From: Cyanidioschyzon merolae
Taxonomy: Eukaryota
Assembly: GCA_000091205.1 (NCBI GenBank)
Contig: AP006484.2
Strand: one strand, 5' to 3'
Length of the DNA: 64,000 nucleotides
Shown: in pieces, positions 1 to 64,000 of the stretch
Position numbering within the stretch: position 1 is the first letter of the stretch
How the letters are laid out: each line of letters opens with the position of its first letter
Program-made: the position numbers and the translations under genes
The notes under the pieces: generated by a model
The model's input: only the letters and a program-made list of their open reading frames with translations
Databases searched by the model: none
Told to the model about the DNA's origin: nothing

Positions 1-1235
1 ATAGAGCCTGAAGCACTAGCCTGGCGGACTCGTTCGGCTCGCGGGACCTCTCGCCAGGAAGGTAAACTTTCGAAGATACGGAAACCTTTTCCCGTTTTTA
101 AGGTTTACCATAAAGAAAGAAAAAAATTGTTATCTCGTTGCTGGTTATTGATTAGTCTCTGCACTTTGCTCTATGTAGCGTGGTCGATACGCGCACCTCC
201 ATATCTGGCAGGCATGAGAAACAACGCGCTTTTCGCCTTTGATTGTGCATACGATCCTGACAGTTCGCCGGCTTGGTGACCTGACGGGCAAGTTGTATTT
301 GCGTTGAAATAGTAGCAAATCATGTGTTTCATATTAATTGTTTTTCAACACTCAAGTGAGTGTATTCCAGTGATATTTCGCACGTCATAGAAGACGCGTT
401 CAACGGGCGTTCTTTTTCAAGCAAAAAGGAAAATTATGGACATGGAATTCGGGCATCCGGGGGAGCGGGGGGCGGTGTCGCCTGCTGCGGAAAATACATA
501 TGGAAAACAGTGCCGAGCAGTGCGGAACAGGAAAAGGCAGAGAAGCAGAAGAAGGGGGCCAGACGCCAAAGGCTGCAAGAAAGACGACGGAGCGACGAGA
601 TAGTAGTGAAGGCCTCTCTTCATAGACATATCAAGGATCTGCTCAAGAAAAAAATGCAAGAGACCATCAGGAACCGCATCGAATCTTAATCCGTGAGTAT
701 TATTAAGACTTTTTAAGGACTGATGCATTTGGTGAAGGAGGTGTATCGCGACGTGACGAACAGCACAACAGCCGAGGTTCCCGAAGAATTTTCGAACAAG
801 ACCATCATCTGCCACCTGTTGCTTGGCGCCGGGGAAAAGTCGAGGAGAAGCGAGCGATTACATGCCCTCCACGACAAATACACCAAGTACCGCTCCAGCG
901 GTAATCTATACAGGGGAGACTTGCGTATTTATGAATACGGAGCGATGAAGTACCTCACGAATCTGAAGCACCATATGATCGTGAACCTCGAATGTTTCAT
1001 GACAAGCGACGTGTTTGCACAATGCCCGGGCCTCTCTCCTGAGGAAAGAGATGGGCCATCATCGACAGCATCACAAACGATTGTCGCGATGAACAGGAGA
1101 TTGAATTTGTCGACGGGCAGACATCACGCAGGAGAAAGAATGAAGCTTCTGTAATGCATTCGGTTGTACAAGAGAACCGTGCGGTTCTGGGGCTGGCGAA
1201 TCCAGCGGAAAATGTATTAGATGTAAAAAAGATAA

Positions 1236-2640
1236 AAATAGATTTTATCCCCTCATCTTGCGCTATTTCGCGTTTTTGGACCTAGAACCCGAACACAAAG
1301 CGGAGATGGAGCTGGTGGTGAGAAAAAATGAAGAGTCGCAGAAACGGAGGGCTTTCCTACTGAAGAAGCGCTTCGATGTTGTTGCGATATTCAAGATCAA
1401 GTGGCTCTTTGTGACAATCGACTCCAGCATCCTTCATGCCGTCATGAAGGAGACCAGTCGAGAGTTCGACGTGAGCAAATAGGAAATCACGGGTGAAAAC
1501 CGGGAGACTCATTGGAAGAAATTTTTCGATTTCAAACGTCTCAACAGGAGCAAGAAAAAGGTACTCTCGGGGATGATCGAAAGCGATGGGGTATCGATAT
1601 CTGTACACTATAGGCGCTTGAGGGCGGATCGTCCTGTTCCATCTTTGTTGTCGTCCTCGGCGAAGCATGAATATAAGAAGGATATAGATCCTGCGACGCA
1701 CGAGGTGCATGAGAACGACTGTGTCGTCGGAATCGACTGAGGGAACACGAATATTATCACCATCGCTGCATCTAGTTGTGGGGAAAATGATATCAACGAC
1801 AACTTACGGCGGAAAGGCGTGCAACTTTTAAATTACTAGAGAGCGAGATACTACCGGGAATCTGGGATAATCAATGCGAGGAAAAAAGTGAGACATGGAA
1901 TGCATGAGTGAAAGAGCACCTAGAAGCGATCAGCAAGGTGACGAGCAGCGGAGCGGACTCGCAAGCTTTTTGGGGATTCGTGAAAGTTCGCGCTGCTCAT
2001 TGGGAGGTGCTATGGAAAGAATATACAAAGCCCCGGTTGGCTTATCCACAGATGAAGCTGCACTGTGGGAAGCAGCGTGCATTCGACAACTTCTTCGATG
2101 AATTGAGCGCCCTCAAAGAGGAAAAGAGTCAGAGGTTCATAGTAGCTTATCGAGCAGGACGCTGGGTATTCGGAAAAGGGTTTTCACCCGCTCCACCCGC
2201 ATGAATGTACAAGGAGTGCGCATACCGTATTGCCACGACACCAATGGAAGAATTCCGAACGTCATACACACACCACGAGTCGGGGTGTGCATTCCAGCGG
2301 GTCGAGATGGAAAAGTGTCAGAGGAGCCCTGCATCCATAGAAAAGTACGGAGCGCTGACGGAAGAGCAAATGGAATAGAGGGCACGATTTAGAGGACTTG
2401 ATGCTTGCGTGAGTACAACCAACGAAAAGAATCAAATGGAGTTTGTGAACCAAGACTTTAATGCCGCTATCAATATAAGGAGATGCGCAGTGCCGGAGAA
2501 CAGACCTGCAGAGCTGATGAGAGAAAATCTTTGTGGGGTAGCCTCTGGGGGTAGAGTTGCACAAGGAGAAGTTGAAACCAGTAGTAGGGGGCTGTCAAAA
2601 AAAGACCGGTAGGCGTCTGCACATCAGTCGGTAGAAATAT
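1236..2640 (+). pseudogene. TnpB/Fanzor-like nuclease element, copy A (subfamily 1), degenerate
   Basis: Conceptual translation across frames gives ...GMIESDGVSISV...VVGID*GNTNIITIA (RuvC-I, TGA where Pro is expected)...RARYYRESGI...KQRAFDNFFDELSALKE..IVAYRAGRW (RuvC-II region)...HHESGC..VEMEKCQRSP...LTEEQME...VNQDFNAAINIRRCAV (RuvC-III). At least two in-frame stops (TGA, TAG) and at least two frameshifts. Confidence 0.6.
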
Positions 2641-3556
2641 ATAGTCTATGGCAGTCCGTATGCCACTCGCCACCACATTGCACCGGTTATGCAGCGTATG
2701 CCAATTGAAAGCCATTCGCTTCATATATGTATGCATCGGCACGTATGTATCAAATTGCTATTATTACGTGAAACTTCTGTTGAAGCTGATACGGATTTGC
2801 CAGCGACGAGTGCGCACTGTACGCAGTCTTCATGGGAACTCTGCGTCAATGCTTTGAGCTTCAGAGACATGCAATGCGCTAAGCGTCAGGGGTCTCGCAA
2901 GTACACGATCGAGGAGGTATCCGAGTGTCCACGCTGCATCGCAAGAACGCGATGCGCGACAATGCGGTTCATCTTGCGCTGAAGCACACATAAAAAATGT
3001 TTTCGGAACCAGAACGCGCAAAAGCGCGATCGGTGACCGACCGAAGGTCGTTTCTTACGCATCGAGTAGAGACCAAGACGCTGGATCATAAATTGGACCG
3101 TGGAGGAAAACGCCTCAGTCGAAGATTGACCTACTTCGAATGTCGCACCCGAAATCTGTTCTCCGAGCAGGGGAGCGATGCCTACTCAAAGAGTCTATGG
3201 CGCAGAGCAACGCTGTTTCAACCGAAACAGCGCTGCAGGCAGCGTTGTTGAAAACTGAGGCCGGCAAGGGCGAAGCATTCGAAGAGACACGCATCGCTGT
3301 GCAGCTCAGTGAATCTTTACAGTGACGGGAATCGGAAACTCAGGTTTGCCTGCACGTGCCTCGTTCGGCGACTTGCACTTTGTTCACCGGGAAATGCCCA
3401 TCCAGGCGTGCGCGTCGACCACAGAAAAAGGCGCTTTCCAGACGGCTGCAAAGTCCATGCAGACTCTGTGGGCTTGAACTGCGCGCAACTTCGGGGCTGT
3501 GTAATCTCGGGAGAGTCGGCGATGAAGCGCTCATCAATCGCGCGGTCCAATCGCCG

Positions 3557-6500
3557 TCATGAGCACGTACGCATATCGTTTCTGGTTGCACTCGCAGCAT
3601 CCACAAACGGTACATCCGGATTCAGAAACGGGTGCGCGAGCAACTCGGGGATGCTGGCCCTTCGAACGGGATCCCGCTGCAGACAACGTCGTAGCGTATC
3701 CATGAGCGCTGCGGCCGATGCCTCCGAGCCTATGCCCTGGATCCCAGCCACAGGCGGGTACGCAATGTCGTACGTCGGGTCCGTGATGCAGCGGAGCTTT
3801 TGAATCACGTTCAGGTGTGAGAATGGCGTGCGGCCGTACACCATTTGGTACAGGATGCAGCCGAGTGACCAGATGTCACTGGGGCGTCCCAGCTTGTAGC
3901 GGCGCCGCGAGGGAGCCGCCGCCGTCTCGCCGCTGGCGCCAGCGGAAGCTGCCTCGTTGGTATCCAGAATTGCCTCAGGGGACATGTAGTTCAGGGTACC
4001 CACCTGACTCTCGCGGACAATGTTGGTGGTGTCGTTCTGAATCGCCTTGGCGATGCCAAAGTCAATGAGCTTCAGGACACCCTCAACGAAAAGAAAGTTG
4101 GCTGGCTTGAGGTCGGAGTGCACGATGCGCTCTTCATGAATGGTATGAACCGCTTCCAGCATCTGCTGCCAGTAGAGACGCAGAAAGTTCGCATGCAAGG
4201 GTCGTCCAGCGTTGCGCAGTAACAGCCTCGCGAGGTCAATCTCGCCATACTCCATGACGAGGTAAATGAGACCAGCGTGCTCGCGCACCTCCGAAGCGAT
4301 CAGCTGGATGATATTGTCGCGGCCGCGGAGGCGCTGCAGCAACGCAATCTCGTTGCAGTAGCTCCGGAGCGTCTCGCGATCGGCCTTGCGGATGCGAATG
4401 CGTTTCAGCGCGAAAATCTTCCGGGTTCGCGCGCACATCACCTTGAACACCTTGGAAGATCCCCCACGCCCGACGATTTCTAGCTTGATGTACGGGTATC
4501 CACCAACGTGCACCACAGTGTCGGCGAGGCTTGGCGGTAGGCTCAGCAGGCTCGTGCCGTCACCACCGTCAGATGGAGCCACATTCTCCTTCCCAGCGTC
4601 CAGGCGTCGCAGCGGTCGACGGGGCGCCGCTGCAGCCTCAGCAACTGCCGATCCCTGCACGGCAACAGGGCCGTCGACGGAGCGCTGCATCCCGCGGGGC
4701 TGTTGCGCTGTCGGTGCGTGCGCTTCTCGCGCTGCGGGTGCCACGCACGCACCTGTTCTGATGGACACGTGTCCTGCTGATGCATCGTTTCCCGCGCATC
4801 GTCGCGATTTGCTGTCGATCGGGTTCGATGCCGCGGCAGCCGGGCGCTCATCCGGCGCCGCCTGGGTACCATCAGGCACACCAGCAGGCACATTACGAGA
4901 TATAATGTGAGGCGCTTGACTGGCTTCGGGGTCGCCTTGAGCGCGCTGCATCGGCCAGCGATCGGTCGTCGAGGATTGCCGGGCCGGCACCGCATCCACT
5001 GCGAGTTCGATTGCCTGTGGCGACTGCCGGAGACGCGTCCACGGCGGGGGTGTCGTCGAGGCAGCCGGATCCCGGTCGATGCGCGGTGATGAGAGCGCCG
5101 CCTCTGCACCGCCTGCAGCGTCGAGGGCAGTGCGAGCGCGATGCTCATCGCGAGACGCTTGGTGCGGTGGTGAGAGCGTGGCGCGCTGCTCTGGAGCAGT
5201 CTCCACGGAGCGATGCCAAGACATGGCTGTCGCTGGGGCGTCCTCATCTGGCGGTGGAATGCCGGCACCAGTGCCGGTCGCGGTGCTGAACCCGGTCAGT
5301 GCGGCTGGGTCGAGCGCGGTGGCGAGCCCCGCACCAGATGGTGCCTTGCCAACCCGCGCAGCAGGCTGTAACACATCCGCCGTGATCGTCAGCAGAGAGG
5401 CGGCATCGGGCGCGTCGGCGCTGTGGCCGCTGCTATGGTGCGCGCTGCGCACCACTTCTGGCACGGCGTTTTCAGGGTCCGATGACGCGCACAGCCAGAA
5501 ACACGTGCCGCGCATAAACTGCTCAGCTGCCTCTCGCCGAGCAGCTGCCTCCTCTTCGAGCTTTCGCGCCTTGCGCTCGTTTCCCAATCGCCGCTCGAAA
5601 CGCGCCCATAGCTCGCAGATGCGCGGGTCATGCTCGCCAATGCGCTCTGCTTTCAGGTAGCGAAAAGTATCTCGTAGCTCCTCGGCGTCCTCCTGCTCTG
5701 TGAGTGCCATTTGAAAGCGGACGGCTCCCAGCCAGAGCTCGACATAGTCGCTGTTTCGTCGGTGGCCTCGCGCAGGCACCGCCCGCGTTGCCCGTTCATA
5801 GAGCCGCTGCAGGAGGCGCAACACTGCACGCGCCCTGGCGTCGGTGGTGGGGGTACGCGGTGGCATCCCGCTCGGCAGGAGTGCCCGCTCCAGCGACTGC
5901 AGGAAAGACAGCCAAGTACTCGGACACGACGGCCGCGCGGCGAGTGTCCGCAGGTGCGTGGTGTCGGCACGGGCGAGCGCAGTCTCCAGCGCCTCGAACG
6001 CATATTCCCGATACGCTGGTGGAACCAGAGTCAGAGGCGAGGATCCGAACACCTCGCGGAACGTTGCAGTCCAAGACGCGCTCGGCAACGCGCTCAAGGT
6101 GCGTGGATGCGGCGCTACGGCTGCAGGTGTCTCTGTGCGCTGCGCTTGCGGCGACGTAGCCCCTGGGTCGACTGGTGCCGGTATCAGGTGATCTGCGGCA
6201 TCGCCTCCTGTGCCGACGGCCGCCACAACGTGCAAGCGCAGTAGCGGCGGCGTCATCAGGCCCTCGGCGCTTCGCGTCGGTGAGCACGGCGAGCGCGAAG
6301 CACTGCTGTGCGTCTGCTCCGCCGACTGGCGACGACCTCGAAGCTGCTGAACGCGTAGGCGCAACTTCTCCAGGGTCTCTCGTGTCGGGCGCTTCAGGTG
6401 ACTCGAAGCCGATGTCTCGCTCGTCGCGCTGCTGGCCTGGTCGGGTGCCTGCGCATACGCGTCCGTCGCCACTGCGTCCAGCTGTCCCGCACGGCGGTTT

Positions 6501-6730
6501 AACGCTTGCTTCGACCCCAAAACCCACTTTTCCGAGTCGCTGGCCTCGGGAGTCGCATCACGGCCGCCTGACATGTAGAAATCAAAGCCAAAGCGACGAG
6601 CGGTTGCCGCCTTGCCGGAGCCAGAGCTGCCGCAACGACCTAGAGAGCGACACAAGGGCACTGCTGCTGTGGACGCGGGCCACAGCGCTTCTGCTCCGCC
6701 CCGATAGCGGGCGTTCAAAATTTCGGGCAA
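3557..6730 (-). CDS. MPS1: MPS1/TTK-family dual-specificity protein kinase; kinase domain about 3623-4493, long low-complexity N-terminus
   Basis: C-terminal 290 aa contain all kinase subdomains in one block: GRGGSSKVF, ALK, HSDLKPANFL, DFG, GTLNYMSPE, DIWSLGCILY, RDP..R..ELLAHPFL. This matches the Mps1 pattern (IVHSDLKPANFLIVDG.LKLIDFGIA...DSQVGT.NYM.PEA). The N-terminal 740 aa are A/S/P/R-rich low complexity, so the true start codon is uncertain. Confidence 0.75.
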   Translation of the reverse strand: MPEILNARYRGGAEALWPASTAAVPLCRSLGRCGSSGSGKAATARRFGFDFYMSGGRDATPEASDSEKWVLGSKQALNRRAGQLDAVATDAYAQAPDQASSATSETSASSHLKRPTRETLEKLRLRVQQLRGRRQSAEQTHSSASRSPCSPTRSAEGLMTPPLLRLHVVAAVGTGGDAADHLIPAPVDPGATSPQAQRTETPAAVAPHPRTLSALPSASWTATFREVFGSSPLTLVPPAYREYAFEALETALARADTTHLRTLAARPSCPSTWLSFLQSLERALLPSGMPPRTPTTDARARAVLRLLQRLYERATRAVPARGHRRNSDYVELWLGAVRFQMALTEQEDAEELRDTFRYLKAERIGEHDPRICELWARFERRLGNERKARKLEEEAAARREAAEQFMRGTCFWLCASSDPENAVPEVVRSAHHSSGHSADAPDAASLLTITADVLQPAARVGKAPSGAGLATALDPAALTGFSTATGTGAGIPPPDEDAPATAMSWHRSVETAPEQRATLSPPHQASRDEHRARTALDAAGGAEAALSSPRIDRDPAASTTPPPWTRLRQSPQAIELAVDAVPARQSSTTDRWPMQRAQGDPEASQAPHIISRNVPAGVPDGTQAAPDERPAAAASNPIDSKSRRCAGNDASAGHVSIRTGACVAPAAREAHAPTAQQPRGMQRSVDGPVAVQGSAVAEAAAAPRRPLRRLDAGKENVAPSDGGDGTSLLSLPPSLADTVVHVGGYPYIKLEIVGRGGSSKVFKVMCARTRKIFALKRIRIRKADRETLRSYCNEIALLQRLRGRDNIIQLIASEVREHAGLIYLVMEYGEIDLARLLLRNAGRPLHANFLRLYWQQMLEAVHTIHEERIVHSDLKPANFLFVEGVLKLIDFGIAKAIQNDTTNIVRESQVGTLNYMSPEAILDTNEAASAGASGETAAAPSRRRYKLGRPSDIWSLGCILYQMVYGRTPFSHLNVIQKLRCITDPTYDIAYPPVAGIQGIGSEASAAALMDTLRRCLQRDPVRRASIPELLAHPFLNPDVPFVDAASATRNDMRTCS

Positions 6731-7664
6731 TCGATGCAGGCGCTCACGACATCATGAACATTCTAGAACGTAATTGTACAGAGCAAACATATGCCCGCAG
6801 CGGGACGCGTTCCATCATTCCTGTCCGATATCGCCGATACCGTGCGCGAACACGCCCGGATACCAGCGCACCGACGTGTGCTCCACCGCAGATGCGCTCA
6901 CGCTGTACCGACTCCAGAACGGTTTTTCTTTAAACAACGACAGCTTCGTGGAGCCAGCGACCTGCCGAGTGCCGGACGTTCACCGAACGACACCTCGATT
7001 GCGAACAGGAGGTAGCGCGTACCCCAATAGCCGGTATCCATAGCACGTCACAGCTACCTGTAGGGCGTCGAAGGCGCATCCCTTGGGGGCATACGCACAA
7101 CTGGCAGTACGGATGCACGTATGCATACGGCCGTCGATAGAGGCACGTCGATCACGTCCATTGCATCGAAGGATGGGCCGATCCGTGTACGTGCAGGTAA
7201 CGCGCACATTCTGTACCTTGGGCGAGAGCGCCTCAAAGCGACATGCGCTGGGCGACAGCACGGCGTGTTCGCAGTGTCGTGACTACCACGGATGTGCTTG
7301 CAATGACACCGCGCGACGACTAAAGCGCATCCGCCCAGTTCGCAGCGATTATCCGCAAGCAGCCTCTGATGTCGGCGGGCACCCAAATTTTCGCAAAACG
7401 CGCAATACGTCCTCCAAATCACTGTTGCCTGTTGGCGGCGTCTCGATGGCGACAAGGATGGAACTGGTACGCTTCGATCTGACGGGGCGGATGCATCTGC
7501 CCGGAGACGGAATGCAGGACACCACTGCGGGACCCAGGTCCCGGGCACGCTCTATGGACTTTGTCGAAACACGTGAGCGAACGTCCAGAAATGTTTATTA
7601 AAGTCACACGAGGTGCTGCACAGGTACGCAGCTCGAGGTCGATGCCGCCATGCACGTCTCGTCC

Positions 7665-8387
7665 TCAATCCGAATCCGATGGTGCGTCGCGGGACTCGGC
7701 ATCAGGGTGCAGGCTCACGCCGGTGATCCGGTGCCGCCGAAGCGTTTTCGCAAGGCGCTCCAATGAAAAGCGCACTCCAGCGCGGCCCGCAATGACCCAC
7801 TCGCCCAGACCGGCAAAGGTGCGCACGACCTGTTGGTTCCGGATCAGCAGAATCGATGGTAGGACCTGGACGCCGAGCCGCTCGCACATGGACGGAAACC
7901 GTTCCGCCTCAGCGACCCAAAAGCGCGTCTCCAGATGCTGCTGTGCCAGGGAACGCAACGCGTGTGCGAGCGCATCCTGCAGCGGCTGGGTTTCGGGCGC
8001 TGTTCGCAAACGCCAAAACACGCCAACAACGCGCTCTGAGGATCGGCAGGCCTCGAGGAGCGCCTCCTCGTCATCAAGTTCATGCAGCCTACCATGCCCG
8101 AGCGCGCACCATCGGGAGCGCGCAGCCGCTGCTCGCTTCAGCGCCTCCAGACGACGCTCGCGCAGCGCTTCGAGCTCGGGGTCCGTCTCGGTCGTCGTCG
8201 CAGAAGCGCCGAAAGAGGCGCCGCGCTCCTGCTCCCGAAGCTCCCCGTCCAGGATAGCCTCCACACGCTCGGCAACTGCCTCGACAACACGCTGCACTGC
8301 GCTTTGGGAGCCAGTCGCAGGCTCTTTCCGGGCAAATCCCTGCGTGCCCCCGAGCGCTGCCACACTCGACGACTGCGACGTCGGCAT
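7665..8387 (-). CDS. Thioredoxin-fold phosducin-like / TXNDC9-like protein
   Basis: Coiled-coil N-terminus, then a thioredoxin-like fold without a CxxC (GHGRLHELDDEEALLEA...RVVGVFWR...RFWVAEAERFPSMCERLGVQVLPSILLIRNQQVVRTFAGL), typical of TXNDC9/PhLP. The opposite-strand 303-aa ORF is S/R-rich low complexity and is rejected. Confidence 0.55.
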   Translation of the reverse strand: MPTSQSSSVAALGGTQGFARKEPATGSQSAVQRVVEAVAERVEAILDGELREQERGASFGASATTTETDPELEALRERRLEALKRAAAARSRWCALGHGRLHELDDEEALLEACRSSERVVGVFWRLRTAPETQPLQDALAHALRSLAQQHLETRFWVAEAERFPSMCERLGVQVLPSILLIRNQQVVRTFAGLGEWVIAGRAGVRFSLERLAKTLRRHRITGVSLHPDAESRDAPSDSD

Positions 8388-9109
8388 GGCTCCAGTTTCG
8401 ACAGCACCTTGGCCGTTGTTGCGTTGCTTCCCACGCCCGAGCGCTGATCAGTGTCAAACAGGCACGCTGTGACACCCTGGTGCTCCGAGCACCAACGCAG
8501 GTACCGCCTACTGGTGCCAGACGATCAAAAAAGTCCCGAGTCACCACACACCGCCCTCTGATCACAGCGCCTGCCTCTAAGCGTCGACGCTGCCTTCTCG
8601 AGTTGCCGGTGTGAGTAGCCCCAAGTTGCCGCTAGAGCACACTCACAAGTCCGTGGAATCCTATAGACGGCGCTCTTACGGGAACACTCCACAGACGCGG
8701 CAGTGATGGCCGTACGCGCGCATCCGCTGCACGTTCGATTTTACCATCGCATGCAGGATGTGCACACTGGGGTGCGGGGTGCCCGCTTCAGAATCGCCCC
8801 TCGCTGGACACGGGCAGAAGATGGCCGTCTGTACACCTAGCGCCGCGGATCTCGGTGTACGCCGTCGAGCGCTGCGCGCCAGTACAGTACAGGTCGCACT
8901 GGGAACGCATCTTGGAGCGAATCAACCTTCTCGTGAGAGCATCTGCATAAAGCTACGTCTTGAGTTTCGTAACCAATTGGTTAAGGCCTCCGCTCAACAG
9001 TCAGCGACAAATCATGCTTTTGCGAGTCCTCCGGAGAATAAGCTGCAGAAAAATATGCACGAACAGCGGCATGATATGCAAAATGGTTCCGCGTGGAAGC
9101 GTTCTTTGA

Positions 9110-12100
9110 TTACCCGAAAAGAACAGCTACACCTTCCAGCGCAGTATCGTCGTCACCATTGATCGATTCATCTTCAAGATCCATGGTATACAACTGTGTC
9201 CGCTTTTTCCAACTCTGCAGTAGCCTTACCGAAAGCGGCCTGTGCTTCTGGGACGCCATCTTCGATGAGGGGAACGCCATCGCAGCTTCGTTCAACTGCG
9301 TGCTCGCCCCGTGATTGAAGCTGCGTCTCACAGCCACGTTACCAAGAGCTCGCATACGCTCGCCACCATTTTCGCCGGGAAACATCGAGGCGTTCGGATG
9401 CTTACTAGGGAGCTCGCTCGTAGTGAAACATGCCGGACTGAAGCCACGCCTGTAGAGTTCATCGTTGACTGCGGCGTGCACCTTTCGCACGTCTTCGGGG
9501 CGGCTGTACCATCTCTCGTCTGTCAAGGCCCTAGCGATCGAGTTTTCCAACTGCAGTAGCGACTCCGTGTCTATTGCCAAATAGCCCTCCGCCGGGTGTA
9601 TCCAGAAGCTCAAGTGCTTTCGCAGGAACGCGAAAGCTTTCCGAGACGCACTCTCAAAATGCCAGTCCAGACACTTGCGCAAAAAATCTCGGGCCCAATT
9701 GAATAACTGCACGCGTCGGCTGCAGCTTTCGAGCTTCAGCATCGCGACAGCTAACTCGACGAGCGCAACAGCGGCTTGGTCAAAAGCTTCGTTTGCGGAA
9801 GATGCTTCGTTCGCGTGGGGAGCGCCATGGAGAACCTCATCCATCGTACTGGATTCCTCATCGGAAACCTCTTCATAAGCAAGTTGACCAATGCGTTCAG
9901 CAGTTGCCCGCAACAGCGGTAACCAGATCTCCGTCACATCAGTTTCCCAGATATCACTGCCCTGGTGTGCTTGTGCCTCGCATTGGAGCAGAGTCTTCAT
10001 CACGTGACGCACAATGAGGGCTAGATACTCGATGTCAACTTGAGGAATCCCTCTTAGACAGATTTCTCGATAAAATTTCAGGGCATCCGGATCAGGATCG
10101 AGCGCAAGCATCCGCTGGAAGAGAAGCAGGCCTCGTGCGGAGATGTGAATGAACGAACGACGCGTTTTCAGCAACTCCTTTCGGTGCTGCCTGGAGTCGG
10201 CGATCGCCTCAGGAAGCAATCCGGCTCTGAGCATCCATTCCATGACCAACCGGTACCACTGAGCGATCTCGATTCGAGAAGGGGCAAGCACTGAAATGTC
10301 TCCACGACCATCAGGGCGTAGGCTGAATAAATGGTTCAGAGCAGCTACCATTTGAGGAAGCGTCGTTGGGAGCAGTTCTCCAAACATGACGGTTTGCTTC
10401 CATATGCTATGTTTCATGCTTACGCTTAGCATTTGTTCAAACAAGGTCAAAAGTTGAAGAAGACAGGTGCGATTGGTGTCTGCATCAGCTGAGGGTGCCA
10501 AGAAAGCTATAAGGAAGCGTTCCGGATCTCGAAGGACTTCGTGCTGAAGAGCCATTGTTTTCCAGATTCCCAAGGTCTCCTCTAAAAGCGCGTTCAAAAC
10601 AGGTATGCTCTTTTCCGGAGAGTCGAGAGAACACACGATAACTGGAACGCACTTCAAAAGCGAGCATCGAGCTGGAAAGGGCATCGGTGCCTCACGCAGC
10701 GCTTGTTGGATGGACGGCAGCAGTACTTGTGCGCCCGAAACTGTTTCGCTCCCTTCTGACCGCAAGAGAAGCGCTAAGATTCCTCTACACAGAGCGTCAA
10801 ACCACTTTTCCCTCCGATGCAAGCCCATTGCAGACCACCGAGCATGCTCTGTGCATGGTAGCTGTTGGATACGCTCAAGCACTCGCAGTGCCGCTTGTAT
10901 GGTGCGTATCTGTGCGCCTTCGATTCTGGCGAGCAGCGGGGCACACCCGAAAAAAACATGCAAAATCATATGAATCTTATTGGCATCTTGGTCCAGGTCA
11001 AGCGTATCCACCATGCTCAGGACAAACTCAACTCGTTCACCAAGCTGCAGAACTTGAGTCAGTCGAGCGTTTTCCTCGCCTCCAACCTCAGAGCTAGCGC
11101 CTCGCGAGGATGTCTTAGAAACCCCTGGAGGTTTCGAAACACCAGATCCTCGTCCAAGGCTCGGAAGCAATGGCGCGAGGACCTCACTCATTGTGAAAAA
11201 CATTACTTCTCGTGTCTCATCTAACAGCATTTCGATAAACAAGGCTGATTCGGCATCGCTTGGGTACTGCCCGTTTCGAACAGAAAGCAGTCCCCTCCAG
11301 AAACTATGCAAATGTGCCGGCTCTTCGCGAAAGCAGAATTGCTCCATGACCGGGCCTGTGCTTCTGCGATTTCTGTGGCAATCCATGCGGTCTACAGCAC
11401 GCGTAACGACCCAGTCCAGACACGCATCTCGCCAATTCTGACAGATTTTTCGAAGAAAATCTCGCGTTCGACTCCTCAGAGACGAATTCAGTTTTGGCTG
11501 CTCAGCGTTGCGCGACAGAACAAAACTCATGAGGCGCCAGCGCGGATCATTTGCGTCCAAGACCGAATTTTCCACGATATCCTTTCCTGTGAACAAATAG
11601 GCAGGTAGGCTTGTGTCCATGCAGCACCGCATCCACGCCGCATCGAGCAGCACAACGACGCACTGCGCGGTGAGAACCGTCTTCAGCACCTGATCGCGGC
11701 AACAAAAAGCCAGCGCAAGTTCTGCAATCGAGGCCCACGGGTGGCTCACTAGTCGCCCTAACAGAAGTATGAATGATGACCATATTGCAGGGCGTTCTTG
11801 CAGATGAGTGAGCGTCGACTCGAACGCGAGAAAAGTGAGTTCTATGACCGCTTGAAGCAAAGATAGCCTTTCCTCCCATCTGATCGGAGCATCTATGAGC
11901 AATCCGACGTCACCTGTATATGCTTCGTCGAAACATATGACGAAGCTTATAAGTGTTTCCAAGAGAGAGCCCAGCACGTCACGCTGCTTCGGCAGCATCG
12001 GCTGTGCCCTGGTGATCCAGCAACCGAGCGCTTCGATGGCTAACCAGTCGTAATCTGCACAAGCTACAAGCCGGTCTCCAAACATTTGTTCAAATCTCCG

Positions 12101-13069
12101 CCTGAGAAACAGCACCAGGCTTGTCGGTACGTCCGCCTCCAACAGAAGCTCGACTGGAAAACCTTCCAACAGCTTCAACAGAAGCTGAAGCGATGCCCTA
12201 AATGCCGGTCCGGGGTCCGTGAATTCGCAGCGTAACATATGGAGCGCCACAAGAACGATACGGCTGCCTTCCTGCACAAGACGCTCACCGATCGCATCAG
12301 CAGTCAGCTGAACAGTTGCCGCGCCTGCTGACTGACGTATTCCCGTCTCTTCAGCCACTGCGGATAAGATTTCTTCAATTATCGTAGAGAAAATCTCCAT
12401 AGATTCAGCGCTTTCCAGAGGACTTCCGAGCAAATGATCCAGTACCCGAGAACCATAGCTGCTCTCCCAATACTGCACCACAATTCGAGCGAGAAACTGG
12501 GCGACCTTTCTCCGCTCTCCACAAGAAAATGCTCTCTTTCCAGCTGCTAGTGTGCCATGGCAGTGATTCCATAACTCAACTGCAAAAGCGCAGAGCGTCT
12601 GACACATATCCAGGGTGTCCGTACGCGCGCTTAGAGCCTCAGCCTGCGAACGCTCGATAAGGTCGACCAACAGCTGAAACCCATACTGTACAGCGGCCGT
12701 TTCCACTACTCTAGCAAAGTTCGAGTCTGCATCTGGAACAGCAGATCGTGTCAAACTTTCATAGCATAGATTAGCTGCTATGAGGTCCCGTCCCAGCGCG
12801 AAAATCGTGTCTGCGGAGAAAAACTTTGACACATTACAGAGGAACGTATGGGCTTGTCTGCGGCTCTCTCCGGTGCTTTTTCCCCAGTGCAGCACTGCCA
12901 GAGCTGAAACAACTTCCGCCGTAAGATCAGACGCCATTTCCGTTGCAAATCCAGAAATAGTCCCCTTGGCGCTCAGAAGCCACGCAGCCACCACCGCTGT
13001 TCTAAAGTGGAACGACGTCGCGCGCGTACAGTAGTTGCGAGAAGCCCGCCCTAGACCGGACGTCTCCAA
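9110..13069 (-). CDS. Large (1319 aa) uninterrupted ORF, predicted alpha-helical-repeat protein of unknown function
   Basis: Single 3.96-kb ORF with no internal stops and a leucine-rich helical character (HEAT/ARM-like), non-repetitive. No catalytic motif recognised by eye. Confidence 0.5.
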   Translation of the reverse strand: METSGLGRASRNYCTRATSFHFRTAVVAAWLLSAKGTISGFATEMASDLTAEVVSALAVLHWGKSTGESRRQAHTFLCNVSKFFSADTIFALGRDLIAANLCYESLTRSAVPDADSNFARVVETAAVQYGFQLLVDLIERSQAEALSARTDTLDMCQTLCAFAVELWNHCHGTLAAGKRAFSCGERRKVAQFLARIVVQYWESSYGSRVLDHLLGSPLESAESMEIFSTIIEEILSAVAEETGIRQSAGAATVQLTADAIGERLVQEGSRIVLVALHMLRCEFTDPGPAFRASLQLLLKLLEGFPVELLLEADVPTSLVLFLRRRFEQMFGDRLVACADYDWLAIEALGCWITRAQPMLPKQRDVLGSLLETLISFVICFDEAYTGDVGLLIDAPIRWEERLSLLQAVIELTFLAFESTLTHLQERPAIWSSFILLLGRLVSHPWASIAELALAFCCRDQVLKTVLTAQCVVVLLDAAWMRCCMDTSLPAYLFTGKDIVENSVLDANDPRWRLMSFVLSRNAEQPKLNSSLRSRTRDFLRKICQNWRDACLDWVVTRAVDRMDCHRNRRSTGPVMEQFCFREEPAHLHSFWRGLLSVRNGQYPSDAESALFIEMLLDETREVMFFTMSEVLAPLLPSLGRGSGVSKPPGVSKTSSRGASSEVGGEENARLTQVLQLGERVEFVLSMVDTLDLDQDANKIHMILHVFFGCAPLLARIEGAQIRTIQAALRVLERIQQLPCTEHARWSAMGLHRREKWFDALCRGILALLLRSEGSETVSGAQVLLPSIQQALREAPMPFPARCSLLKCVPVIVCSLDSPEKSIPVLNALLEETLGIWKTMALQHEVLRDPERFLIAFLAPSADADTNRTCLLQLLTLFEQMLSVSMKHSIWKQTVMFGELLPTTLPQMVAALNHLFSLRPDGRGDISVLAPSRIEIAQWYRLVMEWMLRAGLLPEAIADSRQHRKELLKTRRSFIHISARGLLLFQRMLALDPDPDALKFYREICLRGIPQVDIEYLALIVRHVMKTLLQCEAQAHQGSDIWETDVTEIWLPLLRATAERIGQLAYEEVSDEESSTMDEVLHGAPHANEASSANEAFDQAAVALVELAVAMLKLESCSRRVQLFNWARDFLRKCLDWHFESASRKAFAFLRKHLSFWIHPAEGYLAIDTESLLQLENSIARALTDERWYSRPEDVRKVHAAVNDELYRRGFSPACFTTSELPSKHPNASMFPGENGGERMRALGNVAVRRSFNHGASTQLNEAAMAFPSSKMASQKHRPLSVRLLQSWKKRTQLYTMDLEDESINGDDDTALEGVAVLFG

Positions 13070-14150
13070 CTGATGTGCAGACGCCTCCCAGTGCTTTTGA
13101 AGCGGCCACCCACTACTGCTTCCAACTGTTTCTCATATAGTTCAACTTTTAGAGGTTGTCCAACAAAGTTCTCTTGTGTAAGCTCTGGAGGTCTTCTCTC
13201 CAGCACCGCACAATTCCTTATATTGGTTGCGGCGTTAAAATCTCGATCCACGAGCTCCATCCGTTTCTTGCCATCACTCCCTGTACTTACCAATGCAAGT
13301 AGCCCATGAACTTTCGCTCTCCTTTCCATTTGCCCCTCCGTCAGCGGTCCATACTTTTCTACATCCTCAGGGCTCCTCTGGCACTTTTCTATCTCCACCC
13401 TCAGGAGTGTACAGCCCAGCTCGTGGTGTGTGTAGGACGTTCGAAACTCATCTACAGGTATCGCAACAAAACGTCTTGCGCACTCATTGCACGTTCTTGT
13501 TGACGGAACTGATGTACACCCTGTTTGGGTCTTCCATTGCCCTACTCCGTACGCTACTACGAGTCTCTGACTTTCATCCTCCTTAAGGGCACTCAACTGA
13601 TTGAAAAAGTTGGCAAATGCCCGCTGCTTCCCACAGTACAGAATCATACGCAGACGAATCCATCGATTCCTTGTATACTCCTCCCACAGCGCATCACAAT
13701 GCGCAATGTGAACTTCCATAAACTCCCGAAAAAAGCTTTAAAGTCCGCTCCTCGGCTCGTCACCTCGCTCATAGCTTCCAGGTGCTCTTTCACTCCTGCA
13801 TTCCACATCTCAATTTTCTTCCTCGCATTCATGATTTCCGATTCTCGATAGTATCTTGCTCTCGAGAATCTCAACAGGCGCATGTCTTTCTGACGTAAGT
13901 TGCAGTTCGTACCATCTTCCGCGCGCGTGGGTACTGCGATGGTTATGATATATGTGTTCCCGGGCTCTGCACCAACGACAAAGTCGTTATCTGGCACCTC
14001 CTGCGTCGCGGGACCCGCCTCCTTCTCATGTTCATGACTCGCCGCACCAACGACGAAATCGTTCTTCTGCACTTTCTGCGTCGTAGGATCCGCCTCCTTC
14101 TCATCTACACGCTTCGTCGCGGGCGAAGCCGAATGCAGACCAGAAGGCGA
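13051..14150 (-). pseudogene. TnpB/Fanzor-like nuclease element, copy B (subfamily 1). Best-preserved copy: one frameshift, N-terminally truncated
   Basis: Two adjacent minus-strand ORFs (13644..14072 and 13051..13719) join with a single frameshift to give VVGAEPGNTYIITIA (RuvC-I)...RARYYRESEIMNARKKIEMWNAGVKEHLEAMSE...GKQRAFANFFNQLSALKEDESQRLVVAYGVGQW...PSTRTCNECARRF (Zn ribbon)...DEFRTSYTHHELGCTL...LTEGQMERRA...VDRDFNAATNIRNCAV (RuvC-III)...TGRRL. Confidence 0.65.
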
Positions 14151-15100
14151 GCCCTACCGCGCAGGAGGTGCAGAAGAACGATTTCGTCGTTGATGCGAAC
14201 CCCGGGAACACGAATATCATACCCATCGCAGCACCCAAGTATAGGGAAGATGCTAACACCGGCAACTTACGTCAGAAAGACATGCGTTTGGTGAAGCCCT
14301 CAAGGGCTAGATATTACCGAGAATCGGGAATCATGAATGCATGGAAGAAAATTGAGACGTGAAACGCAGGAATGAAAGAGCACCTAGAAGCTATGAGCGA
14401 GAAGACGCGCCGAGGAGCGGACTTTCGGGCTTTTCTGAAATTCATGGAAGTTTGTGTTGCTCATTGGAAGGCGCTGTGGGAAGAATATACAAAGCCCCGG
14501 TGGGCCCGTCTGCGTATGAACTCGTACAGTGGGAAGCAGCATGCATTCGCGAACTTTTTCAATCAGTTTAGCGCTCTCAAGGAGAATGAAAGTCAGAGGC
14601 TCGTAGTAGCATACGAAGCATAGAGCTCGGCGTCGAAAAAAGGGTGTAGGCGATCTCCAACGACAAGAACGTACAAAGAGTGCGCATGCCGTTTCGTCAC
14701 GATACCGATAGATGAGTTCCGAGCGTCGTATACAAACCACAAATTGGGGTGCACGCTTCAGAGGGTCGAGATGGCAAAGTGCCAGCGGAGCCCTGAGGAT
14801 ATGAAAAAGTACAGAGGGCCGACGGAAGAGCAAATGGAAAGGAGGGCGAGACTTCGAGGATGGCTTGCACTAGTGAGTTCAACTACCAATGGCGAGAAAC
14901 GCATGGAGTATGTGAACCGAGATTTTAATGCCGCTATCAATATAAGGAGATGTGCGGTGATAGAAAGAAGACCACCAGAGTTGGCACGAGAGAATTTCGT
15001 GGGGCAACCTTTCAAAGTGGGACTATATGAGAAACAGTTTGAACCAGTTGTGAGTGAGCGGTACAAAAAGACTGGGAGGCGTCTGCTCATCAATTAGATA
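14150..15100 (+). pseudogene. TnpB/Fanzor-like nuclease element, copy C (subfamily 1), inverted head-to-head partner of copy B
   Basis: MQKNDFVVDANPGNTNIIPIA...RARYYRESGIMNAWKKIET* (TGA where copy B has TGG/Trp)...MKEHLEAMSE...GKQHAFANFFNQFSALKENESQRLVVAYEA*...HKLGCTLQRVEMAKCQRSPED...VNRDFNAAINIRRCAVIERRPPEL...TGRRLLIN*. Multiple stops and frameshifts. Confidence 0.65.
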
Positions 15101-15144
15101 TAGCTTGTTCCGGTCGGGTTTCCCGCCGCTACTGTGTACTGCCG

Positions 15145-18100
15145 GTGACGTTCGACTTTCGAACAGCGTTCGTTGTCGTGGGTGGTTTTCGTGAGTGCAA
15201 AATGGCTTTTTGCGATTTGAGTGTCTTCACGACGGAACTGTCGTGCGCTACAGGTAATGCACGTCTTCGCAGTCGCCAGGCAACCCTGTTCACCTTGAAG
15301 GGTCGCGTTCACAGGACTGCGTCGGATCTTCGCAGGACTCACAAAATCAGTCGTTTGGTGAGCATGAACGTTAGCGAAACACTCACAAGCACCAAAGCTG
15401 TTCAAAATTTGGAGCCATTAGGCACCAAAGAGAGCGTCCTGGATGCTGCAGTCTCGGCGAAAAAAGTCCAAGCTCCGGGCACCGCAGCACTTTACTTTGC
15501 TTACGGCAGCAATATGTGCCCCCGAGTACTGGGACCCGACACTGATCTTCTCTATTTGTTGCGACGAATATCGTCGTCGTCCTGGGAAACCGGAGAGCCG
15601 GCCGTACTGGAAGGGTTCAGCCTTGAGTTCAGCTGCCCTGGCGTGGAAGCCCTCGGAGAACCAGCATTCGCCAACATTGTGCCTGCCGTCGAGGCCAATT
15701 CTGGTGCACCCCGTGAGCAGTATGATACAGAGGTTCACGGTGTTTTGTTTCGATTGACACAAGCAGAATTAGACCGCATCCTATTATCGGAAGGGGTCGG
15801 GTTAGGGCGCCAGCGCGTCGTCAACGTCACAGTACGCACCTACCGCAACGTACTCTATGAAAATGTCAAGACAGTCGCGTATGTATCATGGGAGATACGG
15901 AATCCACAAAAGCCCTCGTCACGTTACCTCGAGCTCATCCTGGAAGGCGCTAATTACTTTCACTTGGATATTCGGTATGTTCGAACGCTTCTGCGCAAGG
16001 CCTCCGGTGAGTACACCTCTGCCGCGCTCCCAGCCACGAATAATATTCAGAGCGACATGGTGAAAATGCTTCAGGACATACAGGTTCCCCAACAGATTGT
16101 GGCGTTTTATCAAGAAATGCACCACCTCAAGGGAACGGTTCGATTCATCATGCCTCCGATGCTTGACGAGAGCTCACGGGCGACTAGGCCGCTGTTGCTG
16201 TTCTTCCCCGGCCTAGATGGCACTGGCATCAGTATTGCTACACAGCTTAGAATGTTTCAGTCAAAATATGATGTTCGCATTTTGGTGATTCCTCGGGACA
16301 ACCGAATGCCGCTGGATGAATTAGGGAACACAATTCTGGATTGTTTGGAGTGCCTCTGGAAACAAAAGACAGAGGTACTGATGTCGAAAGAGGTATCGCA
16401 CGAGCCTCAGGTTGCACCGGATGTTCTCGCTGAGAGCATGGGCTGCTTATTGTGGTTTGAGTGTGTAAGAGCTTTTCGCAGACGAGCGAATCTCAAATGC
16501 GGCGCTGTTGACCCCTGCGAAAGCCCTACTCGCGCTCTGGCAAGGCACGTCATGCTGGTGAACCCAGCAACTAGTTTCAGCAAATCAGCTCTCGCTCCAG
16601 TTTGGGAAAATATCTCTGCATTACCCGACCCCGTTTACCACGTTGCTCCGTACATATTTAGCCCTATTCTGATCGATCTGCTCCAGCTTTTGGCAGAGCC
16701 CAGTATGGCGTTTCAGTCACTCCAGCGAATGGGTGTCCTCCGCGAAATCTTGCCCAAGGAGACGCTCCGTCATCGGGTGCGACTCATTCGCGACTTTCGC
16801 TATGCAGCCGATGACTTTGCGGCTGCAGCAGAGTACGGTGCTGAGCAATACACAATCGCAGTTGCAGCGAATGATGCTCTGCTGCCCTCTCTAGCAGAAT
16901 CAGAGAGTCTCCTTGGAAAGCTTACGCTGCCTTTTCTCGAAATTCAAAAAACGGGGGTCCGGAGGATGAGTAGCCTTCCTGCTACTGTTGTTCGGTACGT
17001 TGCAACTCAAGGTGGGCACGCGCTGCTCCAGTCGGGGAGCTTCGATGCTTACCAGCAGCTCATGGTTAAGGCTGAACGCGCACATGATCGCATTCGAAGA
17101 GGTCTTTTGGAACGAATACCCAAAGCTGCGAAAGATTCACATACCCGTTCGTCTCCGAGCCAGCATACAACGGACGTCACCGACAAAACAATGGGCTCAG
17201 GTTTCGTAACTGAAACCCTCGACAACGACCAAACACTTGTTGCCAGGTCGCCAACAAATGGACAGCTGGATCGATATGCGATACGGCAGAGGACTGGCTC
17301 GTCCGTGCGGGATTCAACCACGGGCTCACGGTTTTTCCCGAGGAACAAGTTCGCGCTCGGCGAGACGCGGTGGCAGCTTCAACGACAGAGGCGTCTGCTT
17401 TCGCCAATTTTTCTGGATTTCGACAAGGTACCCTTATCATCATCAACGCGTCCGGTTCTGTTTGTTGGAAATCATACCCGTTTGGGGCTCATCGATTTAC
17501 CATTTCTGATTGACCAAGTCTGGAAGAGCCGGGGTGTATTCGTGCGGGGTCTGGCACATCCCATTATATTCGCGATGCAGCAGCGGGGTCAGTCTCAATG
17601 GGAAAGTGCGGGAGATCGGCAGCGCACGCGAGCCCGCGACTTTGCGACGAATCTCGCTGCACTAGGCGCTGTATCTGTATCACCGCGAACGGTTTACAGT
17701 CTCCTTCGGAACGGCGACTCTTTATTGCTTTTCCCAGGCGGCGCCCGTGAAGCATATAAGAGACGTGGCGAAAATAATCAAATTTTTTGGCCGAAGGATG
17801 AAGAGTTTGTGAGACTTTGTGCACGCCTCGATGCTGTTATTGTGCCTTTTGCCTCTTTTGGCCCTGATGACAGCTTCGACGTCGTGGCGGACGGAGAAGA
17901 ACTCTTGAACGTACCTTTTCTGGGCGGCTTTATTCGCAATCAGTTTGAAAGAATGGGTGTTCGCGCTGATATTGTGCGTGCTTGGCGCTCGCCGCTTTCC
18001 GAGCAGCCCTCTGATGCGGCGATCGCAGACCTGTTGATCCCGCTGCTGCGACCGCGGCCGCCACTGCGACTCTACTTCCAGTTTTTCGATCCGGTATATC

Positions 18101-18324
18101 CCGATGCATCCCTTGTAAGAGATCGGCAACGAGCGCAGAGCATCTATGAGGACATCCGCTCTACAGTCGCGAATGGTTTGCGTCATCTCGAATGCATCGC
18201 CAAAAGACAGGACGCATACCTCCATTTTCATCAGCGTTTCCTGTACGAAAGCCTTCATCAGGGTGCACAGGCACCAACACTGACACCCTGGTCCACTGTA
18301 GATGCGCATTTGCTGCTGGACTGA
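15145..18324 (+). CDS. Tri-domain protein: gamma-glutamyl cyclotransferase-like (AIG2/GGCT) + alpha/beta-hydrolase + acyltransferase (phytyl ester synthase / ELT-like), with an S/T/R-rich presequence
   Basis: YFAYGSNMCPRVL...VHGVLFRL (GGCT fold motif). Then LLLFFPGLDGTG...ILVIPRDNRMP (hydrolase). Then LFVGNHTRLGLIDLPFL and LLLFPGGAREAYKRRGENNQIFWP...VIVPFASFGPDD (PES/DGAT-like acyltransferase, as in plant PES1/PES2). The N-terminus (RLRSRQATLFTLKGRVHRTASDLRRTHKISRLVS) resembles an organellar transit peptide. Confidence 0.65.
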   Translation: MTFDFRTAFVVVGGFRECKMAFCDLSVFTTELSCATGNARLRSRQATLFTLKGRVHRTASDLRRTHKISRLVSMNVSETLTSTKAVQNLEPLGTKESVLDAAVSAKKVQAPGTAALYFAYGSNMCPRVLGPDTDLLYLLRRISSSSWETGEPAVLEGFSLEFSCPGVEALGEPAFANIVPAVEANSGAPREQYDTEVHGVLFRLTQAELDRILLSEGVGLGRQRVVNVTVRTYRNVLYENVKTVAYVSWEIRNPQKPSSRYLELILEGANYFHLDIRYVRTLLRKASGEYTSAALPATNNIQSDMVKMLQDIQVPQQIVAFYQEMHHLKGTVRFIMPPMLDESSRATRPLLLFFPGLDGTGISIATQLRMFQSKYDVRILVIPRDNRMPLDELGNTILDCLECLWKQKTEVLMSKEVSHEPQVAPDVLAESMGCLLWFECVRAFRRRANLKCGAVDPCESPTRALARHVMLVNPATSFSKSALAPVWENISALPDPVYHVAPYIFSPILIDLLQLLAEPSMAFQSLQRMGVLREILPKETLRHRVRLIRDFRYAADDFAAAAEYGAEQYTIAVAANDALLPSLAESESLLGKLTLPFLEIQKTGVRRMSSLPATVVRYVATQGGHALLQSGSFDAYQQLMVKAERAHDRIRRGLLERIPKAAKDSHTRSSPSQHTTDVTDKTMGSGFVTETLDNDQTLVARSPTNGQLDRYAIRQRTGSSVRDSTTGSRFFPRNKFALGETRWQLQRQRRLLSPIFLDFDKVPLSSSTRPVLFVGNHTRLGLIDLPFLIDQVWKSRGVFVRGLAHPIIFAMQQRGQSQWESAGDRQRTRARDFATNLAALGAVSVSPRTVYSLLRNGDSLLLFPGGAREAYKRRGENNQIFWPKDEEFVRLCARLDAVIVPFASFGPDDSFDVVADGEELLNVPFLGGFIRNQFERMGVRADIVRAWRSPLSEQPSDAAIADLLIPLLRPRPPLRLYFQFFDPVYPDASLVRDRQRAQSIYEDIRSTVANGLRHLECIAKRQDAYLHFHQRFLYESLHQGAQAPTLTPWSTVDAHLLLD

Positions 18325-21300
18325 TGCTTACAAGTTGCTTGAAAGGAACGTCAGCATGTGGCGCTCCCAAGATAGCTTCCTTCTCGGGCATCGGCGGCGA
18401 TGCACCTCATTTTCTCTCCGGAAATCGGATACCCACTGGAAGCGGGCATTGCGGCGCCGTTTCATATGCGCTTGCACAGGTGCAAGCGCGGCGACTTGTG
18501 TGCAGGCACAATATGCTGCCGTGCACGCACGTGCACGCTTGCATCTGTTCTTTCTGAGGCTGAAGGACGTTGACATGAACCAGGGATACTCCATGGTGCG
18601 CTTGATATCGACGTGCTCGCCTCGATGAACAGCCGCACACCGCTCTGATCTGCAGGCGGGCACGTTGCGCATCGAAGCATGCTCATCGCTCAGTAATGTC
18701 GATTGATGGAGCGTGGTTATCGGTTACGAATTTCCACGGAAAACAGTACTCGGTTGGACTGCAAGGCGCTTTAGCGTCACAGGAATGCTGACCGTACTTT
18801 ACATGTACTCTGCACCTGGTGGTGTACATCCATTGCTCTCTCTCCTCGCAGCCGCGTCGTCCAGGTGGAGACCTCAGCGTTTTAGCTCAATGCCGACACT
18901 GTGTAGTAAATGATCATTTTGAAAAGTTGCTCAACACAAAGCCGCCGGGCGCTCCGGAACAACAGCACATTACCGTGTTGATTGAATCGTTTACAGCTCG
19001 ATGGCGAAAATGGTTGCAAGCATCGTTTCAGGGGGAATCACACCATGGCGAGCAGCTCGCAGTCGATATTCTCGCCACACGACAATTGATCAGCTTATCG
19101 TACACCACTTAGAGCAGCCGTATCTGTTAATGACGCATCTGCTCTACCAGTTTTTGCGCACACCGGCGTGCGTAATGCATGTTTATCGTCCTGAACGCAT
19201 CGATGGGAATCGTACAGGATAGATTCTTGCATTCGTTGTACGCTCTCGTCGAGGACCTAGAGCGCAACGCTTACGACCTGCAGTACGTTCAGCGCCATAG
19301 GCTAACACCAAGCGACGCAAGCTATCGGTCATTCCTTTTTCCATATCATTGAACGATCTGGTTGATGCTTGCTACAGTGCAAACGGAACCGTCGGCTACC
19401 AGAGCGCTATCATGTCCACCTGTCAGGGATAATCCGCAGTAGCCACCACAACTCTTGTCTCCTGCTTCCGAATGAATCGTATAAAAGCATGTGACTCTGC
19501 TCGATTCGGCGCTGAGCGTGTCGAACTGAGTTCTAATGTCGTCATGCAGCGTTTCGGGACGCCTCATGACAACCATCATGCCCAGCTCCCTATGAGACCG
19601 TGCCCTGGAAAGTTGAGCCGCTCCATCTTGTTTCCGTTCGGGTTATGGTTTCGTCGTTTTAATTAAGAGTTATAGGGACCGCTCCAATGTCCTGGATCCC
19701 AGGATCTTCGCCCATAAGGAAGTCTTTCTCTTCATTTAAAGTGAGTGGTTGCGAACAAGCATGGTTGCTTGACTCAGGTCTAGGTTCCACGAATGGCTTG
19801 CAGACTGGTTTTACTTCGGTCTCGATGATATCTGTGAGATTCGTTCCATTTCCTCCATGGACACGTGAAATCCTGAAGGAGCTTCGCCAATGCTCTTCGT
19901 GAAGTTGGTCGAACGCCTCGTAGTCGTTCGCTGAGACCAGCTCATCCTTCGACTTCTCCTTTACTTGGCCGAATAGTATGAAAGTAGCCACCATACTCTG
20001 CATCTGTTTTTTCCTAGTGACTCATACGTTCTCGGAGGGAGATGGGGCTGAATCTCATCTTCTCCACGCAAGTATTTCATGTTCATTAAGCATCCTTTCG
20101 AAACCTTCTACGTCGCGAGGGGGCGCACGCACCGGAGCGGGTCTCTCCGCTCCCTGCCGCGCACGAGCAGAGAAGAAACAAAGCAGTTTAGGGTTGGTGA
20201 AAGTAGTAGAGTTCAAGTCGTCAAAGAATGATTTGCGGAAGAACGTTGGAATGGTTGCGAACTATTCTTTTATGGGCCCGTGAGCTTAGAGATAGCTTTC
20301 GACATCAACGCAGACACTCTCGACAGTAATTGGGAGAACGTACTTGCACAAAGAGCAGGTCGACGCCACTAGCAGCTGCGTTCTGCTTGACCGCTTATGA
20401 ACAGTAGAAGTTGTCGCTGTCAAAGGTTATGATAGAGGAGCATGGGATGAGGAAGCCATGAAGAGCTTCACAGAAGGATGAAGCATCTAGTGATGTCGAT
20501 TGTTTCACGATCTGGAGGCCACATCACGATTAAATTGCCGCTGGTGCTGATATTGTCGGTATTGCGAGCTTATTGCTCATTTTTGAATACTGGTTTGGCC
20601 CATTTTCAGTACTCATGTACAGGTCTACCATTCTTGCCGCCAAAAGTCTCATCGGGTGAGAGGAGCACCATTCCATCTCGCATGAGGCGTTCGCATTTCA
20701 GAAGGATATGCTTCGTGTGTTGCTCAACACGACGCAGTCTCCAAGACAAACATGTTTTTCATCTTTGCATCTCCGCGGCTCACCAGCACAGTTCTAAATA
20801 AAGGCACGGAAACTTGGTATCCTGTGGCAACTTTGGCAAAGTATCCTTCAGAGGAAATGGAGTGGAAGGGAATGGTGAGGATACTGTCTTACAGGTAGAG
20901 TTTGATAGGTTCTGTTTGCGGTGCACGATGTCCATGATAAGGACTGCGAGAAAGAGCAAGAAAACTCACCTGGCAGGCAAACTTGACTGAATTGCACAAG
21001 TAATGCTGCTCTGTTGCGAGCCAGCAGTAACATCCCAAAGTCGTTCCAAACCGTCCAGCAATCCGTAGGACACATACGTGCCGTCAAATACCTGCGATGA
21101 AGACAACCAAATATGTTCGTACTGGCGCAGGCGTTCCGGAATGCACTGCCATGACTGTAAGGCACGTGCACAGCATCCTGCACAAACAACATGGTAAGCA
21201 TAAAATGGAACCGTTTCACTAACTGAAGTGAACACTGCAAAGTTTGTTCCTCGTCCAGCTGCCGGCAACATCAGCCTTTGCTGACCTTTTCCATAATTGT

Positions 21301-22199
21301 TTCGATTTCCTTTTACTGATTTCCAGCTTCAAATAAAGCGGCCTCTCCTGTCCTGACAACTCCGTTGTCAGCAGTTGAAGGGTGCAAATAGCGGCGTTTA
21401 ACTCGCCTTTTCATAGCTTCTGGTTAATTTTGAAGCATTTCACGCACAGGCGAAATTTATTCTCTACACTGCACGTGCTTTTTTCATCATGTTTAGATAA
21501 CGCCTTGGCGCACCGTTTGCAGCTGTGAAACATCGATACGGCCAAGTGTTCCCATACATCCACTACAAATCCTCCTCCGGACGGTGCTCTGCGGCGCGCG
21601 AATCCTTGCTTCATCACTTTTAAAGTCCTTAACAGTGTAGACCACCTGGATGCCCTCTGTTTCAGCACCCAGTGCCGCGCGCCTGGATCATGGGCTCCCT
21701 CTGAGCATTCCCCTCGGCAAGTTTGCTGTGTGCTGTACGTGCAAGCGCATATTGCTCTATTCGATGGAGGATTTGTGGAACGCGATTTCACCCATTCTAA
21801 ACCAATTTCCGGAAGGTAAGTCCAGAGTGGAGAACAGATCGAGAACTTTGGATCTGTCTACGCTTCTTTCTTGCGAGGCTGGGACGCACCTTCCACGGGA
21901 AGCTATCTCAATTACGTCTTAAGTCCATTCCACGGCTCTTCTCCATAAAAAACAGAAGAACCGCAAGCTTCCGGGATCATGTCCTGTGAAAGCATCACGC
22001 AAGAGCCGAAAGCATTTTCGTATACAGCCAGAAAAAGAGAAGCATATCTTTATCAGGTAAAATCAGTTATTGGCATAACGGGTTTTTTGAAAGTTCGAGA
22101 TGAGCTTGAGACCATGTCGCCAAGGAGCGGCTTCGGGCTTTTTCTTTCCTCGTAAATCCGGCGACACGAATTGTCCCGCCAACGAGTGCGTTGAAATAG

Positions 22200-22430
22200 A
22201 AAGTTCGAAAGCTGAGAGCACGCATGATCTGTGCAAGCGACTCGTGAGGAACGAGGAAAACAGGACATTTTTTGGAACAAATTGTTTAGTATTATAGGTT
22301 ATTTTACGAGCCCTTGCTCGAGCGCGTCGCGAATCATCTTGATGACGGGAAGGCATCGAATTCCGGTGGCGGAGACTCGAGGAAGTCACCCCGCATACCT
22401 GATGCAGAATTTGGAAACTGCATTTTAGTT
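22200..22430 (+). repeat. Solo copy of the conserved 3-prime non-coding module of the TnpB/Fanzor-like element family
   Basis: Alignable by eye to 40945-41200 (Rep1a), 28640-28880 (downstream of copy D) and 37430-37570 (downstream of copy E). Shared core: TATTTTAcgAGCCCttGcTCGAGCGCGTCGCGAAtCATCTTGATgACGG...CATCGAATTCCGG...AGACTCGgAGGaaTCAC. Confidence 0.5.
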
Positions 22431-23080
22431 CGTGACCTCCTACAGCAGCACATCGAAGACAACTGCGGCGGATCTAAAAATCATTCGAGCAAAATACCAC
22501 AAGTCACGAACATCGTGATTAGTTCTGTGTTTCATTTCCATTTGACACTGATGTAGCCACGCACCGTTGCTCGCTTCACAGAAGGGGGCGTAGCTCGTGT
22601 CGTCCGCTAGCTCCAGTGCGAGAATGCCCAGTGGGTCCAACGCCAGTCGGCACGCAAGGCTTGTAAGCGAGAAAAGAGTCACTCTGCTGGTGAATTTACA
22701 CCGAGGCCAGAAGAACCGCCCTCATGCGGTGACTGCTGTGGAAAAAAAGGTCCAGACCCTGGCACTACGCTGATACCTCACCGATCCCTGTCGAGCATCC
22801 GTCACACCGTCGCACATAGAAACTGACCGGCACACGCACCTCAGATCGTACAGGAACGGGAACAAGTAGAACCGGATGGATCTCCAGGCATTCGAACGAG
22901 CACCTACATCCAGCGGCACTGCGGCGCAAGGCACATGACTTGAACAGCGAACCCGAAGCGCACGAGTGCACCATGCTTGAAATAGTCATTTTGTTCATGG
23001 TTACTTTGCAGGCTCATGATTCCTTTTGCCGATCGCTGCGTGACTCGGTTATACAGAGAATGCTAGACCGTCTTTTTTAT

Positions 23081-26000
23081 TCACTGAAGACCAAAGCCCT
23101 GCGCATTCTTTATCGCTGTGTCCAGCATTGCACGCATTTTCTCTCGAGACGAGTAATCCGGCAAAAGCAAAACGTTGAAGCACGTATGCGCAGTCGGTAA
23201 TCGGTCTGTGTCTGCACCTGCTCGCTGGATAACAAAGTGCAGTTTGCCCAGGCCACCCACCGGGGCGCGGTCGGAGCCAGTGACAAAGGCTAGTAACCTG
23301 CGCCGATCATCCTCCTTCATGTTGTCGTGAACAATGGACCAAAACCACCGAACAGCCAGCGACTCCGACGTGTATCCACCTTCGTATTTGGTGACGCGCT
23401 CAAGAGCGTGAAAATCAAGTTCTGGTTCACCTCGAACGACAATCTCCAGTTCGTCTGGCGAAAACAGCATGAGCGCTACGCCCCGGGAAAGCATCATCGA
23501 AAATCCCGCCGCGAACGCGTCAAACTGTTCGCGAACAGAGTCAACGAGGAGATATCTGGCATATAATCGCACGAACTCTTGCCTATTTTCTCTCGTGACA
23601 GGAATATTTCGGCCATTCGGAACAAGATCGTAAGTGCGGATTTCGCCCCAGTAGTTATAATCAATGGAGAAGGTCAAACCGAAAACGTCCTCGACAGGCT
23701 CCTTGCCTTCGTACGCCAGCAGCTGCTGTAGCGACTGCGCTACTCGCGGAAAAGCGTCTCGGAGGTCCGCTACGTCCACCGACATACCTAGCAGGCGCTT
23801 GTACAAAATCGGTGGAAAATGCACTTCGAGTATGATGCCGTTGTAAACAGCCAGCCCGATCAGCAACCCAACGAGCATGAATTCGATCTTGGATTCAAAG
23901 CTGTGGGGATTAAACCATATGTATCTCGTCTCGGCGTCGTACTGAAACATCCCGTAATCGGGCGATAGGAGTTTCTCCATGAGCATCATCATGTACTCCT
24001 TGCGAACGCCACCTTCATCGACAGCCGGTTCACCAATGAACTCAACGCGAAGCGGTTTCAACAAATCCCGCGAATCTAGAGATCGGATGCAGACCAGCGT
24101 ATCACTCACGATGTGCTCTCGCCGCACCCTCAGCACGCAGAAGGTGTCAGCTCCGAGCGGCTGCCCGATGATTCCAAAAGGCATCGGCAAAACGTGCTGG
24201 AAAAATGCTTGCATTTGCTCCGAATGCTGTGTGACGCGTGCTTCCTCGTGGAGAATGCGTGCTTTCGCTGCCTGATCGATGAGAAACGGAGCATCCTTGC
24301 AGAATGAGAAGCTCTCGGGGGCTCGACGCCAACGTTCATAGTCAGTCCAAAGGTCGACTATATTCGAAACTGCATCATTATAGAAAACAGTCCGCGGGAG
24401 GCGGTCACCAGCCGCTCGGTGGACTAGTTCCAGAAATTTCGCCGCAGTGATCGTCGCCTGCGATACGCGCTTCGTTGCCCGCAGAGATATAGATATCAGA
24501 TCATTCATCGGTGTTACAAAGCGCTGGATAATCAGCTCTGCTGGAGCCTCCCGCAGCGAGTTAACCACTCGTTCCAAGGCGCCCGTGGTGCAACGCATCA
24601 ACAAGCTCAGTGCGCGCGATAGAAGTGCCGGTGAGCGGTTCTGTGCGTCTGCGTCCGCAAAGATAGGATTCTGAATCAGCGCCAGCATCGCTAGAGCTGC
24701 CTCGGGATACCTACGAGCGGTAGGATCTCGACCGCAGGCTTCTCGTGCATCCACGGGCGGACGATGTTGAACAGGAAAAGGTGGCGTCCAGAGAACGCTC
24801 TCGTTGAACGTCGATGACACATTCGGAGCTTCAGTGTACTCTTGCAGCATCTTGGCATCACCCATTGCCAGGATCGCCAGATACACTTGCTCTCTCGCCA
24901 GGTTATAGAGTGTTGCCTTGGATCTCTGGGGCGTTGCATAGAATCGCTCCACTGCACGCAAATCTATCGAAGGCGCTGGTGAGCCTTTCTGTAAGAATGG
25001 CGAGCCCCTGGGTGCCAGCGGGCGATACACAGGTATCGGCACTTGGCGATCGCTCGGACATACGACGCCGTACGTTCGATTACCGCTCGCACTTACGCCG
25101 CACCAGATAAGCTTCCCGGCATCTGACGCAAGGCTGAGAAGGTTTCTAGTCGCGCCAGCCAGGTGCTCTCCGTCTTCGCTTTCTGGATCGACTTGCAAAG
25201 CAGCTACACGTAAACGAGGCGCCTGGATAGGCAGTGGACGGAGCTTGTCGGAGACGTCACCGTCACCAAGCTGACCCGACTCGCCTGCGCCCCAAGCATA
25301 GAGGGTCCCCTCGGCATCAAGGGCGAGCGAGTGGGAGTCGCCTGCCGCTATAGCGACAATATGTTTGTCAACCAGCGGGCCGTGCACAACGGTCACTGTG
25401 GATATGTCTGCCGTAGAACCATGGCCTAGCTGACCGTTGCGTCCACCACCAACGGAAACGACCTTTCCCGATGCCGTGAGAATCAATGTGTGACGGGCAC
25501 CACATGCGACGTCTACGTAAACGTCATTCGGAAGGGCCAGCGGCACTCTCGTGGGCTGCAGAACAAATGCTGCTCCGTTGGTTGCGGCTGGGTTACCTAG
25601 CTGACCATCTCGGTTGTCTCCAAATGTGAAACACGATCCCGATGAAGTAATCAGCGCAACGTGATACGCACCAGAGGCAATCCTGCACACAGGTTGACCG
25701 TAGAGAGCGTGAATACGCCTTATATTCGTGAGTATGCTGGGCTTTGTCGACACAGTGCCGTCCGGGTTAGTTTCGGCAGGATTGGGGTTCCCTCCAAGGA
25801 AGCATTCGCCCGCCCAGCTGAGCGCCAAAAAGTGATGCCGTCCGGCGGCTACTTGCACGATCTTGTAGTCCCCGAGTTCAGAGACGCGATCGATTTGCAC
25901 CCTACCTTCTTCAGACTGCAGAATATAGTAAAGTGACCCATCGCGCCCTACAGCAAAAGCCACGTGCGCACTGCACGCTACTGAAACGCACTCCGTGGGC

Positions 26001-26437
26001 AGAGCCAACCGCGCCGGGGTCCCCGACTCACTGAGGAAAAACAAGGTACCCGGGCGCGTGAGCACAACCGTAAAATTTGTACCACCCACCGCGTATACTG
26101 GCTCAGGAATGGAGGCTAGAGCCCACTCAGTGGAGCTCGAGAAAGGAGGCTGCAGACGCGGAACTGCAACTACGTTGCCCAGGGACACCGCTCCCCAGAC
26201 GAGGAGGTGCGTTAGCAGCGGTTCGGTCTGGGGCCACTGCACAGTTGCAGCACATGACGCTTCCCCGCGCTCGATTTCAGAATCAGAAACAGACAGACAA
26301 GGCGTCGTCTGCTCCGTAACGCCCTGCGGGGCCGCTTCCGACTCGTCTCCGGAGCTCTGCTTTCGAGCTGCTCCTTCACTACGCTGCTCTGGGTCGGTCA
26401 AGAAAGGTTTTTCGTCCATTACACCTAAATGATGCAC
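23081..26437 (-). CDS. HERC-like E3 ubiquitin ligase: N-terminal RCC1 repeats (about 25177-26197) and C-terminal HECT domain (about 23081-24130)
   Basis: RCC1 blades (CGARHTLILTASGKVVSVGGGRNGQLGHGS; AGDSHSLALDAEGTLYAWGAGESGQLGDG). HECT C-lobe ending HTCFNVLLLPDYSSREKMRAMLDTAIKNAQGFGLQ, with the catalytic Cys in HTCFN. Confidence 0.8.
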   Translation of the reverse strand: MHHLGVMDEKPFLTDPEQRSEGAARKQSSGDESEAAPQGVTEQTTPCLSVSDSEIERGEASCAATVQWPQTEPLLTHLLVWGAVSLGNVVAVPRLQPPFSSSTEWALASIPEPVYAVGGTNFTVVLTRPGTLFFLSESGTPARLALPTECVSVACSAHVAFAVGRDGSLYYILQSEEGRVQIDRVSELGDYKIVQVAAGRHHFLALSWAGECFLGGNPNPAETNPDGTVSTKPSILTNIRRIHALYGQPVCRIASGAYHVALITSSGSCFTFGDNRDGQLGNPAATNGAAFVLQPTRVPLALPNDVYVDVACGARHTLILTASGKVVSVGGGRNGQLGHGSTADISTVTVVHGPLVDKHIVAIAAGDSHSLALDAEGTLYAWGAGESGQLGDGDVSDKLRPLPIQAPRLRVAALQVDPESEDGEHLAGATRNLLSLASDAGKLIWCGVSASGNRTYGVVCPSDRQVPIPVYRPLAPRGSPFLQKGSPAPSIDLRAVERFYATPQRSKATLYNLAREQVYLAILAMGDAKMLQEYTEAPNVSSTFNESVLWTPPFPVQHRPPVDAREACGRDPTARRYPEAALAMLALIQNPIFADADAQNRSPALLSRALSLLMRCTTGALERVVNSLREAPAELIIQRFVTPMNDLISISLRATKRVSQATITAAKFLELVHRAAGDRLPRTVFYNDAVSNIVDLWTDYERWRRAPESFSFCKDAPFLIDQAAKARILHEEARVTQHSEQMQAFFQHVLPMPFGIIGQPLGADTFCVLRVRREHIVSDTLVCIRSLDSRDLLKPLRVEFIGEPAVDEGGVRKEYMMMLMEKLLSPDYGMFQYDAETRYIWFNPHSFESKIEFMLVGLLIGLAVYNGIILEVHFPPILYKRLLGMSVDVADLRDAFPRVAQSLQQLLAYEGKEPVEDVFGLTFSIDYNYWGEIRTYDLVPNGRNIPVTRENRQEFVRLYARYLLVDSVREQFDAFAAGFSMMLSRGVALMLFSPDELEIVVRGEPELDFHALERVTKYEGGYTSESLAVRWFWSIVHDNMKEDDRRRLLAFVTGSDRAPVGGLGKLHFVIQRAGADTDRLPTAHTCFNVLLLPDYSSREKMRAMLDTAIKNAQGFGLQ

Positions 26438-26654
26438 AAAAACCGATAAGACTTTATTTGGAGCTTCCCAATGCTTTTCAGTACCTTAACGATAACTCCT
26501 GAGACCCTCAGGAACATGACATTCCAAGGTATTTCCGACTCATCACCCCAAGGTACGCTTGATCTCATTTCTCGCGCTTCGGTAAACTTCGCGGCTTTCG
26601 ATGAGCGCCGATCGCGATGGATGCCCTAACGAAGGCAGTCTGGATGGTTATCGT

Positions 26655-28900
26655 CATTCAACTCAATTCTGTTTCACACTGCTGTGTGGATTCGTATGCG
26701 TTTTCGGAATTTGTAACAGGCGATCGACATCACGATGCAATGTACCCTATGGATTGTAGACGAATTGCCAGTCGGATGTATTTATCACTGAACAGCGCAT
26801 GGAGGACTGCATTCCTCGTGCAGCTCAGCTGTACCGCGATACTTAGATGGTCGAGGAACTCTTACAGAACCAAGAACCTGCGCCCCATTGTAAAAAACTG
26901 ATATTCTCGAAGACTAATTTCGGTCGATGGCGGAGAACGACGTGTCGTTGAGTTCAATGAAAAGCAAGAATGGACGATAGTAGCCATCATTGTCGTCTCT
27001 GTAGTCCAGCAGCTTGTTCGTGTAGATCTGAAAACACTGGGATACAAGCGCCAACAAGAGTCCTGGTCCACGCACGGCTATCTTCCACCGAAATCGAAAA
27101 GACAGTGTTCCTGGAACGTTCTGGTCGGCACGATACGGGGATTCGTCAGTTCGTTTTCCCGGTCGATGATACTTCCCACGGACGAGACGGTGAGCGCGTT
27201 AAAGGGTATTCGAGGAGATGGAGTCCGTTCACTGTACGATCGAACTCGTGGATAGCGACCACGTCCTGTGTTCTGGCTGCAGTAGACTCAAGTTGCGGCC
27301 TCAGTTTCGCTTGTACAGAAGGTTCATCCAACCGCATCCACTTTGCCGAATCATTGAAGACTTTCCCTGATGTCTGGCGAAGTTCTTCTACTACACAACG
27401 TTGTATTTCTCAATTCCCCATGCGTTTGAGCTTTTACCGATTCTTTTGGAAAACAGCAGCTTTTTATTCCTCCGTACACTCCGTGGTGGGGGTCCACGGA
27501 AGGGCATTTTTTGTGCAAAGTAATATTCGCTGCACTGGGAAAGTCGCTAAAGCGTTCAGCGCAAGGTGACGCCAAGGTACATTCCGTCTTTCTTCCGCAA
27601 GTCCTTCTCCCCCGGGAAGGTCCTCACGTAAGAGTAGAAAGAAGTGCGTTCATTGTAAAGAAACAAAAACCCGAGGAAAAGTATTGAGAAGCAAGTCGGG
27701 GATCCCGGAGGCTTGGTGTCGCCGGATTTCCACAAAAAAAAATGTGAAAATCCTCTCCTCGCCGACCATCGAGCGAAGAAGAGCGAGTGACGAAGAGGAA
27801 GAAGAAATGTATTGGGGGATATGCAAGAAAAGATGTTTGTCCAACGGTACGATGACGAGACTGTAATGGCACAGAGGGCACGAGTTCTATGAATCCTTGC
27901 ATCGATGAGTTCCACCGGAGGCAATAAATACATAGAGCTCTTGAATCGGAACTTCAGTGCTGCCATCAACATTAGGAGATGTGCGATCCTGAAGACGAGG
28001 CTCAAAGAGCTGATGCGATCCAACACCATGGGATAGCCTCTCAGGTTCGAATTGTGCCAGGATAAACTAAAAGCAATAGCGGGCGGCCGGTCGAGAAAGG
28101 CTGGCAGGTGTCTGTGAATGGACACGTATTTACCATCCACGTTCGTGAGACATTTTTGTTTCACTGAAATTCATGTTTTTTGCACACACAAGCACACGCT
28201 GCGTCATTCGATAGAAAATTATCGGAAAGCGATGTTGTCCAAAACGGAATAAATGACGGGAGCAAAAACCAGACCCGAGAACGAGTCGAGAAACTGCGAT
28301 TCGTTAATGCTCCCCTCGTGTTAAGCGCTGATGCACCCTTCACCGTTAGCGATCACCTCGACGCCGCAATTCCCAACTCAAGACCAATCTCGATGCAAAC
28401 AGAACAGGAGGGAGCCTCTGCAAGCATATCCCTTTAGAGTTATTATGCAGCTTTTGAGTGCCGTTTGGTGCATAGCCATGAATGGACGCGTATTTTTCTG
28501 ACGAATTGAATCAATCATTTAACGTGACAAGTTTCGAGAACCTCCGGCTTGAGCTCGTAAACAAGCCGCCAATAAACTTAGTCGAGTATGCATTCTCGCC
28601 AATCCAGCGGCGCGAAATGCTGCCCCCACATATTGTCTTGAAGCACCAAGATCGAAAACTTGAAGCATGGGTGATTTGAATAGGCGACACGTAAGGAGTG
28701 GAGAGGACCATATACTAATACACTAGAATCGGGTACTTATTCCCATTATTTTACGAAATCTTGTCCGATTGCGTCGAAATCCACCTTGACTCCGGTGCAG
28801 TAACAAATTCCAGCAGCAAAGCATCAAACGAGCCACCGCGAAAAGACGTCTGAGAATGCTCGAATTCCTTTGATTTCGTAAGGCGTAATTGCTGCACCTC
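26655..28900 (+). mobile_element. TnpB/Fanzor-like element copy D (subfamily 2), degenerate ORF plus about 0.8-kb 3-prime non-coding region, inserted between the divergent HERC and ATAD2 genes
   Basis: Left end TTCAACTCAATTCTGTTTCACAC is homologous to the Rep2 left end TTCATCTCAATTTTGTCGCACCC. Internal ...KGIRGDGVRSL... and C-terminal LNRNFSAAINIRRCAILKTRLKEL (RuvC-III)...AGRCL*. The downstream region 28478-28900 carries the conserved 3-prime module. An internal 16-bp direct repeat GAATGGACRCGTATTT at 28117 and 28478 flanks a 345-bp segment. Confidence 0.55.
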
Positions 28901-29186
28901 GAATTCCAAGTGTATATAGTTCTATAAGATAAATAGGAAAGAACTGATCCGCTGGAACAACGTGAACAACTCAGTGTTCCGTTTTTTTCTGACACAGGTG
29001 TTGTCCCCTCTGAGGAGATCATGGGAGCCCGCCCCTTCTCTGCCACGAAACAGCACGATCGCGGTGTCACGCATGAATCGCCAAATGGCGCGCATCTTCG
29101 CCTTGCTGAAGCGTGCATGGTTCAGGTGCGCTCTCTGGGTCTGCATCCCAGCAACTTGAGGGACTTCTACGGCGATAGAGCGTCTC

Positions 29187-32100
29187 ATGGATGCTTGTGC
29201 AAGACACAAGCGCTTAAGGAGACTCGATAATGTCCAGTCAGGTAGTTTTGGACCGGATGAGAGCCTTAGAGGAGTGCGTGAAACGCGCGAGTCTGTGTCC
29301 ACTGGACAGAGGCCTTTGCACTTTAAACTGCCTCGAAATCGGGAAGCTCGAAGTCTCATTATCGCGCAGAATCGTCTTGAAAGCTCCTTGGGTTCAGTGC
29401 AGGTTTCTCGCAAGGACTTGAGCTCAGCTTCTGCGCTTCAGCACGGCCGCTACACGCTTCGGCGGAATCGCGGCCGCGTGCGGTACGCTGACCAGCAGTC
29501 CTCTTCAGAGGAGGTCGCGAGCTCTTCAAATGAGTCTTCCCGAGTGGAAATGAAATATGCAAGGACCAAAAGATCGAGAAGAACCATGCGTAAGTGGTCT
29601 CAAGGTTTCAGCGAGCCTCAGACTCGCCGACGACGTGCGACGTGGAACTCGTCGGACAGCTCTTACGAACCGCAAGAATCTGGGAGGCGCACAGGTAGGC
29701 GGAAAGCTCGAGACTCTTCTGATCTGATTGATAATGAATGTACTTCGAGCGAGGAGGTTAACGCGATGTTCGCTGAGGCGGAAGAGAAGGAACTTGCAGA
29801 AGAGGAAGAGCTCGAGAAACAGATGGAGCGCGAGCATATTGTAGTATCTAGCAGTGACGGTTCGTCGCAGGAATCAGATGACCCTGAAGATGACGATTTC
29901 AAATACCTTGAGCCGCGACGATCCAGGCTGAGAGCGCGACATACGATGATATCGGCAAAACCTGCATTGTCCGCAAGTGGAGCGGAGGCTTGTAGGGAGC
30001 CCCCCTCCGTGGAAAGAGGCACAAAAGGAGGATCAAACAAGACTATAAGAGAGCTCAATACCAGGACAGAACGAGCGTTTGGAGTGAATCCACTGCTTCG
30101 TAGCTTTTCTCGCTCTCGCCCTGTGGACTTGGACTCCGACTCAGACGCTGTGGATCTCGACGAACACACATGGGGTGAACGCGAACGTCGCCGCCTTATC
30201 TCCTCCAAGAACAGTATACAGCCCGTCAACATGGAGCTAGGCGGTACAACGAGTGGTAGCCTCGCCGGAAGGAGCCCCTTTCGTGGTGTCTCTTCAGAGA
30301 ATACGGGTAAGGCTGCTGTTGAACCGGTGAAGATAGACCCAACGCTTAGCTGGGAGCAGATTGGAGGTCTGGACGACTACATTCGAGCGCTCAAAGAAAT
30401 GATTGTTTTACCACTTCTGTATCCCGAGGTCTTTGAGCAGTTCAAGCTGGAGCCACCGAAAGGCGTGCTGTTTCACGGACCTCCTGGCACTGGCAAGACT
30501 TTGATGGCTCGTGTCCTTGCAGCAGCATGCGCGGCAGGTACACGAACTCCAGTAGCATTTTTTATGCGGAACGGTGCAGACTGCCTCTCCAAGTGGGTCG
30601 GAGAAGCGGAACGCCAGCTGAGATTAACCTTTGAGGCGGCCAAATCACACCAGCCAGCGATTATTTTTTTCGACGAAATAGACGGCCTTGCTCCAGTACG
30701 GTCCAGCAAACAAGACCAGATTCATTCGAGCATCGTCTCGACGCTGCTAGGCCTCATGGATGGGTTGGACGCCCGTGGGCAGATCATTGTTATCGGAGCG
30801 ACGAATCGCATCGACGCTGTGGATCCAGCACTACGACGCCCTGGTCGTTTCGATCGTGAATTCGTCTTCAGTTTGCCGAACACCGCAGCCCGCAGACGGA
30901 TACTTGAAATACATACCCGTGACTGGATGGAGCCGCCCCCGCGAGAACTGCTAGATAGCCTGGCAAAGCACACTGCGGGTTATTGCGGTGCGGATCTGAA
31001 AGCGCTCTGCTCTGAGGCTGCCCTTTATGCTCTGCGGCGTCGGTATCCTCAAATATACAATTCGGTGGAAAAGTTACTCATTGATCCACGACGAGTCCAG
31101 GTAGGTGAAAGCGATTTCATCAGTGCGATGTCCATGGTCGTACCGACTGCACACCGCTCTTTGCGCGTTTTTGGTCGACCGCTCGACAAGGAGCAATCCA
31201 TCCTCCTTGGCCACGAGCTGGAAATGATTGTACAGCGCACTCGTGAAATGAGCATGCGTTCTCTGTCAGGCAAAGGAGGGCGGTTGCTGATTTATGGTGC
31301 CCCAGGAAATGGACAGACGATACTGGGGCAAGCCCTACTGCACGAAATGGAGGATCGTGTTCTGTATACCATGGATTTGCCCTCTCTGGTTGCCGATGCG
31401 TCGGCTCGTACACCAGAAGAGGCACTTGTAACGACGTTTCGTGAAGCATTGCGATGCCCGGCTGCTGTCATGTATATACCGCACCTCGAGCTATGGGCAG
31501 GGCAACATCGAGAATTCCTACGGAGTTTGTTGCTCGTGAATTTACGGGACCTACATCGAGACTCGCCTCTCTTTGTGTTCGCGACTGCGGAAACTGACCG
31601 GGATTTGCTTTTAGCAACTCAAGAATCCGCGTCGCTAACAAGATGCGATGATGAAGTCGAACCGGACCTCGCAGAGATCTGTGAATTCTTTGTGGCAGAG
31701 AGCGACGCTGCATACTTTGTAGGGAGTCCACCAGAACATGCGCGTCGGCGCCTGTTCGAACCCCTGATCCAGCAAGCAGCATCACCACCGAGCTGTGAGG
31801 CGGACTCGCGCGAAGCCGCCACCGTCGACCCGCAGGTGCTTGAGGAACTACCGCGCGCACCCATTCCTAATTCCCCAAAAGCAAATCCGCGAGAAAAAGA
31901 TCGTCTCATACAGCGCGAGGAACGCACTCTTCGCGAACTGCGACTTCTTATGCGTGACTTTGTGGAGCGCCTTCTTTCCGATCGAAAGTATAAGCCATTT
32001 TGGAAACGAGTGTCCTCGTCAGAGGCTCCTGACTATTACGAATTGGTGAAAGATCCGATAGATCTTTCCACAATTTTGGACCGGGTGAACGCTCAAGAAA

Positions 32101-33188
32101 TTCAGACGATGCATGATCTAGTAGCTGCATTTGAGCTGTTGGCACAAAATGCGCTGCAATACAATCCGGCGGATGATGAGAAGGGAATGCGCATCCGTTC
32201 GAAGGCGACTGCTCTATTGGATATCGTCCACCGCTGGGCGGATCTTCTCATGGATCCCGAGGAGAACGAGGAGGAGTCCACGATTATTGCCGAATGCGCT
32301 GCAATCGTAGAGCGCAGGAAGCACGAACGCCGAATCCTGCAGTTACAACGACGCCACACCCGATCTCTCGGAAGCGATGGCGTCTTGAGCATTTCGGAGG
32401 CTGCCCACCTTGTTTCCCAGTCCCGCAAGCACCACCGCATCCACGAAAGAGCCTCTGACACATTGCATGGATCTCTCCAAGATGAGCAGAACGGCCCTAT
32501 GCGTGCGTCCCAAAAAAATTTCGAGGATATCGAGACGCAGCCAAACGCCTACCTTTCGTCGATGGACAACGCGCACCCGCATATCAACGGGAGCGCTACG
32601 GAGTTCGCGCCTTGTCTTCGTCAGTCAGAGGGGACGAGCTCGACTTGCTTTCCCCGCGATGTGCAATGCTCACCACTGAGAGATGGATTCGCGACATCCG
32701 AAATGGCGACGCCAGCAGCGTTAATCGTCACTCATGATACCGGACTTTCGGCTGGAGATCGCTCCTCCACACCAGAAGTGCAAGAACAGACGTTGAAGGG
32801 AGTGCCCAGTGATTCGCCCAGAATTGTAGACATTTCGTCCAAGGAACTCGTGCAGGAGATTGCTCATACAGATTCCGAAATAACGAACTCGGCCACTGGA
32901 GCGCTGCATGACGGAAAGCGCCCTAACACGCAGCCCACAGCAAACCAGATGCTCTCGCCTTACATCAGACCACCCGACTCGATGCTTCTCGATACACTGG
33001 AAACGATCATAGCAACATCAGCTGGTTTGTCCGCAGAAGAGCTGATTCGCCTCTATGAACATCTTGCGCACTGCGTGCGACACAAGCACGCACGCACTGG
33101 AGATCGCATCGCAGTGCTGTCCGAGCTGCGTGACATGGCTGCACGCAGTCGGGCGCCCGTAGATGCGCTACGAGAGCCATCTCCCTGA
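29187..33188 (+). CDS. ATAD2: ATAD2/Yta7/Abo1-type AAA+ ATPase with C-terminal bromodomain
   Basis: Walker A [13 protein letters not shown], Walker B [10 protein letters not shown], sensor/arginine finger region [22 protein letters not shown]. A second degenerate AAA domain ([12 protein letters not shown]). Bromodomain at about 31900-32200 ([29 protein letters not shown]...ALQYNPADD). Acidic/Ser-rich N-terminus. Confidence 0.8.
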   Translation: [1333 protein letters not shown]

Positions 33189-34630
33189 TGGCAACTCTGA
33201 TCCGTTGTGCATGCGCTGCCTCTGCGCTTCAGGTGTGTGCGCGCGGGGAGCGCACTGCCTCGAGTCGAGCGCTGGCGCTTGCACACGCATCTGGTGATCC
33301 GTGCCGAGGTTCTCGCTATGCGTGAAATGGCATTGCGTGCATGCCGGGATCTCGCAGGTCGCAGCTCACGCATGACGTGTCGCTCGTTCCGCTGCTGCGT
33401 AACCTGGAGCGGCCTGGGCCCTCGTTTGATGAGGTTAAGGTGCTCTTGATGGTGCAGCAAATGTACAAATATCGAGAACGGCTCGTGTTGGGAAGCAGAT
33501 GCGCACCATGAATACGGTAAGCTACTCAGTGGTGGTGGGACCTTTATCGAGCACGACACGGTCGCTCAGAAGCATGCGTTTACATGCTTTGCGGAATACA
33601 TATGTACAAAAAATCCAGATTCTTTTGCGAAAGACCAAGCGTATGAGGTTCCGCCAAAGAACGAAAGCAAATGTCATGAATGGATGGACGCGAGTCACAG
33701 ACCGGGATGCGAATCACGACGGAAACATTGGCGCGGTTCCTTCTGCTCCCTAAAGGCCGTGATGTGTAAACCAATTGTTCTCGCGGATCGACGAATGGTT
33801 TCTGTTGGCGTTCTATGCAAGTCGCACAGCGAATCGATGTTTGAGAGAAAGATGGCAACCGGACTCGCACGCCCGCTACCAAGACGGAGCTTCGACGGGA
33901 TCCCCATCCGAGTCAGTAAAGACGCTTCCATATCAGCGAGGCCGTCCTCTACCGCGGCGACTGGCGCGAAAGCCTCCGATGGAACACCATTCAGCTCTTG
34001 AGCGCCACAGTGGAATCACAGCGTCTTGCTCGCGCCAGTGGGTGACACAGACTCGAGGACCATTAAATATTTGAAAAGGTATAATGGTCCGCTCGCTGAC
34101 TACCGCCAAATGTCGTACAGTCATGGAATGCTTGCATGGTGCACCGATGTCGCCCAGAAATGGAATGCAAAATTGTTGAAGGGTGTTCGATGCTTGAGAC
34201 TCTTCGACGAGTGCACGGCGTGCATGCGAGAGCACCAGCAAGCACAGCAGCTGCTGAAGGACTGAACCATCCCCTAAAGGTCGACATATACTGCGCAGAA
34301 AGCGGGATGCAAGTTTGACGCCCGGATCTTACAGCGCAAGGAACCAGTTCATGAAGATTTCGAGATGTGGCTAGCGGACGCAATTGCCGGCCCGATCTGC
34401 TTACTCGGATCAACGGCTAGCATATTGGTGCTTCTAACATCAAGCAGGCTTCGTGAGCGCACGACAGTAAAATTGATGCGGAAACGTAACTTTCAGTGCC
34501 TGTCAGCAAGCCCGAAGCCTTTGCCTCAGAAATTCCATCCAGTCTCAGGGCACAGCATCCAAGCCGAGCACTTTTGGATGCGCACATACAGCTCGTAAAC
34601 GAAGCGCTGCCGTCATCGAGCGGTTGCTCG

Positions 34631-36457
34631 CTACGAAGGACTCGAGTTCCCGAGTTCGATCCTGCCAGGGGTCATGTCGTTTCTGCTGATTCGCCGCATT
34701 CGCCGACGGCGTCTCCTGCGACGAATGAAGAGCACCAGGAGGCCGACAATCAGTGCCGCGACCGCTGCAGAGGCTACCGTCACAATGCTCGCGATCGCAG
34801 CAGTGTCTAGTGCGTTTCCGCTGCTGGGTGCAGTCTTATCACCAAGTTGCTTCCAATTCATCGAGAGGGCATTGCGGGAGGAGCAGCCCATAACACGTAC
34901 AGGTGTGCCCGTTTCGCTGGTCAGATATTTCGCTAGATCCGCGCTTTGAATTCTTGAAAGGAATCTACCAGCGAAAGCAGGTCCAATAAGCATGATGTAC
35001 TGAGCGAGCGTTCCGCGCGCGAGAGTTTTCCCATGACCACCGCCACCGGAAGCCGTCTCATAGAGCACGATGTCTAGCAGTGGAATCGACGAACTTGCAA
35101 GAATTTCCTGTACGCCCCGTCGCAAGGACGAGTCAATTGCCACGGTAAATTGTTCAGGAGCATACCACGAGAGTTTCGGAAAGTATATCAGAACATACAT
35201 GGGCAGAGATCCGGGAGTCGTGGGTAATCCTCCTCGCAAAGCGCGGGCAGGTGCCTCTAAAGGCCTCTGCCTCCATCGCATTCGCCAAATATCTCCGAAG
35301 ACGGTCTCGTTGCCGAGGCCCCCAATCAACACTAGACTCTCATCATTCACGAGAGTCATCGTGTGGAAGCTGCGCGCGAGGGGCGTATCAGAAGCTGCAG
35401 AGCTGTTACACTCTTGAAGTCTTCGCCAGTTTGCCGCACCTCTGCCGTCAATGTGCACCAACCAGAGATCGTTGAGAGGAACCAATTCGCCCGGATGGCA
35501 CGCTGTCCGATTACCCGAACAAGTGCGGCCTCCAAACAGAATCCAACTCGGATACTGCGACAACCAGGAGGGCGCGCGAGTAAGGGTATGCCCCTCGCGC
35601 GGCAGCGGCAGCGCTTGTGAATCAGCAGATGGAGGAACGTTCTGCCACTCTCCTGATGCGGTGCGGAATATCCATAAATCGTTGAAGACTCTGTATTCTG
35701 TACTGCTGCCATTGATTGAGGCTCGAGAGCCACCGAAGTATAACGAATCTCGGTCGGAAAACGGAGCAGCTGCAGCGGCTGCCCTGGCTGCTGGATAAGT
35801 AGAGTCCTGCTCTGGAGGCCCAGACTCTGCGCAGCTCGCCCCCATACGAGTCGGAAAAAGGATATTCCAGGTGCTCTTCGGGAAATCGAACATAAACACG
35901 CACCGCGAGTAGACTCCATTTCCGATATCACCACCAAAGTAGAGTATCTGTTGGCCGCGCCTCGTCATAGATATGGCTTGTTTCTGGATCGGAATGATGC
36001 CGCGACCCCATCCTGACGGCCATAGCGAGCTCATTCGGTACAATGGAGAACGCTCGATGACCTGCATTCGATCCGCCCAGTTCATAGGCCGTCGAAGAAT
36101 GTCCAATAAGTAAAAACTGTTCGTCAACGCTTCGCTGTCAGCAGTGGTGGTGCTGGCATCCGCGTCAGCTGTGAGGCCCCCGAAAACGACGAGACGGTGG
36201 CCCGCAACAACCGCCGCTTGGAAACTTCGAGCTGCAGGTACCGATCCATCGGCCAGCTCAGATCTGCACGACTCTGAAACGGGGTCGAACAGAAATACAT
36301 CGCCAAAAGGTGTCGCGTCGAAACCGCGACCGGCGTATATATAGACCAGGTCTGTTGTTCCGTTGAAGAAACTGGGTGCTGAGTGACCGTATCGAGGCTC
36401 TAGTGGGTAGTGACTGCTGCGCAGTTTCGACCATTCCACACAGACAGCAGCGACCAT
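34631..36457 (-). CDS. Kelch/galactose-oxidase-type beta-propeller protein with a C-terminal transmembrane helix followed by a poly-Arg stop-transfer (RRRRRRRRMRR)
   Basis: Repeated kelch-blade motifs (YGHSAP...IYAGRG; GHRLVVFGG; ILYFGGD; WILFGGR; LVLIGGLG) and a hydrophobic segment TAAIASIVTVASAAVAALIVGLLVLFI immediately before RRRRRRR near the C-terminus. No obvious N-terminal signal peptide, so the start is uncertain. Confidence 0.6.
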   Translation of the reverse strand: MVAAVCVEWSKLRSSHYPLEPRYGHSAPSFFNGTTDLVYIYAGRGFDATPFGDVFLFDPVSESCRSELADGSVPAARSFQAAVVAGHRLVVFGGLTADADASTTTADSEALTNSFYLLDILRRPMNWADRMQVIERSPLYRMSSLWPSGWGRGIIPIQKQAISMTRRGQQILYFGGDIGNGVYSRCVFMFDFPKSTWNILFPTRMGASCAESGPPEQDSTYPAARAAAAAAPFSDRDSLYFGGSRASINGSSTEYRVFNDLWIFRTASGEWQNVPPSADSQALPLPREGHTLTRAPSWLSQYPSWILFGGRTCSGNRTACHPGELVPLNDLWLVHIDGRGAANWRRLQECNSSAASDTPLARSFHTMTLVNDESLVLIGGLGNETVFGDIWRMRWRQRPLEAPARALRGGLPTTPGSLPMYVLIYFPKLSWYAPEQFTVAIDSSLRRGVQEILASSSIPLLDIVLYETASGGGGHGKTLARGTLAQYIMLIGPAFAGRFLSRIQSADLAKYLTSETGTPVRVMGCSSRNALSMNWKQLGDKTAPSSGNALDTAAIASIVTVASAAVAALIVGLLVLFIRRRRRRRRMRRISRNDMTPGRIELGNSSPS

Positions 36458-36689
36458 GGAACAAAGACCACTACACCCGCTCGAAGAGGATACTTAAATT
36501 TGCGGAGAAACAGATCGCTGCTTGCGCCATGTGCTACCCAATCACCAGTATGAACCATTTTGGAACCTAAATGTATATTTAGTTTCATTATAACCCCATG
36601 GCGGCACGTGCGGAGACTTTTGACCTGATCGTTGCTCCTTGCGTAAGGCGCTTGTAGTCTCCCAAATCAATCGTGCTCAACCCCCAGGT

Positions 36690-37600
36690 GCAAATAATCA
36701 AATGCTTTTGTCGCGGTTTAAGGCAGATGCATTCGATGGGCATTCATTTTCAAAAATTAACAATCCAAGGGAAAGGTATTGGCATGGAAGTCGAGGTTCC
36801 TGAAAGCTTGGTGTTGCCAGATCGGTGAAAAATCGGAAAAAACTTTTCTCCCAACAATCGAGCAAAGAAGAGCCAGTGCTTGAAAAGAAGTTGAAAGGGA
36901 GGCGGTCGAGAAAAAAAGTTTTGCCCAAAGGGACGATGACGAGACTGTAGTGGCACAGAGGGCATGAGTTCTAGGAATCCCTCCACTGGTGCGTACAAGC
37001 AGTAGCTAGAAACGCGTGTAATTCGTGAGCTGCGACTTAACCGCCGCCGTTAACACCAGGAGATGTGCGATGCTGAAGACGAGACCCTCAGAGCTGACGC
37101 GGACGAACTTTGTGGAGCAGCCCTTCTTGGATCGAATTGTACAAGGAGTTGAGGCGGAGAGCATGCTGCCGGTCAAAATGACTGGGAGGAGTCTGCGCGT
37201 GGGTAGATATGTGTGCTCCCAATGTTCCTAGAACGTTTATCGTTATGCTGAAGCGCATGTAAAAAGTAGTGTTGAATTCTTTCTTGTACAATAATGTGGT
37301 GCAATTTGCTGCACCCACGAGTTGAGATGAAAGAGAAAGATCAAAAACATTCAGAAATGCGATGTTTGCGCATACTGCACGTTAGGAAAGAAGAATGCCG
37401 GAGGTTTGTACGATGAATTGGATAATGACAGCAGTCAGTTTACGAACGCTCGGTCGAATGCATTCCAAATCATCTTGATTCTGGTGACGCTGTAAAGTTC
37501 AGCTGCAAAAATCGATGGAGCAACATCGAGAGCGAACAGAGATCCCTCGAAGTACTTATGAATTCCCAAGCCCTAATTGTAGCCCGTTGTATGCCAAGGC
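36690..37600 (+). mobile_element. TnpB/Fanzor-like element copy E (subfamily 2), internally deleted derivative
   Basis: Left-end-like AATGCTTTTGTCGCGG at about 36700 is joined directly to the ORF 3-prime portion (...GTMTRL... DLTAAVNTRRCAMLKTRPSEL = degenerate RuvC-III, ending ...GRSLRVGRY). It is followed by the conserved 3-prime module at 37430-37570. Confidence 0.5.
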
Positions 37601-38339
37601 TGTATAAAAGTTCCTTGAAACATCGAAAGTCCGGAATGGAGCGAGCTGTTCAGTGGTTAACTTAAATCTTAAACGGGTTTAGCACTGCGGTCGCATGGGC
37701 TATAACGCACTCCATGTCCATGCCGCCGTCCCTAGCATGCCACATCCTGCTCGTAAGCGGATGCTGAGCATTTACACAAGTTGATTAGTACGCATCGAAC
37801 AATCAATCCTTGCCAACGAAAGGGAGCTGATGCCTCCCCTTCAGCGCTCCGCATTTACAGATGGTTGCGATGAAAACGCTGGCAATTCTACTGGAAATCA
37901 CAGGACGGTGGAACAGGCTTCGTTTTACTCGAAGCACAACTCTGGTCACGTATTTCGCTCCGGCACTCTCACATTGTGGCCACAGAGCGTATCACTCACA
38001 GCTTGAAACGCGTGCTGGAGCCCATGCAGTATGCGTCTTCGGATGAATGAGCGCTGCGGAAGGTTTCACTCAGACGCCTCCCGGAGCTGTCCTGTTAACG
38101 GTTGAAATTCATATCATAGAGCAGAATTGTAAATCGAGCTCTTGCACCTCTTGTGGCACAGGGACTGATAAGCGCTTCGCCCTCAATGCTCTTTATTCAT
38201 TGCAAAAAGCAAAGCTCCCAAACGCTACTGGATTGAATGCGTACAATGCAGAACCAAGACTGTAGCGTACTCCCCGATGCTACGGCATCGACTGCCACTT
38301 TCATGCTTTACATCCTCAAATGCTGCTGCCAGCTGGGGT

Positions 38340-39851
38340 CTATGAGTTTTCGGCATAGATATTCGAGGGAAGAAGAATATGAAGGCCAACCTGCCCCAGC
38401 GCCGCCAAGCAGTCCATCTGGGAGGATGTTTCAATCCAATGTGCCTCTTTCGCGGATTTCAAACCCTCGTGCAGAAATAGTAGCTGCGCTGGAATGTCAT
38501 CTACAGAGTCAGACGATGCCAACCCGTCACACTTCCGGTCTAGTCTTGCCGGGTCTTCCTCAAATAGTGGTTCAAGCGACAAGTCCCAGATGCTAACGGA
38601 GCCGTCGCCACATGTCGCACAGAACATCGAAGGCTCGATTCTGTTCCACTCGAGGGAATAGATCGGATCCTTATGGTATGAGAGGCTCGCCACAGGCGTC
38701 GAACCTTCGATACTGCCGCTCATCCGCAGGTCCCACACGTGAATCTGCCCTTGGTCGTCCCCTGATATGATTTGCTTTGGATAGCGGCGGTTCCATGCGA
38801 TGGCGTTGACATCACAGGGATGGGCTTCCGTCAGTTCTATAGCGGGACGATTCGCGGCCCGAAGATCGAGCACTTTAATGGAACGATCGCATGAACAGGA
38901 TGCAATTAGAGACGGCTCCGTTGGACTCCACTGAAGATCTTCGATTGAAGCACCATGTAATCTAAGCATCCTGTCACCGTTCGGTTGCAAAATTGCCCAG
39001 CCCGATTCGTTGCTTTGGATGATAGCGAGCTGACCATATATATCACCGACAGCTAGCATACCGACTTGGAGCGTCGACCAATCCAGGGCGAAACCCTCCT
39101 GGCCACTTCTATCCAGCAACCGAAAGACGGGTTCAGTTGGTAAGGCTTCGCGGAATGGGACCGTATCCGCCGCTTGTGGAGGTAGCGCGGTGAGAGCATC
39201 GGCAAGGTTGAAAATTGACACCCCGGAAGACTCCCCCCAACAGGCTGCAACGTGTGGCGCCTGCGGCAGGCAGCGGACCCTATTCGTGCACTCACCACGT
39301 GGTATCCTTACAGCGCTGATTTTCGGTCGTCGCCTCCTTGTGGATCGGTCATCCGCTCTCTCGAGATCACTCGAGTCAACTACGATTTCACTTTCTGTTT
39401 CAGAATCACTGCCAGAACTGCTGCTCGATCCGTCGCTTGCGGTTAAAGCTAGTCCACTCAAGTGCAAGAGATAAAGAGCATTCGCGTCTGCAAAGCGTGC
39501 CTGCGAGCCTAGCAGGAGCCATAGTTCACCGTCGTCCTTGAAGTTTTCGGGGACGCGGCACCAGTCGAAAGAGAGACAGGGCCACTCCAAGGTAAGCCGA
39601 TGCAGCTGTTTATAAACGCTCAAGTCATAAACAGTCTCCGTAGACTCCGTATACACAGAACCTGTGCCAGTCTTTGTCTTCCTCCTGCAGGAGGTATTCT
39701 TGCTCGCGCTCGTCGAAGGGAAGTTGCTCCGCTGGGCTGCTCCTTTTCGCCGGAGACCTTTTGGCATGCTGCTTTCGGAGCTAGGCAATAGAGTCGAAAG
39801 GCAAACTATGGACGTCGCTGCATAGCGTCTCAGTCTGCCGGCGAACGCCAA
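38340..39851 (-). CDS. GRWD1: Glutamate-rich WD-repeat protein GRWD1 / Rrb1 homologue
   Basis: N-terminal LEWPCLSFDW, an acidic Ser/Asp stretch, and C-terminal WD40 blades (WNRRYPKQIISGDDQGQIHVWDLR; GHKDPIYSLEW; SVSIWDL), characteristic of GRWD1/RRB1. Confidence 0.75.
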   Translation of the reverse strand: MAFAGRLRRYAATSIVCLSTLLPSSESSMPKGLRRKGAAQRSNFPSTSASKNTSCRRKTKTGTGSVYTESTETVYDLSVYKQLHRLTLEWPCLSFDWCRVPENFKDDGELWLLLGSQARFADANALYLLHLSGLALTASDGSSSSSGSDSETESEIVVDSSDLERADDRSTRRRRPKISAVRIPRGECTNRVRCLPQAPHVAACWGESSGVSIFNLADALTALPPQAADTVPFREALPTEPVFRLLDRSGQEGFALDWSTLQVGMLAVGDIYGQLAIIQSNESGWAILQPNGDRMLRLHGASIEDLQWSPTEPSLIASCSCDRSIKVLDLRAANRPAIELTEAHPCDVNAIAWNRRYPKQIISGDDQGQIHVWDLRMSGSIEGSTPVASLSYHKDPIYSLEWNRIEPSMFCATCGDGSVSIWDLSLEPLFEEDPARLDRKCDGLASSDSVDDIPAQLLFLHEGLKSAKEAHWIETSSQMDCLAALGQVGLHILLPSNIYAENS

Positions 39852-39889
39852 TGCTGCTGCACGCAGTCAAAATGGACGCCAGAACCGCA

Positions 39890-41297
39890 TCGAACGTGCA
39901 CTACATGAAATGTTTCCATCCATGGCATTATAGAGCGGAACGAGTTCCAGCGAGGTAAGACGGCCACACACAATCAAGCATGAGCGTCTTCTCGCTGTCA
40001 TCAACACAGGCTTTTGCCGGGTTCTTTGTGACGAGTTCCTTCGTCCCTCCCTTATATCCTTCTTTGAATACGTCGGTCTCCCCTTTCCCTCGGCATCTGT
40101 TGTCCGCAGACGGAGGAGGTTCATGGCAGCGTTACTGTCCAGACTCCGCACGTTCCGACTGTTGGCCGCACACTTCATGCGCACGCAGGCGTTGCAATCT
40201 ATTTATCGCTTACTGCACTCATTTTCTATGTTTACGGCCTCGGTGCGCCTCTCGCAGGGATGACACCTGCTTATGGTGAAATTCCCTCACATTTCCGCCA
40301 CATATTCTATCTAGAGCGCCGCCACGTAGCGCGCGAACGCGTGCTTCATCCGTCGGTATGTGCCCTTGACATGCACAGGAGGCTCTCTTCAGTGCCCCCC
40401 TCTGTTTGGTCGTCTGGTACGGTACCCCACGATCACGGGCTTGCTGTGAGCGATTCCAGGGGTGCGTTTTCTGTCCAGCGCACACGCGAGCACACGTTGT
40501 TCCATTCGATGAAGGATTCGTCGAATGCAATACTATCTCTGATGAAACAAGAGCCGGAAGCAAGGTCGAGACTGAAGAACAATTCGAAACGTTTCGATGC
40601 ATCTACGCTCCGTTCGTGCAACCAGGTGACGCACGCTTCACCCGGGGAGATCACAGCAATGACTAAAGGCCGAGTCCGGGACCCGTTTCCGCGCAAACGG
40701 AAACTGCGGGAGCCCCTGGGCATCATACCCAGTGAGATGTGTGGTGCCGTTGTCGAAAGCCGTTTCGTCGATAGCCACAAAGAGAGGAGGATTTTTCTCG
40801 CGAACGCGATCGATTATTTGACGTGAACAGCCCAGTGAAGTTGCAACACGAGCTTGTGAAATAGCAGTCGAAGGATGGCGTCTTGGCAAGCACTTTTCCT
40901 CGTCCATCCAGGGGCGCGACATGCTGCGCACGCGAGTTGCCCTGAAACAGAAAGATCGAAGACTTGAAGAATGCGTGATCTAGGCATGCTATGTGTAAGC
41001 AAAAGAGAAGTGCCGCGGCACGTACGCGTCGAAATGTTTTACGATATCGGCTATTTTATTAGCCCGCGTTCGAGCGCGTCGCGAACCATTGTGATCATGG
41101 TCATGCGAAGTATTCCCGGGGTAAAGACTCGGAGGCATCACATCGGAAAGACGTCCGCGGATTCTCGACTGTTTGCGAATCCTCACGCGGTTATCGCTGC
41201 TTATCGGATGTCGAGCATGTACATCCCAAAAGTTCGGAAAAAATGAATGGCAAGAATAGAGTACGCATGTCAGTTTCCTTTCTTAATCCAACACGAA
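39890..41297 (+). repeat. Rep1a: 1.4-kb non-coding repeat, homologous to the 3-prime non-coding region of the TnpB/Fanzor-like elements (a non-autonomous derivative); 46 bp upstream of the GRWD1 start codon
   Basis: About 99.5% identical to 47843-49250 (all ORF-track translations are identical apart from 1-2 residues). 40780-41210 aligns to 28478-28900 downstream of copy D, and the first 100 bp align to 28125-28200. It contains the conserved module. No convincing protein-coding content. Confidence 0.7.
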
Positions 41298-41931
41298 TAT
41301 CGAGCTTGAAACCCTGTCCTGGACTCTCTCTCGAACAGAAACATCGTAGGGAGAGTATGGATGAAGGGCCTTTTACGCAATATCTGAATATGCGGAGCAT
41401 CTACCATCGTCAATCTGCATCTTAGGCCTTGGAGTATGCAAACACGATGACCAAGGCGAAGCAGAGCGAACGCGATCGATTTTTCGAAGCGGAACATGAA
41501 AATTTCCACTGTTTAGTGTAGAATCAAAATGGGTTTTCACAAGTTTCCAGCAGTGCAGAACAGTTGGTCTTCATTTTCAACGCAAACGAAGGCGCGGAGT
41601 ACTTGCGTTCCAGTCTATATATTTATTGCACCTACTAAATCGGCCACAACATGGAACAGTAATTTTAACAGTACGGAAAATCACCCTTCCCGCAGAGCTT
41701 ATTCGTCCCGACAAGAGGCCAGCACCTGCTAAACCGTATGGCGAATTCAATCCAAAAATTTTTCTGACTTCCAGCGTCAAGAACGCAGGGCCTACGTATC
41801 TTGAGGTTAAAATGTTCAAGTCGAATTTCACTCGAAATACACGGTTCTCGGGTAAGATAGGAATCAATGGTTCCAGAGTTCTCAAAATCGGGATCGAATA
41901 AACAAAAAGAGTGGGACTGCGATCTTCTTAG

Positions 41932-43290
41932 AGTTTTCATCTCAATTTTGTCGCACCCGCGCTGCGGTGCGTACAAAGAGTGATCGAAATGACTATGCAA
42001 GATACCATAGATATCGAGGTCGGATTGTCCGTAAGTTACATTCTTTACTAAACCGTGCATGGATCGCTGCATTCCTCCTTCAGGTACGTATACCATAATA
42101 TTCAGATGGTTGAGAAGCACTGAAAGAAAGAAGTATATGCACTCCGCGTCGAAAAGCGATATTTCCAGCGACTACTTGGTGGCGATGCTAGAAAATAACC
42201 CGTGGATCGAGTTAGGGAAAGCAAAACCTGCGATAATGGCTGCCACAGGCGTCCTTCTTTCCCACAAGCTTGTTCGTGTGATCCTAGAACACTGGGATAC
42301 AGTCTCAAAGAACGAGTCCTAGTTCATGCGCGGCCATCATCCACCGAAATCGGAACTATAGTGTTCCTGGCACGACGCGATCCGTAGAAAGCAGAAGATC
42401 GTCGGTTTGTTTTTTCAGTCGATGAGACTTGCTTCGGACGACACGGTCGGAGCGTATATGGGCGTTCGTGGAGCAGGGCACCCATTGTGTGTATCATCTA
42501 ACTCGAAGAGAACGATCACATCATCATCTGTTCTAGATGCAGTGGATTCATTTGGCGGCCTCAGTTTCGCTCGTGGTGGAGGCTCATGCAACAGCACCCT
42601 CTTCTTTGAATCATTGAAGACTTTTCCCTGATGTCAAGCGTAGTCCTGCTATCGGACAGCGTGACATTTTACCATTCCCTTGCGATCGAGCCTCTGCCGA
42701 TTTTATCCGGATAGGTCTGCTTGCCATTCCTCCGTGCTCTCCGTGACTAAACCCCATCGAAGAAGCGCTTTCTATCGTGAAACGTAACCATCGCTCCATT
42801 GGGTGAAGCGCTGAAGCGTTCAGCACACGGTGACACACCAGGGCACATGTCGTCTCGCTTCCGCAAGTCCTTCTTGATCCGTGAAGATCCTCACTTAAGG
42901 GCATGAAGAAGTGTGTTCGTTTTGAAGAAATACAATACCCGAGAGATGAGCTGGGGTGCACACTTCAGAACGTCGAGATGAAGAAAAGCCAGCGGAGCGC
43001 TTCGCTGGTAGAAAAGCACGGAGTGTTGAGAGAGCAGCAAATGGCGCAGACGGCACGTGTTCGAGGAATCCCGCCACAGTTGTGCTCAACGAGAGGCAAA
43101 AAAAACGCATGAAATTCTTGAACCGAGACTTCAATGCCGCTATCAATTTCAGACGGTGTGCGTTGCTGAAGACGGAACCCGAGGAGCTGAGGAGGTATAA
43201 CTTTGTGCGGCAGCCTCTCCCGGCGGAAGTCTATGAGGTGAAGATGAAAACGATAGCAGTGGGCCGGTTGAAAGAGACTGGGAGTTGTCC
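41932..43290 (+). mobile_element. Rep2a: TnpB/Fanzor-like element copy F (subfamily 2), left end plus degenerate ORF. Diverged homology to the 3-prime region continues to about 43800
   Basis: 100% identical at translation level to 55942-57290. Left end TTTTCATCTCAATTTTGTCGCACCC. Frame-consistent homology to copy D (...LVRVILEHWDTVSKNES*...FFQSMRLASDDTV...). C-terminal ...DELGCTLQNVEMKKSQRS...KKRMKFLNRDFNAAINFRRCALLKTEPEEL (RuvC-III)...GRLKET. Several in-frame stops. Confidence 0.65.
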
Positions 43291-44703
43291 GCGAATGGGT
43301 ATTAGTTCACCTTGGAAAGAACTGAAACTATCGCTCCACCGATCGTATGCAGCGGCCGCTTTGTGCGTTCCCTCTTTTCAATATATTGAGGCAAAATAAC
43401 ACTCCGGAGGAGCTTTGATAGTTCGCTTTCGTCTGAAGACTTTCATCAGAGTACAGTGGGCTCACTGTTTGAAGCTCTCGCTGAAGATAGCACTTATCAG
43501 TCATTGATTGCAACCGTTCCCAAGATCGGATATCGACTGTTCGGAGATGATCTTGTTCCCGGTACTATTGGGCATGCTTAAAAATACTTCCGCACACTAG
43601 CGCACTTTACGGAGCAGATTTTCGTCCCGCTGCAGCTGAATCTCTATGGAAGTATCACAATTTTAGAGGAGCCGCAAGAAACCCAGCACCACTCATTACT
43701 ACGAGGGAGCTCTTTCCATTCGAAGCACGCGTTCGACCTGCGTTTGCCTCGCACGCGTAAGCGTGACGGCTGACGCGCTCCTACAGCAGCGACTCTCCAT
43801 ACTCAGGGCTGCTGGGCCTTTGAAGAGCATCAACGGGCGGCCAGAATAGAAGACACATCGCATGTAAGGCGTCCGACATGCGCTGTCCGCATGCTCTATG
43901 TCGTGAAAATACCAATATCGAACCAGGAAACAAGCACTCCGAACATCATGGGCATCGAGCAACGACTACAGCGAAGACCTTTCCACGCATGAGACTAACC
44001 TTTTCAATCCAGCCCGAAAATGGAATTTCATTCAGTAGAAAAACCGTGAAGTACACGCTTGTCTCGGTTATATATGCATGCAAGCATTCATGTGTGCGAG
44101 CACTCGCGCATCTACGAGCAGCCTCTTGGTGATAGAAGCGGCACACCATCCCGCTGTGGCAAGCCGGCAGTTGGATCCACGAGACCTCGAGCTGATGCGC
44201 TTGAAAGCGCACAGTGCAGCCGTTCTACCACCATGAAGCGATCGCGGCTGGAGCGCCGCAAGCATCCACGATGCGCCGGGTACATTCAAGGTAGCTGGAT
44301 CAAGCAAGCGTTTCCCTCAAACGGGAAGGCTAATTCGGTGCTGGTGTATTGTAGGTACTTCTGTGAGGGAGCAGAGGTCTCGTCCCTGGTACTGGCAGGA
44401 TGCGCGTTCATGCGAGAATATGGACACATGTATCCTTGCCACCCTAGTAGACTCGGACGGCCAGAGGCGCGTCGCGCACCGATTCCGGTCTGTGGATCCG
44501 GGAGATGCGCTCGCATGCTGTCGATTGGGTTCTGCAGCCACAGTCGTCCAGAATACGGATCGCTGACTTTTGCGGTGTATCTATTTTTAGGTTCTAAGGA
44601 TTCGGGTGTTTTTTTGCGAGTTGTGGTTCACTTACAGCATAGACACGCCGTAAACGCTTGTCGCGCGCGGCACCTGTCGAACGTCCGAACTTTTTACAAT
44701 CCT

Positions 44704-45798
44704 ATGAAATTCGGCAAGAGGTTGAGGGAGACGGTCGAAAGGGCCCCCGCTGAGTGGAGGGGTCTCTTCATTGACTACAAGGGCCTGAAGAAACTACTGA
44801 AAAATGAAGTAAGCTTTTGCCAGCAGCCAAGCGCTGAAAAGGCGATCACGGTTGTCTCTGAGGCTACGCAACAAGGCGTGAACGCAAATAGTGCCGCGGA
44901 AGCGGAACCTGCGCAGGGGCCCAGCGAGAGTGCCCTCGTACCCGAGTCCAGCGTCCCACCAGGGGAGCACCAGGGCGAGTCGGTGGTGTGTGCTGCGCGA
45001 ACTGGAGAGTTCAGAATCCAGGGGCACGTTGGGGCCTCAAAAAAGCGCGTGCGGGTGTCGTGCTCACCGCCAGTCTCAAGCACTGCTGACTCTGACTCAG
45101 ATACCGATATTTCGGATGCACCACCTCTGGAGTTTTTGGAACAGGTCAATAGAGAGCGCATCCCGCGAAAACAAGATAGCCACGGATTTTTTGACTTGCT
45201 TCATCAAGAGCTGGATAAGGTTAATGATTTCTTCCTTGAGCAGTTGGAGGATTTAATTATCCGGAGCGAGATCTTACAAAGAGATACGGCAAATTTTTTC
45301 GTTTTATGCAAATCTCAGCGAAGTTTCCACTTTAGAGATATTGAAAATCTATCGCGTAGACTTTACAGACTTCATGATGACCTCGTGCTTCTTCAAAACT
45401 ATGCTGCCGTGAACTATTTGGGCTTTCGAAAAGCCCTCAAGAAATATGACAAGAAGAAGAATACTCGGCTGCGGAGAACATATCTTGCTGGTGTTCTTGG
45501 GACGCCTTTTTTCCTGCAGAGCGAGAATTTGCGATCTTTGATCTTGGAGACAGAGCGTCGGTTGAGTTTATTACAGCATCTTGCATCATCGCAGAGTGAC
45601 AATCAGGATACAAGTCCCGCGAAGATGGCGTCGCCTTCTTTCAGAGAATCAGCCACTGAAAAGGATATCCGAGAAACTGCGCACGAGGAACATCCAGAAC
45701 CAGTCAAAGTCAGGCAAGCGGAAAGCCTAGATTCTGAAAAATTATCTGATTCCGGCTCGAGATTGAGTCAGAGAGAAGCTGCTGTTCATCAGGGTTGA
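44704..45798 (+). CDS. SPX-domain protein (SPX-only class)
   Basis: Begins with the canonical SPX N-terminus MKFGKRL...EW...FIDYKGLKK and has the second/third SPX subdomain (LHDDLVLLQNYAAVNYLGFRKALKKYDKK). The ORF track extends upstream to 44059 in frame, but SPX domains start at MKFGK, so the start is set at 44704. No additional C-terminal domain. Confidence 0.75.
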   Translation: MKFGKRLRETVERAPAEWRGLFIDYKGLKKLLKNEVSFCQQPSAEKAITVVSEATQQGVNANSAAEAEPAQGPSESALVPESSVPPGEHQGESVVCAARTGEFRIQGHVGASKKRVRVSCSPPVSSTADSDSDTDISDAPPLEFLEQVNRERIPRKQDSHGFFDLLHQELDKVNDFFLEQLEDLIIRSEILQRDTANFFVLCKSQRSFHFRDIENLSRRLYRLHDDLVLLQNYAAVNYLGFRKALKKYDKKKNTRLRRTYLAGVLGTPFFLQSENLRSLILETERRLSLLQHLASSQSDNQDTSPAKMASPSFRESATEKDIRETAHEEHPEPVKVRQAESLDSEKLSDSGSRLSQREAAVHQG

Positions 45799-45930
45799 TA
45801 CAATTATTGTATCGACAGGAGCTGGTCCAAGCATCATAGATTATGCGTCAGCTGATCGCGAACTTGCTCAAACACGTACGTGCTCGGAACTATGATTGCA
45901 TTTCGTTGTGCGTATCCGCTTTCCGCTGCG

Positions 45931-47016
45931 TTACTCCATTGAAGTGATCCCGTCTTGTCGATCTTGAGAGTCTCGTTTGCGCAAATTAGCCATGAGGAAT
46001 CCAACGAGTACGAGAGACGCCCCGAGCAAATACATTGAGCCATATTTTGTGCGTCTTAAGATTGCATCGGCCAGGACCGAGAAAGGAATTGTCAGCGACA
46101 AGGCTAAGGACGCCGCCAGAGCAGAAGCGTAGCAAATGGCAAGCGCCCACAGGTAATTGCTCAGAACGCCACCTACCAGAGCGTTGGTAAGCATTAACCA
46201 TAACGTCCTCCGAGGGGGAAAATCGATGCTTTCTACTCTGCAGAAATGGCAGATAAGAACGATCGGCCATCCGAATGCGAGACATATTCCCCCGAGTGAC
46301 CCTAAAAAACGACTCACTTTCAGCTCATGCTGCAGTGCAAACTGTCTCTTAATAAGAACAGTTTGAAATGCGTAAAGTATGGCGCCCAAGAACGCTAAGG
46401 CATCGCCCAGCGCTGTTCGCGTGCCTGCAGAAGACGCATCGGACGCAGATACCAAGCACAGGCCTCCAACATTCAGCACGACAGCAAGGATGTGGAGCCT
46501 GCCGAAACGCTCAACTTTGAGGAGCGAGCCGAAGATGAGCACGAACACGCACGAGAGCGACGAAATGATGGACGATGACGCAACTGAAGTGTAGGTCAAG
46601 CTAAGGTTGTAAAGACAGTTGGACATAAACCAGAATGGAGCAATTTTCCAGCTGCTTTGGAGCGTTTCTCCAATACAGCTTCGAAGCCGTTCAGCAAGCC
46701 CCTGTTGAAGGGACAGCTGGTTCCCCAGGTTCTGAGAAGCTGTCTCAAAATCACGCGTTCCCGGCTCGACAGATTTTCTGAACACAAAATCTCTCTCCAC
46801 AACCGTCTCCGTTGCGTTTTGAAGCTGCCCAGCTCCAAATTTACAAGGAGGAACCAAAAAAAGCAGAACGAACAGCGACTGCGAGAGGTAGCTGTAAAGA
46901 ACGGGCTTTGAAAATGAGTCTTCCCGAAATACTATTTGGATAAGCTCACTCGACGCCACCCAAAGAACGGCAACGGCAATAAGTAACAGAATCCCATACA
47001 GATGGGTATAAGCCAT
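45931..47016 (-). CDS. EamA/DMT-superfamily transporter, SLC35F5 / Thi74-like
   Basis: Ten hydrophobic segments and diagnostic stretches (NCLYNLSLTYTSVASSSIISSLSCVFVLIFGSLLKVERF; YLWALAICYASALAASLALSLTIPFSVLADAIL) matching the SLC35F3-5 family. Confidence 0.7.
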   Translation of the reverse strand: MAYTHLYGILLLIAVAVLWVASSELIQIVFREDSFSKPVLYSYLSQSLFVLLFLVPPCKFGAGQLQNATETVVERDFVFRKSVEPGTRDFETASQNLGNQLSLQQGLAERLRSCIGETLQSSWKIAPFWFMSNCLYNLSLTYTSVASSSIISSLSCVFVLIFGSLLKVERFGRLHILAVVLNVGGLCLVSASDASSAGTRTALGDALAFLGAILYAFQTVLIKRQFALQHELKVSRFLGSLGGICLAFGWPIVLICHFCRVESIDFPPRRTLWLMLTNALVGGVLSNYLWALAICYASALAASLALSLTIPFSVLADAILRRTKYGSMYLLGASLVLVGFLMANLRKRDSQDRQDGITSME

Positions 47017-47842
47017 GATCCAAGATACGAGTGAAGTTTAGCCAAGGTTTTCAGTGCTCTGCGTCATGGTCGAGCTGCGTTAAACAGAAGAAACTTGTTT
47101 TGTCAAATTTAACTAGACACCTAGGTGGACCACGGCGTCTCGCGGGATTCGGATGAGTAGTTCTGTGGCTCGCCTCGACTGTATCAATCCGCTGGTCGAC
47201 GTAGCCTCCATGAACTTGACGAGGATTCTGGCAACGCAGGGATAAAGAGCGGTCTCGTTTCCTCGAAAGACGCTCGTTACGAAAGTAGCATTCATTGGGA
47301 GAAAGCCGCTAAATCAGAGTTGACGTTGAATGCTGCTCGCTCAGGTCTTTTGTGCTCCCTGCTGAGCATTAACTCGCTTTAGAGTTCCGACATTTTCGGT
47401 CAATTTCCGCTATTTCATCCGCTTATTTCTGGCAAACTTTTCCGCTCTGAGCTGCTTTCGATCTGGGTAGCCAGCGTTTATCCCGTGCGAGAATCGCTTC
47501 TCACAGGAAGCCACAGATTGCTGTTCTCGACCAACGGAATGTCCGTATGACAGTAAACCTGTGGGACGCAGAAACCAGCTCGTTCCAGGCTGTGCAAATC
47601 GCTACTTTGTATGGTTTAAGTTTGATGAATCCTCTCTGAATCCTCTATACATGCAAATGCGAAAACCCGGCTTTCAGGAAAGGAACCGTAGATCCTCCGC
47701 AGAAACCTACATATACCACAAGCTCCTGACTCGTATCAGCGCCAGCAATAGAGTTAAGATCGACCAAGCGTGCCTTCTAGAATCGGGCTCGCTGTAAAAG
47801 CTCTAAATGGCACTGGATGCGCTGCGGCATGCGATACTCGAA

Positions 47843-49250
47843 GAGCACATGCACTGCATGAAATGTTTCCATCCATGGCATTATAGAGCGGAACGAGTTC
47901 CAGCGAGGTAACACGGCCACACACAATCAAGCATGAGCGTCTTCTCGCTGTCATCAACACAGGCTTTTGCCGGGTTCTTTGTGACGAGTTCCTTCGTCCC
48001 TCCCTTATATCCTTCTTTGAATACGTCGGTCTCCCCTTTCCCTCGGCATCTGTTGTCCGCAGACGGAGGAGGTTCATGGCAGCGTTACTGTCCAGGCTCC
48101 GCACGTTCCGACTGTTGGCCGCACATTTCATGCGCACGCAGGCGTTGCAATCTATTTATCGCTTACTGCACTCATTTTCTATGTTTACGGCCTCGGTGCG
48201 CCTCTCGCAGGGATGACACCTGCTTATGGTGAAATTCCCTCACATTTCCGCCACATATTCTATCTAGAGCGCCGCCACGTAGCGCGCGAACGCGTGCTTC
48301 ATCCGTCGGTATGTGCCCTTGACATGCACAGGAGGCTCTCTTCAGTGCCCCCCTCTGTTTGGTCGTCTGGTACGGTACCCCACGATCACGGGCTTGCTGT
48401 GAGCGATTCCAGGGGTGCGTTTTCTGTCCAGCGCACACGCGAGCACACGTTGTTCCATTCGATGAAGGATTCGTCGAATGCAATACTATCTCTGATGAAA
48501 CAAGAGCCGGAAGCAAGGTCGAGACTGAAGAACAATTCGAAACGTTTCGATGCATCTACGCTCCGTTCGTGCAACCAGGTGACGCACGCTTCACCCGGGG
48601 AGATCACAGCAATGACTAAAGGCCGAGTCCGGGACCCGTTTCCGCGCAAACGGAAACTGCGGGAGCCCCTGGGCATCATACCCAGTGAGATGTGTGGTGC
48701 CGTTGTCGAAAGCCGTTTCGTCGATAGCCACAAAGAGAGGAGGATTTTTCTCGCGAACGCGATCGATTATTTGACGTGAACAGCCCAGTGAAGTTGCAAC
48801 ACGAGCTTGTGAAATAGCAGTCGAAGGATGGCGTCTTGGCAAGCACTTTTCCTCGTCAATCCAGGGGCGCGACATGCTGCGCACGCGAGTTGCCCTGAAA
48901 CAGAAAGATCGAAGACTTGAAGAATGCGTGATCTAGGCATGCTACGTGTAAGCAAAAGAGAAGTGCCGCGGCACGTACGCGTCGAAATGTTTTACGATAT
49001 CGGCTATTTTATTAGCCCGCGTTCGAGCGCGTCGCGAACCATTGTGATCATGGTCATGCGAAGTATTCCCGGGGTAAAGACTCGGAGGCATCACATCGGA
49101 AAGACGTCCGCGGATTCTCGACTGCTTGCGAATCCTCACGCGGTTATCGCTGCTTATCGGATGTCGAGCATGTACATCCCAAAAGTTCGGAAAAAATGAA
49201 TGGCAAGAATAGAGTACGCATGTCAGTTTCCTTTCTTAATCCAACACGAG
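47843..49250 (+). repeat. Rep1b: second copy of the 1.4-kb non-coding Rep1 repeat, offset +7,953 bp from Rep1a
   Basis: Near-identical to 39890-41297. Lies between the SLC35F5-like gene start region and the DTD gene 3-prime end. Confidence 0.7.
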
Positions 49251-49718
49251 TGTAGCGTCTCGATGCCACGAAATTGTATTCTCTCCCGGACACGAAACTA
49301 GGATGCTCAATGTCGTGTTTTCCTGAAAGACCGTTTGAGGTTCCTCTGATCGACTTCATATTATCCTATCGATCCTGACAATCTTGTGCTATAGACGGAG
49401 CGGATTCTGGTTCACGTGTTGCTCCAAAAACAGAGGTTTATATTGTTTTTCTACGACTCCGAATCTTTCTGCGAAATCGGAGAAATGGTGCTTTCTGCAG
49501 CTGGTACTGGTTCAATCTCGCTCTCGCAGAGAAGCAGGGTGCCAAGTTTCGCTTCGGAGAGTGGCTTACGAAATCAATATCGTCTCATTCACGTCTCGAA
49601 CGTTCATGCGGAAAACATTATGATGTCCGTTGAATATTTTCAGCTGAGAAAGAAATCCTGATCTTTCGTTCTGTAAAACAGTGCTCAGCAGTTTCTGTCA
49701 GCATCTCATTCAGAGTGT

Positions 49719-50204
49719 TCACCACTTGGGTTGCTTCGTATCCACCAAGATGGTTACTGGTCCGTCATTTACCACGGAAACGTTCATATAACTTCCAAAC
49801 ACACAACATTTCACGGCTTCGGGATTGGGCATTTTGCTTCTCAAGGTCGTGAATACTCTCTCAAAAAAGGCCTTTGCTTCTCGGGGGGCCATGCTACGGT
49901 GAAACGACAACGACTTGTTGCTTTTGAAAACAGCATGCAACGTAAACTGCGAGATCAGAAGCACTTCACCGCAAGTGTCTTTGACACTTTGCGCCCAGCG
50001 GACGCGCTCCTCTTTCGAGCCCTCACCGCTGCTTCCGTCTGAAAATATCCGAACCTCAGCTATGCGGCGACAAATCAAGTCGACATCCTCGTTGGTGTCA
50101 TCCTGGGCAATACCGACGAAAACACAGAGGCCGCGGCCGATCGACTCCGTCTTTCCACCGCCTGAAACCGAAGCCTGTGCAACTCGCTGAATCACTGCCC
50201 TCAT
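49719..50204 (-). CDS. dtd: D-aminoacyl-tRNA (D-Tyr-tRNA) deacylase
   Basis: MRAVIQRVAQASVSGGGK...IGRGLCVFVGIAQDDTNEDVD...ISQFTLHA (DTD fold with SQFTL motif), 161 aa. Confidence 0.8.
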   Translation of the reverse strand: MRAVIQRVAQASVSGGGKTESIGRGLCVFVGIAQDDTNEDVDLICRRIAEVRIFSDGSSGEGSKEERVRWAQSVKDTCGEVLLISQFTLHAVFKSNKSLSFHRSMAPREAKAFFERVFTTLRSKMPNPEAVKCCVFGSYMNVSVVNDGPVTILVDTKQPKW

Positions 50205-50453
50205 ATCCTACTTACGGCAGGTGGCAGAGAACCAACTGGAGCGTCTGTCTAAACACCAAAAGTTACCATTTTGAATACGGTTTGCCTAGCCAGTTTTACG
50301 CGCTTGATCGAGCATGCAATTCCATTCCATGCCAACATGGTAAAGAATTTGGTGCTGTCGTTGTGCAGTTTTTCGAACGCTGCTGTTTTTTTAATGAGAA
50401 AATATATTTGGGAACCGTTCCGGAGAGGTATATAAGCTTGTCGAGCCATCCCT

Positions 50454-50990
50454 ATGTCCCTTAAAGGTGTGGCTTTCTTCCTACTCAAAGGTGTGGCGGA
50501 ACTCTCAAAGAACGCGACGTCCCTTTTGAAACTGGCTTCCGCCGTTTATTTTTTCCAGAAAAATGTTGGCGAGCTCATGCTCTGCGTGGGCCCTTCTATG
50601 TTGCCAACTTTGAGCGCAAACGGGGACGTCGTTATTATGGAACACTTCACTCCGAGGTTCAGAGAACTAAAGAGAAAAGACATCGTAGTTGCTGTCTCGC
50701 CGTTGAATCCAAACATGAGCGTTTGCAAGCGTGTGACCGGTTTGGAGGGCGACAAACTTGTGGTAGGACAAGCTACAGCCGAAGCAGTTTTTCAAATTCA
50801 TCCTGAGATCGTTGAAAGAACGGAATACGGGAGCTTTGTTCGGGTTCCGAGCGGCCATGTATGGCTCGAGGGAGACAACGCGATAAACAGTACAGACTCT
50901 CGCCAGTATGGTCCTGTATCTGTTTCTCTGATCCGCGGTCGGGTTCTCTGCAGAGTGTTGCCATTGAATGCGGCGGGACGTGTTGATTAG
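50454..50990 (+). CDS. Mitochondrial inner-membrane peptidase subunit (IMP1/IMP2-type, S26 signal peptidase family)
   Basis: GPSMLPTL (catalytic Ser), GDIVVAVSP, CKRVTGLEGD (catalytic Lys), GHVWLEGDN, STDSRQYGPV. 178 aa. Confidence 0.8.
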   Translation: MSLKGVAFFLLKGVAELSKNATSLLKLASAVYFFQKNVGELMLCVGPSMLPTLSANGDVVIMEHFTPRFRELKRKDIVVAVSPLNPNMSVCKRVTGLEGDKLVVGQATAEAVFQIHPEIVERTEYGSFVRVPSGHVWLEGDNAINSTDSRQYGPVSVSLIRGRVLCRVLPLNAAGRVD

Positions 50991-53900
50991 AACGATACCG
51001 CCGTGTGGAAATCGTCTCCGCGAAGCGTCGCGAGCGAAAAGGAAACTGCATTGTGTCGCACTCTGCACCATCCTGGTATCTGCTTCAAGTTGCGCACGCT
51101 GCTCCTTTAAAGTTGGTTTATTTTCGGCAATCAACCCTCTATGCTCGTTGCAGAAGAATACTGCGATCGCGAGGAACTCCCACCCTCGAGGAATCATATC
51201 ACAATGACTGCGATGTTGCTCCATCCTCTCGTGCTTCCTCGATATTACTTGCGCAGTCGTTTAGAAAGCTACTGTACTGAGAAATTTTCAACAAGTTAGG
51301 CGACGGTTGAAAACAGCACTGAATCTAGTTGGGCTGCGTACACGCACGGAAACGGCAGGAATTGCTCAGCGTGCTGCTCGAAGCGGGAGAGCAGTTCGCC
51401 ACCGGTTTCGGACTAATGGAACACTGGACTGCGCTCTATTCTCCTGCTTTTCAAGCTTTCAGAACTTCTTTAAATGTGCAGCCTCGTGACTCGAGTGCAG
51501 GAATAAGGGCTTGCGAATTAAAATGTGGTTTTACAGTTTACGGAAGTCTTTCCACGGAGGCCTCTTCGACTCTTTGCCGATGGAACTCGATGTCCACGAA
51601 ATCAAGATGAAGCGCTACCTTCTAATAAGGGTTTGTAACATAAAGGATATCATTATCCAGTTCATATGCCCAAGCCTTCGCTCGTCCCCTTTCCTTACAC
51701 GTAGCATGGTCAATCCACGAAGTCTTCAAGTCTTGAATCATTCTGTGTTTAGGCAACTCTAGCGCGCAACATATTGCGCTGCTGTGTCGTCTAGGAAAGA
51801 GAATTCAACAGTGTCCCTTGACGACTTCTTCACAAGTTCAGAGCGAAGTCTCATTGAACTTATCACGACGAATAATCGATTCCGTTAGATAGAAAAATCG
51901 GTCCCTCTCTGCGGCGACCGGCGATACTGCATTCGACAGGAGAATGATACCTCTCAGGATGTGTGCGCCTAGAAGCGCCGGTCAATTCTGCTCGCAAGCG
52001 CAGGTAACTTGGACTCGGATCTCAGTCGTCGCAAGAATCGCTTCCAGTAATGCGTGCGTCTCCGCCTTCAGTGAAGCGAGCGTTGACAAATCGAAATTCC
52101 GCTTCTATTTCTCCAGCCAGGATTTTTCCTTCCGTTGCTTGTTTCATCATGGACAATATCGAGTTCTACAATTCATTCCTAGAATAGAACGGATTGCGCT
52201 TTCAAGTATAGCGACTAGAATATTCGCCGAGGGAGTCGCTCAGAATAAACTCGTGATAGCAGGGTACGGTACCGAACTTGGAAACTGAGAGAAGCGCCTG
52301 TGGAAGTCTTAAATACATGCCACGGAAATGCACCGAGCCATGAAGCAAGCGTTCACAAGTCGCATGTCGGCACTTGGGGAAGTACGTGTGGTGAACGTAC
52401 GGGACCAACCGAACGCAGCCAGGTCCCACCACTGCGAAGAGCTCACCGAGGATGTGTTTTAAGAAGTTGAAAACGGCAATTGGTACCTAAATAGAAAAAA
52501 CATCCTCCTGTACATGAAAGAGTCAACAACAGGTGGAAGCAGGGAGACAGGGAATTTAACGTTGCTACCAGCGTCATTTGACTGTCTGAATCGGAACTGG
52601 GGAAAGTAAAGACCAACATATTTAGAGCAGGAGACCATAGAAAGGAAAAGAAGCTGTCCCTGCGAATGCCGGCAAAAGCCTTTGTTAAAGACCGCGAGAC
52701 GAGAACCAAACTTTGATAGGAATTTCCGAGCGAGCCATGTGGAACACTTTCGATCTTAGTCTCACATGAATGTACTGCAGATGGTGGGCACGCCCTTTAT
52801 AATGAATAAATGTCTGATAATGCCTCTTTACAACTTATATTCAGGAGATTCTAGAAGAAGCAACCGTGCCGTGGATCTTTGATACTGTAAGTGGGAGGAG
52901 ATTTGGAACTCCTACCTCTTCATCCTCTTGACTAATCGCGCACAAAAGCACTCCGACACTTTAACTTGACTAGCTACAACAGACTAATATTTCGTAACCT
53001 CAGGTTACCCCTGGCTCATCTTCAAAGAAAATAAATTTTTCCAGGAGGTACTAAATATGGACAACGTCCAAGAAAAATTCAAAATACGTCATCGAAATCG
53101 CCCTGCTGCGAAAATTAGAAATTCGCTCAGATCTGAAATTTTTGAAAGGCAAATTTCGCTCCCGTGTGCCTTAATAGATGTCTCCCAACAGAATGATTTA
53201 ATGTATTCATAAGCTCAGCCCAAATCGTTCCGGCCTGCGTGAAAACTGATAATTAATTTTTCTTCGTATTCAACGATTAGACTCAACACTGGGCTCGTCG
53301 AACTTGACCATCGTAAAATTTTGCTGCTTCTGTTGATTATATAGGATTCGTTTTTACTGGACCGTCTGCCAAGATCTATACGCAACTAGTGAGTATGGAA
53401 CCTTTACCGCATACTGAGTGCCAGTGGAGTCTAAGTTAATCTTTAATCTTTTTTTCAGGCTGAGGGCCTGCAGCCTTGTTTCTGAGAAAAATACCTGTCA
53501 GAGACCCCGTTGAAACTACGGTGAGCGGTGGAACCATCAAGAGTTACTCTCGGCATCGTTGCGTTTCTCCATATAGAACGCTTTTGGAGAATCCGGCCAA
53601 TAATGAGGGAACTGCGTTCTGAGACTTGACGGAGATTGCTCGAAAAACAAAAAAAGTATTATTGTCATGCGTGGTTCGAACCGCGTCAGATATTCGTGCG
53701 CCTCTTAATGCCAAATGTGGTAGTCGGTGTCACTATCGCATGCTCGCATCCCATCCTGGCTATCTGGTAATGATTTGAGCCTTCGCAATTACTAGTTGAA
53801 TTGCATCTATCCAAGCAATTGGTATCTCAGAAATCCTTTCAGATCATCTCGTGGAATTACACACTTCGAAATAAAACTCAATAAATCCATTTGCGAGTAC

Positions 53901-54283
53901 TGTCTGAACGAAGGCCTTTTGCGCAAGTGAAGGTAGATATCGCGCTTCGTAGGCTCTTCCACTAATTCCTAACCACGACGAACTTGCAGGAAGCGTCAAA
54001 CTGTCCACAAGAGATATTGCATTTAGCCGTGGTCCCGCCTGTCCAAAAAAACCGGTGCCACGGCAGCCACACTCGCTTATCAAGTTTACGTTTGTCACAG
54101 ACACTGCGTGACTGCTCGAAGGCGTCTGCAAACAAATACAGTCTTTCATGCGCCATTCCCGTTAAAAGAAGCTGCTCAAACGGACCCTGTACAGATCATT
54201 TTTACTTGAGTACATACATTATCATAATTGACATCGAGGCAAACAATGGTCGCCGCCGAGTGACTCGCCCAATCTAAGCTCTC

Positions 54284-55867
54284 CTAGAAGATCGAGTCGG
54301 CTAAAGCACCCAAATACTGAGCCATTTTCTCATTCTTTGCAGTACCATCCCCATCCTTGTACATAATGGACAAAAAACGCGTCGCAGGGAGGCTGCCAAG
54401 CTCATGTGCAGCTTGAAGAACAAAAAATGCATGTTTCGCATTTCGCTGGATTCCTAGACCATGATAAACCATCATCCCAGCGGTGTAAAGGCAGTCAGCT
54501 GCGGACTGTATGTTCTGCTCCTCCGCGTGGATCTGTGCTGCGTCAAAGAAGAGTCGCAACGCCTTTTCATAGTCGCGCTCCACCTCGAATTTGCCCGCAT
54601 ATATCGCCTCTGCGAGAAACTGCATTGCACCTGCATGTTCGAGATCAGCTGCGATCGCAATATGATGGTGAAATCGTTTCAAACTCAGAGCGATAGGGCC
54701 GTCATATACTTCGTGCAGGAGCGTGCCGCAGAAGATGCGTGCGAGGACAAAGTGTGCATCTGGGTGACCTTTGGAAGCTGCTTTCTGGAGTTGGTCCATA
54801 CCCTTTGCATAGTCGATGTCTTGTCCGAGATCTCCCATGATATATATGCAACCCAACTCATGTTCAGCGTGCATGTCCCCCATATTGGCAGCATGTTTGA
54901 GACATCCCAAGGCCTTTGCAATATTCGACGGTTTTGTTTCTCTGTAGTAGGCCGCCAGCTGTACATATGCGTTCAAGTCGCCTTCATCGGCTGCCTCCTC
55001 TAATAACTTCAGCGCTTTGGCTGGATCAGCCCTTACTGGGTGGATGCCTTCCAAGAAGAAAGCCGCGAGGGCAGTTTTCGCTTCGGCAACTCCCGAACCC
55101 GCTGCCAACTGAACATAATGAAAAGACTTGTCATAAAGATCGTCTAAACTATCTCCAACGCTTCTCCGGCCTTCCGCGTCTTCTGATTCAGCTGAAGGCA
55201 GAGACTCGGTGCCGATTGTGATACGCGCCCTCTGCAACTCATTCCGCAGAGCGTCGGGAAACGCCGTAAGATTCGAGTCACGCATTACTGATGAAGCGAG
55301 TGCACGCAAGTCTCCAATAAATGCTGCATTCTGTTCCCGCGCTTGCAATGTTGCCTGTTCCTGATATGTTAAACCTAGAAGGTATTGAGCATGTGGGAAG
55401 CCTGCTGCGGCTGGTAACCGCAGAAGCTCTCGCAGCTCCTTAAGATCTTGAGTGCTCCTTCGCGGCTTTTTAAAATACTTCACTAGAGCGTAGGCCACCC
55501 GCGCGGTGGCGCTTGAGAGTGACATAGCCTGGTTGTCGTCGGATATATACTGTTGCGCAAACGCAAGCGCTTCCTCACGGCCCCGTTTCTCGAGGAGCTC
55601 ATCGAAAACTTTTTCCGAAAAGATGCGGTGCTCCTCACCTAGTGTGCTGAGATAGCGTTTTAAGCTTCTTACACTGAACTCTGTGCGAGCGCTATCCTTC
55701 TGGAACCCTGTGTAGCGCAGAGCCGAGTGAAACGAACGGGCAGCACCGAGCTCCCTCGCAGTTTGGGCAACAGTACGCGAACTTGGCCTGCTGTTACACA
55801 AGACAAGTAGCCGCTTACCAATAATTGCCAACCGATTTGCACAAATACGGCTCATTAGCTTTGCCAT
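54284..55867 (-). CDS. Sel1-like repeat (SLR/TPR-like) protein
   Basis: Multiple roughly 36-aa Sel1 repeats (A..YxLGxxY...G.G...D...A..WY..AA..G...A) through the C-terminal two-thirds, e.g. AYVQLAAYYRETKPSNIAKALGCLKHAANMGDMHAEHELGCIY and DYAKGMDQLQKAASKGHPDAHFVLARIF. Confidence 0.65.
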   Translation of the reverse strand: MAKLMSRICANRLAIIGKRLLVLCNSRPSSRTVAQTARELGAARSFHSALRYTGFQKDSARTEFSVRSLKRYLSTLGEEHRIFSEKVFDELLEKRGREEALAFAQQYISDDNQAMSLSSATARVAYALVKYFKKPRRSTQDLKELRELLRLPAAAGFPHAQYLLGLTYQEQATLQAREQNAAFIGDLRALASSVMRDSNLTAFPDALRNELQRARITIGTESLPSAESEDAEGRRSVGDSLDDLYDKSFHYVQLAAGSGVAEAKTALAAFFLEGIHPVRADPAKALKLLEEAADEGDLNAYVQLAAYYRETKPSNIAKALGCLKHAANMGDMHAEHELGCIYIMGDLGQDIDYAKGMDQLQKAASKGHPDAHFVLARIFCGTLLHEVYDGPIALSLKRFHHHIAIAADLEHAGAMQFLAEAIYAGKFEVERDYEKALRLFFDAAQIHAEEQNIQSAADCLYTAGMMVYHGLGIQRNAKHAFFVLQAAHELGSLPATRFLSIMYKDGDGTAKNEKMAQYLGALADSIF

Positions 55868-55941
55868 TGTGCAAGCCCGTCGGGGGCTACTGAAAACATT
55901 CTGAAAAACGAGTCACTAGTGTTCTATATTGAAGTGTTGAA

Positions 55942-57290
55942 GTTTTTCATCTCAATTTTGTCGCACCCGCGCTGCGGTGCGTACAAAGAGTGATCGAAAT
56001 GACTATGCAAGATACCATAGATATCGAGGTCGGATTGTCCGTAAGTTACATTCTTTACTAAACCGTGCATGGATCGCTGCATTCCTCCTTCAGGTACGTA
56101 TACCATAATATTCAGATGGTTGAGAAGCACTGAAAGAAAGAAGTATATGCACTCCGCGTCGAAAAGCGATATTTCCAGCGACTACTTGGTGGCGATGCTA
56201 GAAAATAACCCGTGGATCGAGTTAGGGAAAGCAAAACCTGCGATAATGGCTGCCACAGGCGTCCTTCTTTCCCACAAGCTTGTTCGTGTGATCCTAGAAC
56301 ACTGGGATACAGTCTCAAAGAACGAGTCCTAGTTCATGCGCGGCCATCATCCACCGAAATCGGAACTATAGTGTTCCTGGCACGACGCGATCCGTAGAAA
56401 GCAGAAGATCGTCGGTTTGTTTTTTCAGTCGATGAGACTTGCTTCGGACGACACGGTCGGAGCGTATATGGGCGTTCGTGGAGCAGGGCACCCATTGTGT
56501 GTATCATCTAACTCGAAGAGAACGATCACATCATCATCTGTTCTAGATGCAGTGGATTCATTTGGCGGCCTCAGTTTCGCTCGTGGTGGAGGCTCATGCA
56601 ACAGCACCCTCTTCTTTGAATCATTGAAGACTTTTCCCTGATGTCAAGCGTAGTCCTGCTATCGGACAGCGTGACATTTTACCATTCCCTTGCGATCGAG
56701 CCTCTGCCGATTTTATCCGGATAGGTCTGCTTGCCATTCCTCCGTGCTCTCCGTGACTAAACCCCATCGAAGAAGCGCTTTCTATCGTGAAACGTAACCA
56801 TCGCTCCATTGGGTGAAGCGCTGAAGCGTTCAGCACACGGTGACACACCAGGGCACATGTCGTCTCGCTTCCGCAAGTCCTTCTTGATCCGTGAAGATCC
56901 TCACTTAAGGGCATGAAGAAGTGTGTTCGTTTTGAAGAAATACAATACCCGAGAGATGAGCTGGGGTGCACACTTCAGAACGTCGAGATGAAGAAAAGCC
57001 AGCGGAGCGCTTCGCTGGTAGAAAAGCACGGAGTGTTGAGAGAGCAGCAAATGGCGCAGACGGCACGTGTTCGAGGAATCCCGCCACAGTTGTGCTCAAC
57101 GAGAGGCAAAAAAAACGCATGAAATTCTTGAACCGAGACTTCAATGCCGCTATCAATTTCAGACGGTGTGCGTTGCTGAAGACGGAACCCGAGGAGCTGA
57201 GGAGGTATAACTTTGTGCGGCAGCCTCTCCCGGCGGAAGTCTATGAGGTGAAGATGAAAACGATAGCAGTGGGCCGGTTGAAAGAGACTT
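55942..57290 (+). mobile_element. Rep2b: second copy of TnpB/Fanzor-like element copy F/G (subfamily 2), offset +14,010 bp from Rep2a, truncated at the 3-prime end
   Basis: All ORF-track translations are identical to the 41932-43290 set. Similarity to Rep2a ends at GRLKET, after which this copy reads WRRL* (stop at 57302-57304) while Rep2a continues into diverged 3-prime-region sequence. Confidence 0.65.
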
Positions 57291-57585
57291 GGAGGCGCCT
57301 CTGACTAAGTGTTATTTTAATCTTCCTGGTGGTGGAATGTTTTTAGTTTTACTGAGCCTATGGTGCAGATTCCACGATGATTTCGGATACGATTTTTCGT
57401 CGTTGCACTTGCGAGGGTGCACCGGTCAGAAGTAGAGCCGCGAACTTTCCGCTGTTTAAGACGCCGAATAAGTTTCCGTGGGTAGAAGGGCATCGTTTGC
57501 TTCTTTGTGTCGACCGGCCAAAAGAGTGGAGCCTGTGAGAGGTACGTCCACCACGACGAGGGATCTGTAGGGCAGAAGCCTGCCA

Positions 57586-59982
57586 ATGTCTGCAGAGAGT
57601 GTCCGGCGGCCGGAATCGGCGGTTTCGTCGGGAACCCCTCCAGAAGAACATTTTCCGACAGCTGCAGGTGCGTCTTCCCCGACTGTGACCACTCAGCTTG
57701 GTGAGAGAGGGGAACTTAGTACCGGAACCACGAGCCGAAGGTCAGTGTGTCCCCTTTTGAGTGGAGAAGATGCAGCCCCAGCACTTTCGCCCGAGTTCAG
57801 TGCTAGACACCTGGCAAGCGAGCTATTGCTGGAATCACAAATGGGATTGGACTATTCTGGACCAGAAGCTTCAAGGCAGGAAGTGGATTCGTTGAAAATC
57901 GTACCTGATTCGACGGAAGGTTTGGTACCACACGTCGAAGAACATGAACGCAGTTGGATGGTTCCTGCAAGGAACGGGAGCGCTCCTGGATCTCAAGAGG
58001 CTGAGAATTTACCGGGTGGAAGCTCCCCTAAAGAGCACGACTTTCTTTCTGATCTGTTGGCTGACCTTCATGCAGAGGCTGGTGCGAATAAGAAAAGTAC
58101 ACTGGAGCATCGCTTGCCTCATCGATCTCATGATGAGCAGCATCATACTCTGAACGCGTGGGATTTTGCGGCTCTTTACGGTGATGCCACCCCTGATGTC
58201 GTTGCTGCGATTATTTCATCAAGTGAGGGCCTTGTACCGGACGACGGGAGTATTCGACCAGAGACAATATTTTCAATGAGCGACGGCAACCAGGTCATAG
58301 TTCGGGGCGCATCGGATTCTCTGCAGGATCAAAATTGGCTCAACGAAACTTTATACCTCCAGATATCTACGGATCCATCGCATAGTGGATTTCAGTACGC
58401 CGCGAGGCCGCGGAGCAGCTCCAGCATTGGAGACGAGCACTCTCAGTTCTCTATCGGCTGTAGTCCCCTTGTCCAAGAGGTAACCTCGTCCCAGTGCACG
58501 GTGGGTAACTCGAAGAGGGGCGATGTGGAAGCGGATCTGTCTGGTGAAGGTTTGCATCAAATGCTCCTTGGGGAACGTGTTAGAACCAGTTCGTTTCATA
58601 TACCCGGTCACGATACTGGGAATCAGTGTCCAAAGTCCTGGAATTTTATTCGGGGAGAATCCGGCTCGTCCGGAATGCCAGAAGTGCGCCGTGATCCGTT
58701 GGTGGTCGTTCAAAACCCGAAACGCCGTCGCAGGCTAAAAGACCAGCCCAGTGACGACCTGGAGTCAAATCAGCACTCCGTGCATGAACCGAGCCCTGAG
58801 CGAAAAGATCGAAATGACCCACCTAGCAGTTTAGAATGGTGTCACATAGAAGCGTTGAAGACCAAACTCGGGCTTCCAAAAGCTCGGCTTGAACAACACC
58901 CTCTACTGGGACATTTTCAGATGCGTTCTGTCGATAACATTGTTGAGGACCGCCTGCATGATAGACCGTTATCAGAGAGAGGTTTGTGTCTCGGAAGTGA
59001 AAACTTCCCAATCCCTGAAACCGAGAAGATTGAGCCAGAATTTTCTGGAAATGGAACAGTCAACGAAACAGGCAGTTTGGGCGCGGAGAGCGGCAAGCTG
59101 GCGGATTCGGCCTCCATTATGCGAAAGCGGCGCCTTGTGTGGACACCGCAGCTGCACGAACGATTTGTCAAAGCAGTGAATTTGATCGGCGTAGACCAAG
59201 CCATGCCCAAGATACTCGTCAGTTTAATGAATGTGGAAGGCCTCACCCCAGAGCACGTGAAGAGTCACCTGCAGAAGTACAGGCGTAATCTTCGCCGAGC
59301 CAAGAGTGAACAGAGAACTGTGGAGTCTCTGGCAAATTCCGATACGGCTCGCCATGAGCAAACCCAGTTGGCGGCGACGCTGAAAGATGATACTGAACCA
59401 CTAGGTACGTCATCACCGTTACATTTGCAGTTGGGAGCGATTGAGCAACCAGGATCTGGAGAACCGTTCGAAGCGCGCCGTGGAGTTGCCGACAATGTGC
59501 ACGACTCCGTTACAAAAGTAGCGGATGCCTGCGCGGGAGAAGATTCCACTGTTTCGCATAGAGGCTACGCTAATTTTAAGCAGAACAAGGAGGATGATTT
59601 TACAAGAGACTTGAATTCCCACGAAACAAACGCTTTTGTCTTGAAAGGCCAGAACTGTAATCAAGCTCGGTTCGACGAAACTGACTTTGAGAATACCTCC
59701 CGAAATATCAGCGCAGGAGAGGTGACAAGCGAAGCCCAAAGGCCTGCCTCACTGCAGTGCAAGGAACGAATGAACGCGAACACACTTTCGCAGTGTCTGT
59801 TGTCCGCTAAGGCTCGTATGTCGGATTTACTTAAGCAGCAAATAGATCTTCTAAGAGAAATGAGGCTTTGCGATGCGCCGCACCGCGAAAAGTTGCAAGC
59901 AAAATGTGAAGCTCTTGAAAGCGCTTTGGCAGATATCGAGGGAATGCTAGAGCTGGGAGTAGAGGGTCATTTGAGCGAGTGA
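57586..59982 (+). CDS. GARP/G2-like (SHAQKYF-class) MYB transcription factor with C-terminal coiled coil (MYB-CC, PHR1-like architecture)
   Basis: Myb-like domain at about 59122-59289 (KRRLVWTPQLHERFVKAVNLIGVDQAMPKILVSLMNVEGLTPEHVKSHLQKYR). C-terminal heptad region LKQQIDLLREMRL...LQAKCEALESALADIEGMLE. Rest of the protein is low complexity. Confidence 0.7.
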   Translation: MSAESVRRPESAVSSGTPPEEHFPTAAGASSPTVTTQLGERGELSTGTTSRRSVCPLLSGEDAAPALSPEFSARHLASELLLESQMGLDYSGPEASRQEVDSLKIVPDSTEGLVPHVEEHERSWMVPARNGSAPGSQEAENLPGGSSPKEHDFLSDLLADLHAEAGANKKSTLEHRLPHRSHDEQHHTLNAWDFAALYGDATPDVVAAIISSSEGLVPDDGSIRPETIFSMSDGNQVIVRGASDSLQDQNWLNETLYLQISTDPSHSGFQYAARPRSSSSIGDEHSQFSIGCSPLVQEVTSSQCTVGNSKRGDVEADLSGEGLHQMLLGERVRTSSFHIPGHDTGNQCPKSWNFIRGESGSSGMPEVRRDPLVVVQNPKRRRRLKDQPSDDLESNQHSVHEPSPERKDRNDPPSSLEWCHIEALKTKLGLPKARLEQHPLLGHFQMRSVDNIVEDRLHDRPLSERGLCLGSENFPIPETEKIEPEFSGNGTVNETGSLGAESGKLADSASIMRKRRLVWTPQLHERFVKAVNLIGVDQAMPKILVSLMNVEGLTPEHVKSHLQKYRRNLRRAKSEQRTVESLANSDTARHEQTQLAATLKDDTEPLGTSSPLHLQLGAIEQPGSGEPFEARRGVADNVHDSVTKVADACAGEDSTVSHRGYANFKQNKEDDFTRDLNSHETNAFVLKGQNCNQARFDETDFENTSRNISAGEVTSEAQRPASLQCKERMNANTLSQCLLSAKARMSDLLKQQIDLLREMRLCDAPHREKLQAKCEALESALADIEGMLELGVEGHLSE

Positions 59983-61249
59983 GTGCTTCGACCTCTATCG
60001 AGGTATTGTAATCCTTAGATATTGTCAGACTGACGGCTGAGGCGGAACTGCTTACAGCAGCAAATCTCTGCCCTTCGGCACGCTTACACCAGTGCAAGCT
60101 CTTGTATCTGTAACGGCATCTGCTGTGTCTCTTCTTCGTGTTTTCCCGCAGGAACTCGACAAAAAGATTTCACCCCGTACATTCGAGAAAGGTCACGTAA
60201 GCACTACATGATGTCAGTGCTTGCATTTGAAAAACGAACTTACTTTCACATGCAAGTCATTCTACGAACGGCGGGTACAGGAACCACCCTTCTCGTAGTC
60301 CACATACTACGTGGTGTGCATCCAAAATAGAACTTATCAAACTCGCTATCGACGACTGTTTCCTCGTCAATCCTTTCCGTGCGATACGTTCTTCACGAAA
60401 CGCTACCAAGGAAGCAACAGTGCGGCAACTTTACGCAACGCTGATACGAACGGTGGAGAACAGACACGGATGGAAAAAGTAAGATGTATGCCTCTATGGG
60501 AGAGCGGTGCGCGTTGCTCACCGAACTATCAGAGTCGCACCCAAATACAAAAGCTTATTGCCGCAGCAACGAATGTTCGTCTCACTCGACGAGACTTCAG
60601 ACGTAGTAGATCTGCATGAGGGCACTCGAAGAGGGCCCCATTGTCGCCCGTGCAGAATAGACGAGCGAGCATTCCGACAACGTCAGCCCTGGCGATGATT
60701 CCACTGCTTGGTCGCCTACGAATCGAGAAAAGCACAGGGTAGTTCGGCAACGCTTCTCGTCACCTAAGCAGTTCGTGGCTCCCCGTTACCGCTATCTTCC
60801 ATCCTGCTCTTTTACAGCGTTGCTTTCCGTCATCCAAAGGCGGTCCAGGAGCACGTGCCCGAGACTGGCATTGAGCGACTATTTGTGCCTGCCGATTCTC
60901 CGAGATTCGATCCTATGAAAGGCATCTTCTCTGCTGAGAAACGCCAATATACGCTCCCGGATCGATAGTCGAGTCGTTCGCATCCGTGGAACCGTCCGTC
61001 GACGAGTCCTTCCGTGCTGGTACTATCCCGGAACTGGGCTGCTGACCCTCTGCTCGAGCCAGGAAGTGAGCGGAAGGGCTCGCTTCGGTCGCACCGCCGG
61101 CCCAGTACCAGTGAGTCCCGAGGGATAACATTCGGATGTAGCGTATAGGAGAAAAACCCACGGAGAGACGAGATCAACCTGCAACCATGGTCAAGGCACT
61201 CCTACGAAAACACATCACCTGGTAGAATCTCTCCCAAAGTGAGACGCTG

Positions 61250-62200
61250 GACGTTGTTTAGCGAAAAATGCCTCCTACTCTGGGAAGATTCGTCTTCCTT
61301 CTCTCGCCTTGACACACATCCTCAAGCGACTGTTGGTAGGATTGTAGGAGACAGGACGGGCAGCTGTCCAGAGTCTGCCGTTACGTATTCAGTCCAACCC
61401 TGGTGCGACAACTGATGCTCTCGATGGAAGACGGAATACATACCCGGCTTTTCTATGGCTGTATCTCATCGAGAGTCGGGCATGTTCGACGCTACGAGGC
61501 GCACCAGCAAGCGGAATGTCGGCGTCACGACCTGTCTTGACACACTGGGCTTCGCATCGAGCAGGGAATGATGCTCCAGACGCCTCTCATAGAGTATACA
61601 TGATCGTCCGGATGGGTCATACGGGCGCACTTTGGCTAAAGCACATGCATCCGTGTTGAGGTCGCCAACGTTTCCGGTTATTCGGAGGGGAAAAACGTGC
61701 ACTCGCAACTCTCTCGTTGCATTCGATGAGGAATTGGCAGACGTGTTGCGTCTGTTCTTTGGTTGTAGCCTACGGCGCTGGATATGCTGTTGGGCGCGAG
61801 GGTCGCACTCGTGCCGCATGTGGAGCACACAAAGAGTGCAGCAACCCATGCTGCACGATGCCCGTCTTTGCGTACAGGACGGCATACATATATTGCGAGC
61901 ACAGGTGCGCACTGAAACCTGCACGGGAGAAGAGCGTGAATCGACGCTGGATGCACGGGATGTCGCACAAAAAGCTGACCGAAGGTCAGGTTACGAGAAC
62001 ATTGACCGTGGGCGGCTTGGCTTGGTGTGATTCGACCAGGAACAACGCGCACAAGCACTTGCTGCAGCATGACTTGAAGGTTTCGATCAGCAGTCGGGAC
62101 TATCCCACGCTTCCAAAGCGACCAGCGGCTTTATCTTCGGAGGAATTTGGAGGGAGTCCTTTCGCAGCTAGTGTGGGCATTGTGCTGGAACGCTGAAGGC
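61250..62200 (+). pseudogene. TnpB/Fanzor-like nuclease element, copy H, strongly diverged and degenerate
   Basis: ...IQSNPGATTDAL (RuvC-I-like)...SHRESGMFDA...LVVAYGAGYAVG...C..C...FAYRTAYIYCEHRCAL...LTEGQ..., colinear with the copy B motifs (VVGAEPGNT / YYRESEI / VVAYGVGQW / TCNEC / DEFRTSYTHHELGCTL / LTEGQ). Confidence 0.45.
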
Positions 62201-63639
62201 TTGCGATGAAGAAAAGCAGTATCGGCCAGGAGAGAGGGTCGGGTTTCCATCCGAAGCAACGCACAAGGATGATGTCGTCAGCGACCCAGATATGCTAGAG
62301 CGCCGAATGCGTACACCGAGAATGATTTACCATGGCAATCGGTGAAAGATAAATATGGTCCATTATTCGAAAATACTTAGAACAGTTGCATTCCCAATCT
62401 CGTCTCTATGAAAATCAGGAAGGAATTTGGTAACCACCACCATCAGCTATTACGAAGCACAGCATCTTCCGCTGAAAGGTCGCAATCCATATTTGAATCG
62501 AGCGGATTTCCTTTCGTTTGGTACACGAACAGACTCAGACGTGCGTGCTTCTCGGAAACCGTTTCATTCTTTGTGTCTGTGCAAAACTAGTAGCGAATTC
62601 CACATGCAAACATTTGCTCTTCTTCAGATACTCCCGCGTCTCTGAAGCAAGGATCGAGTTCGAGAAACATTACCCTAGTATTTTCTAGGAAGTCCGAGAG
62701 CCCCTAGGTTTCGAGAAAGACAAATTCTTTCAGTTATGTGAGCGACGTATCCAACCCCAATCTGCATACAATTCCTTCGTTATCAGCCATTGTTTCGTAC
62801 CAGCAAACGATACTTGTCTTCCAATCCCGCACCCCTCGCTCCTGCTCCTACAATTTCACCACTGGCATTTCTATTGACGATTGGGACTCTCTCTTGCATA
62901 CAAACAGTCCACGAGCTCTATTGCATCAGCATTCGCCATCCATCAAATCTGTCAAAGTGTCCTGACAGGCATATCGGCAGCGCGACGAATCCCAGTACAC
63001 TTGTTCACATTGCGGATCCGACACACTCAGATCTCTCCAGTGTGGGTAGGATATCGGCTGGCGTACAGTCAACTAGCCGTGCCATATTCGATCAGATGCG
63101 AGAAAGCCATCATAAACCGGGGAAGAGACTTCAGCTTCTTTGCAGAAGCTTCCTCGCTCCGCCGACATAGAGTCGAACTCAAAGCCGAAAGAGCGCCCGG
63201 ATCTGTCGAGCTACTCGCACGATGCTGATCCTGATATGAGTGCATGCGCCTATGCTGCATATGCCGATGCAACCTCCGCATTGAGATAGGACGATTTGAT
63301 TGAAGCCCTGCTTCGCAACTGGAGACTTGACCCCGGGTTTGTAGTCGGTCCAGGCGCCCGAAGAGGTGTATGGGGATCTCAACTGATTCCCAACAGCAGA
63401 CACGTTCCCAGGGAATGCAGGTTCGATGCATCGCTTGGGCGACACAAAACTGAGCGGGGAAAGCACAGCCATACGCATTTGTGCGGGCAGGGGCTCGAGT
63501 CGCCGTCCTCCTGTCGCGGTGTCGTGAAACATCACCGGTGCTGCGGCGGCGGCACGGCGCGCCTGGCCTCCGCGACAGGCTGCCCAACTGCGCCGCTCGC
63601 TCAATGGACATGAGATCTTGTTCAGGGATCGTGCTGTCG

Positions 63640-63870
63640 GGTCTAGCACATGCACTCAGCTCGTATGCTCGACGAACGTACAATCTCGTTCAGTTGCATT
63701 AAGTGAAGTTCTATTGCATGCACTCAGCTCGCATGCTCGACGAACATGCAATCTCGTTCAGGAGCACAAAGGAAAGGTCTACTGCATGCGAGCGACTCTT
63801 GTTTTGGACTAACATCCGAAATGGCTCTGGGGTACTGTGTCAAGGTCTCCTGCATGCGAGCGACTGTGTC
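63640..63870. repeat. Short tandem repeats (two roughly 63-bp units, then two roughly 45-bp units ending TGCATGCGAGCGACT)
   Basis: Direct reading: GCACTCAGCTCG(T/C)ATGCTCGACGAAC(G/A)T(A/G)CAATCTCGTTCAG occurs twice (63650-63770), then ...TGCATGCGAGCGACT(C/G)T occurs twice (63780-63870). Confidence 0.5.
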
Positions 63871-64000
63871 AGTTGATTCGACTTGTTTACGGCGAACAAG
63901 GGATGCCTGGCTTTTAATATGCGGCACACGAAACCTCTAACTTCTCTATTCATTACGCAATTGTTCTCGCAAATAATTGTCGCTGTATGTATCTGCGCTT

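Follow-up and report, generated by a model that had tools for sequence, protein, structure and literature searches.

Fanzor1 proteins are eukaryotic, TnpB-like, RNA-guided nucleases, Fanzors having been demonstrated to be RNA-guided nucleases in 2023; TnpB itself is prokaryotic and is associated with TnpA. A transposon of Cyanidioschyzon merolae that encodes a Fanzor1, CMe-1A, was published in 2013 (Bao & Jurka, Mobile DNA 4:12; PMC3627910), and its 734-aa product, CMe-1, is among the founding Fanzor1 proteins (PMC3627910). The element was described without TIRs and without TSDs, and about 150 copies, each about 80% identical to the consensus, were reported in the 16-Mb genome (PMC3627910). 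The stretch of DNA analyzed here, 64 kb in full and referred to as the window, belongs to the 457-kb chromosome of C. merolae 10D. Two host ORFs of the window match the C. merolae 10D proteins BAM78885 and BAM78893 exactly, and the genes flanking the family copies likewise correspond exactly to C. merolae nuclear genes. Nine loci in the window carry pieces of one protein, and they are almost certainly nonfunctional relics of the Fanzor1-carrying CMe-1A. The family is the known CMe-1A/CMe-1 of Bao & Jurka and is not new; as its Fanzor1 has been known since 2013, it serves for calibration rather than discovery.

The intact CMe-1A is about 3.2 kb long, with a 0.9-kb noncoding 5' region, one intronless ORF of 734 aa, and about 60 to 80 nt 3' of the ORF that end in a hairpin. 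The protein begins with a K/R-rich segment resembling a nuclear localization signal and continues with a helical N-terminal half, then a variable 25-26-aa tandem repeat and a split RuvC with Fanzor signatures. In RuvC-I the signature is DPG, and in RuvC-III it is RDFNAAINIRRC; the canonical RuvC-II position is occupied by an inert Gly, with VDEFRTS supplying an alternative Glu.

Copies of CMe-1A in the window

The window was searched by tblastn with the assembled copy B, metagenome homologues, and the published CMe-1 consensus as queries. The loci matched at E-values of 1e-10 to 1e-160, far beyond chance, and profile-HMM searching of the window, translated in six frames, agreed with them. The eight loci that the first-pass annotation had listed are all recognizable as pieces of one protein by tblastn and profile, and a ninth, copy G, is added here. 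The CMe-1 protein and the CMe-1A DNA consensus (3169 bp) were taken from the supplements of PMC3627910. The window copies are about 79 to 87% identical in nucleotide sequence to this consensus (over 1.0 to 2.6 kb, 79.5% for copy A, 86.8% for copy B, and 83.6% for copy C). They are of the same family, with protein motifs identical to the published 734-aa consensus, and their classification does not differ from that of CMe-1A.

The longest CMe-1A copy in the window, copy A (10..2643, plus strand), corresponds to consensus positions 480-3110, its 5' end being cut by the window edge. It had been reported at 1236-2640; the copy is real, and the span is longer. The blastn match at 79.5% identity extends over 2635 bp, tblastn covers aa 21-734 in 5 pieces, and profile positions 3-600 are matched. 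Many frameshifts and stops interrupt the copy; its RuvC-III reads NQDFNAAINIRRC, and its RuvC-I reads GID*G (GID*GNTNIITIA), so that the string VVGIDPGNTNIITIA, first presented as RuvC-I, had been read through a stop codon.

Copies B and C are arranged head-to-head and are both 5'-truncated at consensus ~2106-2120, retaining only aa ~392/405 to 734. Copy B (12992..14132, minus strand) corresponds to consensus ~2106-3169 (aa ~405-734) and contains two units of the internal 75-80-bp repeat as well as the 3' hairpin. Its ORFs lie at 13644-14072 and 13051-13719, and the proposal that a single frameshift separates it from a readable frame was borne out: there is exactly one, near 13720-13731, and 340 codons run without an in-frame stop. 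The catalytic Asp of its RuvC-I is changed (GAEPGNT). Copy C (14111..15169, plus strand; consensus ~2109-3169) has several frameshifts, and its RuvC-I Asp has become Asn (DANPGNT). A recent inverted duplication giving rise to B and C was considered and rejected: despite the same truncation point, the two are only 77% identical and have just 27 derived sites in common, another 103 being unique to B and 140 to C.

Two copies are highly diverged. Copy G (19142..19979, minus strand), was detected by tblastn and profile; its match to the profile spans positions 280-549, with aa identity of about 24%. It has GEDPG at RuvC-I and has lost the alternative Glu (IDAFRT). Copy H (61422..62187, plus strand), found by the same two methods, shows about 30% aa identity over aa ~508-706, with a profile match at 61663-62187 (E=8.6e-21). 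It keeps LVVAYGAG, has lost the alternative Glu (VFAYRT), and contains stops.

The remaining four, all on the plus strand, form an E/D type, a subfamily with internal deletions and a different 5' module of about 1 kb; the 5' ~645 bp of CMe-1A is itself one of several interchangeable upstream modules. Copy E (26722..28114), matched to the consensus by blastn and tblastn, is an internal-deletion derivative in three parts: a 5' module of about 920 bp (26722-27641) that bears no relation to the CMe-1A 5' region, a remnant of the ORF start (27642-27740; consensus 869-962) detected by blastn, and the C-terminal ~87 codons (27857-28114), with NRNFSAAINIRRC at RuvC-III. A metagenome locus (L062) has the copy E 5' module attached to a long CMe-1A ORF. 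Copy F (36740..37207) is an E/D-type fragment holding only the C-terminal ~90 codons, with stops (tblastn, aa 640-724), and is 69.5% identical to 27646-28062 of copy E. Copy D (41934..43310) is an internal-deletion derivative that combines a 5' module of about 1 kb with the C-terminal ~125 codons (aa 608-729) and carries a frameshift; D' (55944..57310) is its near-identical duplicate. Copies E and D are 68.6% identical over 26722-27675 and 41982-42943, and in E, D, and D', neither the protein nor the profile matched the ~950 bp upstream. The earlier description of all loci as colinear pieces thus fails for these four (26655-28120, 36690-37240, 41932-43290, and 55942-57290), which keep only the last ~90 to 125 ORF codons, plus the ORF-start remnant in E.

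All nine copies are disrupted by frameshifts, stops, truncations, or internal deletions; A, B, C, G, E, and H, six distinct copies, also have a lesion at a catalytic motif. The statement of the first-pass annotation that every copy is damaged is borne out by ORF maps and motif states. Every window copy is dead.

Fanzor1 membership of CMe-1

Reading the raw sequence had been enough to recognize a Fanzor from its motifs, and the family escapes Pfam, NCBIfam, and single-sequence PDB searches alike. The Pfam check put forward with that reading gives a false negative. PF07282 (Cas12f1-like TNB/OrfB_Zn_ribbon) gave E=1.2 on copy B, with 9.8 bits against a cutoff of 26.3; the best distant relative, at 18.5 bits, also stayed below 26.3. 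PF01385 (OrfB_IS605) never matched, Pfam found no match on six long, full-length metagenome family members, and NCBIfam returned nothing on copy B. No significant hit came from phmmer of copy B against PDB sequences, nor any from a shallow family profile (22 sequences, 70 to 90% identity) against the PDB. The long metagenome homologues carry only a precomputed "DUF8286 (weak)" tag.

A profile built from the family and 41 distant representatives, searched against PDB chains, found PpFz (9cf0, E=5.2e-20), SpuFz (8gkh, 3.1e-12), and GtFz (9cer, 6.6e-5), with nothing else significant. AF2 modeling from a shallow alignment was unusable (pLDDT 54), and a good model was obtained only after the distant representatives were added (pLDDT 82.7, pTM 0.76). 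The fold comparison with TnpB and Fanzor that had been suggested was informative: the top seven Foldseek matches of this model in the PDB were Fanzor1 entries (E of 4e-12 to 2e-9), the best having a TM of 0.64 (SpuFz) over ~610 columns, with ISDra2 TnpB eighth and Cas12 thereafter. The literature and our own profile and structure tests confirm that the family is Fanzor1, and they agree with the first-pass annotation that a dispersed, degenerate Fanzor-type (TnpB-like RuvC) family resides in a eukaryotic nuclear genome.

The sole Pfam signal on copy B is a subthreshold match of 11 residues, and that signal, with Pfam and NCBIfam otherwise silent, is what could be said for motifs that stem from an unrelated Zn-ribbon protein, from a prokaryotic TnpB acquired by contamination or recent transfer, or from chance. 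Such origins have a negligible probability and are already refuted, as both profile and fold rank eukaryotic Fanzor1 first and TnpB a distant eighth, the flanks are exact C. merolae nuclear genes, and the sequence is that of the published CMe-1. Assignment to prokaryotic TnpB (IS200/IS605, IS607) was rejected on the DPG and alternative Glu, the eukaryotic nuclear context, and the rank of TnpB as only the eighth structural match.

The active-site residues point the same way. TnpB has a D-hydrophobic-G motif and the canonical RuvC-II Glu, and DPG is defined as a Fanzor signature of RuvC-I (PMC10711439); in Fanzors the canonical RuvC-II Glu is replaced and an alternative conserved Glu lies downstream (PMC10530073). 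In CMe-1, D318, E490, and D559 are invariant in 44 sequences that share only 27 to 41% identity with CMe-1 sequences, and they agree with the DPG, alternative-Glu, and RD signatures of Fanzors (PMC10711439 and PMC10530073). The family consensus of RuvC-I is GADPGNTNI, its D and P-G being invariant or nearly so in the 44 diverse sequences, and in the window copies themselves the DPG is mutated. The canonical RuvC-II strand reads VVAYGAG, with the invariant E490 about 35 residues downstream in VDEFRTS; RuvC-III is NRDFNAAINIRRC, in which D559, N561, A563, and N565 are invariant.

The zinc ribbon announced by the first-pass annotation did not survive. Its TSxxCxxC rests on a substitution private to copy B (TRTCNEC, against TRTYKEC in the family), upstream of the zinc-finger position of other Fanzors. 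Between RuvC-II and RuvC-III, no C4 zinc finger (CxxC...CxxC) occurs in CMe-1 or anywhere in its clade; the corresponding positions in CMe-1 read HHEL..GC and LLALVSTT, and the clade consensus keeps only a single WC. Bao & Jurka list the C4 zinc finger as strictly conserved (PMC3627910). According to a later account, "many," not all, Fanzors carry one (PMC10711439), and its absence is therefore a variant feature rather than grounds for exclusion. These lost cysteines, purifying selection in a family of which every sampled copy is broken, and near-intact copies in hot-spring metagenomes are minor points that may be of specialist interest.

Selection, age, and mobility

Noncoding divergence in the family is 19.4%, and coding divergence is 13.5%. 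Across 85 copies, the median dN/dS against the consensus was 0.38 (range, 0.26 to 0.54), values that come from tblastn-selected segments and a majority consensus and may be biased downward. Pairwise dN/dS among copies was ~0.40, even at dS of 0.3 to 0.7, and copy B gave 0.25 to 0.28 against the CMe-1A consensus, an ungapped stretch of 226 codons alone giving 0.25. A neutral simulation using the element's own noncoding substitution spectrum yielded 0.76 +/- 0.11 (minimum, 0.55) and ~12 stops per ORF. From dN/dS of ~0.4, both against the consensus and pairwise, several lineages were long under purifying selection before each copy was inactivated, which means that the ORF was still functional while much of the family divergence accumulated. 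One old burst followed by neutral decay, first proposed from ~13 to 20% divergence from the consensus, was dropped after the dN/dS and simulation results. The great age claimed for the family at the outset is supported and refined by these values.

Purifying selection in all pairwise comparisons is also what would be expected of host paralogues, that is, domesticated nuclease genes rather than transposon cargo. We consider this very improbable, since the copies share noncoding 5' and 3' regions with defined ends, include internal-deletion and 5'-truncated derivatives, are interspersed with unrelated host genes, and are without exception disrupted, and since ~150 of them are reported in a 16-Mb genome (PMC3627910).

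Relics of a transposon also remain the better reading with respect to mobility. Recent activity had been argued from identical duplicates, and copies D and D' are indeed 99.93% identical over 1351 bp (41934-43284 and 55944-57294) with unrelated 5' flanks, as a fresh, trans-mobilized insertion would be. The selection data, with far fewer stops than the ~12 expected, place inactivation late relative to divergence, and a near-intact metagenome copy exists (P0306, locus L083), whose ORF runs uninterrupted for 752 codons, the only damage being an N-terminal frameshift and a single nonsense codon 34 codons short of the natural stop. Present or very recent mobility of the family in C. merolae, with intact copies elsewhere, is nevertheless unlikely. 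The pair is a noncoding deletion derivative, D having no usable ORF, and the identity ends at 57294, within sequence still Fanzor-homologous in both loci, a signature of gene conversion or duplication and not of an element terminus. None of the 80 best metagenome loci had a fully intact ORF, no C. merolae protein in NCBI or UniRef is among the matches to the family, and nine of nine window copies are dead. For the D/D' duplicate, transposition is no better an explanation than gene conversion or local duplication.

Nearly intact family copies occur in hot-spring metagenomes, and metagenomes also hold intact but distant ORFs (P0314 and P0315). Given the near-intact copies, a thermo- and acid-tolerant Fanzor1 is probably reconstructable. 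It is conceivable, if rather doubtful, that the CMe-1 lineage is a zinc-finger-less Fanzor1 clade still functional in wild Cyanidioschyzon of hot acid springs, with the 3' hairpin as the guide-proximal part of its fRNA and with P0306-type copies once repaired, or intact relatives like P0314 and P0315, acting as RNA-guided nucleases adapted to ~40 to 55 C.

Element ends, guide RNA, and comparison with known systems

By homology with the solved and biochemically tested Fanzor1 enzymes, we infer that an intact CMe-1 would cut DNA under RNA guidance. The element's 3' end would give rise to a guide RNA (fRNA/omegaRNA) that reads into the flank; the protein would bind this RNA, and its single RuvC site would cut matching DNA next to a short motif. 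Hairpin-capable sequences lie at consensus ~645-665 and at the 3' end, where most copies have a terminal hairpin (mean folding z-score, -2.15; 16 of 32 copies below -2). On the 32 3' ends, RNAalifold gave 0 pairs and no consensus structure, and covariation counts there were not above controls. The inner 3' hairpin is 72 to 77% paired, with no excess of compensatory changes, Rfam had no match on the 3' end, and in a per-position conservation profile this end showed no more conservation than other parts of the element. In one subfamily, homology between copies extends ~16 to 18 nt beyond the published CMe-1A 3' end. An outer stem beyond that end, convincing by eye and in single-sequence folds, fails the arm-swap test, 5' and 3' arms of the same copy pairing no better than arms of different copies (p=0.15); the claim is limited to the "TTTTTC" subfamily and does not extend to covariation.

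Among chlorophytes, Fanzor1 is known from Chlamydomonas (CRe-1/2/3, carried in Helitron2 elements) and Tetrabaena socialis (TSOC_005131), and the profile search placed T. socialis PNH08370.1 among the closer full-length relatives. Like the CRe elements, CMe-1A lacks classical TIRs and has a 3' hairpin; in contrast to them, no asymmetric terminal inverted repeat was found in it and its 3' end is not CTRR, so that it stays unclassified. No Helitron2-type repeat of this kind, from the 5' end to the 3' subterminal region, rose above shuffled controls, and a nonautonomous Helitron2 element was rejected on that ground. ISDra2 TnpB (8H1J) and the Cas12 effectors have the RuvC core fold in common with CMe-1 and are next best after Fanzor1, with partial matches (TM of ~0.2 to 0.3). 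The solved Fanzor1 proteins, SpuFz1 (8GKH, 9CEU-9CEZ), PpFz1 (9CF0-3), and GtFz1 (9CER-T), resemble CMe-1 in whole-protein fold at only 13 to 15% sequence identity. SpuFz has CxxC...CxxxxC zinc ligands that CMe-1 and its clade lack, with HHEL in CMe-1 in place of CPRC and LLALVSTT in place of GCTNPNC, and CMe-1 also has the variable 25-26-aa tandem repeat, which is disordered, just upstream of RuvC-I. CMe-1 and the solved Fanzor1 proteins align at the ETDG strand, the DPG, the alternative Glu in (V/L)DE(F/Y)xTS, and the RuvC-III NRD.

Copies of a published element and their host setting

The peptides quoted in the first-pass annotation were found on both strands in an ORF map of positions 12500-15600, and two minus-strand ORFs of copy B (13644-14072 and 13051-13719), joined by one frameshift, gave a stop-free protein of 340 amino acids. 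A tblastn search with this joined protein recovered all eight loci reported to carry pieces of one protein. Using longer homologues and the published consensus as queries, tblastn also revealed a very diverged ninth copy (19142-19979, minus strand), which was confirmed when the window was translated in six frames and searched with a profile HMM. The E values of the copies, 1e-10 to 1e-160, exclude chance for these loci and confirm the repeated protein.

In a database search, copy B matched 225 "hypothetical" proteins (65 to 79% identity), all from hot-spring-type metagenomes and tagged solely with a weak precomputed DUF8286. Cyanidioschyzon merolae is reported to hold one Fanzor1 family, CMe-1A, whose copies number about 150 and each show ~80% identity to a 3169-bp consensus coding for a 734-aa protein, CMe-1; the element was described as lacking TIRs, with TSDs undetermined and TE class unknown (Bao & Jurka 2013, PMC3627910). 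The CMe-1 protein in the published supplement has exactly the motifs quoted from the window, and the window repeats are this CMe-1A/CMe-1 family, hence already known. Mapping the CMe-1A consensus to the window placed copy A at 10-2631 on the plus strand (consensus 480-3095, 79.5% identity), copy B at 13026-14132 on the minus strand (2106-3135, 86.8%), and copy C at 14111-15135 on the plus strand (2109-3133, 83.6%). In four plus-strand copies, E (26722-28114), F (36740-37207), D (41934-43310), and D' (55944-57310), similarity was limited to the last ~250 to 350 bp of the consensus, with an additional short ORF-start piece detected by blastn in E, and copies G and H resembled CMe-1 at the protein level only.

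The window has long intron-less ORFs at a GC content of ~51%, and two of its host ORFs are identical to C. merolae 10D proteins encoded on a 457,013-bp record, namely BAM78885 (bromodomain AAA ATPase) and BAM78893 (MYB-related), which identifies the window as nuclear DNA of this thermoacidophilic red alga. GC reaches 62 to 64% at 4001-8000 versus ~50% elsewhere in the window, and a 68-bp tandem repeat (2.1 copies, 84% matches) lies at 63649-63789. As an inverted, head-to-head pair, copies B and C fill the intergenic region between two divergent host ORFs. When called mechanically, these host ORFs, 9110-13069 (minus) and 15145-18324 (plus), overlap the 3' ends of the two copies through TTG or GTG "starts" lying upstream; translation probably begins at ATGs farther downstream.

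Lesions, derivatives, and element architecture

The view that every window copy is damaged held for all nine, which are dead, and catalytic motifs are hit in A, B, C, G, E, and H. Copy A, credited with GIDPG, actually reads GID*G, with a stop codon inside DPG, and has NQD at RuvC-III. DPG has become EPG in B and NPG in C, the alternative Glu is replaced by Ala in G and lost in H, and RD has become RN in E. Copies B and C are truncated at consensus ~2106-2120, inside an internal tandem repeat, and are only 77% identical to each other, with few derived changes in common. The repeat unit, KHEEKKEADPATQEVQDNDFVV (75 to 80 bp, 25 to 26 aa), lies within the Fanzor ORF just upstream of RuvC-I, at 13968-14132 in B, 14123-14200 in C, and 2117-2196 in the consensus. 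It occurs in 1 to 6 copies, is also seen in metagenome loci L010, L015, L034, L044, and L073, and falls in a region predicted to be disordered (pLDDT <50 at model residues 258-304).

The description of the loci as colinear pieces failed for E, D, and D', in which the ~950 bp preceding the C-terminal piece resembles neither the protein nor the profile and is instead another kind of 5' module. Metagenome locus L062 carries this module fused to a long CMe-1A ORF at consensus ~869, by which comparison E, D, and D' are internal-deletion derivatives of a second subfamily. Copy F is a fragment of an E/D-type element. D and D' share 1351 bp at 99.93% identity, and such duplicates had been taken as a sign of recent activity. 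On the 3' side, their identity stops within sequence that is still Fanzor homologous, and diverged, in both loci; gene conversion or duplication fits the pair at least as well as transposition. A second repeat pair of 1403 bp (39894-41296 and 47847-49249, 99.4% identical), with one member 638 bp upstream of copy D, contains no convincing ORF and no CMe-1A similarity. Its offset is 7953 bp versus 14010 bp for D/D', which rules out a single simple tandem duplication as the source of both pairs.

The 5' part of CMe-1A is modular. At least three unrelated upstream modules of ~500 bp, one of them an inverted second CMe-1A/TE-N2 5' end, meet one point of the element, at consensus ~645-665, marked by the palindrome GCGCTCAGTGAGCGC (loci L004, L009, L017, L019, L064, and others). 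TE-N2_CMe, the 635 bp published as the 5' part, is thus one alternative among several. In full-length copies (L024, L029, L036, L051, L056, and others), the published 5' end is consistently preceded by 10 to 12 T-rich nt, often starting TGAT, as in CTGATTTTTT/CGATGAC. Either ~10 nt are missing from the consensus or the element has a target or TAM-like preference.

Selection and possible recent activity of the family

Copies at 80 related metagenome loci were 79 to 90% identical to the consensus, with 1 to 6 units of the internal repeat, and none of these 80 best loci had a fully intact ORF. The dN/dS ratio against the consensus had a median of 0.38 (range, 0.26 to 0.54; 85 copies), with 0.45, 0.28, and 0.38 for A, B, and C, respectively, and pairwise values were about 0.40 in every dS class. 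When neutral evolution to the same divergence was simulated with the non-coding substitution spectrum of the element, dN/dS was 0.76 ± 0.11 (minimum, 0.55), and each ORF acquired about 12 stop codons. The family's divergence is not neutral. Together with the higher divergence of the non-coding part (19.4%) than of the coding part (13.5%), the difference in dN/dS indicates that many CMe-1A lineages were under purifying selection and then inactivated comparatively late.

Matches to the full CMe-1 consensus included no annotated C. merolae protein. The same search returned metagenome protein P0306, an uninterrupted 752-codon ORF at locus L083, where the only lesions are a single frameshift near the N terminus and a nonsense codon that precedes the natural stop by 34 codons. 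Two further matches, P0314 and P0315 (locus L084), are intact, with lengths of 698 and 702 aa and 42 to 43% identity. To judge from these ORFs, recent family activity is plausible in natural populations, a reading confined to those populations.

Fanzor1 assignment, the 3' end, and the zinc site

The Pfam search proposed as a check gave only PF07282 at an E value of 1.2 for copy B and no match for six long family members; NCBIfam, and PDB sequences searched by phmmer or with a shallow family profile, gave nothing. Among 1.84 billion cluster representatives, searched exhaustively by profile, 1449 were relatives, many of 600 to 740 aa; one of the relatives is a protein of the green alga Tetrabaena socialis. 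In an alignment of three family members and 41 relatives (27 to 41% identity to CMe-1 sequences), D318, E490, and D559 (numbering of metagenome protein P0028) are invariant within GxDPG, VDEFRT, and NRDxNAAxNI; the DPG motif and a relocated glutamate are published Fanzor signatures (PMC10711439, PMC10530073). The profile of this alignment matched the solved Fanzor1 proteins PpFz (E = 5.2e-20), SpuFz (3.1e-12), and GtFz (6.6e-5) across the ETDG, DPG, DE(F/Y)xTS, and NRD motifs. AlphaFold2 reached a pLDDT of 54 with the shallow alignment and 82.7 (pTM 0.76) with the diverse one. In the structural comparison that had been suggested, Foldseek placed seven Fanzor1 entries first among PDB structures (SpuFz, TM 0.64, E = 4e-12), ahead of ISDra2 TnpB, with Cas12 proteins next. 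Profile, fold, catalytic motifs, and identity with the published element establish the CMe-1A family as Fanzor1, and the first-pass annotation was correct in this core interpretation.

Most copies end in a 3'-terminal hairpin of two variants, CGTTTTTC-TTTT-GAAAGGCG and CGTTCGA-CTT-TCGAACG, and one subfamily has a longer stem ~16 to 18 nt past the published 3' end. Formal tests found no significant covariation at the 3' end, which is why we treat the fRNA there as hypothetical. Helitron2-type terminal repeats were not found in CMe-1A. From the characterised Fanzor1 enzymes (PMC10530073), we infer an RNA-guided mechanism for a protein with the observed fold, catalytic motifs, and element anatomy: an intact protein would bind RNA transcribed from the element's 3' end, the 3' portion of this RNA would extend into the flank, and that portion would guide RuvC cleavage of matching DNA beside a TAM.

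The claimed zinc ribbon lacks a C4 site. The clade consensus retains a single Cys in the zinc-ligand region, and the "CxxC" seen in copy B, TRTCNEC, results from a Tyr-to-Cys change private to that copy and located upstream of the zinc-finger region. In P0314 (YTHHE) and P0315 (YTHCE), a YTHHE-like motif lies exactly at the first CxxC of other Fanzors, where P0151 (699 aa) has THAE, and this sequence pattern suggests that in these proteins the zinc site was replaced in a conserved way and not lost at random. SpuFz carries CPRC and GCTNPNC, whereas CMe-1 has HHEL..GC and LLALVSTT at the equivalent positions.

Follow-up and report, generated by a model that had tools for sequence, protein, structure and literature searches.

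What does the large imperfect palindrome lying between two divergently transcribed genes of the red alga Cyanidioschyzon merolae consist of, and how did two inverted arms come to occupy a single intergenic space? The window analysed here, a stretch of 64,000 nucleotides, originates from chromosome 2 of C. merolae 10D, and a preliminary description of it had noted a head-to-head pair of nuclease pseudogenes forming an imperfect palindrome of about 2 kb at positions 13051–15100. A repeat search of the window and blastn comparison bore out this structure: inverted repeat pairs were detected at 12990–13732/14431–15173 (743 nt, 75%) and 13731–14023/14142–14434 (293 nt, 80%), the two arms aligned with each other over 1031 nt with 76.6% identity (E = 0), and self-blast matched 12995–15168 with its own reverse complement. 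The inverted symmetry is far above chance. The identity of the arms at the protein level, put at about 70% beforehand, was measured as 69% over 306 amino acids. The limits first given were too narrow, because the 3' untranslated end of the element belongs to the palindrome, which is ~60–85 bp longer on each side (to ~12988 and ~15175). The resulting ~2.2 kb are made up of arm B on the minus strand (12988–14141) and arm C on the plus strand (14142–15175), which are 75–80% complementary, with the symmetry centre at 14120/14121 when the outer repeat unit is counted, rather than near 14150 as originally placed.

The two arms fill nearly all of the gap that separates CMB066C from a divergently transcribed GGCT/hydrolase/acyltransferase gene. 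The start of CMB066C (ATG 12937–12935, minus strand) was fixed by a translation that equals XP_005535168.1 exactly and by alignment of the N-terminus with orthologues, and that of the GGCT/hydrolase/acyltransferase gene (ATG 15202, plus strand) by identity of 1040 of 1040 amino acids with XP_005535169.1. The distance of 45 bp previously given from the pair to the latter start codon rested on a wrong start, GTG 15145. Relative to the true ATG, the reading frame of arm C stops 104 bp upstream and transposon-derived sequence ends ~10–26 bp short, leaving a spacer of 26 bp or less (15176–15201). The spacer between arm B and the ATG of CMB066C (12938–12987) is non-conserved and measures 50 bp or less.

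As judged from the host species and the published description of the family, the arms are most probably copies of CMe-1A, a Fanzor1-encoding transposon family. Available excerpts of Bao and Jurka 2013 (Mob DNA 4:12; PMC3627910) describe CMe-1A as a Fanzor1 family of C. merolae with ~150 copies that are ~80% identical to the consensus, some of them intact, and with a unit of ~3 kb that has neither terminal inverted repeats nor target-site duplications; the family was left unclassified, and the Fanzor1 motif was given as D-X(125,275)-[TS][TS]-X-X-[zinc finger]-X(5,50)-RD. CMe-1A as portrayed in these excerpts and the family found here agree in host, unit size, copy number, divergence and lack of terminal inverted repeats; head-to-head truncated dimers, a 25-amino-acid array, 3' hairpin variants and an orientation bias do not figure in the excerpted text. 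Hot-spring metagenomes yielded 447 matches to the family, and ~50 of the 80 loci fetched were full length; the family unit consists of a ~340-bp leader, the ORF and a further ~100 bp.

A homologue profile run against the PDB with hmmsearch matched the Fanzor1 protein of Parasitella parasitica (9cf0, E = 4.1e-10) in two stretches, WED/RuvC-I (TDGV...DPG) and bridge/RuvC-III (EFRTS...NRD.NAA.N). The RuvC-I motif GADPGNT of the family consensus and the intact homologues aligned to DPG of 9cf0, and the RuvC-III motif of the arms aligned with NRDQAAVLNF of the same protein. The putative zinc-finger region of the consensus, EFRTSYTHHELGC...EKCQ, contains the TS motif and two His plus two Cys residues rather than C4. 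Single-sequence phmmer against the PDB gave no significant match, Pfam gave none for the arm ORFs and intact homologues (Cas12f1-like_TNB was touched at an E-value of 0.51), and an exact-sequence look-up of an arm ORF returned no record. The palindrome is a known-transposon relic of unusual shape and no new kind of system; to explain an unannotated 2.2 kb of a model red-alga genome as a rearranged pair of known-transposon copies is mostly bookkeeping.

Each arm comprises the 3' ~1.1 kb of CMe-1A, namely the RuvC half and the complete 3' end with terminal hairpin, and reads outward. The family shares RuvC-I and RuvC-III with 9cf0 and bacterial TnpB, but in both arms the entire N-terminal half and the RuvC-I Asp have been lost. 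The 5'-truncated frame of arm B (13051–14141, minus strand, from translations and alignments) matches the family consensus at 87% identity. Its native stop occupies 13051–13053, a single 2-bp frameshift lies near 13726–13732, Glu stands in place of the RuvC-I Asp (GAG, complement of 13965–13967; the motif reads GAEPGNT), and the RuvC-III RD motif (DRDFNAATNI) and the consensus sequence at the [TS][TS] motif and putative zinc finger are kept. Arm C, from the same kinds of evidence a 5'-truncated single frame (14142–15097, plus strand) with 84% identity to the consensus, has Asn in place of the Asp (AAC, 14198–14200; DANPGNT), in-frame stops at 14360–14362 (TGA) and 14621–14623 (TAG), and a premature stop at 15095–15097 (TAG); its RD motif is NRDFNAAINI (14915–14944), and it reads RASYTNHKLGC at the position of the [TS][TS] motif and putative zinc finger. 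With the catalytic Asp lost and with stops and a frameshift acquired, the pair was rightly taken for nuclease pseudogenes, here of the Fanzor1/TnpB-like RuvC type. Given that the N-terminal half and the RuvC-I Asp are missing, neither arm can yield an active nuclease; both are inactive descendants of the family. Elsewhere in the window, alignment located a near full-length, heavily degenerate CMe-1A copy, copy A (77–2730, plus strand), which displays parts absent from both arms and is made up of a 5' leader, the N-terminal half, one repeat unit, the RuvC half and a type-2 3' hairpin.

The native 3' untranslated ends of the arms were placed at 12988–13050 (arm B, minus strand, from an alignment of 53 copies and 3'-end comparison) and 15098–15175 (arm C, plus strand, from the family alignment and 3'-end comparison). 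Across the family, ~100 nt past the stop codon are conserved and end in a terminal hairpin that occurs in two sequence variants, with pairing kept in both; conservation fades just past ...GAACGGCGTT in the 53-copy alignment. The hairpin reads GTTCcactttaGAAC at ~12999–13013 in arm B, where it is degraded, and CGTTCGActtTCGAACa at ~15149–15166 in arm C. With regard to a possible guide (omega) RNA encoded at this end of the element, RNAalifold supported only a 5-bp stem, with covariation limited to the small hairpin, and third codon positions close to the 3' end of the ORF showed no extra conservation of the sort that an embedded RNA would impose. GT-rich tails, which may reach ~12966 in arm B and ~15199 in arm C, are inverted-similar outside the palindrome, and many solo copies have them too. 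No target-site duplication or direct repeat was found to flank the palindrome. CMe-1A resembles Helitron and Helitron2 elements in its 3' subterminal hairpin; its termini are fuzzy in the alignment. The Helitron2-borne Fanzor1 elements CRe-1/2/3 of Chlamydomonas, for which 'one-ended' transposition is described in the accessible portion of Bao and Jurka 2013 (PMC3627910), are, as portrayed there, like CMe-1A in their 3' terminal hairpin, surplus 3' fragments and 5'-truncated copies.

A 75-bp tandem duplication had been reported at the centre of the palindrome. The repeat search did reveal two 75-bp (25-amino-acid) units in arm B (13969–14043 and 14044–14118, minus strand; 77% identical), and Tandem Repeats Finder, with units only 77% alike, scored no repeat at 13000–15200. 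The pair is real but did not arise through the formation of the palindrome centre; it belongs to the Fanzor gene as a native module of variable copy number, present as one to six units across full-length family copies and sited just before the RuvC-I motif. Each arm B unit contains small dyads (GGATCC, CTGCGaCGCAG and AACGACnnnGTCGTT), and arm C has one unit (14142–14197). The start MQKNDFVV attributed to both arms is a GTG inside the repeat unit (...QEVQDNDFVV in the family) and no start codon. Such a hypervariable, hairpin-encoding 25-amino-acid repeat ahead of RuvC-I, together with the conserved 3' terminal hairpin, is of interest with regard to Fanzor elements.

The arms meet in, or beside, this native hairpin-rich variable array. 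The junction (14112–14141), delimited by a quasi-palindrome, the symmetry centre and the inferred breakpoint, includes GCTTCG-tcgcggg-CGAAGC at 14112–14130, and B-derived sequence probably gives way to C-derived sequence at ~14138–14142. It is asymmetric, arm B retaining ~20–45 nt more, and the homology of arm B with full-length copies extends through the codons PVPPSAAPVTK, ~20 bp beyond the symmetry centre. The centre-proximal units are 84% identical over 56 nt, including 25 identical nt encoding VQKNDFVV. A hairpin-forming centre, as had been proposed, is in keeping with the fold of single-stranded DNA from 14030–14210 (–57.9 kcal/mol, z = –9.5).

Arms B and C are 78.5% identical, and the best match in every 120-nt window of either arm was never the other arm. 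No recent gene-conversion tracts were found in the arms, every 120-nt window being at most 92% identical to any copy. Arm C has non-consensus states in common with older copies, namely copy A and the minus arm of a second dimer described below. Judging from these comparisons, arms B and C are members of different family strata and not sisters. The dN/dS ratio between them was 0.31 (neutral simulation mean, 0.81; minimum, 0.5), and their divergence appears to bear a signature of purifying selection. CpG hypermutability was rejected as a source of the low ratio: the third-position excess remains at non-CpG sites (0.164 versus 0.063–0.082). The palindrome is ancient rather than fresh, as had been supposed, whereas the accompanying suggestion of an inverted duplication in place does not fit arms that are not closest relatives and a dN/dS that is non-neutral. 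Protein-level selection on an old 'non-autonomous' Fanzor family was, by the account in the available excerpts, first remarked by Bao and Jurka (PMC3627910), and the present values add to that sign.

The insertion site is unoccupied in two related cyanidiophytes, Cyanidiococcus (L005) and an uncultured relative (L006/L007), both of which have the same divergent gene pair with an intergenic space of ~100–650 bp and no Fanzor remnant; in the uncultured relative, the genes lie ~105 bp apart. A second dimer was recovered from three metagenomes (L051, L022 and L023) and is colinear with the first through the junction at 82–85% identity; it is known only from metagenome contigs of the species. A 34-nt junction motif was limited to the dimer loci. 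The second dimer adjoins the CCT7 gene, whose protein is C. merolae XP_005539507.1; it directly borders a gene's 3' end, and the locus is not a bidirectional promoter. The notion that both dimers represent the same locus was rejected, no host genes being common to the second dimer's flanks and the window in tblastx. Three further contigs (L021, L039 and L060) have the same minus arm and junction with different plus arms and flanks, which could be due to ectopic recombination or metagenome mis-assembly. No further palindromes proved to be hidden in loci at contig ends whose sequence begins at the repeat array, and the dimer junction peptide was present in none of 13 short homologous ORFs, which begin at internal Met codons.

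Because the arms are not sisters and the second dimer has the same asymmetric junction, we prefer a single old composite dimer that today occupies two or more loci to an in-place duplication, and regard this origin as more probable than not. The junction would have formed a single time, when two copies were joined illegitimately head to head at the structure-prone repeat array, and the composite, with its two right ends, would have reached the second locus by unit movement or by ectopic recombination between copies. Arm B and its counterpart in the second dimer have more derived sites in common than most pairs (rank 2–3). The two are 84% identical, whereas arm C and its counterpart are only 69% identical; copying as a unit predicts equal divergence, and this inequality therefore counts against it, as does the difference in 3' hairpin variant between the two C-type arms. 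The counterpart truncated arms still look selected (dN/dS, 0.26–0.28), which counts against a dead copied unit, since such a unit should show no selection, and recent gene-conversion tracts that might account for this were not found. It is quite unlikely that the dimer derives from a Fanzor1 transposon as a non-autonomous 'two-right-ends' form and has itself moved. If so, the 3' end and hairpin would suffice for mobilisation (one-ended or rolling-circle-like), and the constraint on truncated arms would point either to continued use of RuvC-half fragments or to a dense network of gene conversion among all ~150 copies. The dimers resemble foldback or long-inverted-repeat composites in having two ~1.1-kb inverted arms, each with the same transposon terminus, and the same internal junction at two loci, a minimum number and not a family; they differ in that the arms are coding remnants 22–28% diverged and no target-site duplication was found.

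The other readings must be set against this composite dimer. Two independent CMe-1A insertions, one per divergent gene and each reading toward its gene, followed by one deletion, would account for arms from different family strata, each with its own intact 3' end, and a deletion of both 5' halves could end in the hairpin-prone, length-variable, dyad-rich arrays. Among nearest downstream ORFs within 300 bp of a 3' end, 24 are co-oriented with the element and 10 opposed, and with such a bias head-to-head pairs are expected at bidirectional promoters. The same asymmetric junction nevertheless recurs at the unrelated CCT7 locus, with 82–85% identity running straight through it, and that locus is not a bidirectional promoter. 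Purely independent insertions, which the preliminary description had offered as convergent insertions at one site, are hard to reconcile with this recurrence, given that separate deletions would not arrive at the same two breakpoints again, and we regard them as rather unlikely. In yeast and Tetrahymena models, a double-strand break followed by fold-back priming at short inverted repeats yields palindromes whose sister arms are identical. The present junction resembles these in its short quasi-palindrome, loop of a few bp and hairpin-prone tract, and a fold-back duplication in place of a single truncated copy, with long neutral divergence thereafter, would explain why both arms begin at nearly the same point of the gene with no spacer at the centre, why a strong hairpin lies there, and why the centre-proximal units are more alike than the arms overall. 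The arms here are, however, unrelated family members and not sisters, and in no segment do they match one another better than they match random members of the family; their dN/dS falls outside the neutral range, and the junction is both asymmetric, with arm B the longer, and common to another locus. This origin is accordingly judged very unlikely. An inverted chimera of the assembly is extremely unlikely: the right halves of the second dimer do conflict among metagenome contigs, but the locus in the window was re-assembled at 99.5–99.7% identity in three independent metagenomes, its two flanks likewise lie side by side in synteny in two further species, and the flanking proteins match the named strain, C. 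merolae 10D, exactly.

Whatever its origin, any present-day effects of the palindrome would be passive. Transposon 3' ends now lie directly upstream of both genes, and a stretch of ~155 bp at the centre is predicted to be able to extrude a hairpin; a fragile-site role, suggested at first, is hypothetical. A dsRNA or small-RNA product of the pair is unlikely, because C. merolae is without RNAi machinery, according to the accessible part of PMC11376382. Co-option of the outward 3' ends as core promoters or 5' UTRs of the flanking genes, which would account for their persistence, is doubtful. Only ~26–50 bp or less of non-transposon DNA precedes each ATG, and a promoter role is not unreasonable in that 24 of 34 nearby downstream ORFs in the family run in the same direction as the element, but relatives drive the same gene pair from ~100 bp, the arms are decaying, with the 3' hairpin of arm B degraded, and the second dimer has the 3' end of a gene next to it. 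Transcription-start data for C. merolae were sought in the literature, and nothing usable emerged. Gene targeting by homologous recombination is efficient in C. merolae. Insertion preference, or selection that removes antisense insertions, would explain the orientation bias just as well; that the elements tend to lie directly upstream of genes of the same orientation is in itself of interest for Fanzor elements.

Both strands of 12700-15500 were inspected, and the reverse complement of 12995-15168 matched the entire 12995-15168 in a self-alignment. The minus arm (arm B, approximately 12988-14141) and the plus arm (arm C, approximately 14142-15175) aligned over 1031 nt at 76.6% identity (blastn, E = 0), with a protein identity of 69%, in keeping with the approximately 70% given in the preliminary description. 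A repeat search yielded three inverted arm pairs: 12990-13732/14431-15173 (743 nt, 75%), 13731-14023/14142-14434 (293 nt, 80%), and 14043-14098/14142-14197 (56 nt, 84%). The inverted palindrome recognized earlier is present, but its symmetry reaches beyond the limits of 13051-15100 first assigned to it, and its centre is located at 14120/21 instead of near 14150. The tandem pair of approximately 75 bp also exists (13969-14043 and 14044-14118, 77% identical in the repeat search) and was not scored by TRF. The palindrome is real, old, and imperfect, and consists of two inactivated copies of CMe-1A, a Fanzor1 transposon already described; it is a new structural form of a familiar type of element, modest in interest. 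The preliminary description was largely right, with the centre, start codons, and origin requiring correction.

Copy A, a longer, nearly full-length, heavily degenerate copy of CMe-1A, occupies 77-2730 (plus strand; 77% identity to the consensus, type-2 3' hairpin). Its region that matches the starts of the arms lies in mid-ORF, approximately 20 codons ahead of the G-I/A-D-P-G-N-T motif, with approximately 300 further codons, including ETDGV, upstream. The peptide MQKNDFVV, which had been read as the beginning of both proteins and which opens at GTG in the ORF listing, is therefore not a protein start. The consensus protein retrieved 74 homologues, all metagenomic and the longest of 752 aa. 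For the arm and homologue proteins, neither Pfam nor a PDB search with single sequences was informative; a profile of 14 homologues matched the solved Parasitella Fanzor1 (9cf0) with E = 4e-10 in the TDGV...DPG and EFRTS...NRD.NAA.N regions. Arm C is one open frame broken by TGA (14360-14362) and TAG (14621-14623), with the RuvC-I Asp replaced by Asn, and arm B has a single 2-bp frameshift and the RuvC-I Asp replaced by Glu. The RD motif is retained in both arms. These lesions bear out the designation of nuclease pseudogenes: the arms are dead fragments of a nuclease gene, and neither is able to encode an active nuclease. Copy A, which converges on the gene located at 3557-6730, contains 6 stops and 2 frameshifts within its last 310 codons.

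[quoted passage not shown] The family as measured here agrees with this description in copy number, divergence, and unit. Hot-spring metagenomes yielded 447 family matches; approximately 50 of the 80 loci retrieved were full length, and copies were 77-93% identical to the consensus. The element unit comprises a conserved leader of approximately 340 bp, an ORF starting MKKQVDDPGG..., and approximately 100 nt past the stop. In intact homologues and in full-length copies, the RuvC-I motif is immediately preceded by one to six tandem units of 25 aa, (T)KHEExKEAxPATQEVQDNDFVVxA, each encoding small DNA dyads (AACGAC-TTT-GTCGTT for NDFVV, as well as GGATCC, CTGCGaCGCAG, and AACGACtttGTCGTT). There are two units in arm B and a single one in arm C, in an array at 13969-14197. 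The 75-bp duplication, previously presented as a feature of the palindrome centre, is thus a native, length-variable gene module that does not result from the palindrome; its central position is due only to the truncation of the two arms at or beside the array. Many contigs among the compared metagenome or relative-genome loci (L004-L087) end inside the repeat array, approximately 100-280 bp before the RuvC half begins.

When 53 copies were aligned, conservation persisted for approximately 95-100 nt past the last codon and then collapsed. The conserved 3' end closes with a hairpin, the sequence of which is either CGTTCGActtTCGAACG or ACGTTTTTCttttGAAAGACGT, and a loose GT-rich tail comes after it; this 3' end is complete in both arms (to approximately 12988 in arm B and 15175 in arm C). 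Both variants, CGTTCGA/TCGAACG and ACGTTTTTC/GAAAGACGT, keep their pairing (for example, at window 15149-15166 and L010:2306-2438), which suggests that the structure is of importance to the element, whether as DNA or as RNA. No broader conserved RNA structure and no added third-position conservation were found near the family 3' end.

Differences between arms B and C fall mostly at third codon positions (counts of 59, 54, and 94; dN/dS of 0.31), a bias that holds at non-CpG sites, and a neutral simulation for this pair gave a mean dN/dS of 0.81 and never a value below 0.5. Over the last 310 codons, every one of 77 copies differed from the consensus chiefly at third positions (dN/dS of 0.13-0.37), which echoes the remark of Bao and Jurka on intact copies in an old family. 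Intact copies numbered 18 of the 77 over the same codons, in-frame stops being far commoner than frameshifts; TTG>TAG, seen 11 times in the 51 representative copies, may reflect a single site that these copies have in common.

The protein encoded to the left of the palindrome (from ATG 12937) is exactly XP_005535168.1 (CYME_CMB066C), and that to the right is identical over 1040/1040 residues to XP_005535169.1 of C. merolae 10D, which places the window on chromosome 2 of the reference strain. Translation of the right-hand gene starts at ATG 15202, not at GTG 15145, and the distance of 45 bp given earlier does not hold; non-transposon sequence before the start codons amounts to at most 50 bp on the left and at most 26 bp on the right. 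Three metagenome assemblies contain the palindrome at 99.5-99.7% identity, so it is not an assembly artefact. The divergent gene pair is conserved in two relatives, as are the genes that lie downstream of it (one HECT/RCC1 and one bromodomain AAA gene). Its intergenic region is at most 657 bp in Cyanidiococcus yangmingshanensis (L005) and approximately 105 bp in an uncultured relative (L006/L007), and tblastn detected no Fanzor remnant at the pair in either. The unoccupied site sought in related genomes is therefore present, the palindrome is an insertion confined to the C. merolae lineage, and the insertion site was formerly a short bidirectional intergenic region.

Arms B and C are 87% and 84% identical to the family consensus, respectively, and 78.5% identical to each other, a level that would be expected of two independent draws from the family. 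The other arm was never the best match in any 120-nt window, and no recent conversion tracts were found in the arms with such windows. Non-consensus states of arm C recur in older copies, namely copy A and one arm (minus) of a second dimer, and arm B groups with the mainstream; the two arms are thus not sisters. Of the earlier proposal of an ancient inverted duplication or two insertions, not a fresh palindrome, the old age stands, whereas duplication in place is hard to reconcile with non-sister arms and is considered very improbable. The second palindromic dimer (L051/L022/L023; 2.0 kb, arms 72% identical), found in three metagenomes, adjoins a CCT7 gene, the product of which is identical to C. 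merolae XP_005539507.1, and therefore belongs to another chromosome of C. merolae; its flanks have nothing in common with those in the window. When reversed, it is colinear with the window palindrome across the junction at 82-85% identity, and a 34-nt junction motif is confined to dimer loci. The B-type arm matches full-length copies through the codons PVPPSAAPVTK, approximately 20 nt past the symmetry centre (homology of 71% in the window palindrome and 84% at the second locus), and the C-type arm starts within a repeat unit, so that the junction is asymmetric.

Because both loci have identical asymmetric breakpoints, one origin is favoured, and we lean toward a single old composite dimer that would now be present at two or more loci. 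Sitting badly with a single composite are the unequal identities of the matching arms between the dimers (84% versus 69%), the different 3' hairpin variants of the C-side arms, the selection-like divergence of the matching arms (dN/dS of 0.26-0.28), and the negative result for recent conversion tracts. Two co-oriented insertions combined with a deletion nevertheless seem unlikely in the face of the shared breakpoints. Three other contigs (L021, L039, and L060) have one minus arm and its junction in common (94-97% identical) and continue into differing plus arms and flanks, which also fits poorly and may reflect either ectopic recombination within arrays or metagenome mis-assembly; with L051 included, one minus arm and junction occurs with different plus arms across four contigs. 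The truncated plus arm of the dimer-like contig L021 (3509-4456, plus strand) is an intact 315-aa ORF from ATG, and a co-oriented 778-aa host ORF begins 250 bp past it.

The transposon 3' ends lie tens of bp from both start codons, and promoter donation by these ends to both flanking genes is a conceivable, passive effect. Orientation was counted crudely, and with possible residual redundancy, in 48 family copies that had sufficient downstream DNA: when the closest ORF (200 aa or longer) no more than 300 bp from the 3' end was considered, it was co-oriented in 24 and opposed in 10. This bias would fit a preference for inserting at gene 5' ends as well as promoter activity directed outward; the second dimer, however, lies against a gene's 3' end. 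Across L004-L087, CMe-1A 3' ends were often 0-125 bp from the point at which a co-oriented ORF of 200 aa or more has its first ATG. Fragility is a second conceivable, passive effect. Folding of the central 181 nt as single-stranded DNA gave -57.9 kcal/mol (z = -9.5), which makes local hairpin extrusion at the palindrome centre plausible, and a kb-scale cruciform is ruled out by the 20-25% mismatches of the long arms. Given that C. merolae is described in PMC11376382 as lacking RNA-interference machinery, the suggested production of dsRNA or small RNAs is unlikely to matter.

Six further Fanzor-like fragments with 25-55% protein identity to CMe-1A are present at 19142-19979 (minus strand) and, on the plus strand, at 27857-28114, 36941-37201, 42936-43306, 56946-57310, and 61597-62175. 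They consist mostly of the last approximately 90-120 codons, their 3' flanks did not match the CMe-1A 3' end, and they probably derive from other, older Fanzor families. An inverted repeat pair unrelated to the palindrome is located at 48704-48956/51690-51938 (approximately 250 nt, 68%). Two dispersed direct repeats of approximately 1.4 kb each are nearly identical between their copies (39894-41296 and 47847-49249, 99.4%; 41934-43284 and 55944-57294, 99.9%), with one ending in a Fanzor-like 3' fragment, and have the look of a repeat family that was active or duplicated in recent times; an older relative pairs 26722-27675 with 41982-42943 at 69%.

Follow-up and report, generated by a model that had tools for sequence, protein, structure and literature searches.

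The reading frame at 15145..18324 (+) lies in a 64-kb stretch of Cyanidioschyzon merolae 10D DNA (the window) and appears to carry a GGCT-like domain, an alpha/beta-hydrolase and an acyltransferase together. It raises the question of whether these domains really belong to one protein, and what kind of enzyme such a protein would be. The frame was identified as CMB069C by its membership of the sequence cluster that holds BAM78883.1/XP_005535169.1 and by published primers. The uninterrupted 1059-aa ORF of the original prediction is present as a single reading frame, and the quoted motif YFAYGSNMCPRVL was found in it, but the protein itself is shorter. GTG 15145 is merely the mechanical first start, with a stop just upstream. 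The first ATG lies 57 nt downstream, at 15202. The annotated 1040-aa protein under the above accessions begins there, as do two published CMB069C constructs, and the published cloning primers match 15202..15217 and 18304..18321 exactly. The biological CDS is the segment 15202..18324 (+), which encodes 1040 aa plus stop, and residues are numbered accordingly below; all features lie on the same strand.

An inverted repeat upstream of CMB069C ends about 30 nt before the ATG. ORFs just upstream of the gene looked by eye like TnpB/Fanzor remnants, which was not supported by Pfam, NCBIfam or PDB. The Rfam scan of the entire window gave no matches, and the CMB069C protein had no match in NCBIfam.

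The fusion and its distribution

One CMB069C polypeptide contains a presequence, a GGCT domain, an alpha/beta-hydrolase domain and a putative PlsC-fold acyltransferase domain. The search of other genomes that had been proposed for this fusion found it across red algae, complete transcripts included: at least nine sequence clusters, drawn from several classes of red algae, show the same single-ORF architecture. Full-length orthologues come from Cyanidiococcus, Cyanidium, Galdieria partita and Agarophyton (a complete transcript), and also from an MMETSP transcript and Logan contigs. The Compsopogon transcript is partial and covers only the GGCT and hydrolase domains. When the ten-sequence full-length alignment was used as the search profile, at least five proteins were among the matches listed, from Cyanidiales. 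Only stand-alone GGCT-domain relatives were found for cryptophytes in our searches, and the ELT proteins of the green lineage lack the GGCT domain. The architecture was originally described as non-standard; this is true relative to green plants, but among the red algae sampled it is the standard form. No published description of a GGCT-ELT fusion was found in the part of the literature covered.

A gene-model merge had also been considered, in which two or three neighbouring genes are joined into an artefactual ORF by assembly or gene calling. Against this, no stop occurs across the 1059 codons (chance probability about 8e-23), and the identical domain order lies on one ORF in independent genomes and complete transcripts of other red algae. 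The CMB069C locus is syntenic with that of Cyanidiococcus. The whole CDS has also been cloned by PCR from genomic DNA and expressed in C. merolae as one FLAG-tagged protein. Because the same architecture recurs across red algae, we regard the fusion as genuine, and a merge is extremely improbable.

Features of the three domains

The predicted N-terminal GGCT/AIG2-like domain was recovered at residues 93–270 (15478..16011). Pfam AIG2_2 (PF13772) matched it with 36.8 bits (gathering cut-off 27), so the profile failure that had been named as possible counter-evidence did not occur. A four-sequence profile matched human GGCT in the PDB (E 2e-8). In Foldseek, the top six matches were human GGCT chains throughout (E 4e-9 to 3e-8, TM 0.71–0.72; 3cry/2i5t at E 4e-9, TM 0.72), and B. 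subtilis YkqA, Arabidopsis At5g39720 and ChaC2 ranked lower. The sequence YFAYGSNM forms residues 98–105 (YFAYGSN, residues 98–104, at 15493..15513). Glu197 (15790..15792) aligns with the catalytic Glu98 of human GGCT, the general acid/base, a position that reads Q in entry 3cry. The CMB069C domain and human GGCT (C7orf24; PDB 2pn7, 2i5t, 2rbh, 3cry) have PF13772, YFAYGSN(L/M) and this Glu in common, and their folds superpose with a TM of 0.72 at 23–24% identity. In contrast, human GGCT stands alone as a cytosolic protein of 188 aa and belongs to the gamma-glutamyl cycle, whereas the CMB069C domain is embedded as a module within a lipid enzyme of 1040 aa and has an insertion of about 20 residues between the first strands.

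Y98, F99, A100, Y101 and E197-G198 are unchanged in all ten orthologues. Positions 102–104 are variable: Gly102 is replaced by Phe in three orthologues, namely Agarophyton (P0164) and two Logan sequences like it (P0111 and P0161), and Ser103 and Asn104 each differ in one. Identity to distant red algae is 31–38% for the GGCT domain, 23–33% for the hydrolase, 25–36% for the acyltransferase and 12–26% for the linkers. The GGCT domain is about as well conserved as the other two domains and is therefore under comparable constraint. It is most likely a working cyclotransferase. Cyanidiales also have a separate ChaC-type cyclotransferase (PMC6629376), so the GGCT domain of CMB069C would be dispensable for glutathione breakdown as such.

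The second domain, residues 283–645 (16048..17136), was confirmed as an alpha/beta-hydrolase of the esterase/lipase/thioesterase type, although no Pfam hydrolase model matched CMB069C itself. Its orthologues pass the Abhydrolase_1 and Abhydrolase_6 cut-offs, and the region aligns with these orthologues and with green-algal homologues that pass Abhydrolase cut-offs. The candidate triad is Ser412 (16435..16437; in AESMG, a GxSxG-like elbow), Asp558 (16873..16875) and His606 (17017..17019). All three residues are invariant in 19 sequences, and each immediately follows a beta strand in the AlphaFold2 model. Foldseek matches of the domain were alpha/beta hydrolases and thioesterases, including RutD, RedJ and FAS-TE, with E values of 1e-7 to 1e-5. 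When the hydrolase and acyltransferase regions alone were compared with PDB sequences by phmmer, only chance matches were obtained. A disordered, weakly conserved linker follows the hydrolase (residues 647–708, 17140..17325; pLDDT <50, identity to orthologues 15–34%).

The acyltransferase domain, of ELT/MFAT type and probably of PlsC fold, covers residues 710–1020 (17329..18261). DAGAT (PF03982) matched CMB069C with 23.0 bits against a cut-off of 22, and the match is limited to profile positions 119–199 of 297. Thus two of the proposed HMM checks, PF13772 and DAGAT, gave matches above cut-off, but there was no Abhydrolase match and Acyltransferase (PF01553) stayed below its cut-off. His758 (17473..17475) and Asp765 (17494..17496), the conserved candidate His/Asp motif, are spaced as H-x6-D, versus H-x4-D (HxxxxD) in canonical PlsC, and FPGGAREA lies at residues 844–851. 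The domain is most closely related to plant ELT/PES proteins and to free-standing bacterial acyltransferases of about 285 aa. The bulk of its homologues are such bacterial PF03982+PF01553 proteins, which we take to be of Slr2103/MFAT type from their size and Pfam content, none of them being named Slr2103. In published trees, MFAT is sister to the ELT acyltransferase domains. The partial DAGAT match, the ELT-type relatives and the position downstream of the hydrolase on one chain agree with the PES/ELT-type acyltransferase originally predicted.

Targeting and the DGAT2 label

The presequence (residues 1–92, 15202..15477) is predicted to be disordered, with pLDDT <35 in the AlphaFold2 model. Its composition is basic and its S+T content is 23%, versus 13% in whole CMB069C. 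A Phe is present at position 3 (MAF...). In nine of the ten orthologues, a Phe falls among the first 11 residues of the called protein, and in P0164, the tenth, it does so when counted from an internal Met; an F-based N-terminal motif rule for plastid targeting has been described (PMC7038456). TargetP, WoLF PSORT and PredAlgo all predict plastid for CMB069C in a published table. These features are those of red-algal plastid targeting, and a plastid location is predicted from them. The only localisation experiment on CMB069C disagrees: an N-terminal GFP fusion was scored ER (Mori 2016). The reporter consisted of residues 1–188, and the ER result is weak because this stretch ends partway through the GGCT fold (93–270). 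The organelle-type presequence of the original prediction is thus supported by its disorder, its composition, Phe3 and the three predictors, but not by the single experimental result on location. PES1/PES2 are absent from the Arabidopsis counterparts of CMB069C listed in the supplements of that study.

CMB069C has been labelled DGAT or type-2 DGAT (PMC6098107, PMC8152781, PMC13306765). If so, it would be an ER diacylglycerol acyltransferase (DGAT2) in triacylglycerol synthesis, with the N-terminal regions as accessories. The ER score of the reporter and the presence of a DAGAT match agree with this reading, as does the rise of transcript and protein under TOR inhibition, when TAG accumulates. 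However, the DAGAT match is weak and partial, and the 85 homologues of the acyltransferase domain include no named DGAT2, so the two marks of a canonical DGAT2, a full-length DAGAT match and DGAT2 proteins as closest relatives, are both lacking. CMB069C also bears a complete hydrolase domain, as in PES1/2. No lipid droplets resulted from its overexpression. The three predictors and the F-motif point to the plastid, and the reporter scored ER was cut within a folded domain. Canonical eukaryotic DGAT2 belongs to the same acyltransferase superfamily, but it is distant, has another domain architecture and is linked to CMB069C by a weak PF03982 match, whereas the relatives of CMB069C are of ELT/MFAT type. 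The published "DGAT2" label therefore looks wrong, and an ER DGAT2 is quite unlikely.

Proposed function

The reading we prefer, with a probability of about 0.6, is that CMB069C represents the plastid ELT/PES family of hydrolase-acyltransferase proteins in red algae, with an extra GGCT domain. The protein would be imported into the plastid. The hydrolase domain would draw its acyl groups from acyl-thioesters or from the glycerolipids of the thylakoids. Lipophilic alcohols that stress sets free or exposes, for example phytol, diacylglycerol and perhaps plastoquinol, would then be esterified by the acyltransferase domain, as they are by PES1/PES2 in Arabidopsis and by Slr2103 in cyanobacteria. 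The GGCT domain would work alongside them in the plastid under this stress, releasing 5-oxoproline from a gamma-glutamyl compound. CMB069C transcript and protein rise under rapamycin/TOR inhibition, and its overexpression yields no cytosolic lipid droplets; the proposal fits both observations.

PES1/PES2 (ELT; At1g54570, At3g26840) and CMB069C have the same domain order, a targeting sequence followed by a Ser-nucleophile alpha/beta-hydrolase and an acyltransferase. They also have in common an acyltransferase Pfam signature that is partial DAGAT plus PlsC-type, and nutrient-stress induction (PMC12048435 for PES1/PES2). CMB069C differs by the extra GGCT domain of about 180 residues between presequence and hydrolase, by a 60-residue disordered linker and by a hydrolase too divergent for the Pfam cut-off. 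The reported locations also differ, being ER for CMB069C and plastoglobules for PES1/PES2. Slr2103/MFAT, which synthesises TAG, phytyl esters, acyl-plastoquinol and PQ-B, has an acyltransferase domain of the same type as CMB069C, but it is a stand-alone enzyme without hydrolase or GGCT domain.

It is also conceivable that CMB069C is simply a PES whose GGCT-like domain is non-catalytic and serves in folding, regulation, oligomerisation or membrane/plastoglobule docking. The substitutions at Gly102, Ser103 and Asn104 could be understood in this way, green-lineage ELT proteins function without the domain, and we know of no gamma-glutamyl substrate in plastid neutral-lipid metabolism. In contrast, Glu197, its adjacent Gly and Y-F-A-Y are invariant across red-algal diversity, the domain is conserved like the two lipid domains and far above the linkers, and its fold superposes on an active enzyme, human GGCT. 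A non-catalytic role is therefore unlikely, though somewhat less so than an ER DGAT2.

Two wider proposals can be combined with each other. CMB069C could be the missing eukaryotic acyltransferase that makes acyl-plastoquinol/plastoquinone-B and phytyl esters in red algae, and the GGCT domain could be chemically coupled to the lipid reaction. In the second case, the GGCT domain might act on a gamma-glutamyl group of a substrate, acyl donor or conjugate handled by the neighbouring domains, by removing or cyclising it. In butirosin biosynthesis, acyl transfer by BtrH is paired with removal of the gamma-glutamyl group by BtrG, a GGCT-fold cyclotransferase. By analogy only, this pair is a precedent for chemically coupled acyl-transfer and cyclotransferase activities; unlike CMB069C, it consists of separate proteins with an unrelated acyltransferase fold and belongs to bacterial secondary metabolism. 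The synthase for plastoquinone esters in eukaryotic algae has been left open, and PES-type proteins have been named as candidates (PMC11973298, PMC12174987). We consider these proposals speculative and give them little weight. If true, the coupling would tie gamma-glutamyl metabolism to plastid neutral-lipid metabolism in a way specific to red algae, for which no described counterpart was found in the literature searched.

CMB069C has already been used for TAG engineering in C. merolae, a genetically tractable model with efficient homologous recombination, under the apparently wrong family label "type-2 DGAT". Its reclassification as ELT/PES-type would explain the missing lipid droplets upon overexpression, and shifts the focus to plastid esters, namely phytyl esters, acyl-plastoquinol and PQ-B. 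As a conserved and apparently active fusion partner in red algae, the GGCT domain may be a "Rosetta-stone" hint that gamma-glutamyl/5-oxoproline metabolism is connected with stress-induced plastid lipid remodelling.

The CMB069C gene and its surroundings

The uninterrupted ORF of 1059 codons proposed at 15145..18324 (plus strand) is present exactly as described, and the computed probability of such a run without a stop is ~8e-23. GTG 15145 is merely the earliest possible start past the upstream stop, and the first ATG is at 15202; residues are numbered here from this ATG, on the 1040-aa protein. The published cloning primers for CMB069C match the window exactly (forward, 15202..15217; reverse, 18304..18321), so the gene is CMB069C. 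Its protein falls in the 90%-identity cluster holding BAM78883.1/XP_005535169.1, a 1040-aa protein of C. merolae 10D annotated as "hypothetical protein, conserved", whose UniProt entry M1VEG5 carries the automatic name "Gamma-glutamylcyclotransferase". The annotation of the gene and the flagging of the GGCT domain by automatic databases are already known. Within an incomplete coverage of the literature, no paper was found on the GGCT fusion, its red-algal spread or the mismatch of the DGAT2 label.

The gene order around CMB069C is syntenic with Cyanidiococcus yangmingshanensis, with identities of 32% for the upstream gene and 78% for the downstream HECT/RCC1 gene. The 1319-aa mechanical ORF of the upstream gene (9110..13069, minus strand) gives a weak, sub-threshold Xpo1-like match and aligns with its 1111-aa Cyanidiococcus orthologue only from residue 211 on, so the true start probably lies well within this ORF. 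An inverted duplication of ~1.05 kb (12990..15173) fills the intergenic region between this divergent gene and CMB069C. Its arms 12990-13732 and 14431-15173 are 75% complementary, and those at 13731-14023 and 14142-14434 are 80% complementary. It overlaps only the non-homologous extension of the upstream ORF and stops ~30 nt ahead of the CMB069C ATG. The syntenic Cyanidiococcus locus lacks it and has an intergenic gap of ~660 bp. In the 4.7 kb downstream of CMB069C (18325..23080), the longest ORF is at most 130 aa and no Rfam match was found; the orthologous Cyanidiococcus genes across this gap are merely ~0.87 kb apart.

Elsewhere in the window, a degenerate DNA pattern for 'DFNAA(I/T)NI' hits 6 sites versus 0.03 expected (2454, 13220 on the minus strand, 14921, 27950, 43127 and 57137), all in short, broken ORFs sharing '...RDFNAAINxRRCA...PxEL'. 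They form a dispersed, decayed repeat family that by eye looks like the RuvC motif at the C-terminus of TnpB/Fanzor proteins; the ORFs have no significant match in Pfam, NCBIfam or PDB. Two members, 42611..43399 and 56621..57304, are near-identical copies of one element (116-aa minus-strand ORFs identical, plus-strand ORFs identical across more than 100 residues), which implies a recent duplication ~14 kb apart. The block 4001..8000 is markedly GC-rich (0.62-0.65 versus ~0.51 elsewhere) and coincides with a 1057-aa ORF (3557..6730, minus strand), as well as with several ORFs that overlap in other frames.

Domain anatomy and red-algal spread of the fusion

The AlphaFold2 model of CMB069C (19 sequences in the input alignment, mean pLDDT 68, pTM 0.53) shows three folded blocks with disordered segments between them. 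The presequence (residues 1-92) is predicted to be disordered. The GGCT domain (residues 93-270) was located by Pfam, by profile search against PDB and by Foldseek, and the profile check proposed for it gave a pass for AIG2_2 (36.8 bits, cut-off 27). A four-sequence profile of the domain retrieved human GGCT from PDB at E 2e-8, lining up YFAYGSN with the human YFAYGSN and Glu197 with human Glu98, the residue reading Q in entry 3cry. The best six PDB matches by Foldseek were all human GGCT chains (TM 0.71-0.72). The alpha/beta-hydrolase (residues 283-645) does not itself match the Pfam hydrolase models, but it can be aligned with orthologues from red algae and homologues from green algae that pass Abhydrolase_1/_6 or bear PF00561/PF12146. 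Across 19 sequences, Ser412 (in AESMG), Asp558 and His606 do not vary, and each directly follows a beta strand in the model, matching the canonical fold; Foldseek matches include RutD, RedJ, FAS thioesterase and numerous esterases. The linker (residues 647-708) is disordered and little conserved.

The original prediction had left open a merge of gene models and called for a search for the same fusion in other genomes. A profile of the GGCT domain, run over 1.84 billion representative proteins, gave 1478 matches at E<=1e-3. Among the best 150, nearly all were free-standing (150-350 aa), and seven were long proteins with GGCT near the N-terminus: the clusters P0001 (representative of CMB069C's own cluster), P0004 (Cyanidium), P0027, P0078, P0087, P0111 and P0161. 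The last five and the cluster P0022 were Pfam-scanned and their members looked up. They jointly match the AIG2_2, Abhydrolase and DAGAT/Acyltransferase models, with no single protein above threshold for all of them. Orthologues with the fusion came from Galdieria partita (925 aa), Agarophyton chilense of the Florideophyceae (928 aa, with a complete transcript ORF of 950 aa), an MMETSP transcript (916 aa) and two Logan contigs (945 and 961 aa); a Compsopogon caeruleus transcript is partial, covering GGCT and hydrolase only. Further orthologues are from Cyanidiococcus, Cyanidium and two metagenomic Cyanidiales sequences. As judged from these sequences, Cyanidiophyceae and at least two further classes of red algae have the three-domain protein. 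A merge is excluded by this recurrence, and by the cloning of the whole CMB069C CDS and its expression as one FLAG-tagged protein in C. merolae. No fusion outside red algae was found among the best 150 matches, and the GGCT domain has its nearest named free-standing relatives in the cryptophytes Hanusia phi and Rhodomonas.

In the ten-sequence alignment, Y98/F99/A100/Y101, E197-G198, S412, D558 and H606 are invariant, as are H758 and D765 in all nine sequences covering them. Compared with distant orthologues, CMB069C is 31-38% identical across the GGCT domain, versus 23-33% for the hydrolase, 25-36% for the acyltransferase and 12-26% for the linkers; the GGCT domain is thus under constraint comparable to that on the catalytic lipid domains.

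Acyltransferase family and localisation

The acyltransferase domain alone retrieved 85 homologues. Of those that carry a name, the best come from land plants (Setaria, Sorghum, Morella, Zea), with PF03982+PF00561+PF12146, by Pfam content the ELT/PES architecture, or titled just "Acyltransferase". Most are bacterial proteins of ~285 aa with PF03982+PF01553, which we take, from size and Pfam content, as Slr2103/MFAT type. Neither a named DGAT2 nor a cyanobacterial Slr2103 by name occurs among the 85. In published trees, the ELT acyltransferase domain is sister to Slr2103/MFAT and separate from DGAT2 (PMC12048435). Because the homologues are of ELT/PES or bacterial type and the trees set ELT apart from DGAT2, membership in DGAT2, and with it the literature label "type-2 DGAT", is not supported by this comparison.

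Residues 1-92 are net basic with few acidic residues, and contain 23% S+T versus 13% in the whole protein. The N-terminus is MAF. Nine of ten orthologues as called have a Phe among their first 11 residues, often as F-V/I-x-x, and the tenth (P0164) does when counted from an internal Met. In rhodophytes and glaucophytes, the established determinant of plastid targeting is a Phe-based motif at the N-terminus (PMC7038456). In the table of Mori et al. 2016, TargetP, WoLF PSORT and PredAlgo give "Pt" for CMB069C, and the observed localisation is ER, which is the sole experimental datum. By the supplementary primers (reverse primer at 15746..15765), that reporter carried residues 1-188 of 1040, namely the presequence and the N-terminal half of the GGCT fold, stopping short of Glu197. 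The ER call is rated weak because this half-domain may misfold.

Possible function of the fused enzyme

Rapamycin induced only CMB069C among the "DGAT" transcripts, and overexpression from the APCC promoter gave no lipid droplets (PMC6098107); the protein was up by day 3 under rapamycin (PMC13306765). Acyl-plastoquinol and PQ-B were reported in C. merolae, with PES named as a candidate for the acyltransferase (PMC11973298). The mass-spectrometry data are disputed in a commentary, which also gives PES1 as the closest relative of Slr2103 (PMC12174987).

We place CMB069C in the ELT/PES family, as a variant bearing a lineage-specific GGCT module. Its domain composition, folds and conserved catalytic-type residues are shown by the data above, whereas the mechanism that follows is inferred. 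The protein would be imported into the plastid, where the Ser-Asp-His domain may remove acyl groups from thylakoid lipids or acyl-thioesters, and the PlsC-fold domain, by analogy with PES1/2 and Slr2103, would esterify phytol, DAG and possibly plastoquinol. Such esterification would sequester breakdown products under nutrient stress. Cyclotransferase chemistry is most likely preserved in the GGCT domain, which is predicted to convert gamma-glutamyl-X to 5-oxoproline and X. Since Cyanidiales possess another, ChaC-type enzyme specific for glutathione (PMC6629376), the GGCT domain is not simply the glutathione-degrading activity of the cell. It may be a salvage activity co-localised and co-regulated with the lipid enzyme, or its reaction and the lipid reaction may be coupled chemically; the biochemical sense of the fusion is speculative. 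The reclassification corrects the family label in current use and provides a concrete candidate, open to genetic tests, for the synthesis of plastid esters in red algae.

Follow-up and report, generated by a model that had tools for sequence, protein, structure and literature searches.

A decayed mariner-type element with Fanzor remnants forms a near-identical pair in Cyanidioschyzon merolae, probably through repair-type copying

The window analysed here is a stretch of 64,000 nucleotides from Cyanidioschyzon merolae 10D (contig AP006484.2, assembly GCA_000091205.1; protein records BAM78887-91). It contains two copies of a 1.4-kb repeat, Rep1a and Rep1b, at an offset of 7,953 bp (Table 1). Alignment with MAFFT and self-BLAST gave 99.43% identity over 1403 bp (39894-41296 versus 47847-49249), with 8 mismatches and no indels, in agreement with the near-identity noted in the initial annotation; the tract can be extended by 2 bases, with one mismatch, to 39894-41298 and 47847-49251, and identity of this kind lies far beyond chance. 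Rep1b sits between the SLC35F-like and DTD genes, as had been annotated, and between the two copies lie two host genes of opposite orientation, SPX and SLC35F, together with a member of a second repeat pair, RepX. Both Rep1 copies lie upstream of minus-strand genes, Rep1a by 126 nt (RRB1) and Rep1b by 830 nt (SLC35F-like); the former distance is counted from the first in-frame ATG of RRB1/GRWD1, at 39767, and replaces the 46 bp given earlier.

The pair is real sequence. An assembly artefact, a possibility that the initial annotation had raised, is dismissed because all four junction types (RRB1 to Rep1, SLC35F to Rep1, Rep1 to the unique spacer s1, and Rep1 to DTD) recur in independent metagenome and SRA assemblies of close relatives. 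The flanks around near-identical Rep1 copies are the same four throughout (15+23 contigs), and a stand-alone 1402-bp contig equal to Rep1 is present in several samples, as expected from a collapsed two-copy repeat. Both copies are retained in all sampled strains, across which the alleles at the 8 variable sites form a mosaic; none of them showed an empty site, and upstream of RRB1 the contigs of all relatives lead into Rep1.

A Rep1 model (nhmmer) gave 73 hits within ~1.09 Mb of related loci, with 24 non-redundant full-length units of ~1.35 kb among them, and a rough extrapolation puts the family at a few hundred copies per genome. The sample consists of short-read metagenome contigs, which break at young repeats, and it is therefore biased toward old copies. 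The full-length units have a median pairwise identity of 56% and each is 68-76% identical to the consensus (n=24); the family is a separate and old one that spread in the distant past. Rep1a and Rep1b match the consensus at 73%, no differently from the other copies, and they form the only cluster with two loci at 94% identity or higher in the sampled related loci. Within the window, six copies or fragments were recognized.

The family consensus is bounded by 27-bp terminal inverted repeats (TACACCC[AG]TGTCAGA[AT]TAAAATGGAAC); its two ends match at 25 of 27 positions in inverted orientation. TA directly flanks the left end of 10 of 25 copies and the right end of 7 of 25, against a chance expectation of ~1-2; an original TA that has since decayed would fit this enrichment. 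Rep1a itself has no TA flank (TC...), and an ATCGA repeat is found instead.

Present-day copies hold no working ORF, as the initial annotation had concluded. On the minus strand of the consensus, translated peptide matches Pfam DDE_3 (PF13358; E 1.7e-8, 34.9 bits, cutoff 28.6, profile positions 3-115 of 146) and Cas12f1-like_TNB/OrfB_Zn_ribbon (PF07282; E 9.1e-8, 32.6 bits, cutoff 26.3), a zinc-ribbon and RuvC-III tail of TnpB/Fanzor type being joined behind a DDE_3 front of mariner/IS630 type. The motif [TS][TS]-x-x-C4 zinc finger-x(5,50)-RD, described for Fanzor1 (Bao & Jurka 2013, PMC3627910), is present in the consensus as …WEHLTTAKCHRCEG…CMKC…RNRDLNAAINIL. The RuvC-I aspartate and the N-terminal Fanzor half are absent from the consensus, with the DDE_3 fragment in their place; intact relatives of the Fanzor half, P0145-P0147 (…KPVIIGYGTGRGNGGGHKGEPSVPVKAMYRA…WEHYTTQKCHRC…RNRDFNAAINIL), carry an N-terminal half ('GLDPGRVNLY'). 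The Fanzor relic of Rep1a shares 50% identity with the consensus peptide of the family and is interrupted by 4 in-frame stops, and its motif reads LD in place of RD. The transposase breaks off behind the YSP region and contains frameshifts, and stops occur in every copy of the family; neither an intact catalytic DDE/D triad nor a complete ORF is present in the family copies, and no intact DDE_3 gene of the family was seen in the sampled related loci.

Table 1. Features of the Rep1 and RepX repeats and their surroundings in the window.
Feature	Position	Strand	Description	Equivalent in Rep1b
Rep1-family copy	21237..22567	-	old, full length; ~55-60% identical, orientation as Rep1a/b	
Rep1-family copy	28174..29002	-	truncated; family positions ~500-1332, adjoins CMe-1A-type end of copy D	
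Rep1-family copy	37267..37684	-	truncated; family positions ~906-1335, adjoins internally deleted CMe-1A derivative (36655-37200)	
RRB1/GRWD1	38340..39767	-	475 aa, identical to BAM78887.1	
ATCGA, left	39889..39893		member of candidate 5-bp target-site duplication; sequence read directly	
Rep1a	39894..41298	- (strand of decayed genes)	putative secondary copy; 20-23 bp of Rep1b left flank plus decayed mariner/Fanzor element, right inverted repeat minus last 1-3 nt	
Left inverted-repeat relic	39917..39941		CATCCATGGCATTATAGAGCGGAAC	47870-47894
Fanzor1/TnpB C-terminal-half relic	39975..40526	-	GYGTG strand, CxxC...CxxC zinc ribbon, RD-NAA-N motif	47928-48479
ORF188	40260..40826	+	spurious open frame antisense to decayed genes; identical in Rep1b	48213-48779
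DDE_3 (mariner/IS630-type) transposase-front relic	40436..40939	-	…LFVAIDETAFD…GY..G…, frameshifted	48389-48892
Right inverted-repeat relic	41273..41298		last bases replaced	49226-49252, then TA at 49253-54
ATCGA, right	41299..41303		member of candidate 5-bp duplication; also start of s1	
s1	41299-41933		unique 635-bp spacer	
RepXa	41934..43284	+	homogenized tract within old ~1.4-kb non-autonomous element; own diverged tail 43285-~43375	
Rep1b	47847..49251	-	putative resident old copy	
Rep1-family copy	51400..52715	+	old, full length; ~58-61% identical, inverted relative to Rep1a/b, which places the decayed genes on the plus strand	
RepXb	55944..57294	+	partner of RepXa; own diverged tail 57295-~57385	

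Fanzor1-carrying Tc1/mariner elements such as PUl-1, PUl-4 and PGv-1 are documented (Bao & Jurka 2013, PMC3627910). Elements of this type combine terminal inverted repeats of ~24-33 bp, TA target duplications, DDE_3 and Fanzor1 genes and non-autonomous relatives, and decayed versions of all these features are recognizable in the Rep1 consensus. Rep1 differs from them as a 1.35-kb deletion derivative whose transposase front runs straight into the back half of Fanzor, so that both genes are incomplete; the C. merolae-like DNA sampled contained no autonomous parent. Like MITE-like internal-deletion transposons, Rep1 keeps both termini, has a deleted or fused coding region and occurs in high copy number, but it is larger than typical MITEs; no MITEs were reported for C. 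merolae in P-MITE (PMC3964958). Rep1 derives by internal deletion from a mariner element which formerly carried Fanzor, its transposase front fused on the minus strand to the Fanzor1 back half between the 27-bp repeats.

The identity tract is displaced with respect to this element. It begins at 39894 or 39897, the left inverted repeat only at 39917, and the 20-23 bp shared outside that repeat are not family sequence. On the right it stops 1-3 nt inside the inverted repeat, at CACGA[A/G]T, whereas Rep1b runs on as ...CACGAGTG followed by TA and GCG, matching the family consensus end. The search for target-site duplications that had been recommended yielded a candidate, the 5-bp repeat ATCGA/ATCGA that brackets Rep1a; its chance probability is ~0.004-0.01 for one locus with tract boundaries ambiguous by 2-3 nt. 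From the shifted tract and the ATCGA bracket in place of TA we infer copying of a repair or recombination type. Rep1 is a dead, non-autonomous Tc1/mariner (DDE_3) element, and it is probable that Rep1a was copied from the Rep1b locus in this way.

Gene conversion or concerted evolution, in which two independent old insertions 8 kb apart were homogenized along almost their whole length, is the strongest alternative, a possible one that we nonetheless regard as doubtful. The density of the family in the window makes two copies 8 kb apart unremarkable, the tract begins and ends no more than ~25 bp from the limits of the element, and the mosaic of alleles among strains is also in its favor. The bases just past the right end of Rep1a (ATATCGAGC) match the family end (GTGTAGCGC) at 5 of 9 positions, which might weakly fit an independent resident copy overwritten by conversion. 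A further point comes from the RepX pair, which the initial annotation did not mention and which is interleaved with the Rep1 pair. Self-BLAST found 1 mismatch in its 1351 bp; the tract ends ~90 nt short of the element 3' end, and the two tails beyond it have no similarity to each other, each scoring above all 2000 shuffles against a model of the other family tails (8.7 and 3.4 bits). The last ~350 bp of RepX are common to the 3' end of the Fanzor1 element CMe-1A. The RepX pair shows exactly the signature of gene conversion or recombinational homogenization, within the same 17 kb as the Rep1 pair, and it speaks equally for the recombination-type copying favored here. Rep1 likewise resembles ectopic conversion or repair-templated duplication in having a near-identical tract within an ancient family, tract ends that differ from the element ends, and a neighboring pair with diverged tails. 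Conversion of independent insertions, however, would not be expected to carry along the non-family bases outside the left inverted repeat, and at ~56% identity the family members are too diverged for homologous recombination of the ordinary kind, except where two copies have stayed alike from insertion onward. The 5-bp flanking repeat and the one-sided carry-over of flank would also be non-standard for a simple conversion.

Recent genuine transposition, by an active transposase acting in trans on the Rep1b relic or on a master copy, is an unlikely source of the copy upstream of RRB1. Rep1 is a discrete unit with recognizable inverted repeats, Rep1a is bracketed by a direct repeat, and near-identical copies are under-sampled in short-read contigs; yet the flanking repeat measures 5 bp and differs from TA, the copied stretch runs 20-23 bp beyond one inverted repeat and falls short of the end of the other, the sampled loci contain neither a further near-identical copy nor an intact family DDE_3 gene, and Rep1a and Rep1b have decayed to the same extent as the remaining family members. 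We consider it very unlikely that Rep1 is a selected non-coding module, whether it acts as a non-coding RNA gene or as a promoter or enhancer common to RRB1 and the SLC35F-like gene. The position of both copies upstream of minus-strand genes and their retention in all sampled strains would suit such a role, but the whole window gave no Rfam match at gathering scores and no tRNA, and RNAalifold predicted no consensus pairs in the 3' 240 nt of 19 family copies. With regard to a guide (omega) RNA at the end of the gene or element, this lack of structure carries no information, the copies having decayed neutrally. Other family copies show no visible constraint, substitutions being even across codon positions and along the element, and selection leaves identity at all 1400 positions unexplained.

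The initial annotation had traced Rep1, as a non-autonomous derivative, to the 3' non-coding region in a nuclease element. That element is the known Fanzor1 CMe-1A (Bao & Jurka 2013), to which copies A-C in the window and the right part of RepX belong. The alignment of Rep1 to copy D stands in part: Rep1 positions ~500/587-1391 are present there (28174/28182-29002), and the start placed at 28125 is absent. Rep1-like fragments do lie within 64-78 bp of CMe-1A-type 3' ends, at copy D and at 36.7-37.7 kb, but what was taken for the 3' non-coding region of copy D is a truncated Rep1-family element beside such an end, and this neighbor was the source of the derivation. The published 3169-bp CMe-1A consensus has no blastn match in Rep1; no Rep1-like sequence was found downstream of copies A, B and C or of intact CMe-1A genes at other loci; and Rep1-family DNA lies within 400 bp, in either orientation, of 5 of 108 CMe-1A/RepX-type 3' ends (~4 distinct loci). 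Full-length family copies occur by themselves, 1-2.5 kb away from Fanzor1 genes, and Rep1 is equipped with inverted repeats and opposite-strand gene relics of its own. With neither DNA similarity nor regular attachment to CMe-1A 3' ends, the derivation was rejected; it is highly improbable and, as far as these data go, already refuted. The description of Rep1 as non-autonomous mobile DNA with a TnpB-like link survives. CMe-1A/TE-N2_CMe shares with Rep1 its genome, its age (~80% identity to its own consensus), its abundance and a mostly intergenic location, and its protein is distantly homologous to the Fanzor relic in Rep1 (25% identity, E 0.001); it differs in being without inverted repeats and of unknown class, in having no DNA similarity to Rep1 and in usually not lying adjacent. 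A single Fanzor1 family has been reported for C. merolae, and the Rep1 family is a different one. Least probable of all is an assembly artefact or the LTR pair of a retroelement; direct repeats 8 kb apart are superficially LTR-like and interleaved repeats permit two assembly paths, but the four junctions were all recovered, there are no TG..CA ends, the flanks GAACG/ATCGA (left) and GTAGC (right) do not match, and only ordinary host genes and RepX lie between the copies, with no gag/pol, as had been noted from the outset.

The Rep1 family amplified long ago and, under the favored reading of repair-type copying, left Rep1b as one such old insertion between the SLC35F-like and DTD genes. We infer that this locus served as the nearby template from which Rep1a was made as a secondary copy, just upstream of the RRB1/GRWD1 start codon, by a break-repair or recombination-type process, either as a templated insertion or by overwriting of prior sequence at the site; the family's own cut-and-paste transposition would have played no part in it. 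Rep1a and Rep1b are 0.57% apart, and there may be ongoing exchange of sequence between them.

The duplication of Rep1, the repeat that lies both beside the RRB1/GRWD1 gene (Rep1a) and between the SLC35F-like and DTD genes (Rep1b), is real; MAFFT alignment and self-BLAST give 99.43% identity over 1403 bp between 39894-41296 and 47847-49249. The two stretches are offset by 7,953 bp and differ by 8 mismatches without gaps, and the tract reaches 41298/49251 with two more bases (A/G, T). An assembly artefact is contradicted by the recovery of all four junctions (RRB1-Rep1, SLC35F-Rep1, Rep1-DTD and Rep1-s1, where s1 is the unique 635-bp spacer beside Rep1a) in independent metagenome and SRA assemblies from strains ~99% identical to 10D. 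The flanks seen around near-identical Rep1 copies in relatives are no others than these four. Several samples also contain a 1402-bp free-standing contig that is Rep1; a collapsed two-copy repeat is expected to yield such a lone contig, which fits a two-copy Rep1. The gene calls of the initial annotation are supported by Pfam (HECT/RCC1, AAA-bromodomain, Kelch, WD40/CAF1C, SPX, EamA/SLC35F, D-Tyr deacylase, S26 peptidase, Sel1 and Myb); the SLC35F-like, DTD and IMP1 proteins are identical to C. merolae 10D BAM78889-91, and the GRWD1-like gene is BAM78887.1, annotated as 'similar to ribosome assembly protein RRB1'. Self-BLAST also displayed an imperfect tandem repeat of period ~68 bp at 63649-63865, with shifted copies 74% identical.

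Inspection of the raw Rep1 pair for LTRs, TIRs and TSDs, before a consensus was available, found no visible inverted repeats, because the copy is too decayed. The family consensus ends in an inverted repeat matching at 25 of 27 positions, TACACCC[AG]TGTCAGA[AT]TAAAATGGAAC, with TA directly beyond the left end in 10 of 25 copies and beyond the right end in 7 of 25. A first segment on the consensus minus strand, '…LFVAIDETAFDSSMIPLTGYAPRGSR…FIMDNIAFHKSS…YSP', is DDE_3 in Pfam (E 1.7e-8, 34.9 bits, cutoff 28.6), and a second segment in a different frame, '…KKPVIVGYGTGRGNGG…WEHLTTAKCHRCEG…CMKC…RNRDLNAAINILRLL', is Cas12f1-like_TNB, the TnpB/Fanzor zinc ribbon (E 9.1e-8, 32.6 bits, cutoff 26.3). 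In Rep1a both relics are broken by four stops and by frameshifts. Taken together, the inverted repeats, the TA and the two domain matches identify Rep1 as a non-autonomous derivative, shortened by internal deletion, of a mariner-type element that had a Fanzor1 gene. The earlier proposal of a non-autonomous element linked to a nuclease holds as regards the Fanzor1 tail; it fails as regards the parent, which is mariner-type and not the published Fanzor1 element CMe-1A. Intact relatives of the Fanzor half occur in metagenomes (P0145, of 551 aa, P0146 and P0147), with a full N-terminal half and a RuvC-I motif. The P0145 gene occupies 5569-7224 of a 7.8-kb contig (L110, JGI 3300035702) beside RNA ligase, 2H-SAK and Peptidase_S74 genes, a virus-like setting that fits the view of viruses as vectors of Fanzors. 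The architecture of a mariner-borne Fanzor1 has been documented in other organisms, with none reported for C. merolae (Bao & Jurka 2013, PMC3627910); the Rep1 consensus shows it in decayed form.

Further Rep1-family copies in the window, decayed genes of Rep1a, and segment order in relatives' contigs
Feature	Position or path	Strand, state or order	Method
Rep1-family copy	52702-51415	inverted, full length	sensitive blastn
Rep1-family copy	21240-22389	full length	sensitive blastn
Rep1-family copy	28182-28986	truncated	sensitive blastn
Rep1-family copy	37298-37654	truncated	sensitive blastn
DDE_3 relic in Rep1a	40939-40436	minus	
Fanzor relic in Rep1a	40526-39975	minus	
Contig L015	RRB1→Rep1→DTD side	alternative order	
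Contig L012	SLC35F→Rep1→s1→RepX	alternative order	
Contig L005	Sel1→RepX→SPX	alternative order	

The family was sampled by searching 80 metagenome loci around Fanzor1 genes with a Rep1 model. This gave 73 matches, mostly full-length units of ~1.33-1.4 kb in both orientations, usually 1-2.5 kb away from any Fanzor1 gene. Among the 24 non-redundant full-length copies the median pairwise identity is 56% and the maximum 61%, and identity to the majority consensus is 68-76% for every copy; such star-like divergence is that of one ancient burst. In DNA sampled from one assembly the family accounts for ~5%, at ~30 full-length copies per Mb, and in this window for 10%; the abundance sample is biased to Fanzor1 neighbourhoods, so that an estimate of some hundreds of copies in each genome gives no more than the order of magnitude. 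The window's copies are no closer to one another than to copies elsewhere. In three of them a 'ACGTGCAC..CAT'-like motif lies 21-23 nt beyond the left inverted repeat (21210-21236, 39894-39916 and ~52716-52740); as these three do not form a closer clade, the motif may reflect chance or a target preference.

The initial annotation had found no credible open reading frame in Rep1, and this stands: the plus-strand frame ORF188 runs antisense to the decayed genes, and was rejected as a gene on the even spread of its substitutions over codon positions against three decayed copies. Against the sole other open-frame copy there is a weak third-position excess (37/35/46%) together with frame-breaking gaps, and a database search found no homologue of ORF188 beyond its own 99%-identical allele. 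The minus strand of L008 at 2261-2776 and the plus strand of the window at 40260-40826 are ~58% identical, both open for 171-188 codons with the same stop; this shared antisense frame most likely arises as a side effect of the codon pattern on the sense strand. Rfam and tRNA scans gave no match, and RNAalifold predicted no omega-RNA-like fold in the family 3' end, an uninformative negative in copies this decayed.

The original proposal that Rep1 derives from the 3' region of CMe-1A is rejected: the CMe-1A consensus and Rep1 have no DNA match, and Rep1-like DNA is absent behind copies A, B and C of CMe-1A in the window and behind intact CMe-1A genes on long contigs. The nuclease of copies A-C is Fanzor1 CMe-1, by match to the published protein and consensus; six-frame reading shows its RuvC-I, zinc-ribbon and 'DRDFNAAxNI' motifs, it has 227 metagenome relatives, and sequence searches of the CMe-1-type nuclease against PDB and Pfam gave no match. 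The 3169-bp CMe-1A consensus maps to 10-2711, 14043-12995 and 14111-15168, plus fragments elsewhere, and CMe-1A has been described as an element of ~150 copies, ~80% identical to the consensus, without inverted repeats and of unknown class (Bao & Jurka 2013, PMC3627910). Of 108 CMe-1A-type 3' ends in ~1.1 Mb of related DNA, only 5 (~4 distinct loci) have Rep1-family DNA, in either orientation, within 400 bp. Both truncated copies in the table lie 64-78 bp behind such ends, and this adjacency misled the earlier reading into a CMe-1A origin. The second of them follows an internally deleted CMe-1A derivative at 36655-37200, in which consensus positions 788-969 are joined to 2833-3088; here the Rep1-family fragment as a whole spans 37267-37684. 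Two CMe-1A 3' halves, 12995-14043 (minus) and 14111-15168 (plus), lie head to head with 75% mutual identity (83-86% to the consensus) and occupy the entire gap between two divergent long ORFs. Weak, distant matches to the Fanzor1 CMe-1 protein at 61597-62175 (plus; 25% identity over 220 aa) and 19142-19991 (minus; 21-27%) may be what is left of additional Fanzor lineages.

A second near-identical pair, RepX, is interleaved with the Rep1 pair; self-BLAST finds a single mismatch in 1351 bp between 41934-43284 (RepXa) and 55944-57294 (RepXb). RepX is a separate ~1.4-kb non-autonomous family with full-length members at other loci, and its last ~350 bp correspond to CMe-1A positions 2737-3084. The family runs ~90 nt past the point where the identity of RepXa and RepXb ends. 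A first tail model, in which CMe-1A ends predominated, yielded no signal; with a RepX-subfamily model, built on six other family tails, each tail scores higher (8.7 and 3.4 bits) than any of 2000 shuffles. The two tails are not similar to each other, and pairwise alignment of the flanks of the Rep1 and RepX pairs found no significant similarity. Tails that are family-like and mutually unlike show that an internal tract was homogenised between two old insertions of independent origin, a pattern indicative of gene conversion.

Rep1a/b is the sole cluster in the sample of family loci in which two genomic positions share ≥94% identity, and at 73% to the consensus it is as distant as any other copy. 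Being as decayed as the rest of the family, it represents an old dead copy that was duplicated, and not a young active lineage. The identity tract starts at 39894 (or 39897), while the left inverted repeat starts at 39917; the intervening 20-23 bp do not belong to the family and are absent elsewhere in the sample. At the other end the tract closes with …CACGA[A/G]T, after which Rep1b continues G-TA-GCG exactly as the family consensus and Rep1a continues ATCGAG. The right end of Rep1b therefore marks it as the probable resident insertion and Rep1a as the derived copy. A check for target-site duplication found ATCGA on both sides of Rep1a (39889-93 and 41299-303), with a chance probability of ~0.004-0.01 when boundary ambiguity is allowed for; mariner integration is expected to give TA, unlike this bracket. 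An empty-site allele RRB1-…GCATCGAGCTTG…-s1 with a single ATCGA was not found upstream of RRB1 among 23 contigs and 2 variants. Rep1a was probably copied from Rep1b as a nearby template, in the course of break repair or recombination. The main rival, gene conversion between two old insertions, is suggested by the signature in the neighbouring RepX pair, but the Rep1b flank carried over into Rep1a speaks against it, and we consider it rather unlikely. In TnpB/Fanzor systems the omega RNA has its guide just past the Fanzor-side element end, and a staggered Cas12/TnpB-like cut is expected to leave a 5-bp duplication. On the sense (minus) strand, the copied unit begins at the first bases of the 5' inverted repeat and overshoots the Fanzor-side end by ~20 nt; this overshoot and the 5-bp flanking repeat leave a very small chance to a Fanzor- or RNA-linked route, in which a guide-bearing full-length transcript would be copied by reverse transcription or repair templating, or guide-directed cleavage would be followed by repair off the Rep1b locus. 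If true, nuclease-assisted copying of a transposon would have left a trace in a eukaryote.

The two interleaved pairs permit two Eulerian orders through the region, that of 10D (RRB1-Rep1-s1-RepX-SPX…Rep1-DTD…RepX-Myb) and an alternative (RRB1-Rep1-DTD…Sel1-RepX-SPX-SLC35F-Rep1-s1-RepX-Myb). Relatives' contigs that cross the repeats between 39.3 and 57.3 kb mostly have the alternative order, and L014 has that of 10D; scaffold L013 joins Rep1 to RepX solely via a run of N, and the 8 variable sites in these contigs are mosaic and uninformative for segment order. One order would become the other if a segment were excised through Rep1×Rep1 recombination and re-entered through RepX×RepX recombination. 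Such joins can also be produced by short-read assemblers, and the difference is either a real recombinational polymorphism or a set of chimeric joins. The ATCGA repeat, if real, pairs the RRB1-Rep1 with the Rep1-s1 junction and so supports the 10D reference order.

The initial annotation had placed Rep1a 46 bp from the GRWD1 start codon; the first in-frame ATG is at 39767, a distance of 126 nt, and 1.4 kb of relic DNA lies at this distance upstream in all sampled strains. The RRB1 promoter must therefore lie within those 126 nt or be borrowed from the relic, and the promoter context of an essential ribosome-assembly gene has been remodelled. There is no indication of a present function for Rep1, and its effect is positional; its biology is that of ordinary transposon decay with local duplication or conversion. 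The components (mariner-borne Fanzor1, deletion derivatives, local duplication or conversion) are all of known kinds, and what appears to be new, judged from the literature searched, is the C. merolae family, its abundance, and Rep1 as a duplicated relic. At 99.4-99.9% identity and a spacing of 8-14 kb, the 1.4-kb tracts provide substrates for ectopic recombination, and they allow two equally valid assembly paths here; C. merolae genetics depends on homologous recombination. This model alga has been called repeat-poor by library-based masking (PMC11050394). A puzzling 'non-coding repeat' is now an identifiable element, and C. merolae holds a second Fanzor-related family, unmentioned in the account of its Fanzors by Bao & Jurka 2013 (PMC3627910), that is mariner-borne, ancient and makes up ~5-10% of the sampled sequence.

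Follow-up and report, generated by a model that had tools for sequence, protein, structure and literature searches.

Two near-identical copies of a degenerate CMe-1A-derived chimeric element in Cyanidioschyzon merolae, probably kept alike by gene conversion

Two interleaved repeat pairs and the genes around them

The window analysed here is a stretch of 64,000 nucleotides from contig AP006484.2 of Cyanidioschyzon merolae (assembly GCA_000091205.1), a red alga of hot springs with few introns. Self-BLAST of the window gave two pairs of long direct repeats. The first pair consists of B1 (41934–43284, plus strand) and B2 (55944–57294, plus strand), which are 99.93% identical over 1351 bp and whose starts lie 14,010 bp apart in the window order. 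The initial annotation had placed these two 1.35-kb copies to within 2–6 bp and had called them 100% identical; identity is indeed perfect over 1346 bp (41934–43279), but the mismatch list holds one difference, G at 43280 against T at 57290. As the annotation had also noted, both copies start at the same left end, TTTTCATCTCAATTTTGTCGC, and have unrelated upstream flanks. The second pair, A1 (39894–41296) and A2 (47847–49249), is 1403 bp long with 8 mismatches and is interleaved with B. A1 is one copy of a dead and unclassified element and has, on its minus strand, a DDE-like motif (..FVAIDETAFDNG..). A Pfam search of A gave no match, and neither the CMe-1A consensus nor the CMe-1 protein detected any Fanzor sequence there.

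In window order, the segments are the WD40 side (W), A1, a unique 637-bp spacer (u, 41297–41933), B1, block X (43285–47846), A2, block Y (49250–55943), B2 and the Myb side (M). Block X carries an SPX-domain gene (~44.6–45.8 kb, plus strand) and an EamA/SLC35F transporter gene (45931–47016, minus strand). Block Y carries genes for a D-Tyr-tRNA deacylase (49719–50204, minus strand), an S26 peptidase (50454–50990, plus strand) and a Sel1-repeat protein (54284–55867, minus strand), as well as an old inverted A-like relic (51424–52743) seen by tblastx. Five of the six host genes said to be bracketed by B were thus seen by Pfam, and the interval also contains A2 and the relic.

The repeat/flank junctions were compared with independent metagenome and SRA assemblies (JGI, ENA and Logan), and all of them (8/8) were recovered. 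The u–B1 junction, with the spacer, is present in L027 and L035, B1–X and block X in L003, L004, L007, L024 and L027, Y–B2 in L001, L002, L007, L019 and L026, and B2–M in L006 and L035; block Y is covered by L001, L007, L019 and L026. The W–A junction is found in L008–L017, L025 and L030, A2 is spanned whole by L003, L027, L029 and L030, and L031–L034 are collapsed A-only contigs of 1402 bp. Among all metagenome contigs holding the right end of B, only two right-flank contexts occur.

Anatomy and family of the B element

CMe-1A is a C. merolae Fanzor1 transposon with a published 3169-bp consensus and a 734-aa protein, CMe-1 (Bao & Jurka 2013, Mob DNA 4:12, PMC3627910). By blastn, the consensus aligns to B at 42946–43292 and 56956–57300 (70% identity, E 6e-39), and CMe-1 aligns to the same fragment by tblastn. 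Five other places in the window also align to the consensus, at 68–87% identity. A profile of full-length relatives matches solved Fanzor1 structures (9cf0, 1.4e-19; 8gkh, 1.4e-11; 9cer, 6e-5), with a Pfam PF07282 match in 6 of 40 relatives.

Each B copy is built from four pieces on the plus strand. The first is a CMe-1A leader with a terminal hairpin (~consensus 791–850; B1 41934–41988, B2 55944–55998), which was assigned by eye against the consensus in supplement 2 of PMC3627910 and has a predicted fold of −19.2 kcal/mol. Next comes a frameshifted, stop-containing transposase pseudogene of the DDE_3 (IS630/Tc1-mariner) type (B1 41989–42904, B2 55999–56914), in which three-frame translation brings out the motifs ..FSVDETCFGR.., ..LLSDSVTFYHS.. 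and ..PPCSP*LNPIEE... Its stitched translation matches Pfam PF13358 DDE_3 (E 6.2e-9; 36.3 bits, cut-off 28.6), and no homologue turned up in a search with the stitched sequence. A second leader piece, aligned to ~consensus 860–907 (B1 42905–42945, B2 56915–56955), stops at the Fanzor start codon, where an internal deletion joins consensus position 2737. The last piece is the 3′ fragment of the Fanzor1 gene (B1 42946–43306, consensus 2737–3084, aa 608–723; B2 56956–57310), identified by blastn and tblastn, in which the RuvC-III motif NRDFNAAINF is kept, RuvC-I and RuvC-II are gone and there is one frameshift.

The B copies are therefore a non-autonomous chimera, in which a DDE_3 pseudogene sits between a CMe-1A leader and the 3′-terminal ~350 bp of CMe-1A. 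Three-frame translation of B gave frameshifts and stops and no intact ORF, and neither terminal inverted repeats (TIRs) nor the target-site duplication (TSD) that a flank check might have exposed was found at B1 or B2. The description of B as a nuclease element holds for the Fanzor1 C-terminal fragment; with RuvC-I and RuvC-II deleted and the remainder frameshifted, B encodes no functional nuclease. Its sequence has neither the code for a working protein nor transposon ends usable by a DDE enzyme.

Besides its homologous leader (~55 bp) and right end, B shares with CMe-1A the absence of TIRs and of a recognisable TSD, and at least six more CMe-1A-derived copies are present in the window at 68–87% identity to the consensus, near the ~80% reported for C. 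merolae (PMC3627910). B differs in lacking consensus 1–790 and ~908–2736, that is, most of the 734-aa Fanzor1 ORF, and in the DDE_3 pseudogene inside its leader, which is absent from the published consensus. An older paralogue, F4 (26654–28114, plus strand; ~68% identical by self-BLAST, blastn and alignment), is built like B, from the leader, a DDE pseudogene and the 3′ end of Fanzor, but with a different internal deletion. F5 (36661–37207, plus strand; blastn and alignment) is an internally deleted mini-CMe-1A that lacks the DDE insert and has its deletion junction in common with F4. Homology between B and F4 begins at the left edge of B, which is the left edge of its family, and B is in this respect the discrete element-derived unit that had been proposed.

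The DDE insert lies at the same place in B and F4. Since these copies are only 68% identical, this suggests that their ancestor was a two-gene element carrying both DDE and Fanzor1. In its DDE_3 match and its D..D..E-region motifs (DET.., ..SDS..H.. and ..SP-LNPIEE), the insert resembles IS630/Tc1-mariner transposases, though the B version is merely a pseudogene. Eight ‘bacterial-like’ class II elements were reportedly described in C. merolae by Nozaki et al. in 2007, and Jiang et al. are said to have described Mariner/Tc1 associations of Fanzor1 in 2023. A mariner/IS630-type DDE gene upstream of the Fanzor1 gene in one element is likewise the arrangement of Fanzor1-carrying Tc1/mariner elements such as PUl-1 and PGv-1 (Bao & Jurka 2013, PMC3627910). 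Those elements, however, have TIRs, TA TSDs and often intact genes, whereas B has neither a TIR nor a TA TSD and both of its genes are wrecked.

Tails, haplotypes and the origin of the identity

B1 and B2 cease to be identical ~15–25 bp short of where CMe-1A homology ends, ahead of two differing CMe-1A-like tails. The B1 tail (GGGAGTTGTCCGCGAATGGGT.., 43280–43306, plus strand) is homologous to those of two older copies (28095.. and 37185..), and the B2 tail (TGGAGGCGCCTCTGACTAAGT, 57290–57310, plus strand) matches consensus 3072–3082 in register. Homology of B2 to CMe-1 extends to aa 729, 16 bp beyond the end of B1/B2 identity (..KETWRRL* against ..KKTGRRLHVS in the consensus); the in-register match of the B2 tail to the CMe-1A end is 9/10 over ~16–20 bp and does not reach significance when shuffled sequences are tested without anchoring. 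The second copy is thus not cut after GRLKET, as had been thought. In the outside contigs the B1 tail is always paired with the X flank and the B2 tail with the M flank.

The u–B, Y–B, B–X and B–M junctions recur in contigs 0.3–1.3% diverged from the window, and both B sites are occupied in lineages ~1% diverged, lineage assignments resting on mixed-population metagenome contigs and not on phased genomes. At 12–13 sites, an alternative body haplotype (G-A-T-C...) departs from that of the window; it is linked to the u (L027, L035), Y (L007, L026), X (L007) and M (L035) flanks. The window haplotype (A-G-A-A...) is present at both of its own loci. In scaffold L028, the B part was assembled as a piece that an N run and the scaffold end delimit at exactly 41935–43279, and we read it as a collapsed repeat. 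Recombination between the copies, which the annotation had foreseen, is borne out by these body haplotypes common to both loci within lineages. In sample ERZ27249350, the copies linked to u (L035) and to Y (L019) are distinguished by 7 differences within their first 250 bp, reflecting either homogenisation that is incomplete in places or two strains there.

Both sites are old, B has no TIR, TSD or intact ORF, and identity stops before diverged tails. We therefore favour, with a probability of about 0.7, the reading that B1 and B2 are old, dead relics of a non-autonomous chimeric transposon kept near-identical by interlocus gene conversion, and not the result of recent insertion. Ectopic conversion between the direct copies would maintain their near-identity as concerted evolution. 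The converted tract would run from the left edge of the element to just short of its right end, which would explain the differing tails. The interleaved A1/A2 pair, whose alleles are mosaic among lineages, would behave likewise. We infer gene conversion by homologous recombination as the mechanism of transfer, and any direction or timing of transfer, from these patterns; homologous recombination is efficient in C. merolae and serves there for gene targeting. Against conversion, the identity on the left side reaches the element edge, which fits copying of the whole element equally well. The first arrival of B at its second site is left unexplained by the conversion account.

Segment order and other explanations

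Because the A and B pairs interleave (A..B..A..B), short reads leave the segment order ambiguous, and the spacing of the B copies and the set of bracketed genes depend on that order. All eight junctions are compatible with W-A-u-B-X-A-Y-B-M, the window order, and also with W-A-Y-B-X-A-u-B-M; in the latter, the distance between the B copies would be 7,953 bp, with only SPX, SLC35F and the spacer lying between them. It is possible, though we think it the lesser chance, that the copies are real and the window order is not the true or the sole one, or that crossing-over in the repeats produces a mixture, either of the two orders or of a deletion form with a 14-kb circle or tandem unit. The outside contigs are divided on how the repeats are threaded: L007 reads Y-B-X, L035 A-u-B-M, L027 X-A-u-B and L030 W-A-Y, while X-A-Y is found in L003, L029 and the window, contrary to L027 and L030. 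Furthermore, L007 and L035 look like the reciprocal pair that a B1 × B2 crossover would yield. However, block Y places L029 and L030 in one lineage (0–1 differences) although they thread A oppositely, so at least some threads must be arbitrary assembler choices through identical sequence. In addition, the window passes through all four repeat copies in a single contig, and a deletion form would cost a haploid alga five probably essential genes.

The initial annotation had taken the copies as very recently duplicated or independently inserted. On that reading, one B copy would be newly derived from the other and identity would be a sign of youth. The 0–1 base differences over 1351 bp would fit such an event, as would a left boundary at the family left end with unrelated upstream flanks. 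We consider it improbable: the element lacks TIRs, a TSD and an intact transposase or Fanzor ORF, the identity stops before the differing tails, both sites are filled in ~1% diverged lineages, each with its own haplotype common to both sites, and the right end of B turned up in just two genomic contexts.

Much less likely still is homing driven by an intact CMe-1 Fanzor1 from elsewhere that, guided by RNA from the 3′ end of B, cuts near the copies and so stimulates conversion. Fanzor/TnpB guide RNAs are normally encoded in the 3′ region of the element, the region of CMe-1A (~350 bp) that B keeps. Some C. merolae copies of CMe-1A do still encode intact Fanzor1 (Bao & Jurka 2013, PMC3627910). 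In the window, however, tblastn with CMe-1 found no intact Fanzor1 gene. There was no Rfam match, RNAalifold gave the 3′ ends a weak consensus structure (−13 kcal/mol, covariation term −0.9), and the right half of B, which is free of SNPs, does not stand out from the local background. The A pair, which matched neither the CMe-1A consensus nor CMe-1, is homogenised as well.

Finally, a single real B duplicated by the assembler is scarcely credible: mis-assembly can create near-perfect repeats in a long contig, and short-read contigs do break at the B edges, but two left and two right flanks with distinct tails were repeatedly recovered in JGI, ENA and Logan assemblies, and one copy cannot yield four flanks. 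The worry about an assembly artefact thus survives for the segment order and not for the duplication itself.

Ectopic gene conversion makes dispersed repeats evolve in concert in other systems as well, such as yeast Ty/delta elements and segmental duplications. The B copies resemble these systems in their within-genome identity, between-lineage differences and haplotypes common to both loci, and the locus also in its mosaic alleles and in an identity tract that stops inside homologous sequence. It differs in that conversion would here be read from natural-population metagenome contigs and not from experiment, and in that the interleaving of two repeat pairs adds an ambiguity of order. Overall, the duplication is an ordinary feature of modest interest.

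Layout of the interleaved repeats and their recovery in independent assemblies

Self-comparison of the window placed the two copies of repeat B at 41934-43284 (B1) and 55944-57294 (B2), as direct repeats of 1351 bp spaced 14,010 bp apart and differing by one mismatch, G at 43280 versus T at 57290. These coordinates agree within a few bases with the identical pair described in the initial annotation, and both copies open with TTTTCATCTCAATTTTGTCGC beside left flanks unrelated to each other, as it had reported. The observation made there was sound, while the interpretation held only in part. A second direct pair, A, was absent from that annotation; its copies, at 39894-41296 (A1) and 47847-49249 (A2), are 1403 bp long and carry eight mismatches. 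The two pairs are interleaved (A..B..A..B) and separated by unique segments, whose genes were identified with Pfam: W, left of A1, with a WD40 gene; u, the 637 bp between A1 and B1; X, between B1 and A2, with SPX and EamA/SLC35F genes; Y, between A2 and B2, with D-Tyr-tRNA deacylase, S26 peptidase and Sel1 genes plus an old A-like relic; and M, right of B2, with a Myb-like gene. A itself is a dead, unclassified element whose minus strand carries a DDE-like motif (..FVAIDETAFDNG..). A Pfam search with A gave no match, and tblastx detected no homology between it and the DDE region of B. Older A-like relics lie at 21316-22394, 28174-28917 and 51424-52743 (inverted), including beside F4, an older CMe-1A-derived copy, and inside Y.

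The possibility that the B duplication is an assembly artefact was examined using 35 independently assembled loci (L001-L035) from JGI metagenomes, ENA assemblies and Logan SRA assemblies, found by exact-protein look-ups and one DNA pattern scan, which were 98.7-99.8% identical to the window. All eight repeat/flank junctions were recovered outside the window: W/A (L008-L017, L025, L030), A/u and u/B (both in L027 and L035), B/X (L003, L004, L007, L024, L027), X/A (L003, L004, L007, L027, L029), A/Y (L001, L003, L019, L026, L029, L030), Y/B (L001, L002, L007, L019, L026) and B/M (L006, L035). This establishes two copies each of A and B and disposes of the artefact explanation. Short-read contigs typically ended 30-130 bp into a repeat, the A-only contigs L031-L034 stopped at repeat edges, and the B part of scaffold L028 was bounded exactly at 41935-43279. 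The exact-protein look-ups gave no match for the 798-aa Myb-like gene, the two u ORFs or the window version of the A ORF.

B as an internally deleted CMe-1A derivative with a transposase pseudogene

CMe-1A is a Fanzor1 transposon family of Cyanidioschyzon merolae with a 3169-bp consensus, a 734-aa Fanzor1 protein, no TIRs and an undetermined TSD; it numbers about 150 copies, which individually match the consensus at about 80% identity, and its classification and transposase were left open (Bao & Jurka 2013, PMC3627910). When the consensus (PMC3627910 supplement 2) was compared with the window by blastn, consensus positions 2737-3084 matched the right end of both B copies, at 42946-43292 and 56956-57300 (70% identity, E 6e-39). 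Three-frame translation of B revealed no long ORF, and two recognisable remnants instead. The first, at 41989-42904 in B1, is interrupted by frameshifts and a stop; its translation includes ..FSVDETCFGR.., ..VVLLSDSVTFYHS.. and ..LAIPPCSP*LNPIEE... Once stitched into one sequence, with one in-frame stop swapped for D, this translation matched Pfam DDE_3 (PF13358) at E 6.2e-9 and 36.3 bits, the cut-off being 28.6 bits, and the middle of B is an IS630/Tc1-mariner-type transposase pseudogene. Without stitching, Pfam returned no TE domain for the raw ORFs of B, A, F2 or F4, and a homologue search with the stitched pseudogene, a degenerate query partly in the wrong frame, found nothing at E <= 1e-3. 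The second remnant occupies the last ~350 bp, with ..ELGCTLQNVEMKK.. followed by ..KFLNRDFNAAINFRRCALL..VGRLKET.

In B1 these parts are arranged as a leader at 41934-41988, matched by eye only to consensus ~791-850; the DDE_3 pseudogene at 41989-42904, which is not present in the CMe-1A consensus; a second leader piece at 42905-42945, corresponding to consensus ~860-907 and reaching the Fanzor ATG; and, from 42946 on, sequence matching the consensus from 2737. As such, B is a CMe-1A derivative with an internal deletion, not a full-length member (~3.2 kb, 734-aa Fanzor1). Of Fanzor1 it keeps residues 608 to about 729, split between two frames. The third RuvC motif, NRDFNAAINF, is retained, but RuvC-I (GADPGN) and RuvC-II (VDEFRTS) fall in the deleted part; what is left also contains a frameshift, so that B can encode no nuclease. 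The earlier description of B as a nuclease element is therefore right as to Fanzor1-family sequence and wrong as to a working enzyme, since no complete RuvC triad (D...E...D) lies in an open frame. No TIRs were found at the ends of B, A or the DDE insert, and no TSD, TA or other, in their flanks, a comparison that the initial annotation had proposed for B1 and B2.

Assignment of the family to Fanzor1 follows from homology to the CMe-1A consensus together with profile matches to Fanzor1 structures. The TE family, the intron-poor genes and the provenance of the matching contigs make a Cyanidioschyzon-like alga the most likely host. Forty full-length relatives of the window's family were collected by exhaustive HMM search, and a profile built from them matched the structures 9cf0 (Parasitella, 1.4e-19), 8gkh (Spizellomyces, 1.4e-11) and 9cer (Guillardia, 6e-5), and PF07282 was matched by six of the 40. 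When the profile was built from the close relatives alone, a PDB search returned nothing relevant, and the close family proteins reached PF07282 only at E 0.09-0.24. An AlphaFold2 model from a 38-sequence alignment was unusable (mean pLDDT 48). As to a possible guide (omega/f) RNA at the 3' end, Rfam matched no family anywhere in the window, and RNAalifold on eight CMe-1A 3' ends gave a weak consensus fold with only three covarying pairs.

Further CMe-1A matches were found at about 10-2643 (consensus 480-3095, 79.5% identity; nearly full-length, truncated by the window start), 13026-14043 (minus strand, 86.8%), 14111-15135 (83.6%), and, each in two pieces, 27642-28114 and 36667-37200. A tblastn search with the CMe-1 protein found no intact Fanzor1 gene in the window. 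The Fanzor1 ORF of the copy at 10-2643 is split into at least four frame segments. A 222-aa ORF (13051-13719, minus) belongs to a fuller paralogue and has hundreds of unnamed metagenome relatives. Two CMe-1A 3' halves lie head-to-head at 12995-15168, forming a 2.2-kb imperfect palindrome with arms 75% identical; its plus-strand arm, 14072-15094, corresponds to CMe-1 aa 392-729 in one tblastn segment and one frame, and a 75-bp tandem duplication, at 13969-14118, falls where the Fanzor ORF encodes its acidic repeats. Distant Fanzor1-like relics with 24-31% amino acid identity to CMe-1, at 19142-19979 (minus) and 61585-62175 (plus), suggest a second, older Fanzor family in the genome. Elsewhere, a 68-bp unit is repeated in tandem about three times at 63642-63865, with 75-81% identity, and local G+C rises to 62-65% at 4000-8000, from about 50% in the rest of the window. 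This peak contains many long overlapping spurious ORFs and covers a thioredoxin-like ORF and a 1057-aa ORF (3557-6730, minus) that, from HSDLKPAN.. and DFG motifs recognised by eye, looks like a putative protein kinase.

Two older copies in the window bear on the history of B. F4 (26654-28114) is an older paralogue about 68% identical to B, with the DDE insert in the same place and a different internal deletion (~1070 to ~2831). F5 (36661-37207) has its deletion junction in common with F4 and lacks the DDE insert. Since B and F4 share the insert, F4 and F5 share the deletion, and the copies are otherwise discordant, the copy history is reticulate, implying either that dispersed CMe-1A derivatives recombined with one another or that a two-gene ancestor has been lost. 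Judged from these sequences, the pattern would be compatible with a former element carrying both DDE_3 and Fanzor1. The DDE_3-containing variant of CMe-1A is previously undescribed, and the shared insert may mark a transposase partner of the family: it is a hint, without proof, that CMe-1A was formerly accompanied by an IS630/mariner-type transposase. In C. merolae no more than eight class II elements were reported, all closest to bacterial transposases (Nozaki et al. 2007, PMC1955436); an IS630-like DDE_3 relic such as that in B would fit these in kind.

Recent duplication versus homogenisation of old copies

The initial annotation took the identity of B1 and B2 as a sign of very recent duplication. 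Their differing tails, the occupation of both sites in diverged lineages and the co-variation of the B body between sites argue against this dating. Beyond the identical part, B1 continues as GGGAGTTGTCCGCGAATGGGT, resembling the F4 and F5 tails, and B2 as TGGAGGCGCCTCTGACTAAGT, matching consensus 3072-3082; tblastn extends the B2 alignment to aa 729 (..KETWRRL* vs ..KKTGRRLHVS). Both tails, only about 20 bp long, continue the CMe-1A homology and differ at 9 of 16 positions past a shared GGAG. On the left side, identity stops at the element edge. Unanchored local alignment of the flanks with the consensus, compared with shuffles, was not significant for either copy, so the tail argument rests on the in-register matches and tblastn. 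Every outside contig carried the B1-type tail with the X flank and the B2-type tail with the M flank, and both sites were occupied in the diverged lineages sampled by these contigs.

In the window, B1 and B2 show no differences over 1346 bp and have the same haplotype (A-G-A-A...) at both loci. An alternative haplotype (G-A-T-C...), 12-13 differences from the window and all within 41976-42659, was found attached to u (L027, L035), Y (L007, L026), X (L007) and M (L035), the B bodies of L035 and L007 being one base apart; L002 and L019 had intermediate haplotypes. Orthologous B copies are thus ~1% apart at the same occupied loci while the window paralogues are 0% apart, in population contigs rather than phased genomes. 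Such a pattern is characteristic of interlocus gene conversion between old copies. Seen this way, B1 and B2 are unremarkable dead relics of a known transposon family, probably homogenised. Constraint on the SNP-free right 620 bp of B was considered and rejected, as other 620-bp stretches of the region likewise contain only 0-1 SNPs.

The A1 and A2 alleles are mosaic among the outside contigs, as for B. Over window positions 37700-60280, pairwise differences among L001-L035 were inconsistent from block to block, and several haplotype classes were present in X, Y, A and B, indicating a non-clonal wild population and suggesting that strains of the alga recombine with one another. For the dating of repeats from identity the locus is a caution, the 100%-identical copies here being old and probably homogenised.

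Two gene orders compatible with the same junctions

Because the repeats are interleaved, two orders fit the same eight junctions: that of the window, W-A-u-B-X-A-Y-B-M, and an alternative, W-A-Y-B-X-A-u-B-M. Under the alternative, 7,953 bp would separate the two B copies, and the bracketed stretch would hold just the SPX and SLC35F genes plus A and u. This assembly-graph ambiguity matters for any use of the contig in synteny or gene-order comparison.

Six outside contigs cross a whole repeat. L003 and L029 (both X-A-Y) follow the window order, whereas L030 (W-A-Y), L027 (X-A-u-B), L007 (Ga0080006_1121216; A-Y-B-X-A) and L035 (ERZ27249350 k141_227032; A-u-B-M) follow the alternative, and the flank pairs Y-B-X of L007 and u-B-M of L035 are not present in the window. 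Either order may be the true one, or both may occur. The same two contigs would also look like products of a B1 x B2 crossover, L007 a circle or tandem product and L035 a deletion product. Against a biological reading of such paths, L029 and L030 belong to the same lineage in Y (0-1 differences) yet take opposite paths through A, so at least some repeat-crossing paths are arbitrary through identical sequence. Assignment of lineage-specific gene orders from these contigs is weakened by the same conflict.

It seems unlikely, at this stage, that the A and B pairs act as recombination substrates beyond homogenisation, switching the gene order and possibly releasing a 14-kb unit. In such a scheme the locus would flip between its two orders by crossing-over, or by excision via one pair followed by re-integration via the other, and the released 14-kb unit would carry five housekeeping genes. 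If this is true, more than one gene order would segregate at this site in the wild hot-spring populations of the alga.
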